64,000 bases of DNA from an uncultured Isosphaeraceae bacterium (GTDB lineage: Bacteria; Planctomycetota; Planctomycetia; Isosphaerales; Isosphaeraceae). Made by a program: the position numbers and the translations under genes. The stretch lies in assembly GCA_963823685.1 (NCBI GenBank), contig CAWGMM010000001.1:60355-124354 (forward strand). Reading direction: 5' to 3'. Every line of letters starts with the position of its first letter. Positions within the stretch are counted from its first letter, which is position 1. Positions 1 through 64,000 of this stretch are shown in pieces. Below the pieces are notes generated by a model. The model had not been told where the DNA came from. It searched no databases and worked only from the letters and a program-made list of their open reading frames with translations.

Positions 1-701
1 TCCGAGCCCGGTCGTCGGGTGAACCCGACACAGGCTCGATCCGGATCGCTTCGGCCACTCTGGGCAACGGCTTGCCGCCGCCGGCATAGCCGCAGTTCGA
101 GAAATCCGGGATGCGATCGCCCCGGTCGTCATAGTCGCGATAGACGAGGCGTCCGTTATTGCCGGCGTGAACCAGCGTCGAGACGGCTGGCTCGGCGGCC
201 GTCGAGGTCGATGATGTCACGCTGTGTGCCGTCAGCACGACACCGATAACCGGAAGGATGGATATCGTCAGGATTGGCCGCAATGGCGCGAGCTCCAAGA
301 GTCAACACGAAACGACTGGTTCGAGAAAATCGGTCGGAGCGACGGCGACGAGCGTGTGCCGAGACCGCGAAATCGTCGTCATTCTTCCAAACGGTCATTC
401 CCTTTTCTACAAAGGCGCCCTTGCGGACAAAGCCGCCGCGAACTTGAAGAAAAAAATCGCGGATTTATCGCGAGCGACCGCTCCTCGTCCAATCGGCGTG
501 TAGACTTGAGTCGAAAGCCGGGATCTGGCATTTCCATCGGTTTGGCTCGCGGGGCACAGGTTCGGCACCCCGGTTGCCTTTGTGATCCGGTGCCGGAACG
601 ATGAGCCCTGACCCTATGGTCAAAGAAACAAGTAAATCCCGGTTCTCCGTCAAAGCCGAGCAGAATCGAACCGAATTCCGCCGAGCAACGCAAAAGCCAA
701 G

Positions 702-1772
702 TTGAGTGAGAGAAAAGGAGAGATGGTCATGCAACGCCTGACCTCGTTCGTTGTGCGCCCGCGACATGGCGCGCTGGTCGTGATCGCGGCACTGGTGATA
801 ACCTCGGCGGTGGGCTGCGGCCATAACCGCCGGGCATCGATGCGGCCGGTCTTCGTTACCCCCACCCCCGTCGCCGCCCCCGGCTGTGCGACCCCCGCCG
901 TTATTCCCGAGACGGTCACCCCCGCGCCGTCGGCGAGCTACACGCCGACGCCGTCGGCGGTCGAGCCTACGCGCATCGAGCCTGGGGGCACCGGCCGAGC
1001 CGCGCCCCCGGCCGAGCGGATTCCTTCGGCCACGCCGGAACCCGCCGGACCAGGAGCCGGCGCCAGCGGCTCGCCTCGATCCAGCGCCGTGGATGAGCCG
1101 AGCCTGCTCGAGCCCGTGGTTCCCAGCTCGGGCAAGACCCGAAGCAACAGCACCCAGACGCCGCCCTCGTCGTCACTGACCGTGCCGCGTTTGATCGGTC
1201 CCGGGGCGTCGCTCAACGGCGGCGCTCCGCGGAAGGTCCCCAAGGTTTCGCTTCGCGAGCGGCTCTCGCCCTACACCAACAACCCCGACGACCTCTTCGC
1301 CCCTCCCAAGGCCGACCGACCCTGGAAGTATGTCGTCCTGCACCACAGCGCCAGCGCCACGGGAAATTACGAATCGATCGACCGCGAGCACCGCAAGCGC
1401 CTGGGCTGGGATGGATGCGGCTACCACTTCGTCATCGGTAACGGCACCAGCAGTCCCGACGGCCAGATCGAGGTCGCCCGCCGCTGGTCCGAGCAGAAGC
1501 ACGGCATCCACTGCCATGACGGCAAGAACCCCGACGTCAGCGAGTACGGCATCGGCATCTGCCTGATCGGCGACCTTGAAAAGAACCCGCCAACCCCTCG
1601 CCAGATCGCCGCTGCCCAGGCCCTTGTCGCCTATCTCGAAACCCGCTACCAGATCGCAAGTGACCATGTCGGCACACACACCCAGCTCGCCCGGAACCCC
1701 ACGGACTGCCCCGGGAAGAACTTCCCCACACAGGCCATCCTGGGTCTGGACAAGCGGCTTACCTATCAGTGA
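702..1772 (+). CDS. N-acetylmuramoyl-L-alanine amidase (Amidase_2/PGRP domain) with N-terminal signal/lipoprotein segment and Pro/Ala/Ser-rich linker
   Basis: C-terminal half (YVVLHHSAS...GWDGCGYHFVIGNG...HCHDGKNP...GTHTQLARNPTDCPGKNFP) matches the AmpD/PGRP zinc amidase fold; hydrophobic N-terminus VVIAALVITSAVGCG. Confidence 0.75.
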   Translation: MSERKGEMVMQRLTSFVVRPRHGALVVIAALVITSAVGCGHNRRASMRPVFVTPTPVAAPGCATPAVIPETVTPAPSASYTPTPSAVEPTRIEPGGTGRAAPPAERIPSATPEPAGPGAGASGSPRSSAVDEPSLLEPVVPSSGKTRSNSTQTPPSSSLTVPRLIGPGASLNGGAPRKVPKVSLRERLSPYTNNPDDLFAPPKADRPWKYVVLHHSASATGNYESIDREHRKRLGWDGCGYHFVIGNGTSSPDGQIEVARRWSEQKHGIHCHDGKNPDVSEYGIGICLIGDLEKNPPTPRQIAAAQALVAYLETRYQIASDHVGTHTQLARNPTDCPGKNFPTQAILGLDKRLTYQ

Positions 1773-1910
1773 ATTCTTGAAAGAAGACCGATGCGCGGAG
1801 CCAATCCGCACTCTGTTCCACATTTCCGCCGATTGACCGGAATCACTCCCCTCGCAACGCCTCTCCGCTCGTCCCCCTTCGCACGGCCTCATGCAAGACC
1901 GCGATGACGC

Positions 1911-2423
1911 TTATGGCGTCGGTGATCTCGCCGCGCCGAGCATGGCGCAGACCTCGGGCCAGGTAACACGGCGGAGCTGGATCCGCTCGGTCCCTTCGGG
2001 GCTGCTCGCCCCAGCGATGAGCTCGGTGGCCCGGAAGATGTAGGCCAGCTCGTCGGAGACCGAGTTCGAGAGATGAGCCGTGCCGAGAAGCTCGATCGTG
2101 CCGGCCTCAAGGCCAGTTTCCTCGCGCAGCTCGCGGCGGGCGGTATCCTCGGGCGCTTCGCCCGCGGGTCCACCTCCCTCGGGGATCTCCCAGGAATAGG
2201 CGTTGAGGGTATAGCGGTACTGGCCGACCAGGTAGATGTTCCCCTGATCGTCGACCGGCAAGACACCCACGGCGATGTGTTTGAACTGAACCACGCCGTA
2301 GATACCGGGCTGGCCGTCCGGGCGGATCACCTGATCCTCGCGGACGGTGATCCACGGATTCTCATAGGCCTGCCGGCAGCTCAGCGTGGTCCAGGGGTTC
2401 ACATGCTCGGAGTCGGACATCAA
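1911..2423 (-). CDS. NUDIX hydrolase (ADP-ribose pyrophosphatase-like)
   Basis: Nudix box GGGPAGEAPEDTARRELREETGL (GX5EX7REUXEEXGU). Confidence 0.8.
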   Translation of the reverse strand: MMSDSEHVNPWTTLSCRQAYENPWITVREDQVIRPDGQPGIYGVVQFKHIAVGVLPVDDQGNIYLVGQYRYTLNAYSWEIPEGGGPAGEAPEDTARRELREETGLEAGTIELLGTAHLSNSVSDELAYIFRATELIAGASSPEGTERIQLRRVTWPEVCAMLGAARSPTP

Positions 2424-2442
2424 GTCGATCCATCCACCCCAA

Positions 2443-3327
2443 TTAGCCGGCCTTCAGGACCGCCTTGAGGGTCACACCCATATCGGCGGGACTCTTGGCG
2501 ACCTTGATGCCGGCGTCCTCGAGCGCGTCGATCTTGTCGGAGGCCTTTCCGGAGCCTCCCGAGATGATGGCCCCGGCGTGGCCCATGCGCTTGCCGGGAG
2601 GAGCGGTCTGGCCGGCGATGAACGCGGCCAGGGGCTTGGTGAACTCGCCCGACTTCTTGAGCGCCGCGGCCTGCTCCTCGGCGTTGCCGCCGATCTCGCC
2701 CATCATCAGGACGGCCTCGGTATCGGGGTCGGCCTGGAAGAGACGCAGGGCGTCGACGAAGCTGGTCCCGTTGACCGGATCGCCGCCGATCCCGACGCAG
2801 GTGCTCTGACCGATCCCCAGGCTCGTCAGTTGCCAGACCCCCTCGTAGGTCAGGGTGCCCGAACGGCTCACGAGCCCGACCTTGCCCGGCTTATGAATAT
2901 AACCTGGCATGATCCCGATCTTGCACTGGCCCGGCGTGATCACGCCCGGACAGTTGGGACCGATCAGCCGGACCTGGGGATGATGCGCCTTGAGATAAGC
3001 CACCGCGCGGGCCATGTCGAGCACGGGAATCCCCTCGGTGATCGCGACGATGAGCGTGATGCCCGCGTCGGCCGCCTCGAGGATCGCGTCGGCGGCTCCC
3101 GGCGGCGGCACGAAGATCATCGTCGCGTTCGCCCCGGTCTGCTTGACCGCCTCGTAGCAGGTGTCGAAAACCGGCACGCCCAGCGTCGTCCCGCCGCCCC
3201 GGCCGGGCGTCACCCCGCCCACGAGGTTCGTGCCGTAGTCGCGGCACTGCTCGGAATGAAACGCGCCGGCCTTGCCGGTGATTCCCTGGCAGATCAGCCG
3301 GGTGTTCCTGTCAACCAGAATGCTCAT
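2443..3327 (-). CDS. sucD: succinyl-CoA synthetase alpha subunit
   Basis: [21 protein letters not shown]...CoA-binding and ATP-citrate lyase/succinyl-CoA ligase motifs; immediately downstream of sucC. Confidence 0.9.
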
Positions 3328-3446
3328 GGGCTCGAACTCGCCTTATCATCTGAAACTTGTTTTGATTTCAGAATATCCTAAACATGCAATTGTCTTTACG
3401 AAACGGGTTGCCGGTCAAGCGGCTGCCCAAGGATCGACAACCCATC

Positions 3447-4697
<1,251 letters not shown>

Positions 4698-4914
4698 CGT
4701 CGTCGGACCACCTGCGTCTGGGAAGCCATGATCGATCCCCCCCGGATCGGATCACGACCGCTCCGTTACGTTATTCGAGTGCGTTTTGATGTTCGTTTCC
4801 GCTCCGCCCGGCTACGGTTTTTACCACACCCAACGCCTCACGGCCAGACCCCAGCCCCGGCAACGGTATCGGCTCTCGCCGGCTCCTCCGCGTTTCCACG
4901 ACGGCGAATCGAAT

Positions 4915-5571
4915 TCAAAAGCCCTTCTTGAACTCCTCATCCACCTCGCGAGCGATCCGCTCGATCTCGTCGTCCGTGGGGGCAAACCGTTCGGACGGCC
5001 GGAGCACGTCGCGGATCTCGGGTTCGTCGTCAAGATAGCCGAAGGTCTCGAGCCAGTCGGCGGCCTCACTGGGCGAGAGGCCCTGGAGCCGCGCCCGCTC
5101 CTCGGGGCTCGGCGATGCGGGACTGTTGGTTTTTTTCGCGCTACGGCGGCGCGCCTCGAGCTCTTCCCAGAAGACCTCGGCGGTGAGCGCCCGTGCCTTT
5201 CGACGGGCCGCCGCCTGGCGAATCCGATGGTCTGACGAGACGACCGTCAAAGTCTTCGGCGCCGAGTGCCGGGCGATCAAGAGCTCGATCCGGGCATCGG
5301 CTCCTTCTTCCCCCTCGGCGTACTCCACGGCGATCCCTTTATGGATCAGCTCGCGGGGCAGGTCGAGGCCCTGGGGGGGGAAGCGGGCATCAAAGACCAC
5401 CGAGGTCTGGTGCGCCTCGACCGCCCCCAGCCGCGCGGCCAGTTCGTTCAGGAACCGATTCCGCGCCTTCCGAAACCCGTCCGGCCCGAACCGCTTGCTG
5501 CCCAGCATTCCGAGCGCGAACATCAGGTTGTAGCCGTCGATCAGGAGGCGCATCGGACCGCCGGGGATCAA
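4915..5571 (-). CDS. YacP-like NYN-domain RNase (Rae1-like)
   Basis: N-terminal RLLIDGYNLM motif typical of the YacP/NYN family. Confidence 0.55.
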   Translation of the reverse strand: MIPGGPMRLLIDGYNLMFALGMLGSKRFGPDGFRKARNRFLNELAARLGAVEAHQTSVVFDARFPPQGLDLPRELIHKGIAVEYAEGEEGADARIELLIARHSAPKTLTVVSSDHRIRQAAARRKARALTAEVFWEELEARRRSAKKTNSPASPSPEERARLQGLSPSEAADWLETFGYLDDEPEIRDVLRPSERFAPTDDEIERIAREVDEEFKKGF

Positions 5572-5740
5572 GGCCAGAGGATCGCGGATGTCGTGGGAGA
5601 GGTAACTTCATCCTCCGCGATCGGTCCTCGGGCCACAAGCGCGATGTTGCGATCGAGCAGGACAAAACCTACGCGAACACGAGGTCCGCCCTGCTTCGAT
5701 GCGCGAGATCACGACGGCAACGAATCTGGACCAATCCGGC

Positions 5741-6283
5741 TCATTCGTTCGGGACCGCCTCGTCAGGCGTCAGCTCACGGAGCCGGATGTTCCGCCAGCG
5801 CACCTGGTAGGGACCCGTACCGGGCTTGATCGCGTGGACCTGGAGCCCGATAAAACCCTGCCGGTCCTTGTCATCGACAAAGTCCGCGCAGGCGACACCG
5901 TTGACCCACGATCGGTAACGATTGCCCTGCACAACGATCCGGTACCGATTCCACTGGCCGTCCTTGAAGGCGTTCCTGGCTTCGGTCCTGGTGGCGAGGT
6001 CGTCGAGCCAGCGAGTCCGGCGGGCCTCGTCCCAGAAGTTGCCGGCGACTCCCTTGGCGGCTTCCGCGATCTCGCATTGCGGGCCGTAGACCGTGCCCGA
6101 GGGTCGGACCCGCTTCGTGTCCGACTCCTGCGGCGTATCCTTCTCGTAAACGTGGCTACGGACCTGGATGCCCGAGTTCAGGGCTGGGTCGCACTGGACT
6201 TCAAGCTCGAGGGCGAAATCGCGGTAGTCGCCCCGGCAGAGGAACGTGTTGGGACTTCCCTCGACCGTCTTGCCGACAATCAT
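5741..6283 (-). CDS. DUF1080 (3-keto-disaccharide hydrolase-like) domain protein; the reading frame stays open upstream to about 6440 with no start codon, reading ...DWTSLFDGSSLEGW...
   Basis: FIGLQVH...YRNIRLREL C-terminus typical of DUF1080; the domain N-terminal motif (WTSLFDG) lies upstream of the annotated ATG in the same frame and overlaps the 3' end of the hydrolase gene in a +1 frame. Confidence 0.6.
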   Translation of the reverse strand: MIVGKTVEGSPNTFLCRGDYRDFALELEVQCDPALNSGIQVRSHVYEKDTPQESDTKRVRPSGTVYGPQCEIAEAAKGVAGNFWDEARRTRWLDDLATRTEARNAFKDGQWNRYRIVVQGNRYRSWVNGVACADFVDDKDRQGFIGLQVHAIKPGTGPYQVRWRNIRLRELTPDEAVPNE

Positions 6284-6386
6284 GCCGTCCTTGACCTCGT
6301 AAACCGCGCGGCCGCCCCGGACCGTCCAGCCCTCGAGGCTCGAGCCGTCAAACAGCGAGGTCCAATCCGCGTCACGGCCGACGCCG

Positions 6387-7241
6387 CTACTTTCGGTCGA
6401 CGACTCCGGCGCGGGGAAGATATCCCAGCGAGACCAGGAACTGGTCCATCCGCCTGGTCGTGCGCTCGGTCCACGGTGCCCGGTTGAAGAAGCTGTGTCC
6501 CTGACCCTCCGCGGTGAAGATCTCGGCCCGGAACCCCAGCTCCTTCGCTCGGGCCAGAAACGCCTGGCCCTGGGCGTACAGCCGATCTTCCGTGCCGAAG
6601 AAGAGGATGGTTGGAGGGGTCTGCTTCGTGACGTGCTCGGTGGGCGATAGCTTGCGCGCCAGCTCCTTGTCGTTTCCGACGCGTTCCATCAACGAGGCGA
6701 TGTCAACGAACGAGAGAACCGGGTTGTACAGGATCAGGACGTTCGGCCGCGACGATACCGCGAGGTCCTCGCCCTGGGCCTCCAGTCCGTCGGTCAGGCT
6801 CGTGCAGGCGGCGATATGTCCCCCCGCCGAACCGCCTGACGCCACAATCCGGTCGGGGTCGACACCCAGCTCACCGGCCTTGCTCCGAAGCCAGCGCACC
6901 GCGCTCTTGGCGTCCTCGACACAACGGTCGGGCGCAACGCCCTGTCGCGACTTCACCCGGTAATCCGCGCGAACCGCCACCATGCCGCGGCGAGCCAGAT
7001 GGTCGGCCTGGGTGGCGAACTGCTTGATATTGCCGTTCGTCCAGCCGCCTCCGAAGAAGAAGACGATGGCCGGCCGCCTGTCCGACTCCTTCCAGCCCGG
7101 CGGATAGTGAACCACCGCCTCGAGCGGGCCTTGCGGGGTTGTCTTGTAGGTAAACGTCCTTGACGACGGTTCCTCGCCCCTGGAAACGCCGACCACAAGG
7201 GCCGTCAGAAGGGCTGGCACGAGGCAGACATCACGTTTCAT
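6387..7241 (-). CDS. secreted alpha/beta-hydrolase (esterase/lipase family)
   Basis: Signal peptide; HGGGW-like oxyanion region (FFFGGGW), GGSAGG nucleophile elbow, GQGHSF C-terminal His region. Confidence 0.75.
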   Translation of the reverse strand: MKRDVCLVPALLTALVVGVSRGEEPSSRTFTYKTTPQGPLEAVVHYPPGWKESDRRPAIVFFFGGGWTNGNIKQFATQADHLARRGMVAVRADYRVKSRQGVAPDRCVEDAKSAVRWLRSKAGELGVDPDRIVASGGSAGGHIAACTSLTDGLEAQGEDLAVSSRPNVLILYNPVLSFVDIASLMERVGNDKELARKLSPTEHVTKQTPPTILFFGTEDRLYAQGQAFLARAKELGFRAEIFTAEGQGHSFFNRAPWTERTTRRMDQFLVSLGYLPRAGVVDRK

Positions 7242-7281
7242 GAAAATGTGCTCCTAGGAACGTTCGATGCCAATGTGCGGT

Positions 7282-8958
7282 TCACTTCGCATCCGGAGTC
7301 CTGGGTTTGTCCTGGCCCTGCGGCACGACCTTCGGCGCACCGTCGGGAACCCGGGCCTGATCAGGAGTGATCAGCGGCAGGTCATCCGGCAGACGCTTCA
7401 GGAACATGTCGCGATACTGGATCGTCATCGGCGGACCGACGTGGACCTGCACGGCGAGTACGCCTTCAAGCTTCCGGCCCCTGGCGTCGAGGTCGATGAC
7501 GTCCACCGTCGGGTGGCCGTCGATCCAGTGCCGGTGATGGTTTCCCTCGACCAGGACCCGGTAATCATGCCATTCGCCGGGGGCGAAGGACCTGAGCGGG
7601 AACGTGCCGACGACCCAGGGCTGGCCCTGGGTGTCGATGATCACGCGCTCGCCCGTGCTGCGCAGGATGCGCCGGCCGCGCTCCTCGTAGAGCATGCCGT
7701 TGTAGTCGGGCCGCTTCGCCACCACGTCGCACTGGTAGCCGGTGATGACCGACTCGCCCAGGTCGGGCCGCTCGGTCCCGCGATACTGCAAACCGCTGTT
7801 GCCGCCTGGCGATACCTTCACCTGGACGCGAAGCTCGAAATTTTTCAACGTGCCGCCGCGCCAGACGATGAAGCGGTTGTACTTGAGGGTGCCGTCGGCC
7901 TTGCCTGTCAGGTCGCCGCCCTCGGCGCTCCAGTACGCCGGGCTTCCTTCCCAGCCGCTCAGATCGCGGCCGTTGAGCAGGTTCACGAACCCTTCGGGAG
8001 GAGGCTTCGGCGAGACCTTGGCGCTCTCGTCGCCTGGTCTGAGGCGGATCTGGCTGGCGCTCGGGAAATCGCCCGGCACCGGAATCGTCACCTGCCCCGT
8101 CGCGGCCCATTCAACCCCGCGCAGGAGCATCGTCTGGAAGCCGGCGCAACGCATCGCGGTTTCCGGACCATTCTTCCAGAGGTGTCCGAGCATCGTCGTG
8201 TAAACCCGGCCCTTACCGTAGGGGATCACCCAGTCCATCACCTCGTTTTCCCTGGTGTCCCGGGAATAGGCGTAGGTAAGGACCGTCAGATCCTGCGCGG
8301 GGCCGTGCTGCCCGTGGGTAAGTTGCTCGTGCGGGTGCAGCCATTGGGTCGGCATACCCCGGGTGATCGGATGATCGGGGTTGAGCACGGTGACCACGAA
8401 GTCGTGCTCGGGCCCATGTCCCGGGTTTCGGCCCTTGCCTTTCGGGACCTCGACCACCTTGCCCTCGCCGCTGACGATCAAGGACGGGCCGAAGTCCTTG
8501 TTTCGCCAGCCCAGGCCGATCATCCGGTTATAGGCCGGCCAGTCGGGGAACGAATTGTTCGCGGCGTGGTAGCTGACGAGCCCCCCTCCTCCGCTGACGT
8601 AATCCTCGAGCGCCTGCTCCAGATCGCGGGGCCAGTGAATGCCCTTGGCGGTATGTCCGCCGTTGAAGTTCATGACCACCACGTCGTACATCGAGAACGC
8701 GGGCTTCCACTCCCGCCAGCGCTCGACGGAGGCACCGGCCGGAGGGCTGGTGGCCACATTCACTTCGAATCGACCGCTCTCTTCGAGAATCGCCTTGAGG
8801 ATGCGCATCGCGCGCTCCCAGTCGTGGTTGTTCGCCCCGTCGACGATGAGCGCTTTGAGCTTTGGCCTCGGCTTCGTATCGAGATTCTGGCCAGAGGCCG
8901 GGGCCGCCAGCAACGCGACGACAACGCCCAGGAGTAGCCTCGAGCATCGGACTCTCAT
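7282..8958 (-). CDS. ThuA (trehalose utilisation, GATase1-like) domain fused to a C-terminal DUF1080 domain; secreted
   Basis: Signal peptide; N-terminal ThuA-like region (KALIVDGANNHDW...VSYHAANNSF); C-terminal DUF1080 (FVNLLNGRDLSGWEG...LAVQVH...YRDMFLKRL). Confidence 0.75.
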   Translation of the reverse strand: MRVRCSRLLLGVVVALLAAPASGQNLDTKPRPKLKALIVDGANNHDWERAMRILKAILEESGRFEVNVATSPPAGASVERWREWKPAFSMYDVVVMNFNGGHTAKGIHWPRDLEQALEDYVSGGGGLVSYHAANNSFPDWPAYNRMIGLGWRNKDFGPSLIVSGEGKVVEVPKGKGRNPGHGPEHDFVVTVLNPDHPITRGMPTQWLHPHEQLTHGQHGPAQDLTVLTYAYSRDTRENEVMDWVIPYGKGRVYTTMLGHLWKNGPETAMRCAGFQTMLLRGVEWAATGQVTIPVPGDFPSASQIRLRPGDESAKVSPKPPPEGFVNLLNGRDLSGWEGSPAYWSAEGGDLTGKADGTLKYNRFIVWRGGTLKNFELRVQVKVSPGGNSGLQYRGTERPDLGESVITGYQCDVVAKRPDYNGMLYEERGRRILRSTGERVIIDTQGQPWVVGTFPLRSFAPGEWHDYRVLVEGNHHRHWIDGHPTVDVIDLDARGRKLEGVLAVQVHVGPPMTIQYRDMFLKRLPDDLPLITPDQARVPDGAPKVVPQGQDKPRTPDAK

Positions 8959-9155
8959 CGACGGGTCTCCAGCGGCTCATTGGTTCGTTTCAAGAAAGAC
9001 AAATTGAGGATGGCGGATCAGAGCGTTCTAACCGAACCGGGGCGCGATCTCAACCGACCAGGGCTCCGATCGTGGAAGTGTTGATCTCAACCCCGATCAA
9101 CGCAATGTGGAGGCAGCCTTCTGTCCAGCCGCATCAAACCGTATAAAACGATGGT

Positions 9156-10676
9156 GTGTCACCGTGTCGACCCTACAAAGCTCAGGTGCTTGCGATGCCA
9201 CCAAAGCCCGTCCTCGTCACCGGCGCGACCGGATATATCGGCGGCCGGCTGATCCCACAGCTTCTGGCCAGGGGATACGCGGTCCGTTGCATGGTCCGCG
9301 ACCCGAACCGGCTCCGAGGTCGTGAATGGGCGAACCAGGTCGAGATCGTGACCGGCGACGTGCTCGATCGGCCGTCGCTGGTGCCCGCGCTGCGGGGGTG
9401 TGGCACGGCGTTTTACCTGATCCACTCGATGACGGCTGGCACCGGCGCGTTTCGCGACTGCGACCTCCAGGCCGCTCGTAACTTCGCGGACGCCGCGTCG
9501 GAGGCGGGCGTCGACCGGATCGTCTACCTCGGCGGCCTGGGACGTCGTTCGGAGAAGCTCTCGAAGCACCTGACCAGCCGGCACGAGGTGGGCGACGTGC
9601 TCCGCGCGGGCCGCGTTCCCACCACCGAGCTCCGGGCCGCGATGATCATCGGGTCGGGAAGCGCCTCGTTCGAGATGCTTCGCGCCCTGGTCATGCGACT
9701 GCCCGCGATGATCTGTCCGCGCTGGGTCGCCAACCGGACCCAGCCCATCGCGATCCGGAGCGTTCTGGCCTACCTGATCGGCTGCATGGAGAATCAAGCG
9801 ACCGCCGGACAGGTCTTCGATATCGGCGGCCCGGATGTCCTCACCTACAAGGAGATGATGGAGCGATTCGCCGGGATCGTCGGCCTGAAGCGCTGGATCG
9901 TCGTGGTCCCGGTCCTGACGCCCCGACTCTCGGCCTACTGGGCCAACCTGGTCACGCCCGTACCGGCGTCGATCGCCTTTCCGCTGATCGAGGGGCTCAA
10001 GTCCGAAACCATCTGCGAGGACGACCGAATCAAGGCCCTTGTCCCGGTCAAGCCCATCGGTTTCGACGACGCGGTGCGCCTGGCGCTGGAGAAGTACCGG
10101 CAGCACGAGGTCGAGACCCGCTGGACGAACGCGAGCATTCCCGATCGCGCCGGGCATCGATCGCGCTTCGACCCGGCCGATTTCCCGATCCGCGACGAGC
10201 AGCGTGTGGCCTGCCATTGCTCATCCGCGGCGTTGTTCGATCGGGTCCAGCGGATCGGAGGTAACGTCGGCTGGTACTACGCCGACGCCCTCTGGAGGGT
10301 CCGCGGCGGGATGGACCGGATGATCGGCGGCGTCGGTCTTCGACGGGGCCGACGCGACCCGACCGATGTCTTCGTCGGCGACGCGATCGACTTCTGGCGC
10401 GTCGAGGACATGCGCCCGGGCCATCGCCTGCTCCTCCACGCCGAGATGAAGGTCCCCGGCGACGCCTGGCTCGAGTTCCGGGTCGAGCCGGGCGTCGATC
10501 GAGAGCACTCCACACTGATTCAAACCGCCTACTTCCGGCCGTCCCCGTTCTGGGGCCGGCTCTACTGGAACCTGCTCTACCCGCTCCACCGGCTGATCTT
10601 CCGTGGCATGGCGAGCAACATCGCCCGGACGGCCGAGGGCCTCCCCGCGCCTGAGAGCACCCTGAAATCCAGGTAA
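9156..10676 (+). CDS. NAD(P)-binding SDR/NmrA-like oxidoreductase with C-terminal DUF2867 domain
   Basis: Rossmann motif VLVTGATGYIGGRL at the N-terminus; C-terminal region (GDAIDFWRVEDM...AWLEFRV...YFRPSPFWGRLYWNLLYPLHRLIF) matches DUF2867. Confidence 0.75.
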   Translation: MSPCRPYKAQVLAMPPKPVLVTGATGYIGGRLIPQLLARGYAVRCMVRDPNRLRGREWANQVEIVTGDVLDRPSLVPALRGCGTAFYLIHSMTAGTGAFRDCDLQAARNFADAASEAGVDRIVYLGGLGRRSEKLSKHLTSRHEVGDVLRAGRVPTTELRAAMIIGSGSASFEMLRALVMRLPAMICPRWVANRTQPIAIRSVLAYLIGCMENQATAGQVFDIGGPDVLTYKEMMERFAGIVGLKRWIVVVPVLTPRLSAYWANLVTPVPASIAFPLIEGLKSETICEDDRIKALVPVKPIGFDDAVRLALEKYRQHEVETRWTNASIPDRAGHRSRFDPADFPIRDEQRVACHCSSAALFDRVQRIGGNVGWYYADALWRVRGGMDRMIGGVGLRRGRRDPTDVFVGDAIDFWRVEDMRPGHRLLLHAEMKVPGDAWLEFRVEPGVDREHSTLIQTAYFRPSPFWGRLYWNLLYPLHRLIFRGMASNIARTAEGLPAPESTLKSR

Positions 10677-10732
10677 AAGCCTAACTCGTTGAGACCAAAC
10701 GACCTTCGCAAGTCTCGGTCAAGTTCCGGAAG

Positions 10733-11251
10733 ATGCGGTCCGATCCTTCTGTCAGTGGATTACTCTCGAAGGGAGGACCGATGGCGGAAGACAAGTCGAA
10801 GCAGGTTCCGGACTGGATCGATGAGTTCACCGAGGAGATCGGACACTACATCGATACCGGCACCGTACCGGTCGCCTACAGTGTCTGGGGGCCGGACGAT
10901 CGCGAGGCCGAGGAAAGCCTCGACGACCCCTGGCTGGTCCATTTCTACCCCACGCTCAGTGAGATGGTCGGCGGCCCGCATGACGGTACCCACGTCTTCC
11001 CCAGCCTGAGCGCCGACGTGATCTCGCTCCAGGAGACGATCGAAGATATCGAATTCCTTTACTTCATGAGCCAGTCGCGGCATCACGAACAAAGGTACAA
11101 GGGAGCGGCACTCGTCATCACCGGCTGGTATCATGAGCATCCGGTGGACCTGAGGGTCTTCGAGATCCCTCCCGACGACGCCGATGTCGAGGCCATCATC
11201 TACCATCAGACCGGCATGCTCCGGATCAAGGACCCGAGTCGATTGTCGTAA
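10733..11251 (+). CDS. hypothetical protein (acidic, no recognisable domain)
   Basis: ORF only; possible internal start at MAEDKSKQ. Confidence 0.3.
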   Translation: MRSDPSVSGLLSKGGPMAEDKSKQVPDWIDEFTEEIGHYIDTGTVPVAYSVWGPDDREAEESLDDPWLVHFYPTLSEMVGGPHDGTHVFPSLSADVISLQETIEDIEFLYFMSQSRHHEQRYKGAALVITGWYHEHPVDLRVFEIPPDDADVEAIIYHQTGMLRIKDPSRLS

Positions 11252-11290
11252 ACGTGCATCGCTGCCCGTGAACCCCTTTGAGACACGACA

Positions 11291-12640
11291 ATGATGAGAC
11301 CCCTGGCCTGGTCGATCCTGCTCCTCTGCCCCTTCGCAGCCGTTCCCGCCCTGGGAGCGGGGCAAATGGTCGAGGTCGCGTATCCGCCGTCCGACAAGCC
11401 GGGTGAGCTGGTTTACGGCGTGACCTATCGCGCCTGGCTCCCGGACGGATTGACCCGGCTCCGGGGTCTCATCGTTCATCAGCACGGCTGCGGCGCGGGG
11501 GCATGCCGGGGGGGTGAGACGGCGGCCGACGACCTCCACTGGCAGGCGCTCGCGAAGAGGTGGGATTGCGCCCTGATCGGCCCCTCGTACCACCAGGAGG
11601 ACGGACAGAATTGCCGACTCTGGTGCGACCCGCGTAACGGCTCCCGGGCCCGCTTCGTCCAGGCCCTCGATGACCTGGCCGGACGTTCCGGCCATCCCGA
11701 GCTGTCGACCGTCCCCTGGTGCCTCTGGGGTCATTCCGGCGGCGCCTTCTGGGCCAGCCTGATGATGATCTCCGACCCCGACCGGGTCGTCGCGGTCTGG
11801 CTCCGATCGGGCACCGCGCTCTCCGCCTGGGAAAAAGGCGAGGTGCCGAAGCCCGAGATCACCGACGCCGTTTACCAGATTCCCTTCATCTGCAACCCCG
11901 GTGTCAAGGAAAACGGCGACCCGCGGTTCAACGGCGCCTGGACCGGCGCCCTCGCGATGTTCCGCGCCTACCGCGACCACGGTGCCCCGGCCGGCTTCGC
12001 CCCCGACCCGCGCACCGCTCACGAGTGCGGCGATTCACGCTATCTCGCCATTCCGTTCTTCGACGCCTGCCTGGCCGCCCGGTTGCCCAGGCCGGAAGAC
12101 GCCTCTCGGGAACCGAAACTCAGGCCCGTCGCGCCCACCAGCGGATGGCTCGCGCCCTTGCTCGGCGAGACCGTCGAGCCCTACGCCTCGTATCGTGGCG
12201 ACCTGAACGAGGCGGTCTGGCTTCCCGACGAGCGGGTTGCCAGAGCGTGGAGCGCGTATGTCCGCACCGGGTCCTTCGTCGATGCCACACCGCCTCCCGC
12301 GCCAACCAGGGTAAAAGCCGTCGCCGTACCCGTTGCTGGAGCGGGCGCGGGTGTCGAGATCACGTGGGACGCGGAAGCCGATTTCGAGAGCGGTATTCAG
12401 GGGTTCGTCATCGAGCGCGACGGCCGTGAGCTGGCGCGTTTGCCGGAAAAAAAGGTCGGGAAGTTCGGTCGGCCGATCTTTCAGGTGATGTCGTATCACG
12501 ACACTCCCAAGCGCCCCTTGCCCACGCTCCGGTTCGTCGATCTCCAACCCGAGGCCGGTAAACCCTCCTCCTATCGGGTGCGGACGATCAACGGCGCCGG
12601 TCTGAACTCGGAGCCCTCGACGCCCGCCCAGGTCCCTTGA
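11291..12640 (+). CDS. secreted serine-hydrolase-like protein with C-terminal fibronectin type III-like domain
   Basis: Signal peptide; GHSGG nucleophile-elbow motif (WGHSGGAF); C-terminal beta-rich FN3-like segment. Confidence 0.5.
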   Translation: MMRPLAWSILLLCPFAAVPALGAGQMVEVAYPPSDKPGELVYGVTYRAWLPDGLTRLRGLIVHQHGCGAGACRGGETAADDLHWQALAKRWDCALIGPSYHQEDGQNCRLWCDPRNGSRARFVQALDDLAGRSGHPELSTVPWCLWGHSGGAFWASLMMISDPDRVVAVWLRSGTALSAWEKGEVPKPEITDAVYQIPFICNPGVKENGDPRFNGAWTGALAMFRAYRDHGAPAGFAPDPRTAHECGDSRYLAIPFFDACLAARLPRPEDASREPKLRPVAPTSGWLAPLLGETVEPYASYRGDLNEAVWLPDERVARAWSAYVRTGSFVDATPPPAPTRVKAVAVPVAGAGAGVEITWDAEADFESGIQGFVIERDGRELARLPEKKVGKFGRPIFQVMSYHDTPKRPLPTLRFVDLQPEAGKPSSYRVRTINGAGLNSEPSTPAQVP

Positions 12641-13063
12641 TCAGCCCTCCTGATACGTCGATTTGCGCGTACCGGAATAAAACCCATATCTCCCGCGGAT
12701 CGCCTCGTGGCCCGGCTTGGGCTCGGGGTAGACCCACGCCACGTCGGACACGGTCCGGCCGTCGGGAGCGACGAAGTCGACCCAGTTGCAGGTTCCCTTG
12801 TACGGGCATGTGTACGTCCGACTTGTCACCCGTAGCGCCCCGGAATCGACCGTGGCGGGTTCGAAGTAGAGATTTCCCTCGTAAACGATCACCCCCGAGC
12901 CCGACTCGCCCTGGGCCAGGACCGAACCCGACTCCCGCTCCTTGATCGCGATCGACACGGTGGGACTCCTTCGACCTGTAGGTTTGTGCGAATGCTTCCA
13001 ATCCACGACACCGGTGGCATTATAGACGCGCGTCAGGAGGGGCCGGCATTGTCGGCCCCGCAC
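12641..13063 (-). CDS. DUF427 domain protein
   Basis: NLYFEP...YTCPYKGTCNW...VAWVYPEP matches the DUF427 signature; true start probably internal (GTG near 12964). Confidence 0.6.
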   Translation of the reverse strand: MRGRQCRPLLTRVYNATGVVDWKHSHKPTGRRSPTVSIAIKERESGSVLAQGESGSGVIVYEGNLYFEPATVDSGALRVTSRTYTCPYKGTCNWVDFVAPDGRTVSDVAWVYPEPKPGHEAIRGRYGFYSGTRKSTYQEG

Positions 13064-14055
13064 TACGTGGCGACTTGCATCAGGCGTCGCAGGCTGTCGC
13101 GGATCAACTCGTGCGAGAGCCCGGCCCAGCGGATCTCGGCATTGAGGACGTCGAACGGGGCCTGGTTATGAAGTTCCCGAAACCGCCGCGCGACGGTCTC
13201 GGGGCCGCCCACGATGAAGTTGATCGGGTGTGCGCACAGGTCGTCGACGCGAGCCGGCTCGGGCATTTCGGCGGGGATCTTCCCTTCCGCTCGAAACCGA
13301 CGCCAGAGGATGCGGAGCGCCGGCTCCGCCTGCGCCAGCGCCGTGGCGTCGTCCGGCCCCACGAACAACGGCCGGTTGGCGGCGATCTGCCGCGTCCCCC
13401 CCGCCTCCCGGTACGCGTCGATGTAGCCGCGGTACTGCTCAGGCGTCCGCAGATGCGAGAACAGCATGTTGAAGTCGAGCGACCCGGCGATCCGCGCGCC
13501 CAGGCTGTTGACCGCGACCCAGCAACGCCCGGCCAGGCCGGGCGCGGCGACCGGTAACGACCGGTGTGGCGGAACCTTGAACGCACGCCCGGCAGGCTCC
13601 GACCAGTCACCCTCCCAGACCGACCGGATGACCCGCAGCGCCTCCTCGAATCGGTCGTGGCGGGCTCGCTCGTCTCCGAAGGTGTCGGCGCCGAATAACC
13701 GTACTTCCTCGGGTGTGCTGCCGCTGCCGAAACCGACCGCCATCCGGCCGCCGGTCAGAATGTCGGCGACCGAAACCTGCTCGGCGACATCGAGCGGGTG
13801 GTGCAGGTTCAGGCAGGTGATCGCCGTTCCCACCCGGATGTCACGGGTCTGCCCCGCCATGTGCAGGGCGAAGATCAACGGCACGGGAAGATGACCGTGG
13901 TGGGCATGGGCGTGGTGCTCGGCGAACCAGGCGTGGCTCACCCCGAGCCGATCGGCCAGCAGGACCAGGTCCGCCACCTCATCGTAGATCTGGGCCGATG
14001 GCTGATCCGCCGGACCCTCCACATGGTCGGTGATCCCGATCGAAAAGCGGCTCAA
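13063..14055 (-). CDS. LLM-class (luciferase-like) flavin-dependent oxidoreductase
   Basis: MSRFSIGITDHVEG...AEHH...TIM-barrel LLM family motifs. Confidence 0.8.
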   Translation of the reverse strand: MSRFSIGITDHVEGPADQPSAQIYDEVADLVLLADRLGVSHAWFAEHHAHAHHGHLPVPLIFALHMAGQTRDIRVGTAITCLNLHHPLDVAEQVSVADILTGGRMAVGFGSGSTPEEVRLFGADTFGDERARHDRFEEALRVIRSVWEGDWSEPAGRAFKVPPHRSLPVAAPGLAGRCWVAVNSLGARIAGSLDFNMLFSHLRTPEQYRGYIDAYREAGGTRQIAANRPLFVGPDDATALAQAEPALRILWRRFRAEGKIPAEMPEPARVDDLCAHPINFIVGGPETVARRFRELHNQAPFDVLNAEIRWAGLSHELIRDSLRRLMQVAT

Positions 14056-15385
14056 GGCTTGCTCCCGGATGCTTCGATCGCATGGCTCGGCGGATGAAAA
14101 AAGACCGCCAGGAGCACCGCGGCCAGCAACGAGACGCCAAACGGGACGAGGAAGAGCGAGTGAAAATCGATCACGCGGCCGACTCGCGCTCCCGGGCTCG
14201 CGGCCCGCGAGAAAACGTCGCCGAGCCAGCCCCAGACCAGGTTGGACACGAACTGCGAGATTCCCAGGATCATCAGGTTAAAAAGGCTCTGGGCACTGGC
14301 GCGGACCTCGGCCGGGAAATTCTCGTCGACGTAGATGAACACCGTCGCGAAGAAGCAGGCGTAGGCAAACCCATGCACGACGTTCACCACGATCACGGGC
14401 CACAACAGATCGCGCGAGCCCAGCGCGTAGACGCCGAACCGGACCGACTGGCTGAGAATACCGAACAGCATCGTCCTGCGCCAGCCCAGCCGCTTGATGA
14501 TGCCCCCCAGCAGGGCCATCGCGACGATCTCCATCGCCTGCCCGATGCTCATCGCCGGGGCGATCCAGTTCTCGGGCACGCCGATCGACTGGAGAAAACG
14601 GCTGGTCCAGAAATAATAGGCGTTATGAACCAGTGAATCGAAGAACGTGACCACGTACAGCACGAGCAGGCTGGGCCGGCCCAGCAGACGGATCGCCTCC
14701 CAGGGCGCGAACCTCGCCCCCGCCCGGCTCGATGGCGTGGGGGGCGTGTGCGGCAAGACGAGTGAGAACACGGCCAGCACCAGCGAAGCGATCCCCGCGA
14801 CGACGAACGTCCCGGTCAGCGCCGACTCCATCGCCGGGCCGGTCTTGAGCGTCGAGAGCGCCGTCCCCACCCAGGCGACGAGCCCGCCGGCCTCGGACAG
14901 AGTTGGCACTCGCACCAGTTGATCGGAATGAAGATCAGCGGCCAGGCCGCCGTGACCCAGCCGACCGTGCCCCAGAGCCGGAGCAAGCCAAACTCCTTGC
15001 GAGGCTCCGCGACATTGGCGAACGCGATCGCGTTGGCGACCGACAAGGTCGGAACATAAAAGAAACAGTGCAGCAACATCAGTCCGAAGAACGGCCAGAA
15101 CGACTTCGCGAACACGAGGCCGAACATCGCCAATCCGCCGACCAGGTGGCTCAGCGCCAGGAACTTCTCCTGCGCGATGTGCCGGTCGGTGAGCTGACCT
15201 CCGAAGAACATCCCCGTGACCGAGGCGATCGCGAACGCGTTGAACACCCACGCTTGCTGAAAACCGGTGAACCCAAGGTATCGGTCGCCCATGTAAAGCC
15301 CCAGCAACGGCAGCCACGCTCCCTTGATCAGGTATTCAAGAAAGAACATCAGGCAGAATTTTGCTCGAACCGACTTGTACATCAA
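14052..15385 (-). pseudogene. MFS transporter (nucleoside:H+ symporter-like), split into two frames near 14905-14950
   Basis: N-terminal half (FFLEYLIKGAWLPLLGLYMG...WPLIFIPINW) in ORF 14816-15385, C-terminal TM half in ORF 14052-15317 in a different frame. Confidence 0.6.
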
Positions 15386-15623
15386 AACGTTTTCAACCTC
15401 GGTGGGGCGGGTGCTGGCGGTCGAGCGTGATCGGTCGGAGGAGCCTACGGTTTGCTGGGCGTCTGACAGTTTACGCTCGAATTCCGCGCCCGGCTACCGG
15501 GCATCGGCGGAGAGTTGTTGCGTGCGTCCCGTCTGTGATACCTTGCTCCGCGTGCCGAGGCCGTCGAGGCGATTGTCTGCGCCTCGATGCGAGAATCGTG
15601 GTTCCAGCAGCGAGGGGGCCGTC

Positions 15624-16172
15624 ATGAGCGAGCGAATCCTACTTCGTACCGGCGAGGCGCTGGTCGAGGGCACCGAGGACTACCTGGCCGCCGAGCCCGA
15701 GGTCGTGATCGGCGAGCTCGACGGCCCGCTCGGCCAGGCGCTGGCCTCACTGATCGGGAACCAGGTCAAGGGCCACACCAAGGTCTTCGCCATCCTGAAC
15801 AGCGACGTCCAGGTCCGGCCCGTGACCGTGATGGTGAGCAAGGTCACGGTCAACGACTCCCGGTACACCAACATCCTGATGGGCACCGTCCAGGCTGCCA
15901 TCGCCAACGGCGTGCTCGATGCCGTGCGTGCTGGGGACATCCCCAAGGAGAAGGCCAACGACCTGGGGATCATCTACTCCGTCTGGCTCGATCCCGCCGT
16001 TCTCAAGGCCGACGATCTCGACCACCAGGCCCTCTTCGACGTCCACCGCGAGGCGACCGCCAAGGTGATCCGAAAGGCCATGCGACACGAGCCGTCGATC
16101 GACTGGCTGCTCGAGCACCAGCACGAGATCCCGCACTATTACCACCAGCTCGGGCTCGAAGGCGAGATCTGA
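15624..16172 (+). CDS. fae: formaldehyde-activating enzyme
   Basis: MSERILLRTGEALVEG...GPLGQALAS...KVTVNDSRYTNILMGTVQAAIANGVLDAV...DLGIIYSVWLDP aligns along its length with the Fae family; GAGGGGG Shine-Dalgarno upstream. Confidence 0.8.
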   Translation: MSERILLRTGEALVEGTEDYLAAEPEVVIGELDGPLGQALASLIGNQVKGHTKVFAILNSDVQVRPVTVMVSKVTVNDSRYTNILMGTVQAAIANGVLDAVRAGDIPKEKANDLGIIYSVWLDPAVLKADDLDHQALFDVHREATAKVIRKAMRHEPSIDWLLEHQHEIPHYYHQLGLEGEI

Positions 16173-16324
16173 GCCGGCAAACCACGGCGTGCGGGTGCTG
16201 GGCACGGTTCATCATGAGCCCTCGTATGGGCCATTGAATTTGAAAAACGAAAGACCCCGTGGCTGTGAACCACGGGGCCTCGTCTGGCAATCAACGATTT
16301 CGGTAGCGATCCGCTCGACTCCGT

Positions 16325-16630
16325 TCAATAGCTCCAGGTCCGAATCCGCTCCTCCAGCTCGAGGTCGCGTTCGAGCTTCCGGTCGCTCGTACCGGGCTGG
16401 TAGCGGTAGATGCCGATATCGTGGACGCTCTCGCCGGCCACGGGCTCGTAGTCCAGCCATCGAGCCTCGGCGCTGCGAAGGACGTCGCGGAGGTGATCGG
16501 CGCAGGAGAAGCCGTAGGTCTTCAACTCCCAGAAACGGCCATCGGTCCAGGGGGCGGCGATCTTGTACTGCGCGGGCTCCGAGCAGCCCGGCTCGGAACA
16601 TCCCACCACCCGCTCATCGTGCATGGTCAA
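16325..16630 (-). CDS. hypothetical small Cys-containing protein
   Basis: ORF only (CSEPGCSEP...CADH). Confidence 0.3.
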   Translation of the reverse strand: MTMHDERVVGCSEPGCSEPAQYKIAAPWTDGRFWELKTYGFSCADHLRDVLRSAEARWLDYEPVAGESVHDIGIYRYQPGTSDRKLERDLELEERIRTWSY

Positions 16631-16756
16631 CCTCGCTCCAGATCGAAGACTCGGATGACTCGAATTCAGACCCAGGCTCGGACACGGACGCCGGCGCCCG
16701 ATTCGGAACGGTCGGCCGGCATCCGTGTGGTTCCCGGGTCGCTCCGCTCCTGATCC

Positions 16757-18262
16757 TTATCGGTTCGCCTGCTCGTATCCGGGGGCCCGCTCGCTATACG
16801 TCGCGGCGGAGCCGTAGGACGACTCGTCGGTCGGGTGACCGAGCATGAGCTCGCCCACACCCATGATATACCCGCGCTCGCCGTGTTGCGAGAGGTCGAG
16901 TCCGATCTCCTCGGCCTCGGTGTCGACCCGCAGACCGATGACCAGGTCCACCAGCTTCAGGATCGCGAACGTGACCACGAAGCTATAGGTTCCGGCCATG
17001 ACGAGCGAGAGGGCCTGGTAACCAAGCTGGGCGGGATTGCCGTAGAGCAGTCCGTTCACATCGCCGGTGATACCGGCCTTGGCCAGGATGCCGACGGCCA
17101 GGGCGCCGAACGCGCCGCCGACACCGTGAACACCGAAGACGTCAAGCGAGTCGTCATAGCCGAGCTTGCTTTTGAGCAGGACCGCGCCGTAGCAGACGCC
17201 GCTCACCACGAGGCCCGCGGCCACGGCACCCATCGGGGTGACGAACCCGGCGCAGGGCGTGATCGCGACCAGACCGGCGACGGCCCCCGAGCACGCTCCG
17301 AGGACGGTCGCCTTGCCCTTGTGCAACCCCTCGACGACGCACCAGCTCACGGTCGCCGCGCCCGCGGCGATGGTCGTGTTCACGAACGCGGCCACCGCCG
17401 AGCTGTTCGCCGCCAGGGCGCTGCCGGCGTTGAAGCCGAACCAGCCGAACCACAGGATCGCCGTGCCGAGCGCCGTCATCGTCAGGTTGTGCGGGTGCAT
17501 CTCTTCCTCGCCCAGACCCTTGCGCTTGCCCATCGTCAGGACGCAGCACAGCGCCGCGATCCCCGAGATCAGGTGCACCACCAGGCCGCCGGCGAAGTCC
17601 AAAGCGCCCAGGTGGACCCGGATCCAGCCGCCGGTTCCCCACACCCAGTGCGCCACCGGGTCGTACACGAACGTCGCCCACAGGAACGTGAACGTCAGGT
17701 AGGCCGAGAACTTCATCCGCTCGGCGAACGCCCCCGAGATCAACGCCGGCGTGATGATCGCGAACATCAACTGGTACACCATGAAGAGCTGGTGCGGAAT
17801 CGTCGCCGCGTAGTCGGGGTTCGGCTCCAGACCGACTCCCTTGAGAGCCGCCCACTCGAGCCCGCCGATGAAGCCGCCCAGCTTGTCGGGGCCGAACGCC
17901 AGGCTATAGCCGAAGAAGATCCACTGGAGCGTGATCACGCCCAGCATGACAAAGCTTTGCTGGAAGGTGGCCAGCACGTTCTTGCGCCGGACCATGCCGC
18001 CGTAGAACAGGCCCAGACCCGGCGTCATGAACATCACCAGCGCGGCGCAGATCATCATGAACGCCGTATCAGCGCCGTCGATCTTGGGGGCCGGCGCCGG
18101 AGTGGCGGCGGGAGGCGTCGCTTCACCGGCAGCAGCGGCAGCGGCCGGAGCCGGAGCCGTCGCGGGAGCCGCGGGCTCCTCGGCGGTCACGATCAACGGA
18201 AAGGCCAGCAGAACCGCAAGCACCGCTCCGCGCAAGACGGCGGCGCTTCTCGTCATGGTCAT
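16757..18262 (-). CDS. amt: ammonium transporter (Amt/MEP family), paralog 1, with signal peptide and Ala/Pro-rich linker
   Basis: GADTAFMMICAALVMFMTPGLGLFYGGMVRRKN... canonical AmtB motifs; GAGGA RBS before MTMTRS. Confidence 0.9.
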   Translation of the reverse strand: MTMTRSAAVLRGAVLAVLLAFPLIVTAEEPAAPATAPAPAAAAAAGEATPPAATPAPAPKIDGADTAFMMICAALVMFMTPGLGLFYGGMVRRKNVLATFQQSFVMLGVITLQWIFFGYSLAFGPDKLGGFIGGLEWAALKGVGLEPNPDYAATIPHQLFMVYQLMFAIITPALISGAFAERMKFSAYLTFTFLWATFVYDPVAHWVWGTGGWIRVHLGALDFAGGLVVHLISGIAALCCVLTMGKRKGLGEEEMHPHNLTMTALGTAILWFGWFGFNAGSALAANSSAVAAFVNTTIAAGAATVSWCVVEGLHKGKATVLGACSGAVAGLVAITPCAGFVTPMGAVAAGLVVSGVCYGAVLLKSKLGYDDSLDVFGVHGVGGAFGALAVGILAKAGITGDVNGLLYGNPAQLGYQALSLVMAGTYSFVVTFAILKLVDLVIGLRVDTEAEEIGLDLSQHGERGYIMGVGELMLGHPTDESSYGSAATYSERAPGYEQANR

Positions 18263-18401
18263 GAAAGTTTTCCTCGGTTGGGGCACGACCTGCAGGATGT
18301 TCGGGAACACGTGTCGTCTCCGTCGGGACTGCAAAGCTTGAATCAATGATCTACTGGTTGAAATTCACATCACTATTTAACATCATGAGGCTACTCGATT
18401 C

Positions 18402-19895
18402 TCACTGACGTTCTTGAAGATACGCCGGCTCCTCGACGGGCACGCCTGCCGACCGTCTACCGAGGGGAGGAGGAGGCAGCTCGAGCTCGTGGCCTCCCAT
18501 CAGTTCGTCGATGCCCATCACGTAACCGTGCTCGCCATGCTGCGAGAGGTCGAGACCGATCTCCTCGGCCTCGGTGTCGACCCGGAGTCCGATGACCAGG
18601 TCCACCAGCTTCAAGATCACGAAGGTGACCGTGAAGCTATAGGTACCCGCCATGACGAGCGAGAGGGCCTGGTAGCCAAGCTGGGCGGGATTGCCGAAGA
18701 CGAGCCCGTTCACGTCGCCGCTGATACCGGCCTTGGCCAGGACGCCGACAGCCAGGGCGCCGAACGCGCCACCGACGCCATGCACGCCGAAGACGTCGAG
18801 CGAGTCGTCATAGCCAAGCTTGCTTTTCAGCAGGACCGCGCTGTAGCAGACCAGGCAGACCAGCTCGCCAATGATGACCGAACCCATCGGGGTGACGAAC
18901 CCGGCGGCCGGCGTGATCGCGACCAGGCCGGCGACAGCCCCGGTGCAGGCACCCAGTACCGTGCCTTTGCCCTTGTGCAGCCACTCGATCGTCATCCACG
19001 CGATCGCCGCCACGGCCGCCGCGGTGTTGGTGTTGATGAACGCGGCCACCGCCGAGCTGTTCGCCGCCAGGGCGCTGCCAGCATTGAAGCCGAACCAGCC
19101 GAACCACAGCAGCGCCGTGCCGAGCGCCGTCATCATCAGGTTGTGCGGGTGCATCTCTTCCTCGCCCAGACCCTTGCGCTTGCCCATCGTCAGGACGCAG
19201 CACAGCGCCGCGATCCCCGAGATCAGGTGCACCACCAGGCCGCCGGCGAAGTCCAAAGCGCCCAGGTGGACCCGGATCCAGCCGCCGGTTCCCCACACCC
19301 AGTGCGCCACCGGGTCGTACACGAACGTCGCCCACAGGAACGTGAACGTCAGGTAGGCCGAGAACTTCATCCGCTCGGCGAACGCCCCCGAGATCAACGC
19401 CGGCGTGATGATCGCGAACATCAACTGGTACACCATGAAGAGCTGGTGCGGAATCGTCGCCGCGTAGTCGGGGTTCGGCTCCAGACCGACTCCCTTCAAT
19501 CCGACCCATTCCAGCCCGCCGATGAAGCCGCCCAGCTTGTCGGGACCGAACGCCAGGCTATAGCCGAAGAGGACCCACTGGACCGCGACCACGCCCAGCA
19601 TGACAAAGCTTTGCTGGAAGGTGGCCAGCACGTTCTTGCGCCGGACCATGCCGCCGTAGAACAGGCCCAGACCCGGCGTCATGAACATCACCAGCGCGGC
19701 GCAGATCATCATGAACGCCGTATCAGCGCCGCTGATGGCCGGGGGGGGTGGAGTGGCTAGGGCGGCGGCGGTGGCGGGGGCGGAGGCCGCGGTAACGGCG
19801 GCGGCCGGCTCCTCGGCACTGGCCAAGCCGGATAGAGCCAGCAACGTCACGATCGCTGCACTCCACAGCAACCCTGCGCGTACCTTCGTCAACAT
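18402..19895 (-). CDS. amt: ammonium transporter (Amt/MEP family), paralog 2
   Basis: Same motifs; a central segment of about 115 aa is identical to paralog 1 at protein and nucleotide level (the antisense ORFs are also identical). Confidence 0.9.
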   Translation of the reverse strand: MLTKVRAGLLWSAAIVTLLALSGLASAEEPAAAVTAASAPATAAALATPPPPAISGADTAFMMICAALVMFMTPGLGLFYGGMVRRKNVLATFQQSFVMLGVVAVQWVLFGYSLAFGPDKLGGFIGGLEWVGLKGVGLEPNPDYAATIPHQLFMVYQLMFAIITPALISGAFAERMKFSAYLTFTFLWATFVYDPVAHWVWGTGGWIRVHLGALDFAGGLVVHLISGIAALCCVLTMGKRKGLGEEEMHPHNLMMTALGTALLWFGWFGFNAGSALAANSSAVAAFINTNTAAAVAAIAWMTIEWLHKGKGTVLGACTGAVAGLVAITPAAGFVTPMGSVIIGELVCLVCYSAVLLKSKLGYDDSLDVFGVHGVGGAFGALAVGVLAKAGISGDVNGLVFGNPAQLGYQALSLVMAGTYSFTVTFVILKLVDLVIGLRVDTEAEEIGLDLSQHGEHGYVMGIDELMGGHELELPPPPLGRRSAGVPVEEPAYLQERQ

Positions 19896-21065
19896 GGTTG
19901 AATTCCTCGGATGGGGTTGGACCTACGCGTCCTCAAACGGACATGGTCCCACTCTTGGTCGCACATCGAACATTGATCGGGACACTCGTGGGAGTGCGTC
20001 ACGCGATCCTCACGCCGGGTTACGCATCAACGCGTTTGCAATTCAATCCAGATGAACGCGGCGGCGGAATACCCGGAGGACACGTCACACGTCACCGTCT
20101 GAACGCGCCAGCCTTCCGCGAGCCGCATGAGCTCGAGATCCACCGTGCAGATTGTCGCGAGGCGCTCGATGAGATTGATTCAGAACGGAGCAACGGTGCT
20201 CCGCGCCGGCGCGTTCGAGCGCAGCCGATCCCGCTCTCGCTCAGCAGACCCATTGATGGAAAAGTTGAGTGAGCGACGACCGCGGGCTGTAAGACGAGCT
20301 GAAATTGTCTGCTCCGAGCGTCGCAATGACCTTGCAGCCTTACCTGGCTGCTCTCACGGCTCGGCCGCGGAAATCCATCCATGTCAAGGAGGAAGCTACA
20401 GGCCGATCGACGCACCAGGTTTGAGTGCGAGAAACCACGACCTCGATTCAGCAAGCATGCCAGCGGAATCGGCAGATACGGCTGAATGACCGGAGTCGTG
20501 CCCGTCGTGTGCGAGCCCGCATCGTCTCGGGACGTCCAGGGAGTCATCCGTGGCAGGGCCGCGATCTCCAGACAGGGCGCAGGCCATGAACGCTCCCTCC
20601 AGAGACCGACCCACGCTCCGCGCCGGATTCATCCTTCCTGGAGGAAGTTCCAGCACGTCGCGCCGCACGGTGATCCAGGAAGCTTGCCCCAGCGCCACGA
20701 CCAGAAGCGCCAGGACCAAGTAACGGAACCCACCATCCAGGGCGTCTTTCCGCTTCGATCTGGAATTGACACGGATCATGCGTGGTTCTTGAACAGGCGC
20801 GTCAACAGGATCCAGGTCCGGAGAATCCCCCTGAATTGCAGCTCGAATGCCATCGGAACGGCATCCGCGCTGTTTTTCTAATCATTGATAAATCAACGAC
20901 TTACACAGAATCATAACGATCTGGGAACGCTCGATCCTGCACAAACCATGGTCTCGAAAGCCCAATCATTGGGCAGTCGTGCGTGACGGGTATAACGATG
21001 GGCAACAGAGTCGTGATCGCACGGAGGGATGATGGGAAGAGTTCAGGCGTGACCGACATCGACGC

Positions 21066-22050
21066 TCAGGACGAGGTGTTCAACAGTCGTTCAGCGACGG
21101 CCTCGATCGTCGTTGGAGCGTGGCCTTCGAGACGGTTATTGACGAAGAGAAACGCGGGCTTCCGCAGGCGTCTCGAATGCTCGGCGATCGACACCAGCGC
21201 GTCCCGGGCCGATGGGTTGGGCTGCTGGATCAGCCGATAGGGCTCGAAGGCGCGTACCGCCTGCTCATAGGAGCAACCACGGCTCAGCAGGGCTCGCACG
21301 ACCAGGAAGTCGGCCGTGAACGCGCCCGGCATGGTCCATTTGCACACCTAGCTCGGGCATTCGGGTCCACGCATTCAGGACATGAGCCACACCGTGACGG
21401 GCCAGCAGGTCGAAGTATCGGGCACCCAGAAATTCCGGATTGCGAATCTCCACGCCATAACGAAAACCGATCGGCAGCGCCTCCAGAAAAGGAGCGAGCG
21501 CGGCCAGGAAATCGGTGAACTCGGGGAAGGTCGCGCGGCCGAACGCGCCGAACTCGAAGATCAGGGTCGCGACCTGCGCTGGCGGTAGGGCTCCAGTCGG
21601 CGGGCGAAGTGCGTGTTGAAGAGCGAGGCGTCGAGGAAGCCGGGGTTTACCGTACCCGCTCGGCCGCCGTAACGGGCATGGCCCGGCCATCGGGCGACGG
21701 TGATGTCTTCAGGGACCTTGAACGCGAAGGAGAGCGTGCTCGGGGTGCGCTCGAAAAGCCGCTTCCAGTGATCGGGGTCGGGAAACTGGTAGAACGCAAA
21801 GTCGCCGCAGACGACCGGAAACACCCGCGGCGTATTCGGAAAGGCAATCGGCCTCGAACCGGGTACGCGAGAACCGGCCCCGGTTGCGATACCGATCCGG
21901 GTTGTAGACGCTCCCGAGCCAGCCCTCGTACTTCCACGAACTGGTCCCGAAGTAGAGCCCTTGCTCGGCCAGGGTACGCAGCTTCGGGGCCAGCCCCGCT
22001 GCCTGGGGAGGCAGCTCGTCTTCGAGCTCGAATTGTGGAAACAACGACAT
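21066..22050 (-). pseudogene. DUF72 (YecE-like) family protein, split into three frames
   Basis: LYFGTSSWKYEGW (N-terminus), FEFGAFGRATFPEF...LPIGFRYGVEIRNPEFL (middle), FLFVNNRLEGHAPTT (C-terminus) lie in three different reading frames. Confidence 0.6.
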
Positions 22051-22139
22051 CCCGCCGCCTCGTCACTTCGGGACAGACGATCCCGCCGGGGATCGTCTGT
22101 CCCAACCATAACACAAGCACGGGGAGCCGGCGGAAACCA

Positions 22140-25100
22140 CGCGACCTACCATCAATCGTGGCCAGGCGAATGATGCCCTTTCAAATGGCCGGGAAATGCC
22201 ATACCCCCCGCCTCGACAAAGGCGTGCAGGTCGAGGATCTCGTCCCGGGTGAGCACGTTCAGCAACCCGCTCCGGCATCGGCGAGACCTTTGACGCCGCC
22301 TTCTCCTCGACGTCCTTCTTGCGGATGCGCGTCAGCGTATGCGGGGGTCAGCAGATTGGTGGCGATCTGATAGGAGTCGCGCGTCTTCCTTGACGATCAC
22401 GCCGGTCACGACCCGGCCCTCGTTCGTGGCGATCTGGTAGTTCTGGAATTTCTCATGGATCTTGCTCGACGGCTCGATGATCTGCCGCAGCAGCTCTTCG
22501 CCCTTGAGCGTCTTGATCGACTCGGCTCAGGTCGGGGCCAAGGTTCACGCCGTGGCCGGCAACGACGTGACACTGGTTACACCGTGCCTTGACGAATACC
22601 GACATACCGCGCATCAACGTCGCGTTCATCATGACCGCGAGCGATCCGCGCGAAATCGGCGAAATCGGCCATGGTCCATTCCTTGACGATTTCGGCGGGT
22701 CGGCGGCGAGCATCGCCTCGGCGGCGGCCGGGTCGTTGGCGACGACCATCACGCCATTCATGACGACCCAGTGGCCCGGAAACGTGCAGAGATACGGGAT
22801 AAATACCCGGCTCGCGGGCGCCTCGAACCGCAGAACATGGACCATGTGACAGACCGCGTGGGTCCGATCATCGGTCGAGGCGTGCAGGATCAGGTTCCGT
22901 TTCATCGGCGGGACGAAGTCGGAGTTGGCGTTCCGCGGGTCCCTGGCCATCTCGTTGGCGGCCATACCGACCTCGGACATCGCGTCCGGCTTCACGATCA
23001 CGAGGTTGTGGTCGGTGGCGTCGGGATTGGTGAACACGATCTTCACCGGCTGACCGGGTGCCACGGTGAACGCTTGACCGTGAACAGCATCCGCTCGGGC
23101 ATGCACGCGATATTGACCCGCTTGAGGTCCGGCTGGCCGTCGAACTGGGCCTCGGACGCATTCGGGGTTGCGGCTCCTTGATCGACATGCTCGCGACGCG
23201 GCCTGTTTCAGCAAGCCGGGCGATGTCGTACTGCGGGTTGCCCTCCCAGTAGGGACGCAGCGTGTGCGAACCCGAGGCGCACAGGTGATCGCATAGGCGA
23301 GATGACCGTCGCGGGGATGTTTCGAGCACGTCGAGCATCGCCTCGAAGGCCGGCCGTCGTGCCGATGTAACTGGCGGCGATCGCTGCCTCCATCCGGACG
23401 ATGCCGTTCGGGATCGTTGGCCGACGTGCGGAGCAGGCTCCGGCGATCGTCAAGATGACGGATGCCAGTACGCGCAGCTGCTGGGTCGCCGCGGCGCGGG
23501 CGTGGCGGTCGTCGCAGGCGAGCAGCTCGCGCAGGAGCGACGGTGTTGACCGCGTTGATCCAGCGATACGTCCAGATGGCTTCGACCTGATGATGGCGAT
23601 ACCGCGGGTCGTCGGACTCGAAGCCGGGCAACCCAGGCGTCGAGCGCCGACTTCACCTGCGGCGACGTCGCGCTCGCGAAGCTCGCGCTTGGCCCAGTAG
23701 CGATACGCGGTATTCGGGCCGCTTGAGCAGGTCGAGCAGCTCGTCGATCGAGGCGTCCGGCGATCTTCGGCGGGTCTTGGAGCGGACTTGCCCTTCGTGG
23801 TGATCCGCCAGATCCGGCCCGAGTGCCGGTCGCGCCGCTCGTCCCGGAGCGAATACTGCATGTGCCCTTTGACCGGGTTATACCAGTCGCACACATACAG
23901 ATCGCCGCGCGGGCCGAACTGGAGGTCGACCGGAATGAAGCTCAGGTTGGTCGAGAAGAGCAAGTCACTGACATACTTCTTCGTCGTAGCCGAATGGTCC
24001 GCTCATGCCACTTGTGGATCTCGATCCGGTTCGTCGGCTTGTACCGGACCTTGATGAAGCCGCCCCGCAGCTCGTCGGGAAAGGTTGCGAAGTCAACGAA
24101 CTCGTGCCCGCAGACCCCGGAATACGCCTGCAAACCCTTGGGCGACGGATGCTGCTGAGGGTACGGCGGGTCGAGCGCGTGAAAGGCGGCGGCATAGACC
24201 GGATGGCTCGCCACGTGCTGGCCCCAGTCGTCGAACGTCACGCCCCAGGGATTCGTGCTGCTGTAGGTGCCGAAGCTGATCAGCCGGTGCGTCCGCGGCT
24301 GAACCGGAACCAGCCGCTATTCTGCTGCCGGACCGGACCGTACGGCGTCTCGACCTGCGAGTGATGAAAGACCGACTCGCGGAAGATCAGGTCGCCGTCC
24401 GGGGTCCACGTGAAGTCATGCGAGCGCATGGTGCGAGTCCTCGGTGCCGAAGCCGGCGAGGAGCTGCTGCCGGAAGTCGGCCTTGCCGTCGCCGTCGGTA
24501 TCCTTGAGGAACGTCAGGTGCGGCATGTCCGAGACGATAGACACCGCCATGGCCGAGCTCGAACGACAGCGGGATGTGCAGATCGTCGGCAAACACGCTC
24601 GAACGGTCGGCCTTGCCGTCGCCGTCGGTGTCTTCCAGGATCACGAGCTTGTCGTTCGGCTCATTGCCCGGATAAACGTGCGGATACGTGTTCGAGCAGC
24701 TCACCCAGAGCCGGCCCCGGGCATCCCAACGCATCTGGATCGGGTTCGCGATCTCGGGGAACTGTTCCTCGCCCGCGAACAGGTTGACCTCGAACCGCGG
24801 GTCGACCTTGAACGCCTTGAGCTCCTCGGCCGCCGGAAAGCCACTCGTTGACCCCGCGGCTCTGGAGCGTCTTGGGCAGCGGCGGCACATTCGAGTCGTC
24901 CACGGTTCGCCGCGACGCCGCTTCCCCTCGGCGATGTCCCAGATCCTCCGATCGCGATTGGCGACCATGAGGTCGAAATTGCGCATCGCCGGCAGGAAGT
25001 CCAGATAGCCGTACGTCTTGTTCCGGCCGCCGGTGTAGTAGAAGGTGTTGAGCGGGCGGAAGCGGCGGAAGAACTGGCTGGTTCTTGTCCACGATCACCA

Positions 25101-26946
25101 GCCGTAGCGCCTGGTTCAACCCGCGGCGGCTCCTCTCCGAAAAGACCCCGGTAGAGAAGCCTCGGAGAACAGCCGATCTCCCTCCCGCGTCAGGTGGACC
25201 CCATTGAGCGTCAGGTCCGGTCGCGGACTCGCGCATCGCCGACTCCGTGCCGCTGAAAACGTCGACGAAGCCGGCCTGCTGCTCGCGCGCGACCTCGCGC
25301 ATGGCATCGACGTACCGCTTGATCCGGACGTTGTTGCAGATCGGCCGCCGCGACGCCCGCCACGTTCTCGTTGGCGATCGGCGAGACGAGCACGACCCGA
25401 GGAGCCGATTGGCCGTTGTAGGCCTTCGACCTGAGCCCGCGAGGTAACCGGCCAGCTTCTTGCGGAAGTCGTCCAGCCCTCCCGCGTCCGCGAACGACTC
25501 GTTGAACCCGAACGCCGCCAGGATCACGTCGGCGCTGCTCGTGCGTGAGGTGCTGCTCGGTATCGGCGAAGTTCGCGGGGCGGGGCTGCAAGTCAATCGC
25601 GTCGGCCGACCAGGCCAGGTGGCGTACGACAAGTTGATGATGGGGATACCGCTTTTGCAGCATCGCCTCGAAGCTGGCCGAAGTGCTGCGCAGCGTTCCG
25701 AGCAGGGTGTTTCCAATCAGCGCGATCCGGTCACCCGGCTTCAAAACGAGAGGCAAGGCCGTGGCCACGGGTCGCGCAGGCGACGGTCGGGGCGCTGTCT
25801 TCTCGTAGATGCCAAACGCGTCGAATTTCTCGGTCGTCACCGGCGGCGCCGTTTCGAGAGCCACGTGCTTCGCGTCCCGAGGTATCACCCGGGCCTGGGT
25901 GGTGTCGCCAGCCGCGACCTTCGCCGCCCTGGCGGAATGATCGGGAAGGATCGGCGTATCCCAACCCGTCAGCTCCGACGGCTTCACGCCCTTGCGGTGG
26001 CCGCCAAAGCCGAACGTCGTCGGCTGGTACGGACCCACGAACTCGATCGAGAGGTCGGGCGTGACCTGGTCCTCCAGTCCGCAAGCCCAGAACGAGGCGT
26101 TGATCAGCATCCGGCGATAGTCGGCATCGAGGATATCTTCCGACGCTCCGTACGTGCTCGTGAACACACGGCCCGACTTACCCATGGCGTTACGATACGA
26201 GCGCACCCAGCCGCCCGGACACGGCTTCTTGTCCTCGGCGACCTTGGATTCCCGCGTCATGCCGTTGAGCGGCTTCGCCATCGCGAGCACCGTGCTGTCC
26301 GGCATCGGATCGGTCCAGTACCGCGCCGGCCTGAACCCACGGTCGCGACACACCCCGCAGGACCGGGTGCGCTTTCTGGTCGGGCACCAGGTCGAGTCGT
26401 GTGCTCATCGCGTGGTTCTTGCCGTAATGGCCCGCCCACGTCTCGCCCAGAACCTGACGCCCGAAGCCCCTGGTGAACTCAGCACCGGGATAATTCGTGT
26501 CGAACCGCGCATATGTGGACGTACGCGGAATCTTGAACGCATGCGTCGCCGTGCGCAGGCCGACCACCGGCCCGGCCCGGTCGAGGTAATCGGAAATGTG
26601 CTTCATCTGGTCATCGGGGAAATTCTGGAATCGCAGGAAGATGACCATCAGATCGGCCGTGTCGAGCGCCTCCAGACCCGGCATGAAACTCGATCCCGCG
26701 CGATCTCGCCGGTCCTGGGATCGAGGCTGAAAAGCACGGTGCACTTGAAACCATGGTGCCTGGCCAGGATGCGCGCGATGCCGGCAGCGTCTCCTCCGAC
26801 CGGTACTCGTGATCGCCCGCCAGAAACACGATATGCTTACCCAGGCCCGGACCGCGCGTCCCTTCGAATACCAGCTCGGCGGCCGGTGCCGGTACGGCGG
26901 CGAAGATCATGGTCAAGAGCGGAATTCCGATCCCGAGAGCACGCAT
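22140..26946 (-). pseudogene. large multidomain PVC-type secreted protein (ThuA-like, GDSL/SGNH-like, membrane-bound dehydrogenase beta-propeller, cupredoxin and cytochrome c CxxCH domains), split into at least 8 frames
   Basis: Signal peptide MRALGIGIPLLTMIFAAVPAPA at 26946; ThuA-like KHIVFLAGDHEY; dehydrogenase-domain fragment EVNLFAGEEQFPEIANPIQMRWDARGRLWVSCS; cupredoxin CTFPGHWVVMNG; heme motif CNQCH; C-terminal LNVLTRDEILDLHAFVEAGG. Confidence 0.55.
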
Positions 26947-26983
26947 TAAAGAGTTCTCCTGAAATTTATATCTAACATGATCA

Positions 26984-28546
26984 TCACGGCGTATTCTTGC
27001 TCTTATTCGGTTGGCCTGGCTTCGAATCGTTACCCTGAGCCGCTTTGAGAAGCGGTGCCTTCCGTTCCCAGGCGATCGCACGGCTGAAGAGGGTGGGATA
27101 AGGCTCATAGCCGTGTCCCTTGACGACCCTTAGGGTCAGGTCATCGAGCTGAGCGTCGAAGCTTCTTCGCATCGTCGCCAGTTTCTCCGTGTATCGAGGC
27201 TCGGACGCGAGGTTGGTCATCTCGAGTCGATCCCCACCGACGTGGAACAACTCCTCGACGGGCTGCATGCCATCGCCACCGTAGTACCAGTATATATATT
27301 TCCATTCTGGAGTCACCACGGCCATCGATTGGGCCGACCTTGCCCCCCAGAAGTTGAACAGGGGGAGCACGTCGTGAACCTGGCCGGTGGGATTGGTCAG
27401 CAGTGGCAGCAGGCTCTTGCCGTCGATGTCCGCAGGAGGCTCAACACCGGCCAGAGCGCAGAGGGTCGGAGCCATATCCACATTTCCCGTGATCGCGTGG
27501 CAGACGGTGCCGGCGTTCGCTCTGGGCAGGCGTGGATCATAGATCAGGAGCGGCGACTTCGAGCCTTCCTCGTAAGGCAAGACCTTGTCGCCGAAGCCGT
27601 GGGCGCCGCAGTTGTAGCCGTTATCCGAGGTGAAGATGATCACCGTCGATTCCGCAAGGCCCTCCCGTTCGAGCCCCGCGCGGATCATCCCGACCGCGGC
27701 GTCCACGCCCGCGACCAGGCGATAATAGTTCGCCAGCGCGGTGTCGTAGTCGTTGACCCAATCGCGGTAGCTGTTGAACGCCCGGCTCGTCCGGGCCTGG
27801 GGCGCGAGATATGCGGCGTTCTTGACTCCGTAATTGTCAGGCCGAGGGAAGGTCGCGTGATCGTAAAGCGGCCGGTCCAGCGGATCAGGCGTGTTGGGCA
27901 GATGCGGCGCCTTGAAGCTGACCGAGAGGCAGAACGGCTTGCCCGATTGCCTGGCCGCCTTGAGGAAATCAACCGCCCACGCCCCATACGCGCGAGAACA
28001 TTGCGGGTATTGCCCGGCGTACCGGGCGATCCCCTTGTTCTTCGCTGTCTCGTAAAAGGTCTGTCCCGGCCCTCCGGCCCACTGATCGAAAAATGTCTCG
28101 AACGCCTCGAAGGGTTCACCCTGAAGCACGAACCCGATCTTGCCGGCAAAGCCCGTGAAGTATCCCGACTCGCGAAGCCGGACGGGATACGACCGCACAA
28201 AGAACCGACGCTCCAGATCGCCGTGCTCGAAGTTGCAACCGTGGCGATACTCGTAGAGCCCCGTCAGCACGGAGCATCGGCTGGCCATGCAGATCGAGGT
28301 CGTATTGTAGTGATTGGTGAATCGGACCCCGTCGTGCGCGAGCCGGTCCAGGTGCGGGGTCTGGATCTGAGCGTTCCCGTAACAGCCCACGGCCATCGCG
28401 GTCTGATCGTCACTGAGCAGGAAGACAATGTTGGGCGGCGCGGCGACCGCCGCGGACCAGTCGGCAAGCCCGATCCCGATCGCCGCCACAAGTAAAAACT
28501 TGATCTTGCATTGAGCGAGACGCCTGGATGAATCCCGTCGGTTCAT
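26984..28546 (-). CDS. sulfatase (formylglycine-dependent arylsulfatase family)
   Basis: Signal peptide; LLSDDQ...SICMASRCS (C-x-A-x-R formylglycine motif). Confidence 0.85.
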   Translation of the reverse strand: MNRRDSSRRLAQCKIKFLLVAAIGIGLADWSAAVAAPPNIVFLLSDDQTAMAVGCYGNAQIQTPHLDRLAHDGVRFTNHYNTTSICMASRCSVLTGLYEYRHGCNFEHGDLERRFFVRSYPVRLRESGYFTGFAGKIGFVLQGEPFEAFETFFDQWAGGPGQTFYETAKNKGIARYAGQYPQCSRAYGAWAVDFLKAARQSGKPFCLSVSFKAPHLPNTPDPLDRPLYDHATFPRPDNYGVKNAAYLAPQARTSRAFNSYRDWVNDYDTALANYYRLVAGVDAAVGMIRAGLEREGLAESTVIIFTSDNGYNCGAHGFGDKVLPYEEGSKSPLLIYDPRLPRANAGTVCHAITGNVDMAPTLCALAGVEPPADIDGKSLLPLLTNPTGQVHDVLPLFNFWGARSAQSMAVVTPEWKYIYWYYGGDGMQPVEELFHVGGDRLEMTNLASEPRYTEKLATMRRSFDAQLDDLTLRVVKGHGYEPYPTLFSRAIAWERKAPLLKAAQGNDSKPGQPNKSKNTP

Positions 28547-28915
28547 GATCGACCCCGTGCTGGAATGACCCTGCAAGGCGGCGTTCCTGGTGACTTTTCG
28601 GGTTGGATCGTGGGTGCGGAACTCGTTCGCGATCAAGGTGGCCGCCCTGCATTTCGCGGGCTGCCGCCGGGGTGCTCGGGTTCGATTTCCGGGTGGACAC
28701 CTGGTGAGCCTTCGACTGCGTTTTACCAGAACCGAGACGCTCCGTGCATCGTCTTTCCGTCCCGCGCACTCCATTTTGCCACCAACCGGCAGAACTCGGC
28801 GAACTCGCACCGCGGGGACGAAACCCGTCCGGGTTTCGTGGGTTTAATCGGTCATGCGACCGGTACAAAGGTCTCGCAACGTCGCCAACGCCCTCATTTC
28901 CCGGGAGGATGCGTG

Positions 28916-30382
28916 ATGCAGCGCCCCTGGCGATTCCTGATGTTGATGTGCCTCACGCTTACGGCCTCGAGCGAGGCGGCCGAGCCATCGATCAGGCCGA
29001 ACATCATCGTCATCCTGGCCGACGATTACGGTTACGGCAGCGCCGGCTGTTATGGCGGTCAGGGGGTGAAAACGCCGAACCTCGACCGGCTCGGTCGCGA
29101 GGGCCGTCGTTTCACCCAGGCCTACGCGCCGGGCTCGGTCTGCTCGCCGACCCGCTATGGCCTGATGACCGGCCGCTACTACTGGCGTACGAGTGTCAAG
29201 GATGGCGAGGTGCTCCCGGGCAACGCCCCGTTGCACATCGAGACCGACCGGATGACGCTCGCCTCGCTCTGCAAGGGCCAGGGCTACCGGACCGCCGCGT
29301 TCGGCAAGTGGCACCTGGGCCTGGGCTCGGAGCGAACCACCGACTGGTCCGTCACCTTGAAGCCCGGCCCCCTTGAGATCGGCTTCGACCACTTTTTCGG
29401 CCTGGCGGCCAATCCCTGGAACGGCCCCCACACCTTTATCGAGGATCGCGGGCTGACCGGCCGGGTCCCCGGCCAGCCGGCGATCGTCCAGGGCCAGCGC
29501 GAGCAGAGCACGACCAGCGGCATCACCCAGCCCTGGGACGAGACCCGGATCATGCGCACCCTCACCGATCACGCTGTCGCCTGGCTTGAACAGAACCAGG
29601 CCAACGGCCCCTGCTTCCTTTACTTCGCGCCCAACGCGGTCCACATGCCAGTGGTCCCGAATCGAGCGTTCCGAGGAAGTCCTCTGGGTTCCTACGGCGA
29701 CTTCATCTCCGAGCTCGACTGGTCCGTAGGCCAGCTTCTCGACGCGCTCGACCGGACACACACCGCGGACAAGACCCTCGTGATCTTCACCAGCGACAAT
29801 GGCGGCGTGGTGAACCCTAATAACGAACCGTCGTCCAGCGCCATGAAAGCAGGGCTGGCCATCAACGGCGCCCTGCGCGGGGGCAAACACGACATCTGGG
29901 AAGGTGGATTTCGCGAGCCGTTCCTCGTTCGATGGCCCGGCCGCGTCCCGGCCGGCTCGGTGAGCGACCAGGTGATCTGCGTGACGGACGTGCTCGCCAC
30001 GCTCGCGGGCATCCTCGGAGTTCCGCTCCCCGACGGCCAGGCCGAGGACAGCTTCGACGCGCGCGAAGCCTTCCTCGCCACTCATCCCGCCCGGCCCGTG
30101 CGCGACCACGTCATCCTTCAGGATGCCCACGCCACCTACGCCGTCCGGTCGGGCGACTGGAAACTGATCGAGCGGCGCGATGCTCCCTCATTCACCCCTC
30201 GCAACGCCGGCGCCGCCAAGAAGATCGCCGCGGCTCGCAAGAAGGAAGCCGGGCACGACGAGCTGTTCAACCTGGCCAGCGACCCGGCCGAAACCAGGGA
30301 CGTCCACGCCCAACATCCCGACGTCGTGGCCCGGCTCCGTCAACTCCTGGCCGATTCCCGCGGGAATGGGCACACGCGCTGA
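28916..30382 (+). CDS. sulfatase (formylglycine-dependent), divergent from the previous gene
   Basis: Signal peptide; IVILADDYGYG...SVCSPTR motif. Confidence 0.85.
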   Translation: MQRPWRFLMLMCLTLTASSEAAEPSIRPNIIVILADDYGYGSAGCYGGQGVKTPNLDRLGREGRRFTQAYAPGSVCSPTRYGLMTGRYYWRTSVKDGEVLPGNAPLHIETDRMTLASLCKGQGYRTAAFGKWHLGLGSERTTDWSVTLKPGPLEIGFDHFFGLAANPWNGPHTFIEDRGLTGRVPGQPAIVQGQREQSTTSGITQPWDETRIMRTLTDHAVAWLEQNQANGPCFLYFAPNAVHMPVVPNRAFRGSPLGSYGDFISELDWSVGQLLDALDRTHTADKTLVIFTSDNGGVVNPNNEPSSSAMKAGLAINGALRGGKHDIWEGGFREPFLVRWPGRVPAGSVSDQVICVTDVLATLAGILGVPLPDGQAEDSFDAREAFLATHPARPVRDHVILQDAHATYAVRSGDWKLIERRDAPSFTPRNAGAAKKIAAARKKEAGHDELFNLASDPAETRDVHAQHPDVVARLRQLLADSRGNGHTR

Positions 30383-30423
30383 AGGCTCGCCTTGCACACG
30401 ATACCACGGCCAAAGCCGTCGGC

Positions 30424-31380
30424 TCACTCCGCGGTCGCGGGATCGCTCCCGCGCGTTCGCTCCAGTAACGTCTTCAACCGTTCCACTTCACTGGCGAGGG
30501 CATCCGCTCGCTGCCGTTCCTGTTCGGCATGCCGCTGCGCCTGTTCGGCATGCCGCTGCGCCTGTTCGGCATGCCGCTGCGCCTGTTCGGCGAGCCGTCG
30601 TTCCTGTTCGGCATTCTGCCGTTCCTGTTCGGCGAGCCGTCGTTCCTGCTCGGCATTCTGCCGTTCCTGTTCGGCGAGCCGTCGTTCCTGTTCGGCAAGC
30701 CGCTGCGATTGCTCGACTCGCTCGTAGCGCGTCAGAATCGGAGCCCCGGTGGTCCCATCGAACAGCCGCAACAGTGTGTCCTCGGCTTTCAATCCATAGC
30801 CGAGCTCCTCGCTGCGGAGGCGATCCTCGTCATCGCGCTCGAGGATCACGTAGCGGCCTTCGACGAGGCGGAAGCCCATTAACGGTGGTCGAAGGTATTC
30901 GCCTTCCGGGTCGAACAGGAAGTATTCGCGGACGCCCAGCCGCTCGTAGAGCCGGAGTTTCTCGCTCAGGTCTTCGCGCCAGGTGCTCAACGAGGCCATC
31001 TCGAACACAACGGCCGGAACCGCGCCATTCTTGCGCCAGGTGAAGAACGAACGACGGTGGGCTCGACCGCCTCCCTTGACGACCATGACATCAGGCGCGA
31101 CTCGCGACTCGGAATGGCCTTGTTGCCAGTACCAGAACATGTCGGCGGCGATGAAGTCGCTGGTGGATAAGTGGTCGAGCAACACCTCGAACAACGTGAG
31201 AATCGCCACGACATGAATGCCGGTCTCGCCCATGGGCTGTCCATCCGATGACGGATAGTCGATCTCATCGCGGTTCGGTGGAGGGAATGAGGGAGCGGCG
31301 AGAGACATTTGGTATTCCTCCTCGGGACCCAGACCCATCCTACATCGGATCGCGCTTTTCAGAAACCCGAAGCGAGACAT
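30424..31380 (-). CDS. Uma2-family (DUF820) PD-(D/E)XK nuclease-like protein with C-terminal coiled-coil heptad-repeat tail
   Basis: EYPSSDGQPMGETGIH...FIAADMFWYW...RVAPDVMVV...AVPAVVFEMASLSTWREDLSEKLRLYERLGVREYFLFDPEG Uma2 core; tail (AEQERRL/AEQAQRH) repeated about 9 times. Confidence 0.8.
   Translation of the reverse strand: MSRFGFLKSAIRCRMGLGPEEEYQMSLAAPSFPPPNRDEIDYPSSDGQPMGETGIHVVAILTLFEVLLDHLSTSDFIAADMFWYWQQGHSESRVAPDVMVVKGGGRAHRRSFFTWRKNGAVPAVVFEMASLSTWREDLSEKLRLYERLGVREYFLFDPEGEYLRPPLMGFRLVEGRYVILERDDEDRLRSEELGYGLKAEDTLLRLFDGTTGAPILTRYERVEQSQRLAEQERRLAEQERQNAEQERRLAEQERQNAEQERRLAEQAQRHAEQAQRHAEQAQRHAEQERQRADALASEVERLKTLLERTRGSDPATAE
30511..30712. repeat. 21-bp tandem repeat array (about 9.5 copies, unit ctgttcggcatgccgctgcgc with variants) encoding the heptad tail of the Uma2 gene
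   Basis: Direct reading of the sequence; the repeat is in-frame coding. Confidence 0.85.
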
Positions 31381-31447
31381 CGCACCTTCAATCGGTCAAT
31401 CGGTCCCAGGTCAACTCCGCGTGGCATTGACCTGGGAACATCGAGCC

Positions 31448-32566
31448 TCACAACAGGTTGACGACGCGATCGGTCAGTCCCTTCTCACCGAGCACGACGT
31501 TGAGGTGACCGGCCGCGGCGATCTTCTCGAGCGCCTCAAGCTCGCGGAGGCGCATCAGGAGCGGGTTATCCGCCAGCAGACGGGCCGTGTTGACCTGACT
31601 ACGGATCGCGGCCGTCTCCTCGCGGCGGGTCACCAGGTTGGCCTCGGCCGCCTTGCGGGCCTCGGTCACCTTGTTCATCAATTCCTTCATATCTCCCGGC
31701 AGGATGATGTCGCGGATACCTGTCGAGAGGACCTCCAGACCAAGCTCCCCCGCACGGCCGCGGAGCAGTTCCTCGGTCTCGCGCGAGACCACGTCCTTGT
31801 CCGTCAGCAGCGCGTCGAGGTCACGGACTCCAAGGACAGCCCGGAGCGCAAGCTGCGCCTCGCGGTAGAGCGCCTGCCGCGCGTCGTCCGTGGCGCAGAC
31901 GGCGCGCCGCGGGTCGATCACCCGGTAGACCACGACCACGTTGAGTCGCAAGGTGACCTTGTCGGCGGTCATGATCTCCTGACCGCCGACGTCGAGCGTT
32001 GCCTCCCGGAGATCGACCTCGACGACCCGTGCATCGGCCGCTCCGCGCCAGAACACGTACGAACCGGGCGGAAGCGTGTCGGCGTACGCGCCGTCGAGGA
32101 ACAGAACACCCACACAGCCGCGACCGACGTTGCAGGCATCGAGCCACAGGTTCGACGACGAGGCACGGACGATCGACCGCAGTTCGTCGTGCTCGAACCG
32201 AGCCCGGCGCGTGTCGACGACCTCGATCCGGACATCGCGGCGGCCCGTCCAGTACGCGTACAGGCCCGGCGGCAAGATGCCGCTGAACCGGCCCTCAACC
32301 CAGACCAGGCCGCGCTGGGTGTCCTTCAGATCGACAACCGCGGCGCAGCTCTTGAGCGCGCCCGACTTCACGATCATGTCGAGCTGTTCGTGAACGAGCT
32401 GCGGCGTCCGCTGCGAGACGATCTCGACCTTGACCCGACCGAGCGGGTCGAGGAACCAGTGCGTTCCCGCGCCGAGCAGGCCGCGGAACTCATCCGCGTG
32501 GAAGTAAAGGCCCATCTCGTAGCTGCGGACCTTGTATCGCTTGAGAGGAAACATCAGAGGGACCTC
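31448..32566 (-). CDS. SPFH/band-7 (stomatin/HflC-like) domain protein
   Basis: C-terminal SPFH core and coiled-coil (KVTLRLNVVVVYRVIDP...TGIRDIILPGDMKELMNKVTEARKAAEANLV); probable start MFPLKRY at 32566. Confidence 0.6.
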   Translation of the reverse strand, partial: EVPLMFPLKRYKVRSYEMGLYFHADEFRGLLGAGTHWFLDPLGRVKVEIVSQRTPQLVHEQLDMIVKSGALKSCAAVVDLKDTQRGLVWVEGRFSGILPPGLYAYWTGRRDVRIEVVDTRRARFEHDELRSIVRASSSNLWLDACNVGRGCVGVLFLDGAYADTLPPGSYVFWRGAADARVVEVDLREATLDVGGQEIMTADKVTLRLNVVVVYRVIDPRRAVCATDDARQALYREAQLALRAVLGVRDLDALLTDKDVVSRETEELLRGRAGELGLEVLSTGIRDIILPGDMKELMNKVTEARKAAEANLVTRREETAAIRSQVNTARLLADNPLLMRLRELEALEKIAAAGHLNVVLGEKGLTDRVVNLL

Positions 32567-32958
32567 CTTCCACCAGAAATTGCGTCCTGGTTTATCGAAA
32601 AACCAAGAATACACACTTTCACGTAAAAATGCCGTTGGGAGGCGAGGCGCTCGCCGGTCACACCTCGGGAAGCGGGGTACCGCTTGAGCCGTCCGGGCCG
32701 TCGGCGTCCGATCAACGCCGGGTGCTCGCCGGGGTCGAGACCCCGCGGTGCACGTCGAGCGATGACCATTCACCGGCGCCCGGGACGGCGGAATCCGCGG
32801 ACCGCAGGGCTCCCTTTTCGTGCTGCCGCTGCGCGGCCATTGCCTGTGAAGGCAACGCCAACGCGGCGGCCAACCAGGCGTTCGCCCGCCTCCCGCGGGC
32901 GCGTGGGTCGAGACGTTTTGACGCGTCTCGGGCTCGGTCGGTGTTCAGCCGACTGCGG

Positions 32959-33030
32959 AGCAGTGGACGGGAATCGAACCCGTAACGTCCAGGTTATCAG
33001 CCTGGTGCTCTACCCTTGAGCTACCACGTC
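32959..33030 (-). tRNA. tRNA-Ile (anticodon GAU)-like; cloverleaf is intact except for two mismatched acceptor-stem pairs (2-71, 3-70)
   Basis: D-arm GCTC-AAGGGTA-GAGC, anticodon arm CCAGG-CTGATAA-CCTGG, variable loop ACGTT, T-arm ACGGG-TTCGATT-CCCGT. Confidence 0.55.
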
Positions 33031-33448
33031 CTGATACCGCGAAGTTTTGATCCCAGTCACGGAACGCCCTGGACCGATCGTCGCGAGACGAGGCCGGTGC
33101 GCCGCTGGCTTGTCGGTATCAGTCGCTTGCCTGGAACTCATGCGAGGGCCATGGACTCACCCGGCTCTCGCAATTGACGCCGATGGGAATCGAACCCACC
33201 TCGACCAGAACGGACCACGTCGGTCTCCTGGCCGATTTTCCGGCCTCTCCGGCTCCAGCGTCTCGTCTTGCCTGTCGGGACTTGACTCGATTCGCGTCGC
33301 TTCGTGACCGACCTGTCGTCCTCGACATCGTTTTCATTTTCGTAGACGCGCGTGTTCCGCGCGATGTTCGCGCGGCATCGTTGCTTTTTCCTGTGACACG
33401 AACCCGTCGAACCGAGGTCACGCTCCAGGCAGGCGAATCGTCCTCGGG

Positions 33449-34393
33449 TCACTCCGCCAGACCACGCCTGGCCTGTTCCAGGAGTGCCTTCATGCGCTCG
33501 ACCTCTGCGGCGAGCCTGTCGGCACGCTGCCGCTCCTGCTCGGCCATTTGTCGTTCTTGCTCGGCCCGCTGCTGTTCCTTCTCGGCCCGCTGCTGTTCCT
33601 TCTCGGCCCGCTGTTGTTCCTTCTCGGCCCGCTGTTGTTCCTTCTCGGCCCGCTGCTGTTCCTTCTCGGCTCGCTGCTGTTCCTTCTCGGCCCGCTGCTG
33701 TTCCTTCTCGGCCCGCTCTCGGGGCGTCAACACCAGGGCGCCGGTGGTGTCGATGAGCCGGAGCATCACGCCCTCGCCTTTCAGCATGAAGCCCAGTTCT
33801 TCACTCGTGAGACGGTCGTCATCGTCCAGGTCAATCGGCACGTAGTGCCCGCCAACGAGACGAAAGCCGACCAGCGGTGGTCGAAGGTATTCGCCCTCCG
33901 GGTCGAACAGGAAGTATTCGCGGACGCCCAGCCGCTCGTAGAGCCGGAGTTTCTCGCTCAGGTCTTCGCGCCAGGTGCTCAACGAGGCCATCTCGAACAC
34001 AACGGCCGGAACCGCGCCATTCTCGCGCCAGGTGAAGAACGAACGGCGGTGGCCCCGGCCCACTCCCTTGACGACCATGACATCGGGCGCGACTCGCGAC
34101 CTGGGTTGGCCCTCTTCCCAGTACCAGAACATGTCGGCGGCGATGAAGTCGCTGGTGGGCAGGACATCATGCAGCACCTCGTACAGGAAGATGATCGCCA
34201 GGACGTGAAGGCCGGTTTCACCCATGGGCTGTCCATCCGATGAGGGATACTCGACCTCGTCACGGTGCGATGAGGCGATCAACTGGGTGGTGATGGACAT
34301 GAGCACTTCTCCGCGATACCCGCATCCCTCTGGACCCCGACAACCCGTGCTGACTCGCGAGACCTCGAAATCCGGCTTCAACCCGGTACTCAA
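33449..34393 (-). CDS. Uma2-family (DUF820) nuclease-like protein, paralog 2, with a different heptad-repeat tail
   Basis: Core of about 180 aa nearly identical (also at nucleotide level) to 30424-31380; tail AEKEQQR repeated 8 times. Confidence 0.8.
   Translation of the reverse strand: MSTGLKPDFEVSRVSTGCRGPEGCGYRGEVLMSITTQLIASSHRDEVEYPSSDGQPMGETGLHVLAIIFLYEVLHDVLPTSDFIAADMFWYWEEGQPRSRVAPDVMVVKGVGRGHRRSFFTWRENGAVPAVVFEMASLSTWREDLSEKLRLYERLGVREYFLFDPEGEYLRPPLVGFRLVGGHYVPIDLDDDDRLTSEELGFMLKGEGVMLRLIDTTGALVLTPRERAEKEQQRAEKEQQRAEKEQQRAEKEQQRAEKEQQRAEKEQQRAEKEQQRAEQERQMAEQERQRADRLAAEVERMKALLEQARRGLAE
33530..33725. repeat. 21-bp tandem repeat array (about 8 copies, unit cttctcggcccgctgctgttc) encoding the heptad tail of Uma2 paralog 2
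   Basis: Direct reading of the sequence. Confidence 0.85.
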
Positions 34394-34548
34394 TCACTGT
34401 ACCAGGTTCCCGGCGCAATAAAAGCCCTGATGTGGACGGATGTCTCCTCACTCCTCGAACGTATCGCTCCGGGGCGGAAACGCAAGGGGGACGCACTCCC
34501 ATGGAAGGCGTCCCCGTGACGATCGTGATCAAAGGTTTCGGTCAACGG

Positions 34549-34677
34549 TCACTTGCCGAGCATCTTGGCCCCGACCCAGATAACGATGGCCCCCAGCACT
34601 CCGCCCCCGCAGAGCAAATAGGCCGCGGAATACCGCCACGCCGCGACGGCAAGCGGTAACATCTCGTAATATTCCAT
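34549..34677 (-). CDS. putative 42-aa single-TM peptide (MEYYEMLPLAVAAWRYSAAYLLCGGGVLGAIVIWVGAKMLGK)
   Basis: ORF only; hydrophobic helix with C-terminal lysines. Confidence 0.25.
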   Translation of the reverse strand: MEYYEMLPLAVAAWRYSAAYLLCGGGVLGAIVIWVGAKMLGK

Positions 34678-34964
34678 CGATCTCCCCTTCGGTGATAGGT
34701 AGAGGGTTTGAGGCGGTGAATCGATGATCGCCTCTCTGATGGAAACGTCACGAGCAAACCACATGCCGGAATCCACTTCCGGAACCGTCACCGCCCGCGA
34801 GATCGAAGCTGTTGGCATACCAGCGTCGCCGGGTCATGGTTAACGCAGTTCGGCCTGTCGTGGCGTTACGACGTCTTCGTGGTCACGTGAGAACGACAAT
34901 GAGGAACGACAGGCTGTCCAACTTCGAAAGGGCAAACCCCTGGATTTCCAGGGGTTTTGCCGGA

Positions 34965-35007
34965 TATGCCCGGCAGGACTTGAACCTGCAACCTTTAGCT
35001 CCGGAGG
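34965..35007. repeat. 43-bp direct repeat identical to the 3' end of tRNA-Arg(CCG) at 42307-42349 (att site, distal end of the integrated element)
   Basis: atgcccggcaggacttgaacctgcaacctttagctccggaggc is present identically at both positions. Confidence 0.85.
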
Positions 35008-35208
35008 CAAAAAGCCTACCGACGTAAGTGATGCCATCAAAGAACTTACGTCGAGTGATCCCGGCCGTTGCACTGTACGTTGCTCCAACATTGGTGAAAC
35101 CGACCCGCTGGCCGCGTTCGTCGCCGGCCTGACCGATGCCGACCGGCAACGGCTCGCCTCCCTCTTGCTCGACAAGGCCGAAGGGTCCGACCGAGGGGGG
35201 CTTGACCA

Positions 35209-35391
35209 ATGACCGAAACCGTCGTGACCTGCGATCGGTGCGGAACCCGGATCGATACCGATCGATCGAACCTGGCGAGTGTGTGCGGGCCGATTCGAGC
35301 GCGGCGGGCGGAGATCGATCTTTGTATGGCGTGCGTGGATGCATTCGAGACGTGGCTTCAACGCGGGATCGGGCGGGAGGAACGAGCATGA
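35209..35391 (+). CDS. small zinc-ribbon-like protein (CxxC...CxxC)
   Basis: VTCDRCGTRIDTD...LCMACVDAF four-Cys arrangement; ORF only. Confidence 0.3.
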   Translation: MTETVVTCDRCGTRIDTDRSNLASVCGPIRARRAEIDLCMACVDAFETWLQRGIGREERA

Positions 35392-36026
35392 GCGACCACA
35401 CCAACGGGACCGGGACCGAGAAGCGGAACAAACGAGGGCGACCGACGGTGCTGACCGAGGCCGTCCAGGCGACGATCCTCGCGAACCTGCGAGCGGGGAA
35501 CTATCTGGCGACGTCATGCCGCGCGGCGGGGATCTCGCCGCGAACCCTGGAAACCTGGCGACAACGGCATCGCGAGGGCGATCCGCGAGCGGATCGGCTG
35601 ACCGATTTCGTTCGGTGCGTCAAAAAGGCGATCTCCGAGGGCGAAACGGACTTGCTGGGGAAGGTTCGCGCCGGCGGACCGGGTTGGCAAAGCGCCGCGT
35701 GGATCTTGGAGCGAAGGTGGCGGGATCGATGGGGACGGAACCCCAACGTGGTTGTGAGCAGCGCGACGACCGGATACCGGACCGGAAGAACCCTTGGAAC
35801 CGGATTTCTCCGGTTTCGACGTCGGCGAGCTGGAAGCGTACCGCGATATGACGCGGCGAGCGTATGGCTCGTCCGGGTCCGCTCAACCCGCAAAAGCGCG
35901 GTAGAGTACACGCATCGGGACGGTCGCACTCCGGCCAGAGTTCGACCAAGCGGACCCGGTCGGCGCGCGGACCCCCTGCCCGCCACCGACTGGGTCCGAC
36001 CCGTATTGCAGGGGGACTCTCCATGA
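35388..36026 (+). CDS. phage terminase small subunit-like HTH protein
   Basis: KRGRPTVLTEAVQATILANLRAGNYLATSCRAAGISPRTLETWRQRH...AWILERRWRDRWGRN resembles the TerS N-terminal HTH family; ATGA overlap with the next ORF. Confidence 0.45.
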   Translation: MSDHTNGTGTEKRNKRGRPTVLTEAVQATILANLRAGNYLATSCRAAGISPRTLETWRQRHREGDPRADRLTDFVRCVKKAISEGETDLLGKVRAGGPGWQSAAWILERRWRDRWGRNPNVVVSSATTGYRTGRTLGTGFLRFRRRRAGSVPRYDAASVWLVRVRSTRKSAVEYTHRDGRTPARVRPSGPGRRADPLPATDWVRPVLQGDSP

Positions 36027-36673
36027 CGTCATCGCGAGACGCGCTCCGGGTATCGGAGCGGTTGCTCCAGTTAATTCATTCGGGATCGCTACCATCCCTA
36101 GGTCGGCTGACCTGGGATCGGACCGCGCCGCAACCACACATCATCAACTGGCTGCGGACGACGCTGGCGGCTCTCAACGAGTGGGTGAGCGGTCCGGTCG
36201 CGACCGATGACGATCCGCGAATCCGCGCCGCGCGGGAGCTGGTCCGATCCCTGCACGATCGTCTGTGTCCGCGACTTGACAATATCGCGAGCGGACGGGA
36301 TGGGATCACACTTGATGATGCGTCGAAACTCGTGGACGCGATCGTGATATTGCAAGACGCCGCACTGGATGATGCCGACGAACCCGAACCCGCGTGCTCT
36401 GAACCGGAGGGCTCGGGCGCGTCGGCGCGCCGTGCTGGCGACGATCTGACCGAGACAGAGGACAACATCCTCAAGGCATGCGGTGAGCTTGGAGCGTACG
36501 ACCTGCGATCGGCGCGGACCAAGGACGAGATTGCGCGGCGGGCCGGGTATACCTCAAGTGCCGCCCGGAACGTTCGGTCCGCGTTCGAATCGCTGAAAGC
36601 ACGCGGCATTACAACCGCCAAACGCAAGTCCGGGACCTGGCTCACACACGCCGGGCGCGAATTCGTGTCATAA
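36023..36673 (+). CDS. hypothetical protein with C-terminal winged-helix DNA-binding domain
   Basis: C-terminal ILKACGELGAYDLRSARTKDEIARRAGYTSSAARNVRSAFESLKARGI wH-like segment. Confidence 0.4.
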   Translation: MTSSRDALRVSERLLQLIHSGSLPSLGRLTWDRTAPQPHIINWLRTTLAALNEWVSGPVATDDDPRIRAARELVRSLHDRLCPRLDNIASGRDGITLDDASKLVDAIVILQDAALDDADEPEPACSEPEGSGASARRAGDDLTETEDNILKACGELGAYDLRSARTKDEIARRAGYTSSAARNVRSAFESLKARGITTAKRKSGTWLTHAGREFVS

Positions 36674-36785
36674 ATGTCAGCCGGCCTGACACGAATGGGG
36701 TCATTTTTGACACGAATCCACACGGCTATACTTCTCACGTCGGCCACGCACTGTGCAGGTCGAGACTCGACATCAGGAGTCCGCC

Positions 36786-37010
36786 ATGTCCGCATCCGCA
36801 TCCGCAACGATCGAGAGTCCGGTTGAGCTGATCGACGTCCGCGAAGTCGCGCGGATGCTGAGCATCAGCGAACGACATATCTGGCGATCCGAGGACCGGG
36901 GGCTGATGCCGCGCGGCGTGCGAATCGGCGCGTCCGTCCGCTGGTCGCGCTCCGCGCTCGAAAAGTGGATCAACGACGGTTGCCCGCCGGTCCGCAAACC
37001 CGCGCGATGA
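36786..37010 (+). CDS. AlpA-family phage transcriptional regulator / excisionase-like HTH protein
   Basis: LIDVREVARMLSISERHIWRSEDRGLMPRGVRIGASVRWSRSALEKWI matches the AlpA/Xis HTH pattern. Confidence 0.65.
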   Translation: MSASASATIESPVELIDVREVARMLSISERHIWRSEDRGLMPRGVRIGASVRWSRSALEKWINDGCPPVRKPAR

Positions 37011-37143
37011 CGCGCCGCCGGTCGAACCCCGTGGTCTGACCCCCCCGAAGGGTTTGACCCGTCAACCTATTCCGACATCGGTGAATCAACAAACGAAAAT
37101 GCCCGCCAGGTGCCGCGAAGTCCTGGCGGGCGGAGGCGTCGCT

Positions 37144-37626
37144 ATGCGCAAACGTCTGTCTGATATCGTACCATCGACCGAGGCGGAGTCAATCCGCCGG
37201 ACCTGGGACTCGACCGAGGCCGCGCCCGAAATGGGTCCGCTGCCGGCCGGAGAGTACCGTTGCATCGTCGAGTCCATCGACGTGCATGTGGCGAAATCGG
37301 GAACACCCGGCGTCAAAGTCGCGATGCGCGTTCACGATCCGGCTGCGTTCAAAGGTCGCAAGCTATGGGCCGATCACTGGCTCACTCCGGCCGCGCTCCC
37401 GATCACCAAGCGCGAGATCAAGCATCTCGGAATCGAGACGCTCGACGATCTGGAGAGACCTCTGCCGACCGATCGGCACATCATCATGAAGTGCTGCGTC
37501 ATTGTCCGAAAGGACGACGATGGGACCGAGCGGAACCGAGTCCGAAGCTGGGAGTTCGACGGCATCGCCACGCCGCAAGACGTCGAGCCGTTCGCGCCTC
37601 CCGCCGATGGGGAGGTCCCGTACTGA
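37144..37626 (+). CDS. hypothetical protein (element-borne)
   Basis: ORF only. Confidence 0.3.
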   Translation: MRKRLSDIVPSTEAESIRRTWDSTEAAPEMGPLPAGEYRCIVESIDVHVAKSGTPGVKVAMRVHDPAAFKGRKLWADHWLTPAALPITKREIKHLGIETLDDLERPLPTDRHIIMKCCVIVRKDDDGTERNRVRSWEFDGIATPQDVEPFAPPADGEVPY

Positions 37627-39559
37627 CATGGGCTCGACCCCCTGCCCGTTCGGGTTCCGAATCCAGGGTCCGACGCACGGGACACGGCATCTCATCGATT
37701 GGGATGCCGCGTTCCGGGCCTATGCCAGTCTCGACCCCCGGATCGACCCGAGCCAAGAGGCATATCTATCTGCGTTCACGTTCCCGGTCGAGTTTCAGGG
37801 ACCATCTTCGCTCGACCGGCTCGACGCGCGGCTACGCTGGCCGTTGCGGGGCTCGCTGGCTGTGGTGGGACATCGACCGGGAAGACAATCCGGGGCACGC
37901 CCTGGCGGACGCCAAGCGGCTTGTTGGCTCGTTGCTCGCCCGGTTCAAGTCGCTCGACGATGCCGACGTTCTGGCGTTCTTCTCCGGGAGCAAGGGATTC
38001 CATGTCGGCAAACCGATGTTCTGGGAACCCGAGCCGACCGCGACGTTTCACAAGGCGGCTCGACGGCTCGCCGAGCGGTTCGCGGCCGATGGTCGCGATC
38101 ACCATCGACGCGGGGTCTATGACAGCGTGCGCGCGTTTCGCGCTGCCCAACTCGCGTCATCCGAAGACCGGTCTGTTCAAGCGCCGGATTGACCATGACG
38201 CGCTCATGAGTTTGTCGATCGACGGCATCCGCCGGCTCGCCGAGCAACCCGCCGAGTTCGACCTGCCGGACCCGCGTCCGTCCGCCGCCGACGTCGCCAC
38301 CATGCGGAGCCTTTGGTCCGAAGCCAACGCCCATGACGCCAAACACAGCCGAAGGGTCCGACGCCAGGGGGCTCGACAACGGGCCGGCTCAACCGTCAGA
38401 CGTTCGATTTCATCCAGCGACGGGGCGGGGCCTGGCGACCGTCATCGGTTGCTGTTCTCCGCCGCCGCGAACCTGGCGGAGTTCGGTTGCTCGCCCGAAC
38501 TTGGCTTATGCGTTGCTCGCCGAGTCCGCGCTCGATTCGGGCCTGAGTCCGTTCGAGGTCCGCCGTCAGATTGGGTGCGGGCTTGCTCATATAAAAGGAC
38601 AACCGACATGAAGGGACCGGGGTTCGTCAGCGCGGCCGACGCTATTGGCTCATGGCGGGATCGACGTGCTCTCCGGTCGCAAGCCGACGCTCTGGACGGT
38701 CGGCATCGGGGGGCCTGGCGTCGGTGGAGATCGGGCCGGGGTTCATCGTGCTCATCGGTGCGCCGCCAGGGGCGGGTAAGACCGCGCTGGTCTGTCAGAT
38801 GACGCTCGACGCCTTGCGGACCGAGCCGTCGCTCAGGTGCTCGATCGCCAACGTTGAGGTCTCGCCCGCCGTCTTGCTCGACCGCCAGCTTGCCCGGCTT
38901 GGCGGGATCAACCTGGCAGAGATCCGGCATCGCCGGCTTGGTGCCGAGCATGCCGACCGGCTGGACTCGGGGGTTGGCCGCGATCGAGGGAATCGCCGAC
39001 CGACTCGCGTTCCTGGAATCGCCGTTCGACCTGCGCGAACGTGGCCGCATCGGCGGATACGTTCGGGGCGGACCTGATCGTCATCGACTACGTCCAACGC
39101 TTCGGCTCGCCCGGTTCGCAAGGGGACGGCCGGGTATCGATGAACGCGCTCATGGGGTTCCTGCGCGAGTTCGCCGACGCGGGCTGCGGGCTCATCGTGG
39201 TCTCGTCGGTCGCGCGGCAAAAGGACTCCAAGGGTGGTTCGTCATACGAAGATCTCAACATCGCGTCATTCCGGGAGTCGAGCGAACTGGAGTTCGGGGC
39301 GGACTCGGCTTTCATGCTGGTTGCCGACCCGGACGACGCCTCAAGCGTGACTCTCCGATGCTTGAAGAATCGCCACGGCGAGCCGGTTGACGTCGCCCTG
39401 CGATTCGACGGGGCTCGCCAGTCATTCACGCCTCGCGAGGCGGACGGGCCGAAGGGCAAGCCGTCGAGCAACGAGCAAGCCCTGCGCGACCTGGCGGAAC
39501 TATGGGGACGGACCCCGCCGGCCGATGACGACGCGGGGGACGATGCCGATGGGTACTGA
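37624..39559 (+). pseudogene. primase-helicase: AEP-type primase (Prim-Pol) + PriCT-like + DnaB-like P-loop helicase, split over at least 4 frames
   Basis: AEP motifs (AYLSAFTFPVEF; WDIDREDN; SGSKGFHV; NSRHPKTG), PriCT-like RHRLLFSAAANLAEFG, Walker A GAPPGAGKT, Walker B DLIVIDYVQ, arginine finger KNRHGE, distributed over overlapping ORFs in different frames. Confidence 0.6.
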
Positions 39560-40013
39560 CGCGCTGGCGGAACACGCTCGACGGCTGGCGGAGCTGGATG
39601 CGAGGGAAGCCGCCGCGCGTCGAGCCAGGGGCGAGCCGGACCCGCCGCCGCCCGAACCCAAGCCGCGCCCGGATCGACCCGCCGATCGGACCCGCCAGGG
39701 ACGGGGCCAGCCGAAGGGTCGGACGCGCGGACGCGAGTTCGCTCGACGCCAGGCGATCCGCAATGCGTTCGCGGACTGCCTTGCCGGGCTCGACCGGGGG
39801 GAGATCGCCGTGTGGGTCCTGCTCGACCGGGACACCAAGCCGGACGGAGCCGCGACGTGCCGCTCAATCCGACCTGGCGCGTCGGGCCGGGATCAACCCC
39901 CGGACGGTCCGCCGCGCTCTCGATTCGCTCGTTGCCGGGGACTGGTCAAGATCGTCCGCCAGGGGGGTTTCAACCGTGGCATGTCCACTTATCGAATTTG
40001 CAAACCTTCATGA
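39549..40013 (+). CDS. winged-helix/HTH protein (frameshifted, two frames)
   Basis: LARRAGINPRTVRRALDSLVAG in one frame and GLVKIVRQGGFNRGMSTYRI in another. Confidence 0.35.
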   Translation: MGTDALAEHARRLAELDAREAAARRARGEPDPPPPEPKPRPDRPADRTRQGRGQPKGRTRGREFARRQAIRNAFADCLAGLDRGEIAVWVLLDRDTKPDGAATCRSIRPGASGRDQPPDGPPRSRFARCRGLVKIVRQGGFNRGMSTYRICKPS

Positions 40014-40015
40014 AT

Positions 40016-40094
40016 CCCACAGAGGGCATGGGTGTCCGGTTGACCCCCTCCCACAGAGGGCATGGGTGTCCGTCACAGAGGGCATGGGTGCCCT
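40016..40094. repeat. three direct repeats of cacagagggcatgggtg(t/c)cc: iteron-like, candidate replication origin or recombinase arm sites
   Basis: Sequence at 40016-40037, 40051-40073 and 40075-40094, immediately downstream of the primase-helicase region. Confidence 0.6.
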
Positions 40095-40206
40095 ATATCC
40101 CAGTGTCTTACCCCTACGGGGTGAAGACACACGCACTGAGGTACTGACGTGCTGACGCACACGTACCCCAGTGCGGTTCGTAGGTCATCAGATCGGTAGG
40201 TAGTCG

Positions 40207-40602
40207 ATGCGCATGCCGTTCGGACAACATCGTGGTTGCATGCTTGCAGACGTTCCTGATCGCTACCTTTGGTGGGCGATCCGGGAAGCCGGCGCGACGG
40301 TCGATCGGTATCCCGGCTTGCGGCGTGCGATCGATATCCGCCTGGGAGTCCCGTACGCGAGCCCAACGGCCGGACCGTCCAAACCCCCGCCGACCGGCTC
40401 AACGTCGCGCCACGCGGACGCCAGGGCACTTGTCGAGTGCGTTCGCGGCGTGCTCAAGATCGCGTACCGCGAAGAGTCGATGCGATGCCATCCCGATCGG
40501 GGTGGATCGACCGACCGAATGATCGGGATCAATGAACTCAACGACCGGCTCAACGCGCTACTCGACCGGCAACTATCCGAATTTCTCAAGCAACGGTCTT
40601 GA
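40207..40602 (+). CDS. small protein with DUF3820/QSregVF_b-like N-terminus and C-terminal J-domain (HPD motif)
   Basis: MPFGQHRGCMLADVPDRYLWWAI; ...YREESMRCHPDRGGSTDRMIGINELNDRLN. Confidence 0.45.
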   Translation: MRMPFGQHRGCMLADVPDRYLWWAIREAGATVDRYPGLRRAIDIRLGVPYASPTAGPSKPPPTGSTSRHADARALVECVRGVLKIAYREESMRCHPDRGGSTDRMIGINELNDRLNALLDRQLSEFLKQRS

Positions 40603-40675
40603 ATGTCGCGGGTAAAGTGTGTAGACTGAATCGCGCCTTGATGAAATGGTGTAGGCTCGACGGGAGAATGGATCG

Positions 40676-42352
40676 ATGGGCAACGTTTACCGGAAGCAAG
40701 TGACCCGCCCGTTGCCGCCAGGGGCGGAGATCATCGAACGCAAGGGCGAACGGCTCGCCCGCTGGCGGGATGCCAGGGGCAAGATCCGAACCGCCCCCCT
40801 GACCGAATCCGGGGACCGCATCCGGGAAACGTCCCGGACGTTCCATGCCCGCTACCGGACCGGAGAGGGAACCATCGCCGACGTTCCGACCGGCTGCCGA
40901 GATGAGCAAGCCGCGCGGGCCGTTCTCGCCGACCTGGAGAAGCGGGCCGAAATGGTCAAGGCCGGAATCCTCAAGACCGCCGAGTTGCAAACCGCCGATC
41001 ATGCCCGGACGCCGATCGCCGAGCATTTCGATGCCTACCTGAACCATCATGACGCGGCCGGATCGGTCGCGTTGCATCGCCACAACGTTCGGACCTACCT
41101 GGATCGGATCGCCGCTGACTGCGGATTCCGCCGGCTCGCCGACCTGGATCGGTCCGCGTTCGAGAGCTGGCTGTCCCGCGAGACCAAACGCGGCCGGTCG
41201 GCCCGGTCCCGGAACACGCACCGGGCAACGCTCATCGCGTTCTGTCACTGGTGTTCCAGGCCGGAGGTTGCCCGGTTGGCGTCCAACCCGTTCAAGGGAA
41301 TCCCGAAAGCGGATGAGAAAGCGGACCCCCGCCGCAAGCGCCGGGCCATGACCGAGAGCGAGTTGACCCGGTTGCTCGACGTCGCCCGGACCCGCCCGCT
41401 GACCGAGGCCCTGACCGTCAGGAGAGGCAAGGCGAAGGGTTCGACCCATGCCAAGGTCCGCCCGGAGGTCCGCGAACGGCTCGACGCTCTCGGCCGGGAA
41501 CGCGCGTTGATCTACAAGACGCTCATCCTGACCGGACTTCGCAAGGGCGAGTTGACGAGTCTGACGATTGGTCAAGCCTGTCTCGACGGACCCCGCCCGT
41601 ACCTGGACCTGAGTGCGGCGGACGAGAAGAACCGGGAAGGGGCCTGGCTGCCCCTGCGGGCCGACCTGGCGGACGACTTGCGGCAATGGCTTGCCGACCG
41701 GCTGACATCGCTCCAAGACGACGCCAGGGGCCAAGGCGAGCCGATCCCGGTCCGATTGCCCGCCGACATGCCGTTGTTCAACGTTCCGGCCGGTCTGATC
41801 CGCATTTTCGACCGGGACTTGAAAGCCGCTGGGATCGCCAAGCGCGACGACCGAGGCCGGACGCTTGACGTCCATGCCCTGCGGACGTCGTTCGGCACGC
41901 TCTTGAGCGCGGGCGGGGTTCCATTGCGGACGGCTCAAGCCGCGATGCGGCATTCCGACCCCAGCTTGACCGCGAACGTGTATACCGACCCCCGGTTGCT
42001 CGACGTGGCCGGAGCGCTCGACGCCCTGCCGGCGCTTCGGCTCGACCGTCCCGACGTCGATAGCATGCGTGCGACCGGGACGGTCGGCGGGTCGAACCCT
42101 TCGGCTCGTTTGTGCCAGGGGCCTGTCACGTCCGTTGCACTAAATGTTGCTGCGAATCCGTGCAACGAGAGACAAGGAAGTTCAATTGGTGGCAAAATGA
42201 ACAGGACCGACCTGGAATTGGCCGGTCCTGATCGGTTCGCCGTAACTTCCATCTCTGACAGGGGAAATCATCTCGTGTCATTGCCTGACACTGGCTTCCC
42301 CTCAGTATGCCCGGCAGGACTTGAACCTGCAACCTTTAGCTCCGGAGGCTAA
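40676..42352 (+). CDS. int: tyrosine-type site-specific integrase; ORF runs into the tRNA-Arg gene
   Basis: Catalytic region LDVHALRTSFGTLL...RTAQAAMRHSD...ANVYTD (R..H..R..Y arrangement); N-terminal SAM-like/arm-binding domains. Confidence 0.85.
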   Translation: MGNVYRKQVTRPLPPGAEIIERKGERLARWRDARGKIRTAPLTESGDRIRETSRTFHARYRTGEGTIADVPTGCRDEQAARAVLADLEKRAEMVKAGILKTAELQTADHARTPIAEHFDAYLNHHDAAGSVALHRHNVRTYLDRIAADCGFRRLADLDRSAFESWLSRETKRGRSARSRNTHRATLIAFCHWCSRPEVARLASNPFKGIPKADEKADPRRKRRAMTESELTRLLDVARTRPLTEALTVRRGKAKGSTHAKVRPEVRERLDALGRERALIYKTLILTGLRKGELTSLTIGQACLDGPRPYLDLSAADEKNREGAWLPLRADLADDLRQWLADRLTSLQDDARGQGEPIPVRLPADMPLFNVPAGLIRIFDRDLKAAGIAKRDDRGRTLDVHALRTSFGTLLSAGGVPLRTAQAAMRHSDPSLTANVYTDPRLLDVAGALDALPALRLDRPDVDSMRATGTVGGSNPSARLCQGPVTSVALNVAANPCNERQGSSIGGKMNRTDLELAGPDRFAVTSISDRGNHLVSLPDTGFPSVCPAGLEPATFSSGG

Positions 42353-42379
42353 CGCTCTATCCAATTGAGCTACGGGCAC
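42306..42379 (-). tRNA. tRNA-Arg (anticodon CCG)
   Basis: Acceptor GTGCCCG/CGGGCAT (G1-U72 wobble), D-arm GCTC-AATTGGATA-GAGC, anticodon arm TTAGC-CTCCGGA-GCTAA, T-arm GCAGG-TTCAAGT-CCTGC. Confidence 0.8.
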
Positions 42380-42415
42380 GACTGGACCCTATTTCAGCCC
42401 CGGGGTGGCCGTTTG

Positions 42416-43441
42416 TCAAGGGGAGTAAAGCGTCAGAGCCGGGGGCGGGTGAAGGGTCAGGCCGATTCCAGACAGCGGTTGGAGCTCCTCCAGTTCGGTC
42501 CGGCCGCCGACGATCAAGGGGGTGCGCTGGTGGACGCTCTCGGGAACGATGTCGAGAATCCGGCGGCGGCCGTCGGTGGCGAGGCCGCCGGCTTGCTCGA
42601 CGAGGAAGGCGATCGGGCTCGCCTCGTAGAGGAGCCGGAGCTTGCCGCCGGGATGGTCGGCGGTCGGCGGGTAAAGGAAGACGCCCCCCTTGAGAAGGGT
42701 CCGGTGGAAGTCCGCGACCATCGAGCCGATGTAGCGCAGGCTGTATCTTTCGGCCCAGGCCGCCCGGCTTGAGGCGATCGAGATAGGTCCGGTAGGCCGG
42801 CGGAAAGGCGTCGCTGTTGCCCTCGTTGACCGAGTAGTACGAGCCCTGGTCGGGGATGCGGATGTTCTCGTGGCTCAGGACGTAGGCGCCGATCGCGGGG
42901 TCGAGCGTGAACCCGTGGACGCCGTTGCCCACGCTGTAGACCAGCGTGGTCGAGGAACCGTACACCACGTAGCCCGCCGCCACCTGGCGGCTTCCCGGCT
43001 GGAGCAGCCAGCTCGTCACGTCGGATGTGTCGACCCCCTCCGGCCGACGCAGGATCGAGAAGGTCGTGCCCACGCTCACGTTCACGTCAATGTTCGATGA
43101 TCCATCGAGCGGATCGAAGATCACCGCGTAGCTGGCCCGCTCCGAGTGGTGCGGGACCGTGATCGGGTGGTCGTTCTCCTCGGAGGCGAGGATGCCGATG
43201 CTCTCGCGGACGCTCAGGCAGTGAAGGAGCACGTTGTTGGCGTAGACGTCGAGCTTCTGCTGGATCTCGCCCTGAACGTTGATCTCGCCCTCGCGCCGAG
43301 GATGTCGCTCAGGCCGGCGCGTCGGACCTTCGCCTGGATCATCTTGGTCGCCAGGGTGATTCCGGACAACAGCCACGAGAACTCGCCCGAGGCGCCGGGG
43401 AAACGCTTCTGGTCCTGGAGGATGTGTTGCTGAAGCGTCAA
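42416..43441 (-). pseudogene. fbp: fructose-1,6-bisphosphatase class 1, split over three frames
   Basis: N-terminus MTLQQHILQDQKRFPGASGEFSWLLSGI, middle NVQGEIQQKLDVYANN...DPLDGSSNIDVNVSVGT, C-terminus [17 protein letters not shown]...[11 protein letters not shown] lie in different frames. Confidence 0.7.
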
Positions 43442-43519
43442 GATCGGCCGATCGGGGAGCGGGCAGCCACTCCTCGACGCGCAGGGGCCGGGTCATGCCG
43501 GGTTTCGGATTCATGGGGA

Positions 43520-44770
43520 GGTTCCTCGATCGAACGGGAGAAGGGTTCGACACGATGGAATCGAGCCTACCAGTGCGGGCCGCGCTGGAGATAGACAGGA
43601 TCGGATCAAAGCACGCCCGCGGTGATCTCGGTCAGCGCATCGAGGAAGCTGTCGATGTCGTCCGTCGGTCGTGAACGGGCCGGGGCTGAGGCGAAGCGTG
43701 CCGTCGGGGAAGGTGCCGAGGGCGCGGTGGATGTAGGGGGCGCAGTGCAGGCCGGGCCGGACGGCGATCTCGAAGCTGGTGTCGAGGATCGAGCCGAGGT
43801 CCTGGGGCGTCAGAGGCGTCGGGGACGATCGAGCGACAGGGCGCCGACGTGGGTGGTCGGGTCCCAGCGGCCGGCGACCTGCCAGCCGTCGGCGGACTCG
43901 GCCCAGTCGACGACGCGCTCGAAGCAGGGCGACCTCGTGCCGGCGCAGGGTCTCGGGCCCGCGCTCGGCGACCCAGGCGACCCCGGCGGCCAGGCCCGGC
44001 GACGCCCAGGACGTTGGGCGTGCCCGCCTTCGAGATAAGTAGGGCAAGAGCGTCGGCTGGGTCTGGCTCGACGAGTCGCCGCCGGTGCCCCCCTCGCGCC
44101 AGGCGCGCAGGCTGGCGCGCGGGCCGACGTAGAGGACGCCGGTGCCGGTCGGTCCGTAGAGCGCCTTGTGGCCGGGGAAGGCCAGCAGGTCGATCGGCGT
44201 GGCCTGGAGGTCGATCGGCGACCACGCCCGCCGTCTGCGCGGCGTCGACCAGGTAAAGCGCCCCGGCCTCGCGGACGATCGCGCGCGATCGCCTCGATCG
44301 GCTGCACCGTCCCCAGCACGTTCGAGGCGTGCGTGTGCGCCACCAGGCGGGTCCGCGGCGTCAGGGCGCCGGCGGATCGCGTCGGGGTCGAGGTAGCCCT
44401 GATCGCGAGGCGACGCGCGTCAGCGTGATGACCCCGGCCTTTTCCAGGGCCCGCGAGCGGCCGGCTGATCGAGTTGTGCTCGAGGTCGGTGGTGATCGAC
44501 GTGGTCGCCCGGCCGCGATCACTCCCTTGATCGCCATGTTCAGGGCGTCGGTGCAGTTGAGCGTGAAGATCCAGCGCTCGGGCGCCTTCGCCGTGGAAGA
44601 ACTGGTTCAGGGCATGCCGCGCGTCGTCGAGCGCCCGCTCGGCCGGCGACCGCCATCCGATGCCCGGCCCGCCCGGGGTTGGCCAGCTGCGTGCGCGCGA
44701 AGCGGTCGAGGGCCTGGTAGACGGGCTCGGGCTTGGGAAAGCTGGTGGCGGCGTTGTCGAGGTAAATCAT
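43520..44770 (-). pseudogene. class V aminotransferase (cysteine desulfurase / SufS-like), multiply frameshifted
   Basis: [24 protein letters not shown] (N-terminus), AHTHASNVLGTVQPIEAIA (middle), IAVRPGLHCAPYIHRALG (C-terminus) in different frames. Confidence 0.6.
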
Positions 44771-44793
44771 GATCAGGGCCGTCCCGGCGGAAA

Positions 44794-45873
44794 TCAACTT
44801 CCCACGAACTGGGCGTAGAGCGTCCGGGCCTTGGCGATGTCGTTGGTCCCCTTGATGATGGCGCGGCCGTCGGGGAAGACGGTGAACTCGTGGCCCTCGG
44901 TGGCGAACCGGAGCATGAAGGCGTTGTGCCGGACATCGCCCAGGGGGGCGAGGCGTCGGGCCAGTTCGGGGAAGTCGAGCGGGCTCGGCCACGGCGGGTG
45001 GCGACCTGGACGGCGTTCCGGCCGCAGAGCGTCGTCGTGTGCGAGCCGAGGGCGCCGTCGAGCCACTCGAACTGGCGGCGCTGACAGCACGGACAATCGA
45101 CCTTGCCGAGCAGGCCGGCGACCTTGAGCCGGCGGAACGACCAGTCCCAGAGGTCGACCATGATCAGCTCGCGGTTCAGGGCGTCGATCGCGCCCGCTGA
45201 GGAGCTTGATCGCCTCGACGGCCTCGAACGACGCGATCACGGCGACCGCCGGGCCGAGCACGCCGGCCGTCTCGCAGGTCGGGGTCATCCCGGGCGGCGG
45301 GCTGGTCTCGATCAGGCAGCGGATGCACGGGGTCTGCCCGGGCAGGATCGTCATCGTCTGCCCTTCGCTGCCGATCACGCCGCCGAAGATCCACGGCTTG
45401 CCGAGCTTCACCGCCGCGTCGTTGATCAGGTAGCGGGTCTCGAAGTTGTCGGTCCCGTCGAGGATCAGGTCGGCGTCGCCCACCAGGTCGAGGATGTTGG
45501 TGTGGTCGATGTCGGTCACGACCGGCTCGATCGTCGATCGTGCTGTTGATCTGCGCGGAGCTTGCGCGCGGCGGCCTCGGCCTTGGGCAGGTTGTCGGCG
45601 ACGTCGTGACTCGTCGAAGAGGATCTGGCGCTGGAGGTTGTGCGTCTCGATGAAGTCGCGGTCGACGATCCGGATCCGGCCCACCCCGGCGCGGGCCAGG
45701 TGGTTGGCCAGCACCGTCCCGAGCGCACCGCAGCCGCAGATCGTGACCCGGCTGGCCATCAGACGCCGCTGGCCGGCCTCGCCCAGCGCCGGGAAGCGGA
45801 CCTGGCGGCTGTAGCGATCGAGTGATTCGGCGTCGAGGTCAACGGCCATGGTCTCTGGGATATCCACGGACAA
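44794..45873 (-). pseudogene. ThiF/MoeB/MoeZ-type E1-like adenylyltransferase, frameshifted
   Basis: LDRYSRQVRFPALGEAGQRRLMASRVTICGCGALG; C-terminal CPCC...C Zn motif in a second frame. Confidence 0.65.
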
Positions 45874-45916
45874 GACGATGCTTGGCTTGCGGCGGACGGA
45901 AGAACGAGGGCCTGGC

Positions 45917-46195
45917 TCAGCCCCCGGCCACGGCGGGGATGATGCTCACCTCGTCGCCCGCGGCGACGGCGGTGGCCAGGTCGTCGAGGTAGCGGATGTC
46001 CTCGTTGTTGACGTACACGTTGACGAACCGGCGGAGCTCCGCGCCGTCGAAGATGCCGCTCGCGGAGCGCGGGGTACTGTTCGCCGAGGTCGGCGAGGAC
46101 CTCGCCGACGGTGGCACCCGTCGGCCTCGACGACGTCGTGGCCGCCGGCGTGGGGGCGGAGCGGGGTGGGGATGCGGACCTGCGGCATGGTGAAG
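45917..46195 (-). CDS. ThiS/MoaD/CysO-like sulfur-carrier protein (C-terminal GG), frameshifted near the N-terminus
   Basis: ...[35 protein letters not shown]-stop; N-terminal [12 protein letters not shown] is in an adjacent frame. Confidence 0.55.
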
Positions 46196-46307
46196 TCGTT
46201 CCCTTCTGGCGATCGTTCGCGGAATCGACGATTCCGTCGACGCCGGTTCCGCGTCGGTCCGAGTTCCGGGGGACCGACCCGGACGAGCTTACCCTCGAGA
46301 TCGACTA

Positions 46308-47700
46308 TCAGGCGCCGCGCCGGCGAGCTCGGGGCTGGCGGCGGCGGGCTCGAGCTCGTGGGCATGGCCGTGAGCGGCCGACCAGGGCCTCGAAGGCGTC
46401 GAGGCTGGGCTTGATGACGACCGGCCGCGCGATCCGGTCGATCAGGGCTTCCTGGGTCTTCAGGCCGTTGCCGGTGATGCAGAGGACGGTCGAGCCGTCG
46501 CGATCGATCCGGCCCTGCTCGATCAGCTTCTGGGCGACGGCCAGGGTGACGCCGCCGGCGGTCTCGGCCCAGATCCCCTCGGTCTCGGCCAGGAGCTTCA
46601 TCGCGTCGACGATCGCGTCGTCGTCGACGTCCTCGCTCCAGCCGCCCGAGTCGCGGATCAGCTGCGAGGCGAAGTAGCCGTCGGCCGGGTCGCCGATCGC
46701 CAGGCTCTTGGCGATCGTGTTCGGGTTGCGGATCGGCTTGACCTTGAACGCCTCGGTCTTGACCGTGTTCGAGATCGGGTTGCAGCCGGTCGCCTGGGCG
46801 CCGAACATCCGGGTGCGTGACCGGCCCGTCGATCAGGCCGAGCTTCTCGAACTCCTTGAGCGCCTTGAGCAGCTTGCCGATCAGGCTGCCGCCGGCCATC
46901 GGGGCGACGACGTGGTCGGGTGCGCGCCAGCCGAGGTCCTCGGCGATCTCGAAGCCCATCGACTTCGACCCCTCGGCGTAGAACGGCCGGAGGTTCACGT
47001 TGACGAACCCCCAGCCGAACCGGAAGGCGATCTGCGAGCAGAGGCGGTTGACGTGGTCGTAGTTTCCCTCGATCGCGATCACCTTGGCGCCGTAGATCGT
47101 GGCGCCGAGGACCTTGCCCTGCTCGAGGCCGTCGGGGATCAGGACGTAGGCCTCGAGCCCGGCGGCGGCGGCGTTGGCCGCGACGCTGCCGGCGAGGTTG
47201 CCCGTCGAGGCGCAGCCGACCGTCTGGAAGCCGAGCTCGACCGCCTTGGAAAGCGCCACGGCGACCACCCGGTCCTTGAACGAGAGCGTCGGGTGGTTCA
47301 CCGCGTCGTTCTTGATGTAAAGCTCGCGCACGCCCGAGCACCTTGGCCAGCCGGTCGGCCCGGATCAGCGGGGTGCCGCCGACGTGCCGGCCGACGGTCG
47401 GCTCGCCGTCGACCGGCAGGAGCTCGCGATACCGCCACATCGTCCGCGGCCGGCTCTCGATCGCCCGGCGGCTCAGGGTCCGCGCCACCGCCTCGTAGTC
47501 GTAGCGACTTCGAGCGGCCCGAAGTCGTCGGTGCAGAAGTTGAGCGCTTCCTTGGGATAGAGCTTGCCGCAGAGGCGACACTTCAGAGTCCGCGAACAAG
47601 TTCAGACACCGGCGATCCTCCTCTTCAATGCGAGACCGTTCTCGGGCAGGCGACGCGAACGCCGGTCCAGACGGAGGCGAGGCCGTCGAAGACACGCGTC
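46308..47700 (-). pseudogene. threonine synthase-like PLP enzyme with N-terminal Cys4 zinc ribbon, multiply frameshifted; candidate O-phosphohomoserine-dependent homocysteine synthase
   Basis: KCRLCGKLYPKEALNFCTDD (Zn ribbon), MWRYRELLPVDG...GGTPLI, LYIKNDAVNHPTLSFKDR (PLP lysine), C-terminus KMFGAQATGCNPI... lie in three frames; GAGGAGG RBS before a GTG near 47690. Confidence 0.6.
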
Positions 47701-47809
47701 GTGTTCGTTCGCAGCAACCTGAGAGGCACAGATCGAGAAGATGAGGGGATAGGGCAAGTATAAGGAGGGTCACTGGGCTCGCGGAGAGAAATCCGCGGCC
47801 ACGGAAGAC

Positions 47810-47968
47810 CATCTTATCTGTCCCATCGGCGTTCTCGGTCGGCCGCAGATCAGTCGCGGCGATCTCGAACAAAACGCTGGGCAGGAGTTAGCACCAGCAT
47901 TCGCCATGGTGGCGAACCGGTTGCTGTGGCGTCGCAGGGCCCGTCCCTCAGCCACTCTGGATAAGATG
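47810..47968 (-). promoter_or_regulatory. SAM-I riboswitch (S-box) in the leader of the thrC-like operon
   Basis: Minus-strand sequence CATCTTATCCAGAGTGGCTGAGGGACGGGCCCTGCGACGCCACAGCAACC...GGTGCTAACTCCTGCCCAG...GATAAGATG matches the SAM-I consensus (P1 pairing, GAGGGA, GGCCC, GCAACC, GGTGCTAA). Confidence 0.75.
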
Positions 47969-48070
47969 CGCACCAAATTGTGATGCCGCAAGTGTATCCC
48001 CCGCGAAACGGCCGAGTCAAGTCGGAACCGCGTTCGCGATGGATTTTGCCGGGTCGATCGTGGCGCGGAT

Positions 48071-48853
48071 TCAGGCGTTTCCGGTCAGGACCCGATCACG
48101 CAGGGCCGGAAACTCGCCGCGGGCGCGGGCGACGGCCGGGACGTCGATCTCGAACGTGAGCAACGTCTCGGCCTCGCCGGCCTCGGCGATGACGTTGCCG
48201 GCGGGATCGACCGCCAGGCTCCCCCCGGCCAGGGTCACGCCGCCGTGCGAGCCGGCGCCGCAGCAGGCGATGACGAACGCCTGGTTCTCGATCGTGGCGC
48301 GCCCGGTTCAGAAGCCGCCACGCCTCGCGCCGCGCGGCCGGCCAGGCGGCGACATTCAGGAGGACCTCGGCCCCCTGATCGATCAATCGACGATACAGCT
48401 CGGGAAACCGCAGGTCGTAGCAGATCGACAGGCCGAGCTTGCCCAGCGGGGTCGACGCGACGACGACCTCATCGCCGGGGCTGATCAGCGGCGCTCCTGC
48501 GACTGGTAGCCAAACAGGTGGATCTTGCGATAAACCGCCCCGATCCGGCCCCCCGGGTCGATCAGGACGCTCGTGTTGTGGAGCGTCTCGCCGGCGCGTT
48601 CGACCACGCTGCCGGCGCAGACGAACGCGCCGATCGACGCGGCCCGGTCGCGAATCGACCGGAGCGTCGGGCCGTCGAGCGGCTCGCTCTCATCGGCGTA
48701 CCGCGCGAAGGCGAAGTAGCCGGTCGGCCAGAGTTCGGGCATGACCACCAGGTCGCTTCCCCGCGCCTGGTCCAGCATCGCCAGCGCATGGGCCATCGAT
48801 TCTTCGCGGGTGGCCCCGTCCCGGTTGGCCATCTGGATGATCGAGACTCGCAT
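48071..48853 (-). pseudogene. carbon-nitrogen hydrolase (nitrilase superfamily), frameshifted
   Basis: MRVSIIQMA...VVMPELWPTGY (N-terminus) and LLNVAAWPAARREAWRLLNRARAIENQAFVIA (C-terminus) in different frames. Confidence 0.6.
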
Positions 48854-48968
48854 GACGGCGAAACACCCCCCTGCCCCTGTTCAAGACGCTTCCGACGTAT
48901 GATACTGCACGCCATCGATCTTTTAAGCCTTACGTGCCGTGGATTCCTTGATCAAACGAGGCAACGCC

Positions 48969-50223
48969 ATGTACCAGGAGCGACGCAAACTCTCCGTGCT
49001 CGCCGCCGCCAGCGCGGTGGTCGTCATTGTGAGCGGTCTGACGTGGCTGGGGCTCGGAGCGCCGCCGGGCGCAGGACGAGCCGATTGACGTCCCGAAGGC
49101 CAAGGCGCTCTTCCAGCGTCAGCAGAACGGAGAAACGCTCACCGAACCGGAAAAAGCCTACATCGAGCGGGTCAAGAAGGAGGTTCAGAAACGCCAGGCC
49201 GGCGGCGCGGGCGGAGCCGGGCCGTCGATCGCGCAGCCGGTGCCGGTGCCGCCGCCCACGAGCTCGACCGGCCTGGTGCCGCTGACCGACCTGAACGGTC
49301 CGGCGTACAAGGGCGAGGACGGCGGCCTCTACGGCGGCGGCCGGAACGAGCCCCCCGAGGCGCATCGCGCGTCGGTTGCGGCCGAGGTCGCGAAGATCGA
49401 GCCCCTCGATGCCGACGGCCGCCCCGCATCGGTGGAAAAGGGGGGCAAGATCGCGTTCCTCTCGATCGGGATGTCGAACACGACCCAGGAATTCTCGGCC
49501 TTCATGAAGCTGGCCGCGGCCGACCCGCGGAAGTCGCCCGCGGTGGTGCTGGTCGATGGAGCGCAGGGCGGTCGGGTGGCGTCGGTCTGGGCCAACGACG
49601 GCGACGGCAACCGCGGCCCCGACCCCTGGCCGGTCCTCGACCAGCGGCTCAAGGCCGCCGGAGTCAGCCCGCTCCAGGTCCAGGTCGCCTGGATCAAGCA
49701 CGCGCAGAACGCCCCCCACACCCTGGCCGACTTTCCCCGGATGATGCACGCGCAGTACCTCGCCAACAACATCATGCTCACCGCGCAACGGCTACGGAAG
49801 CGGTTTCCCAACCTGCGGGTGGCCTACCTTTCGAGCCGGATCTACGCCGGGTACGCGACCACGCCCCTGAATCCCGAGCCCTACGCCTATGAAGGCGCGT
49901 TCGCCAACCGGTGGGTGATCCAGGCCCAGATCAAGGGCGACCCGCTCCTGAACTTCGACAAGGCCCGAGGGCCCGTGCTGGCCCCGGCCCTGGTCTGGGG
50001 ACCGTATCTCTGGGCCGATGGCGTCAAGCCGCGTCAGGGGGATCACCTGGTCTGGCTCCGCGAGGACCTCAGCCCCAGGGACGGCACCCACCCCAGCGAC
50101 GCCGGCCGCGAGAAGGTCGCCCGGCTCCTGCTCGACTTCGTCCACCGCAACCCGCTGGCCAGCCCCTGGTACCTGGGAAACGCGGCCCGAGAGGGATCGA
50201 CCGAGCCGGCCCCGGTCCGGTAA
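48969..50223 (+). CDS. secreted SGNH/GDSL-like hydrolase-fold protein (probable frameshift after the signal peptide near 49070)
   Basis: Signal/TM MYQERRKLSVLAAASAVVVIVSGL at 48969 in a different frame from the main ORF; IAFLSIGMSNT block resembles SGNH block I. Confidence 0.4.
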
Positions 50224-50309
50224 AATCGACGCTTTACCGCTGTCACCGTCGCTGACGCGTCACGCGGCGGTCCCACCGACCCTTTGTTCGTATCGCGCAG
50301 GGAGATCGC

Positions 50310-51038
50310 ATGAGTGGATCCAAGTTGGCCGCGTTCGGCGCGGCACTGGTTGTGACGGCGGGTTTCGGCCTCGGGCTCGGTATGAACCTGGCCACGGCCC
50401 AGGACCCGAAGGGCGCGGCCGCCACCAAGGGGGCTGACTCCGATTTCAAGGACCTGCGTCAAAAAGCGAGCTACGGCCTGGGCGTCCGGGTCGGCAAGAG
50501 CCTGCTGTCCCAGTCGGCCGACATCGACACCGCGCTGTTCGCCCGCGGCCTGACCGAAGCCCTGGAAGGCAAGCCCTCCAAGCTCACCGATCAGCAGATC
50601 CAGGACACCCTGGTCGCCTTCCAGAAGGAGATGATCGAAAAGAAGTCCAAGGAGGGCGAAACCTTCCTCGCCGAGAACAAGAAGAAGCCGGGTGTGAAGA
50701 CCCTGGAAAGCGGTCTTCAGTACAAGGTCCTCAAGGACGGGACCGGCAAGGTCCCCAAGGCCACCGACAACGTCACCGTCAACTACGAGGGCCGTTTGAT
50801 CGACAACACCGTCTTCGATAGCTCGGCCAACCACGGCGGACCCGCCAGCTTCCAGGTCGGCGGCGTCATCAAGGGATTCTCCGAGGCCCTCCAGCACATG
50901 AAGGCCGGCTCGAAGTGGCAGGTCTACATCCCCGCCGGCCTCGCCTACGGCGCCAGCCCGCCCCCCGGAAGCAAGATCACCCCCAACGCCCCCTTGATCT
51001 TTGATCTCGAGCTCGTCGAGGTCAAGGAAGCCAAGTAA
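50310..51038 (+). CDS. FKBP-type peptidyl-prolyl cis-trans isomerase (FkpA-like, periplasmic)
   Basis: Signal peptide; N-terminal dimerisation helix; FKBP domain TLESGLQYKVLKDGTG...VTVNYEGRLIDNTVFDSS...GGVIKGFSEAL...IPAGLAYG...IFDLELVEV. Confidence 0.85.
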   Translation: MSGSKLAAFGAALVVTAGFGLGLGMNLATAQDPKGAAATKGADSDFKDLRQKASYGLGVRVGKSLLSQSADIDTALFARGLTEALEGKPSKLTDQQIQDTLVAFQKEMIEKKSKEGETFLAENKKKPGVKTLESGLQYKVLKDGTGKVPKATDNVTVNYEGRLIDNTVFDSSANHGGPASFQVGGVIKGFSEALQHMKAGSKWQVYIPAGLAYGASPPPGSKITPNAPLIFDLELVEVKEAK

Positions 51039-51468
51039 ACCGCGGCGCTCTGTTGTGTTGTGCTACGCGGCGCGGCGCGGCGAAGGATTCGCCCCGCGCT
51101 CATCCAGGACATTCGAAACCTCGGGTCCGCTCCGGCGGACCTGGTCGGTTCCTTGAAAAAATCGAGGCACCCGATGGATTCCGGGGTGCGGCCCCGGAAA
51201 AGGAAAATCCGACAAGCCGCCGACCCTTCGTAGGGTCCGCTCGGCGGACCCTACACGCTCCCCCTCCCAGGCCAACGACCTCCCACCAACGCACTCATGT
51301 TCGTAAGTGTTGAGATTTTCATCCAGAAAAGGTGAAGATCTTCTCCAGACTGCGCCGATACCCCAGAACGGACGGTGACGCCGCCGTCCCTCGTTCCGCC
51401 GCGCCACGCACACGCGCCCGGAGCCTGGTGCTGGACAGCCTGAGACTTACGACCACGAGGCCGTTGCC

Positions 51469-52668
51469 ATGATCGCCACCCTGGACGTGCTCGACGCCCC
51501 GAGCGCACCCGAGACCACGAGTGAGACCGACGCCCCCCGCCCTCGCAAGCGCGGCGGCGGACCGAAAACCGAGGAAGGCAAGAACATCGCGCACCGCAAC
51601 GCGATGAAGCACAGCCTGCGGGCCAGGCTCGTCCTCCCCGATGAGCTTGAAACGGCCTATCATGAGACCAGGACCGCGTACTTCGATGAGCTCAAGCCTG
51701 TCGGCCGGGTCGAGCAACAGCTTGTCAGCCGGATGGCGTTCACGTCGGTTCAGCTTGAACGATCGGCCGAGCTGGCGATCTCGGACCTCCGCCGCGTGAT
51801 CGATCGCGCCGAGAACTTCTGGGACCTCGACCGACAAACCCAGGTCGATAACCTGGACAAGCGCCTCAAGAAGGACCCCGAGCGGATCGCGCACCGGCTG
51901 GAACGGTACACCCAGGGAGCCGACTGGCTGATTGATCGCTGGGAAGGGTTGGCCGACGCACTTCGGACCAATGGCCGCTGGGACGACACTCAGCGCGACC
52001 TGGCGTTTGACCTGCTGGGCGTCTCGAAGGCCCTCCGCGACGGTCACGCGAAGGTCCCCGCGCCTGATGACCGCAACGGCCTGATGACCCTGGTCAAGGA
52101 CGAGATCGGGCGTCTGTGGGACGAGCAGCGGGCGACCCTGAACCGGCTCGATATGCATGAACAGGACCTTGCCTGTTGCGGGATGCCGGTCGAGGCGGAC
52201 GCCGAGACGAAACGTCTGCGGAAATATGACTCGGACCTGAGCCGCGAGTGGCGGTGGGCGTACGATCAACTGTTCAAGTTACGTTCTGATCCCTCGCGGC
52301 TGGCGAAGGTGGAAGCGCGGCTGGCGAAGTGCCCGTTGCCCATTGATGGGGTGGTATCGGAGCGGGTTGGGGAGTCGGTCGCGCCGAGCAACACACCCGT
52401 GATGATCGAGGATGACGCCGACCAGTTGATCTGGTCGGACGCCGAGGCGCTGGCCAGGGCGATGGCCGAGCTGGAGGCGATGGAGGAAACCGACGAGGAG
52501 GAAGCGGCGGAAGAGGAAACGCCGGTGCCGGCGCCGGTGTCGGCTCCTCCCGCGCCGCGGCCGTCGGTTCCGTCGTTCGTGCCGTCGGGAGCGAAGGGCG
52601 GGAATCGCCGTCAGCGGCGAGCCGCCGAGAAGCGGGCGCGCCAGAAAGCGCGTCGATCGACCCGCTGA
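51469..52668 (+). CDS. hypothetical protein with Glu/Ala-rich acidic tail and C-terminal basic patch
   Basis: ORF only; intact 399-aa frame. Confidence 0.35.
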   Translation: MIATLDVLDAPSAPETTSETDAPRPRKRGGGPKTEEGKNIAHRNAMKHSLRARLVLPDELETAYHETRTAYFDELKPVGRVEQQLVSRMAFTSVQLERSAELAISDLRRVIDRAENFWDLDRQTQVDNLDKRLKKDPERIAHRLERYTQGADWLIDRWEGLADALRTNGRWDDTQRDLAFDLLGVSKALRDGHAKVPAPDDRNGLMTLVKDEIGRLWDEQRATLNRLDMHEQDLACCGMPVEADAETKRLRKYDSDLSREWRWAYDQLFKLRSDPSRLAKVEARLAKCPLPIDGVVSERVGESVAPSNTPVMIEDDADQLIWSDAEALARAMAELEAMEETDEEEAAEEETPVPAPVSAPPAPRPSVPSFVPSGAKGGNRRQRRAAEKRARQKARRSTR

Positions 52669-52917
52669 GGGTCGATCGCGGTACAAAACGGAGTCGGTTC
52701 GACGACCGGAGCCGCCCGAAAGACGTCCCCGGCTGTTCGGCTGCGCACCCGGCGCGGATTCGCGCCTCGGAACGGGCCGAAATCCCGATATTGAAGAGAG
52801 AGGAACGCGTGAAATCGGGCCGATCGCCGACCAGATCAGGCGCCGTTGGGTTCGGAAGACAGGGGTGGCACGGGCTGTAACGATGGCGCGGGTGGGTTGG
52901 TGGCGGGTCGATCGCGA

Positions 52918-52959
52918 TCCGGTACGAACGAACTCGACGCCGGTACGAACGAACTCGAC
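52918..52959. repeat. tandem duplication, 2 x 21 bp (cggtacgaacgaactcgacgc), upstream of the PSCyt1 gene
   Basis: Direct reading of the sequence. Confidence 0.8.
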
Positions 52960-53096
52960 GCCCTGCTCCCAGCGCGGATGGCCCGCGTCGATGCGACGAC
53001 GATTGTTAAACTTTCTCTTTCGGCATCCTCCGCCGTTCGCTTACAATCGATGCGATCGAGCGGCCCTGGTGAGCGAAGATCGAGGAGCATCGGCCA

Positions 53097-56000
53097 TGTC
53101 GGGCACGTCTAGCCAGCGTCGCGCGGGCACCCTCATCCGGACCTCGGCCGGAGTGCTCGTCTGCGGGCTGATCGCGGGGCTGGGCCTGGGGCTGAACCGG
53201 GCCGAAGCCGAAGCCGAGACCGAGACCAGGACCGATGCCGATACCAGTCCGGCGGCGGTCGAGTTCTTCGAGCGCGAGGTCCGGCCGATCCTGGTCGAGC
53301 GCTGCCAGGGGTGCCACGGGCCGTCGAAATCGAAGGCGGAGTTACGGCTTGACTCGCGCGAGGCGGCGCTGGCCGGCGGGCAGAGCGGGCCGAGCGTCGT
53401 ACCGGGAAAACCGGGGGAAAGCCTGCTGATCGAGGCGATCAACTACGGCGACCTCCAGAAGATGCCTCCCAGGTCAAAGCTCCCCGCCGCGAGATCGACG
53501 CCCTGACCCGCTGGGTCGAGATCGGCGCTCCCTGGCCCTCGACGACGACCACGACAGCGGGCGGGGAATCCAGGGCCGGCGGACCGCCCGCCCGCTTCAA
53601 CCTGGAAGAACGCGCGGCGCGGCACTGGAGCTTTCAGCCGCTGGGGAACCCTCCCCTGCCCCGGGTCGTTCAGACCGGCTGGGCCCGGTCGCCGATCGAT
53701 CGATTCATCCTCGCGGGCCTGGAGTCGAAGGGCCTGGCGCCCGCTCCCGAGACCGATCGGCGGACCTGGCTCCGCCGGGTGAGCTTCGATCTGATCGGAT
53801 TGCCTCCCACCCCCGACGAGATCGCCGCGTTCCTGAACGACCGATCGCCCGCGGCCTACGAGACGGTGGTCGAGCGGCTCCTGGCCTCGCCCCGTTACGG
53901 CGAGCGATGGGCGCGGCACTGGCTCGACCTGGTGGCGTTCGCCGAGACCTCCGGGCACGAGTTCGACTACGAGATTCCCGATGCCTACCGATACCGCGAC
54001 TACCTGATCCGGGCCTTCAACGCCGACCTGCCCTACGACGAGCTCGTGGTCGAGCACCTGGCGGGCGACCTGCTCGCCAGCCCGCGCGTGCACCCGGCCG
54101 AAGGGTTCAACGAGTCGGTCCTGGGAACCGGTTTCCTCTTCATGAACGAAGGGACCCACTCGCCGGTCGATCTGCTGGAGGACGAAGCAACCCGGGTCGA
54201 TCACCAGATCGATGTCCTGTCCAAGACGTTCCTCGGCCTGACGGTCGCCTGCGCCCGGTGCCACGACCACAAGTTCGACCCGATCAGCACCCGCGACTAC
54301 TACGCCCTGGTCGGCTATTTCCACAGCTCGCGGCACCAGCACGCGTTCATCGATCCGCCGACGCGGATCGGGGCGAAGGTCGCGGAGCTGTCGGCGATCA
54401 AGCAGGCGCTCGCCCCGTTCGTAGCCGAGGCCAGCGCTTCCATTTCGTCCGAGCCGGATCGGGACGACGAGCCCGCGGCCGCGGCTCCGGCCGGATCGAC
54501 CCACGACGACGGCTCGGTCGTCTTCGAGAGCTTCGACGGTCCCGACTTCATCGGCTGGTCGAACACCGGCGACGCCTTCGGCCCCCGGCCCGACGCGCCC
54601 GGGCGACTGGCGGGTACGATCGGGAACGGGAAGCGAGGGCGAGGGCGAGGCCAAGGGCAAGGGCAAGGGCAAGGGCAAAAGCAAGGGTAAGGGCGAGAGC
54701 GAGGGCGATGGCGACGCGGCCGAGGTCGTCGCCCCCGGACTGGCGCACAGCGGACTGTCGGCCGATCGGCTTCAGGGGGTGCTCCGATCGCGGCACCTTC
54801 CGGATCGAGAAGCCCCTGATCCTGGTCCGGGCGGCGGGCCGCCAGGGACGGATTCAACTCGTCATCGACGGCTTCGAGAAGATCCGCGCGCCGATCTACG
54901 GCGGCCTGTCGATCGCCGTCAAGGCCGAGACGCCCGCCTGGTACACGATCGACGTGACGATGTGGCAGGGACACCGGGCCTACCTCGAGATGATCGACGG
55001 CGCCGCGCTCGACTACACGGGGGGTCCGACCCGGTACGCGCCGGGTGACGGCTACCTCGCGGTCGACGAGATCCGGTTCGCCGACACGAAGCCACACGGA
55101 AAGGACTCCGGACCGGGACGAGGGTTTGGCCGGACGGTCCTCGACCTGGGCCGATGCGCCGCGCCTTGCGGGCGCATCCGTGGGACGCCGAGTTGATCCG
55201 GTATCGCGCGGTGGCGTCGGCGATTCCCGAGCCGAACCTGGGGCTATCGATCGCCGACGGGACCGGCGAGGACGCCCACGTCCAGATCCGCGGCAGTACC
55301 CGGAACCTGGGCGACGTGGTCCCGCGCCGGTTCCTGGAGGCGATCGCTGGCAAGGACCAGAGCGCGCCGTCGACCGAGCCCGCCGCGGGAAGCGGCCGGC
55401 TCGACCTGGCGCGGCGGGTGGTCGATCCGTCGAATCCGCTCCTGGCCCGGGTGCTGGTCAACCGGGTCTGGAAGCACCATTTCGGCGAGGGGATCGTCCG
55501 CACCCCGGACGACTTCGGCCTGATGGGCCGGCCCCCCAGCCATCCCGAGCTACTCGACGACCTGGCCCGCCGGTTCATCGCAGGCGGATTCTCGATCAAG
55601 AGCCTGCACCGCCTGATCGTCCTGTCGAGCACCTACCGGATGTCGAGCGATCCGGCGACGGGCCATGGCGGCGACTCGTCGGCCGAACAGGTCGATCCCA
55701 GTAACGAGCGGCTGCATCGGATGAACCTGCGCCGGCTCGAGGCCGAGGTCCTGCGCGACACGCTGCTGTCGATCTCGGGGCGGCTCGACCCGCGCTGTAC
55801 GGTCCCAGCGTCGCCCCCTACCTGACGCCCTTCATGGACGGCCGGGGCCGTCCCGCGCGCATCGGGACCGCTCGACGGCGACGGCCGGCGCAGCATCTAC
55901 CTCAACGTCCGCCGCAACTTCCTGAACCCGCTGTTGCTCGCCTTCGACTTTCCGACGCCGTCGTCCCCCATGGGCCGGCGCAACGTCTCGAACGTCCCCG

Positions 56001-56279
56001 CGCAGGCGCTGACCCTGCTCAACGACCCGTTCGTCGTCGCCCAGGCCCGGCTCTGGGCCGAGCGCTGCGCCGAGTGAAGGCAAACCCGACGGCCGTTCGC
56101 CATCCGAACGCGTCGGCCAGCTCTACGAGACCGCCTTCGGCCGACCGCCCAGCCCCGACGAGACCGCCGCGGCGCTCGCCTTCCTGAGCGCCGGCGATAC
56201 GCCGCTGGATGACCCGCGAGCCTGGGCTGACCTGTGCCATGTGCTGGTCAATGTTAAGGAATTTATTTATGTAAAGTAA
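53097..56279 (+). pseudogene. PSCyt1 (planctomycete cytochrome c) - DUF1549 - DUF1553 - PSD1 family protein, split over several frames
   Basis: CQGCHG heme motif with LLIEAINYGDLQKMPP; DUF1549 block LPPTPDEIAAFLND...RYGERWARHWLDLVAFAETSGHEFD; DUF1553 block LARVLVNRVWKHHFGEGIVRTPDDFG; conserved C-terminus CHVLVNVKEFIYVK. Confidence 0.7.
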
Positions 56280-56606
56280 AAGCGTTCATTCTTGATTTTG
56301 ATTGATCCAATCATTAAAATATGTTTTGATGATTTGACTTAAATCGGTGGTGTCCCAGATCCATTGCAGGAAGAGATATGGCCTTTCTCCCCCCTTAAAA
56401 AAGGGGGCAAGGCGGGGTCGGCCTGGTCGGCCGCCTGGTCTCGTGGCGGGCTTAACCCCCCAACCCTCTTGGAAAGGGGGGAGAAGCGTGTATCGATTCT
56501 CGTGCAAGGGATCTGGGACCTCACCCTAAAAAATCGGCTCTGCGGAATTCTCCGTTTCGCACGTTCGTTTCCAATGATCTCTCGAACTTCACCAGCGGAG
56601 TGCCGC

Positions 56607-58040
56607 ATGCACTGCCAGCGCTATCACAGCGAGCCCGCGACCCGACGCGAGATGTTGCTCCGCTGCGCCAGCGGATTTGGCGGGCTGGCGATGACGGCGC
56701 TTCTGCGCGATCCGGCGTTCGGCGAGGCGCTGAAGACCGCGGACGACCCGCTCACGCCCCGGCCGCCCCACTTCACGCCACGGGCGCGGAACGTGATCTT
56801 CCTGTACATGGACGGCGGGCCGTCGCAGATGGACACGTTCGACCCCAAGCCGCGGCTCGACCGCGAGCATGGCCAGCCGATCAAGGTCAAGACCCACCCG
56901 ACCCAGTTCAACAACGTTGGCAACGTGCTCAGGTCGCCGTGGACGTTCCGCCCGTACGGCGAGAGCGGCATCCCGGTCAGCGACCTGTTTCGACACGTTG
57001 GTGAGTGCGTCGACGACCTGGCGATCGTCCGGTCGATGGTCTCGAACTTCTCCGAGCACACCAGCGCCAATTACTTCCTGCACACCGGCAGCGGCCTCCA
57101 GGGCCGGCCCAGCCACGGCGCCTGGGTCACGTACGGGCTGGGCAGCGAGTGCCGCGACCTGCCCGGCTTCGTCGTCCTGAACGGCGGCCTGATTCCTCCC
57201 GGCGGGCTCGACTGCTTCAACAGCGGCTTTCTTCCCGCGTCGTACCAGGGCTCGATCTTCAAGGCCGGCGCCAACCCGGTCGCCAATATCGAGCCGACCG
57301 AGTCGTCGACCGACATCCGCGACCGCAAGCTGCGCGCTGTTGCGGACCCTCGACCAGGGGGTCCTGGGCCGGATCGGCCACCACGACGCGCTCGAGTCGG
57401 TCGATCGCCAACTACGAGCTGGCCTTCAAGATGCAGGCCGCGGTGCCGGGCCTGCTCGACCTGTCGGGTGAATCGAAGGCGACCCAGCAGCTTTACGGTC
57501 TCGACGCGGCGTACCCGCCCACCCAGATCTACGGCCGGCTCTGCCTGCTGGCCCGACGCCTGGTGGAGCGCGGGGTCCGGTTCGTCGAGCTACTCTGTCC
57601 CAAGGTCACGGGCGACCGATGGGACCAGCACTCGAACCTCAAGGACGGTCACGAGAACAACGCGCCGCGCCGTGGACCAGCCCATCGCCGCGCTGCTCAA
57701 GGACCTGAAAGCCCGCGGCCTGCTCGAATCGACCCTGGTCGTCTGGGGCGGCGAGTTCGGCCGGACCCCCATGGCCCAGGGAAGCAACGGCCGCGACCAC
57801 AACCCCTATGGTTTCACCATGTGGCTGGCCGGCGGCGGTATCAAGGGGGGGACCATCCACGGCGCGACCGACGACTACGGCTACCACGCCGTCGAGAACA
57901 AGGTCGAGGTCCACGACCTTCACGCCACCATCCTGCACCTCCTGGGCATCGACCACAAGCGCCTGACCTTCCGCTTCAGCGGTCGCGACATGCGGCTGAC
58001 CGACGTGCATGGCGAGATCGTCACACCGATCATCGCATGA
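56607..58040 (+). CDS. DUF1501 family protein (Tat signal; sulfatase-like fold), partner of the DUF1549/DUF1553 gene; middle section out of frame, about 57340-57700
   Basis: Tat-like [15 protein letters not shown]; [19 protein letters not shown]; C-terminus [11 protein letters not shown]...[21 protein letters not shown]; central [22 protein letters not shown] is in another frame, flanked by two compensating shifts. Confidence 0.7.
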
Positions 58041-58041
58041 G

Positions 58042-58386
58042 ATGAGTATACAAACACGTAAAATAATCGTTATCGACACCTGCGACGGCTGCGGCGCGTG
58101 CTGCCAGGTGGTGACGAGCCCGCCGTTTCATCGGGTTTTCGGCGAGCGGGGCGAGGACAACTGGGAAATCCTCCGGCACGATCACCCCGAGCTGGCCACC
58201 GAGATCCTCGCCGCCGAATCCGCCCGCCGCGCCCTTGGCGTTCCCGATTACGGTTCGCCCTGTCTCTGGTACGACCCCGCGACCCGGCTCTGCCGCCATC
58301 ACGACCTTCGCCCACGCGCCTGCCGTGCCTTCGAGATCGGCGGCATCGATTGCCGCGACGCGAGGCGACGCGCCGGCATGCCTTGA
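58042..58386 (+). CDS. YkgJ-family Cys-cluster (putative zinc/iron-chelating, CxxCxxCC) protein
   Basis: [14 protein letters not shown] motif. Confidence 0.6.
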
Positions 58387-58408
58387 TTCATGAACGTATC
58401 GAATGCAC

Positions 58409-58723
58409 CTATTCAACAAGCCGGACGTGCCGGACGCCCCGCGTGCTCAGCCAGCCCAGGAGCGATTCCTGCTCCTCGGTCAGCTCGACCTCGGTCATGT
58501 TGGCCGTGTCGAGGGGTGAGACGAGGTAAAAGACGCCTTCGTCGACCCAGCGCGCGACTTCCTCGGGGTCGAACCAGTATTCGTTCTCGCCCAGTGCCGG
58601 GACACCCGGCGTTCCCGGCGCCGCCATGAAGTAAACGAGCTGGCTCCGCAGCCGCGCCGAGAGCGGATAGGGCGCCACCTCGGGACGATCGATCGGGACG
58701 AGTGCGGGACGTGACTGAGCCAT
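58409..58723 (-). CDS. hypothetical protein
   Basis: ORF only. Confidence 0.3.
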   Translation of the reverse strand: MAQSRPALVPIDRPEVAPYPLSARLRSQLVYFMAAPGTPGVPALGENEYWFDPEEVARWVDEGVFYLVSPLDTANMTEVELTEEQESLLGWLSTRGVRHVRLVE

Positions 58724-58802
58724 CGTTTCCTTCGTGTTGCCGTCGTTTGTGGTCGTGATGAGGTCAGGCAGGTTGAAGCCTACCCGACCGGAGGGATCGC
58801 CT

Positions 58803-59471
58803 TCAAGGCAGAGGCTCGGGAGGCTCGTCGGGTCCGCGGAGATTCCGATAGGTCACCCGAGGCAGACCGCGCGAGAACGCCGGAAAGACCGGATCGACCA
58901 GCCCGAGCCGCGCCGCGGCCCGTCGATCGGTGCCGGGAGGAAGCGGCGCGCTCTTGATCAAGATCAGCTCGCATGCCTTCAGGTCCAGCGCCACACGGGC
59001 GGCGATCGTGTCGCTGGTCACGTCCCACGAGGCGGGCAAGGGGTCGCTCGGATCGAGCGTCGTCCGCAACGAGATGGCGGTACGGGGCGAGGGCGGGAAT
59101 CCGGCCATGCGACCAGATCGGGTCCAGACCCGCGAGGTCGTCGGTCACCTCGATCATGGCCAGGAGCGCCGCGAGAACCTCGCGGTCAGGTCCATTGATC
59201 GGATCGCCAGGTCATGGGCCGCGCGGTCACCGATCGCGAAAACCCGGTCGACGTCCCTGATCCAATCGGCCGCGGGGCCGCCGCCGGTCACGACCACGAG
59301 GCGCTGTCCCGCCTCGCGGCGACGATCAAGGAACCGGCCCAGGCGGTCCGGCAAATCCGGCCAGTCGAGGAGGCTACCGCCGACCTTCACGACCACGATC
59401 GATCGAGAAGCGCTCGATATTCGCGGCTCGCCGCCCGCTTCGCACGGAAGCTCGCGCTCGCTGGCGAGCAC
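58803..59471 (-). pseudogene. amino-acid-kinase-family (Asp/Glu/uridylate kinase fold) protein, frameshifted
   Basis: SIVVVKVGGSLL (N-terminus); C-terminal TSDTIAARVALDLKACELILIKSAP in another frame. Confidence 0.5.
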
Positions 59472-59742
59472 GAGCAGCGCGCGGGCGCAGCCGGCGCTCG
59501 AGGCGACAGCGCCCAGGCGTCGTTCAGGCTGAGGATCGAGCCCCCCGGCTCGATCAGCGCCCGGCCAGTCGGCGGGCGAGGAACTCCCCCGAGCCGGCCA
59601 CGACGGCGGATCGCGGCCGGCCGATGGACGCGTGGCAAGCGCCGCTCTGCGCCGGCCTCAAGCCGGGCCAGCAGCGCCTCATCGGCCGCGCGGGCGAAGG
59701 CCAGGGCGTCGTCGTCGCTGAAGCCGTCGCGGTCGGTCCCGA

Positions 59743-60462
59743 TCATCCGGGCCATCCGCTCGCGGGCCGCGTCGCGAGTCGCGGGGCGGCCGTCGGCGGT
59801 CGAGAGGTCCTTGGGGTCCGCGCGATCTCATCCAGCGTCAGATAGACGTCAAGCGTTGACGCGAACAGCTCGGCCGCCAGACCGGTCGGCACCCCGCGAT
59901 GCGGCAGGTCGGTCGCCAGCGCACAGATCGGGGTTCGCCGGACGCCGGCATACACCAGCTCGCCCGTCTGGAGCCGTTCGGTGTCGGTCCGACCCCGGGC
60001 GCGGTGCAGGCCGTCGGCCAGGGGAATCAGGTCGGTCGTGGTGGTGCCGATATCGATCAGGAGACCCGGTCCTTCGGGCACGAGCCGGGCCGCCAGCGTG
60101 GCCAGCGCCAGCCAGTTGGCCGCCGCCGCCAGCTCCGGCCGTTGCCGAATCGTCGCGACATCGTGGAGCCGGCCATCCACCCCCCACACCTCAACGAGCC
60201 GTGGCCCGAAAGCCTCTTCCACCGCGTCGAGGACCGCGCTAACCCCGACCGCCTTGGTCGGATAACAGTCACATAGCTCGGCCGTCATCGTGACCGCCAG
60301 CCGATCGGACTGAGGAAACGTCGCCCCCAGCGCCGCCAGGACCCGGCCCAGCTCATCCGGCCGTTTCCAGACCTCGAACGGCAAGGTCCGCGCCGGTCCC
60401 GCCGTATGCGCCGCCTTGATGTTCGGCGCCCCCGATATCCAGCGCCAGCCACGAATCCAGGA
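59743..60462 (-). CDS. hydantoinase/oxoprolinase-like (actin-fold ATPase) protein of the H4MPT-linked C1 pathway family; C-terminus probably frameshifted
   Basis: MSEILDSWLALDIGGANIKAAH (start at 60462, in frame), LAVTMTAELCDCYP, LLIDIGTTTTDLIP. Confidence 0.55.
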   Translation of the reverse strand, partial: SWIRGWRWISGAPNIKAAHTAGPARTLPFEVWKRPDELGRVLAALGATFPQSDRLAVTMTAELCDCYPTKAVGVSAVLDAVEEAFGPRLVEVWGVDGRLHDVATIRQRPELAAAANWLALATLAARLVPEGPGLLIDIGTTTTDLIPLADGLHRARGRTDTERLQTGELVYAGVRRTPICALATDLPHRGVPTGLAAELFASTLDVYLTLDEIARTPRTSRPPTAAPRLATRPASGWPG

Positions 60463-60468
60463 TCTCGC

Positions 60469-61526
60469 TCATGGGGGGAACCTCCCGGTCGACCGCGATC
60501 GCCCCTGAACCTGAACCAATCGACCGTCCGCCGCGAATGTGACGGGATCGCCTGATTCCCAGTCCAGGATCGGAGTCCGGCCGGCTTCCTCGCGATCGGG
60601 ATCGCTCTCGATCAACCCTTCAAGCCAACGTCGTGCCAGACTCCCGGGAGATCGCCCCGCCGCCCGGGTCAGGCCCACCATCGACGTCGTCGGCCGGGGG
60701 TTGATCTCCAGCACCACGCCACACTTTGCCACGTCATCCCACACATAATCAACCCCCACAAACCCAGCCAGACCCGGAACGGCGGCGACGGCCTGCGCGG
60801 CGACCTCCAGGCCCAGGGGCTCGACCGGGACCGTTCCTCCGCGATAATGGAACCGGCCGTGCTCGATCGCGATCTCTTGCCGTCCCGCTGCGATCGGGTG
60901 CGCCCGGCCGTCGGCTCCCACCAGGAAGCTCGCGCTCATGGGCACGCCCTGCGCATACGGCTGAAGCAGAGCCGACCCCATCGACCGGGCCGGAACGGGA
61001 CAGGCCCCCGCCTCCGTGACCAGGTACGTATCCATCGTCCCCGCGCCGTCGATCGGCTTGAGCACCGCGGGATAGGAAAAATCGGCCGGCAACCCCCGCC
61101 GCGGCACGACCGGAATGGTCTCGGGAGTCGTGACGCCGCGGCTTCGCAGGTGACGGCCGAGCCGAAGCTTGTCGCCGCATAGCTCGATCGCCCCGGGGCT
61201 CGATCCCAGCGACCGGCCGCCGCTCTCAAGGATCGATGCCGCCCGCGCGGCAGAATTCCCCCGGTCTCGGGAGCCACCAGCACGGTATAATCGACCCGGG
61301 AGGCAAGCTGCCGGAAGACTCGCTCTTCCTCGCCCTTGCCGATGCGGACCACCGACCAGGAATCAGCGACCGACTCGAGCTCGGGCTCGACCTCATCGGT
61401 AAACCGCTCATCGAGCGTGACGACCACGCGGACACCTGGCAAGGCGGCGAACTCGTCGGCGATCGCCCTCCGCATCGCCTTTCCCTCCGCCGCCCAGCTC
61501 GCCGGCAGCGGCGCCGGCCAGACCAC
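60469..61526 (-). pseudogene. ATP-grasp enzyme (H4MPT-biosynthesis orfY-like), frameshifted near 61100
   Basis: YPAVLKPIDGAGTMDTYLV...VVLEINPRPTTSMVGL (ATP-grasp core); N-terminal pre-ATP-grasp part lies in ORF 60936-61526. Confidence 0.6.
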
Positions 61527-61594
61527 CGCCCGTCACCCATTCGTGAACCAGGATGCTTGTCGTCATAAATCAACCACGCACGGTCTTCTTGATG

Positions 61595-62452
61595 GAACAA
61601 TCCCCGCGTCTGATCCCTGTCCTTGATATCCTGCGCGGAGTCGCGGTCCACGCCGTCGGCGGGGACCGTGCATCTTATCAGCCCCTGCGGAGTTGTCTCC
61701 ATCCCGATAGCGACCCTCTCGGTATCGCCCGGGGCATCCGCGAGCGGCTCGGCCTGCGCGAGCTCTACCTCGCCGACCTGGACGCGATCGCGGGCGCGGC
61801 TCCGAACATCGATCTCTACCGGGCGATCTCCGCCTTGGATTTGCCTCTCTGGATCGACGCCGGTATCCGCGACCGGAAGTCGCTGGCTCCCCTGCTCTCG
61901 CCATGGCCCGGCGCGGGGAACGAACCAGCTCCCTTCACGATCATCGCCGGCCTGGAGACCGTCCAGGGGCCCGAGGCGCTCGCGACCATGGTCGACGAGG
62001 TGGGGCCGGATCGCCTGGTCTTCAGTCTCGACCTCCGGGCCGGTCGGCCGCTCATCGAGGGCCGTCGCGAGGCCTGGGGTTCCGATGATCCCTGCACGAT
62101 CGCCAGGACCGCCTGTCGATCGGGAGCCCGCCGGATCCTGGTCCTCGACCTCGCCCGCGTCGGCACGGGTCGGGGGATCGGACCCGCAACCCGGGCGATC
62201 CTCGCCCAGCTCCGCGCCGGATACCCGGAGCTGGAGATCAGCGTCGGAGGCGGCATCGCGAGCCGTTCCGAGCTTCACGACCTGGCCCAGGCCGGCGCCG
62301 ACGCCGTCCTCGTCGGCTCAGCCCTGCACGATGGCCGGATCGAAACCGAATCGCTTCCAGACCGTCGAGGCCAGGCTACGGATGTTCCAAGTGGTTCGTC
62401 CACTCGACCCGAGCCGACTGTCCGAAGCTTTCCTCGACCTCGACCCGGATGA
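61595..62452 (+). CDS. HisA/HisF-family (beta/alpha)8-barrel protein of the H4MPT-biosynthesis type
   Basis: MEQSPRLIPVLDILRGVAVHAVGG...SVGGGIAS...DAVLVGSALHDG. Confidence 0.6.
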   Translation, partial: EQSPRLIPVLDILRGVAVHAVGGDRASYQPLRSCLHPDSDPLGIARGIRERLGLRELYLADLDAIAGAAPNIDLYRAISALDLPLWIDAGIRDRKSLAPLLSPWPGAGNEPAPFTIIAGLETVQGPEALATMVDEVGPDRLVFSLDLRAGRPLIEGRREAWGSDDPCTIARTACRSGARRILVLDLARVGTGRGIGPATRAILAQLRAGYPELEISVGGGIASRSELHDLAQAGADAVLVGSALHDGRIETESLPDRRGQATDVPSGSSTRPEPTVRSFPRPRPG

Positions 62453-62935
62453 TCCGGGGCACGGTGATGCCTCGTGCGGTCATCCGTTCCCGGAGGGCAC
62501 CGGCGATGTAGTCGCCCAGCAACTCGGCGGTCGTATTGGCGATCGGCAGCAGGGCACACTCATCGCGAGGGAAGCTCCAGAACCGGTCACGATACCGGAC
62601 CCGCCAGTTCGGCCCATCCTCATCGAGCACGATGAAGGCGCACTTGCGGTCGGCAGGAGCATCCGGTGGTCGATCTCGTCGACAATCTCGCGGGTGAGGT
62701 CCTTCAGCGCGATAAAGTCGAACACGTAATGGTTCTCGTCCAGCCGGTCCTCGATCTCGACGGCGACCCGGTAATTATGGCCGTGGACCCGCTCGCACAG
62801 GCCCCCTCCATAGGTGATGAAGTGCCCCGAGCTGAACACGAGGTAATCCTTGCTGACACGAACCTGATAGCGCGAACCGGCCACGGTCGAAAAACTCCTC
62901 ACGGGATGCGGACCCGCTTTCCTCTGCATCTTCAT
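62376..62935 (-). pseudogene. 6-pyruvoyl-tetrahydropterin synthase (QueD/PTPS family), frameshifted
   Basis: FSSGHFITYGGGLCERVHGHNYRVAVEIE...HYVFDFIALKDL; C-terminus NWRVRYRDRFWSFPRDECALLPIANTTAE in another frame. Confidence 0.65.
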
Positions 62936-63822
62936 CGGCGAAACGAGAGCGGCAACGGGATTGTCCCATCCCGCAGCCCGGCGAACAAGGCGGCGGCGAT
63001 CAGGTCGGCCGTGGCGCCGGGGTTGCGGGCATGGCCATCGGCGCGGAGCCAGTCGTCAAGATCTCTGCAACGCGCGTGCCCGGCCTCGGAGTCGGGCCAG
63101 CCTGACGCCAGGACGTCGGCGGCCTGCCGCGTGGCTTCGGATGCGATCGCATGACCCCGCTTGCGTGCGATCAGGGTATCGGGATGCCGAGCCAGCAGGG
63201 TGAGATACGCGCTCACGATCGACATTTCGAGCGGCTGGCCCACTTCCAGGGCGTTGCGCAGGGCGGGCAGAGCCTCGGCAAGAACCTGCTCGTAGTTGTT
63301 CGCGTACTGACGCGCCACCAGGTCGCGGCCGGCCGCCAACCGCATCGTCCCGAGCAGGCTGACACCTGGCTCGGCCGCGACGTCCTGTTCGGCGACCTCA
63401 CCCAGGCCGCCAGGATGGGCCAGACGGATGGCCTGGTAAACCTCGCGCGCATCTTCGATCGTGGTCGCCGCCAGGACTCCGGCAACTCCGGCTTCGAGCG
63501 GTTGGTCCAAAGGCACAGCCGCCAGGGGGGCAAGCAACAGGACCATGCCCAGGTTCGTGTTCGTCGCCACGACCCTGCGGGTCGCCTCGATCGCCTTGCG
63601 GATCGAACGGCCGATTCCTTCGGTCCGGGCCAGGTCGAGAGGGCCGGCGATCGCCGCGGCGCTGACGCAAAAATCGAGGAACCCGCAATCCTCGAAGTCG
63701 CTCCCGGCCCCGCGATGGACGTTCCCCGGCTTGGGCGCGTTGACCTCCAGGAGACACGCAAGTTGCGCGAGCAGGCCGGGTGACGGTGAAGCGAAGGACG
63801 GGGTGCGAACATCGACGCTCAT
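62932..63822 (-). CDS. triphosphoribosyl-dephospho-CoA synthase (CitG/MdcB)-family protein, H4MPT-associated type
   Basis: LLEVNAPKPGNVHRGAG CitG-family motif; ATGA start/stop overlap with the upstream gene. Confidence 0.7.
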   Translation of the reverse strand: MSVDVRTPSFASPSPGLLAQLACLLEVNAPKPGNVHRGAGSDFEDCGFLDFCVSAAAIAGPLDLARTEGIGRSIRKAIEATRRVVATNTNLGMVLLLAPLAAVPLDQPLEAGVAGVLAATTIEDAREVYQAIRLAHPGGLGEVAEQDVAAEPGVSLLGTMRLAAGRDLVARQYANNYEQVLAEALPALRNALEVGQPLEMSIVSAYLTLLARHPDTLIARKRGHAIASEATRQAADVLASGWPDSEAGHARCRDLDDWLRADGHARNPGATADLIAAALFAGLRDGTIPLPLSFRR

Positions 63823-63825
63823 GAG

Positions 63826-64000
63826 CCGGGACCTCGTTCCCCCCGAACCCGCGACCTGAGGAAATCGAGGATCTCGGCGGCCACGTCGATCCCGTTGGCC
63901 TGAGCCAGCGCCCGCCAGCCGGGGACGGCGTTGACCTCGAGGACGACCAGGGTTCCGCGATCGAGGTCCGGCATCAGGTCGACTCCCGCCATCTCGGCCC
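63826..64000 (-). CDS. RimK-like ATP-grasp ligase (C-terminal fragment; gene continues beyond the window end)
   Basis: Minus-strand translation ...AEMAGVDLMPDLDRGTLVVLEVNAVPGWRALAQANGIDVAAEILDFL-stop. Confidence 0.5.

Follow-up and report, generated by a model that had tools for sequence, protein, structure and literature searches.

In Streptomyces albulus, a ThrC homologue (MetM) and a ThiS/MoaD-type carrier (MetO) were described in 2024 as a route to homocysteine (Hasebe et al. 2024, Appl Environ Microbiol 90:e01247-24, as relayed by GapMind 2026 and PMC12172450), and the entry in GapMind 2026 lists MetO, Mec, MoeZ and MetM for this organism. According to the same summaries, the presumed substrate is O-phosphohomoserine, a SAM riboswitch is found upstream of metM (PMC12172450), charging of the carrier falls to the E1-rhodanese fusion MoeZ, and a hydrolase, Mec, also takes part. 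The locus described here resembles this system in the two proteins, the presumed substrate and the upstream riboswitch, but its carrier already ends in Gly-Gly, and its operon contains a long E1 of its own without rhodanese domain as well as a desulfurase. A cysteine pathway with the components CysO, CysM, MoeZ and Mec, which Burns et al. are said to have described in 2005 for Mycobacterium tuberculosis, likewise combines a carrier thiocarboxylate as nucleophile with a fold-type II PLP enzyme and an O-phospho amino acid substrate; CysM, however, belongs to the cysteine synthase branch, converts O-phosphoserine to cysteine and has no SAM riboswitch. In Wolinella succinogenes, where Krishnamoorthy and Begley reportedly studied HcyS, HcyF and HcyD with MetY in 2011, a dedicated E1 also makes the carrier thiocarboxylate that provides the sulfur of homocysteine, but MetY (fold type I) uses O-acetylhomoserine and HcyD trims the carrier, neither of which applies to our locus. 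The sulfur relays ThiS/ThiF/IscS (thiamine), MoaD/MoeB (molybdopterin) and TtuB/TtuC (tRNA thiolation) share with it a Gly-Gly carrier that is adenylated by an E1 and then receives persulfide sulfur from a desulfurase. These relays feed cofactor or tRNA synthesis without SAM control, whereas the module studied here is set in a putative methionine operon and its E1, whose greatest similarity is to ThiF and MoeB of E. coli, carries an extra conserved tail of ~95 residues. Canonical ThrC proteins (2ZSJ, 6CGQ, 1UIM, 2D1F) have the PLP fold and the presumed substrate in common with the first protein of the operon, but lack its zinc-ribbon N-terminus and are linked neither to a carrier nor to a SAM riboswitch.

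The analysed window is a 64,000-nucleotide stretch of contig CAWGMM010000001.1 from an uncultured Isosphaeraceae bacterium. A preliminary description had placed at 43520-47968 a minus-strand operon of four genes led by an S-box aptamer. These coordinates fit. The conserved unit, defined by its alignment to the relative L001 (83.6% identity at the nucleotide level), encompasses 43606..48024. The aptamer precedes genes for a ThrC-like PLP enzyme, a carrier, an E1 and a cysteine desulfurase (Table 1), an order on which the family scans of the frame-corrected proteins agree, although all four genes are legible only with frame switching. What the sequences show directly is which parts are present, how they are ordered and conserved, and that the riboswitch is linked to the genes. 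Taken together, they are probably best explained as a SAM-repressed operon for protein-thiocarboxylate-dependent homocysteine synthesis, the planctomycete counterpart of MetM/MetO, in which the frameshifts are errors. Homocysteine synthesis of this kind by a thrC-like enzyme had been proposed in the preliminary description, and the chemistry corresponds exactly to that reported for MetM/MetO of S. albulus (GapMind 2026; PMC12172450). The idea that a thrC-like enzyme takes this role is thus not new, having been published in 2024 for S. albulus according to these summaries, and the locus adds one more instance of a known pathway.

Table 1. Features of the operon and its leader (coordinates refer to the window).
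Feature	Coordinates	Strand	Basis and remarks
Predicted sigma-70-like promoter, TTGACT-18 nt-TACACT	47991..48020	-	~24 nt upstream of aptamer
SAM-I (S-box, RF00162) aptamer	47811..47967	-	cmscan (clipped at 47844), alignment of relatives, own model, covariation
CCCUCCUUA element	47761..47769	-	kept in L001 and L003; predicted alternative partner of P1 3' strand
Shine-Dalgarno GGAGG	47617..47621	-	7 nt before GTG start (47609-47607) of ThrC-like gene; read from sequence
metM-type gene, ThrC-like PLP enzyme, ~430 aa	46308..47609	-	PALP and thrC HMMs; ~6 frame-breaking indels
metO/cysO-type sulfur carrier, 89 aa, ThiS/MoaD beta-grasp family	45917..46188	-	2 frame-breaking insertions
ThiF/MoeB-type E1 adenylyltransferase, ~350 aa	44794..45849	-	PRK12475 full length; 5 frame-breaking insertions
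SufS-like (type II) cysteine desulfurase, 382 aa	43606..44770	-	Aminotran_5, TIGR01977; ~14 frame-breaking insertions

The frame-corrected ThrC-like protein matched PALP (233 bits) and the thrC equivalog TIGR00260 (287 bits versus a cutoff of 167). Its PLP lysine lies in the conserved motif LSFKDR and is invariant in the alignment A2 (K111), and intact orthologues reach up to 94% identity. Residues 10-28 form an N-terminal zinc ribbon of the type CxxC...CxxD (C10, C13, C25, D28) within an extension of ~55 residues that is absent from the solved ThrC structures with their architecture of ~350 aa. The closest relatives in the PDB are threonine synthases, which align to residues 53-408 only (176-216 bits). 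The protein thus differs from canonical ThrC in both length and N-terminus. In operons of Nitrospirota, a MetM-type gene and a canonical ThrC are found side by side, and here the window protein was 57-59% identical to the MetM-type proteins versus 35-39% to ThrC; B. subtilis ThrC and MetM share 33%. Further identities were 52% to the actinobacterial class of riboswitch-linked homologues and 56-59% to cyanobacterial homologues, a type for which 51.6% identity to MetM, and 47% identity of the neighbouring protein to MetO, have been reported (PMC12172450). Sequence comparison thus supports the separation of the ThrC-like protein from canonical threonine synthases, on which the preliminary description had made its proposal depend, and orthology to S. 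albulus MetM is suggested by gene context and transitive similarity.

That the TIGR00260 cutoff is exceeded nevertheless counts against the assignment as MetM. It explains why all database annotations read threonine synthase, and together with the nearest solved structures it could mean that the product of the first gene really is a threonine synthase, perhaps one that doubles as a deaminase, next to which carrier, E1 and desulfurase are located for some other sulfur transfer. A MetM-like protein of Microcystis indeed acted in vitro as both threonine synthase and deaminase, and methionine levels in vivo did not rise with it (PMC12172450), so that members of the family may not all be dedicated homocysteine synthases. 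However, control of a threonine gene by a SAM riboswitch would have no rationale, and the interpretation sits poorly with the adjacency of the carrier to the ThrC-like gene across phyla, with the coexistence of both gene types in Nitrospirota and the low identity of the window protein to the canonical type. Moreover, MetM is known to be often misannotated as threonine synthase (GapMind 2026). We therefore consider a threonine synthase quite improbable and retain the assignment as MetM-type enzyme; by analogy, the proteins of the planctomycete clade probably form homocysteine.

The comparison of gene neighborhoods proposed in the preliminary description was carried out on 80 genomes from at least 10 phyla. 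The carrier adjoins the ThrC-like gene downstream in ~75 of the 80 loci, and in 43 loci the ThrC-like gene is preceded by a same-strand SAM-I aptamer at a distance of 70-350 nt. The linkage of aptamer and gene extends to the actinomycete Actinoplanes derwentensis (RF00162 at 72.7 bits), and the four-gene order is kept in Singulisphaera acidiphila and other Planctomycetota, which places carrier and E1 in this operon and not in a molybdopterin or thiamine context. The carrier gene starts 119 nt downstream of the ThrC-like gene, and its frame-corrected product matches the ThiS Pfam (70 bits) and also MoaD_arch/SAMP1. It ends in AVAGG followed by the stop codon, and 51 carriers end in GG. The best solved relative is CysO of M. 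tuberculosis (3DWG, 89.7 bits), a component of a cysteine pathway, and modules of E1 and desulfurase are established in thiamine, molybdopterin and tRNA thiolation. The thiocarboxylate might hence be destined for another sulfur compound, such as cysteine formed from O-phosphoserine in a CysM/CysO-like manner, a thio-cofactor or a natural product, with SAM control reflecting general sulfur status. We regard this as unlikely, because the PLP enzyme falls into the branch of ThrC, with O-phosphohomoserine as substrate, and not into that of CysK/CysM (the cysteine synthase A model gave 41 bits only), SAM-I riboswitches overwhelmingly govern methionine and SAM genes, and the sole characterized member of the gene pair produces homocysteine (GapMind 2026; PMC12172450).

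The SAM-I aptamer is the only riboswitch found by the Rfam scan of the whole window. With cmscan, RF00162 matched 47844..47967 on the minus strand at 51.6 bits (gathering score 44.4, E 6e-9), in agreement with the S-box assignment of the preliminary description. This match was clipped short. Alignment with two intact relatives placed the P1 3' strand at 47818-47811, where it pairs with 47967-47960, and the aptamer therefore extends from 47967 to 47811. In comparison to the intact relatives, whose aptamers score 75-76 bits (72.7-76.4 bits for orthologous leaders overall), the low Rfam score is caused by 17 additional nt in the P4 loop; the core is unchanged in the leader alignment, all 34 hand-assigned pairs of P1-P4 are canonical, and a model of our own gives 172 bits. 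Across 47 homologous leaders, 95.3% of the cells were paired versus ~45% with partners slid, compensatory changes affected 25 of the 34 pairs, and none of 500 shuffles reached the observed value, the alignment having been fitted to the model and thus being biased toward the structure. The only promoter-like site in 43300-48300, where 0.3 would be expected by chance, is the one listed in Table 1; its TTGAC hexamer and spacing are kept in L001 and L003, and it may work as the promoter of the operon.

The aptamer is likely to act as a SAM sensor that switches an expression platform, for which the leader offers candidate parts. Without P1, folding pairs the P1 3' strand with the CCCUCCUUA element in all three leaders (window, L001 and L003). 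This element could in addition pair with the Shine-Dalgarno sequence, to which it is complementary and where AGGAGnATCGCCGGTG is kept in L001 and L003, and might serve as an anti-SD or anti-sequestor. In thermodynamic folding, states with the SD exposed and states with it hidden were not distinguished. As no clear intrinsic terminator was found downstream of the aptamer, occlusion of the ribosome-binding site is the most likely means by which expression would drop. We infer both the direction and the mode of regulation: abundant SAM would bind the leader aptamer and lock helix P1, with lower expression as the consequence.

The chemical steps that we infer for the encoded proteins are the following. 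The cysteine desulfurase would take over the sulfur of cysteine in the form of an enzyme-bound persulfide, while the E1 would adenylate the C-terminal Gly-Gly of the carrier, and the persulfide sulfur would convert the resulting acyl-adenylate into the carrier thiocarboxylate. The ThrC-like PLP enzyme would activate O-phosphohomoserine, provided by homoserine kinase for threonine synthesis, with the thiocarboxylate instead of water as nucleophile. Homocysteine would then be released and methylated to methionine.

A feature specific to Isosphaeraceae and Gemmatales is that the operon includes both a dedicated long E1 without rhodanese domain and a desulfurase of the TIGR01977 type. The E1, for which a TTG at 45873 is an alternative start, matched PRK12475 at 346 bits and the ThiF Pfam at 255 bits (residues 12-241 only), and aligned with E. 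coli ThiF/MoeB and Uba4 across residues 1-253. It contains a GCGALG loop and two CxxC pairs, C173/C176 and C250/C253, whose cysteines are invariant in planctomycete orthologues, followed by the conserved C-terminal extension of ~95 aa with an invariant Cys273 in TT[TS]LCGRNAVQ. The frame-corrected protein had no Pfam match to a rhodanese domain. An assignment as MoeZ was rejected, as NF005902 covered residues 3-243 only and reached 202 bits, whereas its cutoff is 647. The fourth gene had been described as class-V aminotransferase or cysteine desulfurase-like; the latter was borne out by TIGR01977 (388.4 bits versus a cutoff of 377 for the hand-stitched protein), whereas a generic aminotransferase was not. 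Its PLP lysine is located in GHKALYGP and its catalytic cysteine in RPGLHCAP, and the best matches in the PDB are the cysteine desulfurase 5B7S and SufS 5XT5. To our knowledge, TIGR01977 is a desulfurase subfamily without assigned role. Tentatively, and with slightly more doubt than confidence, we suggest that the version in Isosphaeraceae and Gemmatales is a self-contained four-protein route that bypasses cystathionine in passing cysteine sulfur on to homocysteine; the TIGR01977 desulfurase would be the dedicated donor, and the E1 tail with Cys273 would replace the persulfide relay of the MoeZ rhodanese. If so, two poorly understood protein subfamilies (this desulfurase and the long E1) would gain a function, and many "threonine synthase" annotations in Planctomycetota would conceal a methionine pathway.

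The four genes contain ~27 frame-breaking events, several in each gene; 25 of the 27 are insertions (+1 or +2) that lie outside homopolymers, almost all of 1 nt. Since this damage is uneven, with genes such as the integrase at 40676-42352 intact, the cluster might be considered truly decayed and non-functional. However, in-frame stops were absent after indel correction, and the dN/dS values of the corrected ThrC-like, carrier, E1 and desulfurase genes (0.17, 0.04, 0.10 and 0.14) were as low as those between intact orthologues (0.13, 0.14, 0.09 and 0.11 in the same order). So many independent indels without relaxed substitution are unlike pseudogene evolution, and neighboring unrelated genes (FBPase, CN_hydrolase) are frameshifted too. 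A pseudogene cluster is thus very improbable, and the absence of stops, the dN/dS values, the affected neighbors and the predominance of small insertions support sequence errors as the cause, as the preliminary description had concluded. One of its arguments, the intact riboswitch, turned out to be weak, because at ~1 indel per 145 nt the conserved core of ~110 nt stays unhit by chance roughly half the time. Within the window, the distribution of frameshifts is patchy, which simple uniform sequencing error does not explain.

The locus consists of a SAM-I aptamer followed by four minus-strand genes (see table). The preliminary description of these genes and their coordinates proved correct. The fourth protein scores above the curated threshold for TIGR01977, a cysteine desulfurase subfamily. 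The ThrC-like synthase possesses both the PLP lysine in LSFKDR and an N-terminal zinc ribbon, which in Isosphaeraceae has the form CxxC...CxxD (residues 10–28; window 47582-47528); most other family members carry a fourth cysteine at the position of the aspartate. The closest solved relative of the carrier is the thiocarboxylate carrier CysO. The adenylyltransferase (E1) has GCGALG plus two CxxC pairs that are invariant, and is of the long PRK12475 type with no rhodanese domain detected. Its conserved tail, ~95 residues long, includes a DGRAIIKGT motif as well as Cys273, which is invariant; in an AlphaFold model based on 20 close sequences the mean pLDDT was 63.9, and the Cys273 region scored <45. 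The desulfurase is SufS-like, with GHK and LHCAP motifs.

Features of the operon, its leader, and loci used for comparison (window coordinates unless a locus is named)
Feature	Position	Strand	Remark
Promoter-like TTGACT-18-TACACT	48020..47991	-	conserved
SAM-I aptamer	47967..47811	-	Rfam RF00162 and leader alignment of relatives
Conserved CCCUCCUUA element	47769-47761	-	complementary to Shine-Dalgarno
Shine-Dalgarno (SD)	47621-47617	-	complementary to CCCUCCUUA element
ThrC-like PLP enzyme	47609..46308	-	readable only with frame changes
ThiS/MoaD-type carrier, 89 aa, ending AVAGG	46188..45917	-	readable only with frame changes
ThiF/MoeB-type E1	~45849..44794	-	readable only with frame changes
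Class V aminotransferase-fold protein, TIGR01977 desulfurase	44770..43606	-	readable only with frame changes
Single-frame genes (examples)	7309-8946, 9234-10667, 10763-12592, 16763-18316, 28907-30352, 40661-42073, 49042-50208		frame scan
Canonical ThrC in Nitrospirota operons	L040 7850-8941, L047 1974-3101, L049 2168-3268		
ORF of ~110 aa in Gemmatales operons	L005 8907-9242, L006 7632-7961, L007 7721-8065, L008 8272-8598, L009 4790-5152		

Intact orthologs of the ThrC-like protein are 420–430 aa long and up to 94% identical, and those with names belong to the Isosphaeraceae (Planctomycetota; e.g., Singulisphaera, Paludisphaera, and Aquisphaera). These four genes follow, intact and in identical order, an RF00162 aptamer on a metagenomic contig (L001) and in the complete Singulisphaera acidiphila genome (L003). 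The window resembles L001 only between the unit borders 43606 and 48024. Within the unit, the window carries relative to L001 a 19-nt insertion, CGGAATCGTCGATTCCGCG (46218-46236, minus strand), in the gap that separates the ThrC-like gene from the carrier gene; it holds the perfect palindrome GGAATCG/CGATTCC and may be simple lineage variation in the spacer. None of the genes bordering the operon relates to methionine: upstream lies a carbon-nitrogen hydrolase, downstream a class I fructose-1,6-bisphosphatase (FBPase), tRNA-Arg, and an integrase. The intact phage-type tyrosine integrase gene (PF00589; 40676-42379) directly borders the 3′ end of tRNA-Arg(CCG); a tRNA-Ile(GAT) lies 9 kb further left (32957-33030). 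The integrase and tRNA next to the operon look like an integrated mobile element, which may explain why synteny with the relatives stops at the operon border.

A DNA-level alignment of the window and L001 revealed ~27 frame-breaking events in the coding regions, 25 of which are 1- or 2-base insertions in the window; the inserted bases are mostly C or G and lie outside homopolymer runs. Once the indels had been removed by projection onto L001, none of the four genes contained in-frame stops, and dN/dS (Nei-Gojobori estimate) was 0.17, 0.04, 0.10, and 0.14 in gene order, compared to 0.13, 0.14, 0.09, and 0.11 in the control pair of intact L003 and intact L001. True pseudogenization was rejected, since 27 real inactivations would relax constraint and the dN/dS values show no relaxation. 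The operon indels are thus errors in the sequence, as had been proposed, but the intact riboswitch, cited in support, is a weak argument: at a rate of one indel per 145 nt, a core of ~110 nt would stay untouched in about half of all cases. Moreover, the damage is not operon-specific, because frameshifts also affect the FBPase and hydrolase genes on either side. Across the whole window the indels are patchy, with dense regions at ~21000-27000 and 42400-48900: some blocks, several kb long, change frame every 100–300 nt, while neighboring genes of >1 kb remain in a single frame. Because antisense frames also score in this 66% GC genome, the GC3 frame scan gave a noisy signal and was used qualitatively. 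At the operon's indel rate (~1 per 145 nt) an intact integrase gene of 1.7 kb would be very unlikely. This patchiness suggests that polishing or coverage was uneven or that the assembly is a mosaic. The locus offers a worked example of how assembly indels can be told from gene decay by a dN/dS test.

Rfam identified a single riboswitch in the window, a match to RF00162 (SAM-I) at 47844..47967 (minus strand) with 51.6 bits (gathering score 44.4), which bears out the S-box recognized earlier from the sequence. This match is clipped at its 3′ end. A leader alignment of the window with two intact relatives revealed the invariant core and a conserved 3′ strand of helix P1 at 47818-47811; given this strand, 34 of 34 pairs in helices P1–P4 are canonical in the window, and the aptamer was delimited accordingly. 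The aptamers of the intact relatives score 75–76 bits; 17 extra nucleotides in the P4 loop account for the modest score of the window. Covariation is strong across the aptamer alignment. With P1 unformed, the predicted partner of its 3′ strand is the CCCUCCUUA element. We infer SAM-off regulation and tentatively favor a translational mode of control. Constrained folding of three leaders was dropped as evidence for SD sequestration: in the leaders of the window and L001 the SD was predicted to be paired in either state, and in the L003 leader the script chose a GGAG lying after the start codon. Folding did not discriminate between the states with P1 formed and unformed. A terminator-like site at 47805-47792 was rejected (5-bp stem, within chance expectation, not conserved), and no convincing terminator was found 3′ of the aptamer in the window; hairpins with U-runs occur in some Gemmatales relatives.

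The distribution of this gene arrangement was surveyed by a search of genome contigs with a profile of diverse ThrC-like homologs. The best 80 loci (54–73% identity) stem from Planctomycetota, Verrucomicrobiota, Acidobacteriota, Nitrospirota, Nitrospinota, Thermodesulfobacteriota, Chloroflexota, Cyanobacteria, Actinomycetota, and others; neither Streptomyces nor Isosphaeraceae were among these 80, and a search with an actinobacterial representative (P0127) retrieved Micromonosporaceae only. The carrier gene lies directly 3′ of the ThrC-like gene in ~75 of the 80 loci, and 51 carriers have an exact Gly-Gly C-terminus. A covariance model built from three Isosphaeraceae aptamers detected a SAM-I aptamer 70–350 nt upstream on the same strand in 43/80. 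Rfam confirmed the aptamer in front of the Actinoplanes derwentensis homolog; the loci from Nitrospirota, Nitrospinota, and Cyanobacteria that were scanned with it gave no riboswitch match. A 91-aa ORF near the Actinoplanes gene was rejected as a carrier. In six loci (L014, L022, L026, L030, L031, and L050) the carrier runs past Gly-Gly into a domain of ~80 residues, ~18 other carriers have 1–6 residues beyond Gly-Gly, and an Actinomycetota MAG encodes a carrier-E1 fusion (L083, 7229 onward; carrier plus ~265 aa). Carriers extended past Gly-Gly imply proteolytic maturation in those lineages. The neighborhood comparison thus recovered, among the best 80 loci, a pair of ThrC-like and carrier genes that often lies behind a SAM-I riboswitch and is widespread well beyond Streptomyces. 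Together with the precedent of MetM and MetO, the ThrC homolog and sulfur carrier that make homocysteine in Streptomyces albulus (Hasebe 2024, via citing works), the frequencies of carrier adjacency and aptamers support the initial reading of the operon as one for homocysteine synthesis.

Three Nitrospirota loci allow a direct comparison with canonical threonine synthase, as the MetM-type gene and the carrier are followed there by a second ThrC of 363–375 aa without zinc ribbon. The window protein is 57–59% identical to the Nitrospirota MetM-type proteins and 35–39% to the second ThrC of the same operons. Both O-phosphohomoserine-consuming enzymes of the threonine/methionine branch point are encoded together in these operons. 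Solved threonine synthases align to the window protein only from residue 53 onward, the PDB contains no MetM structure, and B. subtilis ThrC is reported to be 33% identical to MetM. Judged by this identity, the alignment limit, the identity split in Nitrospirota, carrier adjacency, and the aptamers, the ThrC-like protein belongs to a separate paralogous clade, tied to a sulfur carrier and SAM sensing, that probably includes MetM.

By sequence, the parts needed for thiocarboxylate-dependent homocysteine synthesis are all encoded in the operon. Family memberships and the Streptomyces precedent suggest as most likely sequence that cysteine would yield an enzyme persulfide, which would turn the adenylated carrier into a carrier thiocarboxylate; the latter would then attack PLP-activated O-phosphohomoserine to give homocysteine. 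This chemistry was already published in 2024, with carrier MetO, hydrolase Mec, ligase MoeZ, and synthase MetM named as components by a citing source. PMC12172450 mentions a SAM riboswitch upstream of S. albulus metM and a cyanobacterial homolog 51.6% identical to MetM, whose neighbor is 47% identical to MetO. According to such accounts an E1-rhodanese fusion, MoeZ, charges the Streptomyces carrier, and the pathway also involves Mec. In contrast, the window carrier ends in Gly-Gly, and the operon encodes its own activation module of a long E1 without rhodanese and a TIGR01977 desulfurase. Among the sampled loci this four-gene form was seen only in Isosphaeraceae, Gemmatales, and a few other Planctomycetota (L001-L010 and L067; no desulfurase was found in the stretch of L007 examined), whereas in other phyla a short MoeB-like E1 or a carrier-E1 fusion adjoins the carrier. 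The locus is most likely a further example of a described pathway, with a lineage-specific sulfur-activation module. Across lineages this module takes the form of MoeZ in trans, a short E1, a carrier-E1 fusion, or a long E1 plus desulfurase. Its main value lies in annotation correction and metabolic reconstruction rather than in a new kind of biology. In all public records examined, these genes are labeled “threonine synthase,” “ThiF family,” and “aminotransferase,” and because of such labels the homocysteine route will be overlooked when the metabolism of Planctomycetota, Verrucomicrobiota, Acidobacteriota, and others is reconstructed automatically.

Five Gemmatales operons (L005-L009) contain a conserved ORF of ~110 aa directly after the carrier, with the motifs EGAAVFPLIPxELG and KWPKQxVRFLQxFL. 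It matches no Pfam family, is missing from the window, and could be an extra pathway component in Gemmatales. In the same operons, genes of Uma2-family putative endonucleases (PF05685) and small paired ORFs lie between the carrier, E1, and desulfurase genes, and these insertions (e.g., L009 6832-7467) spread the operon over several kb.
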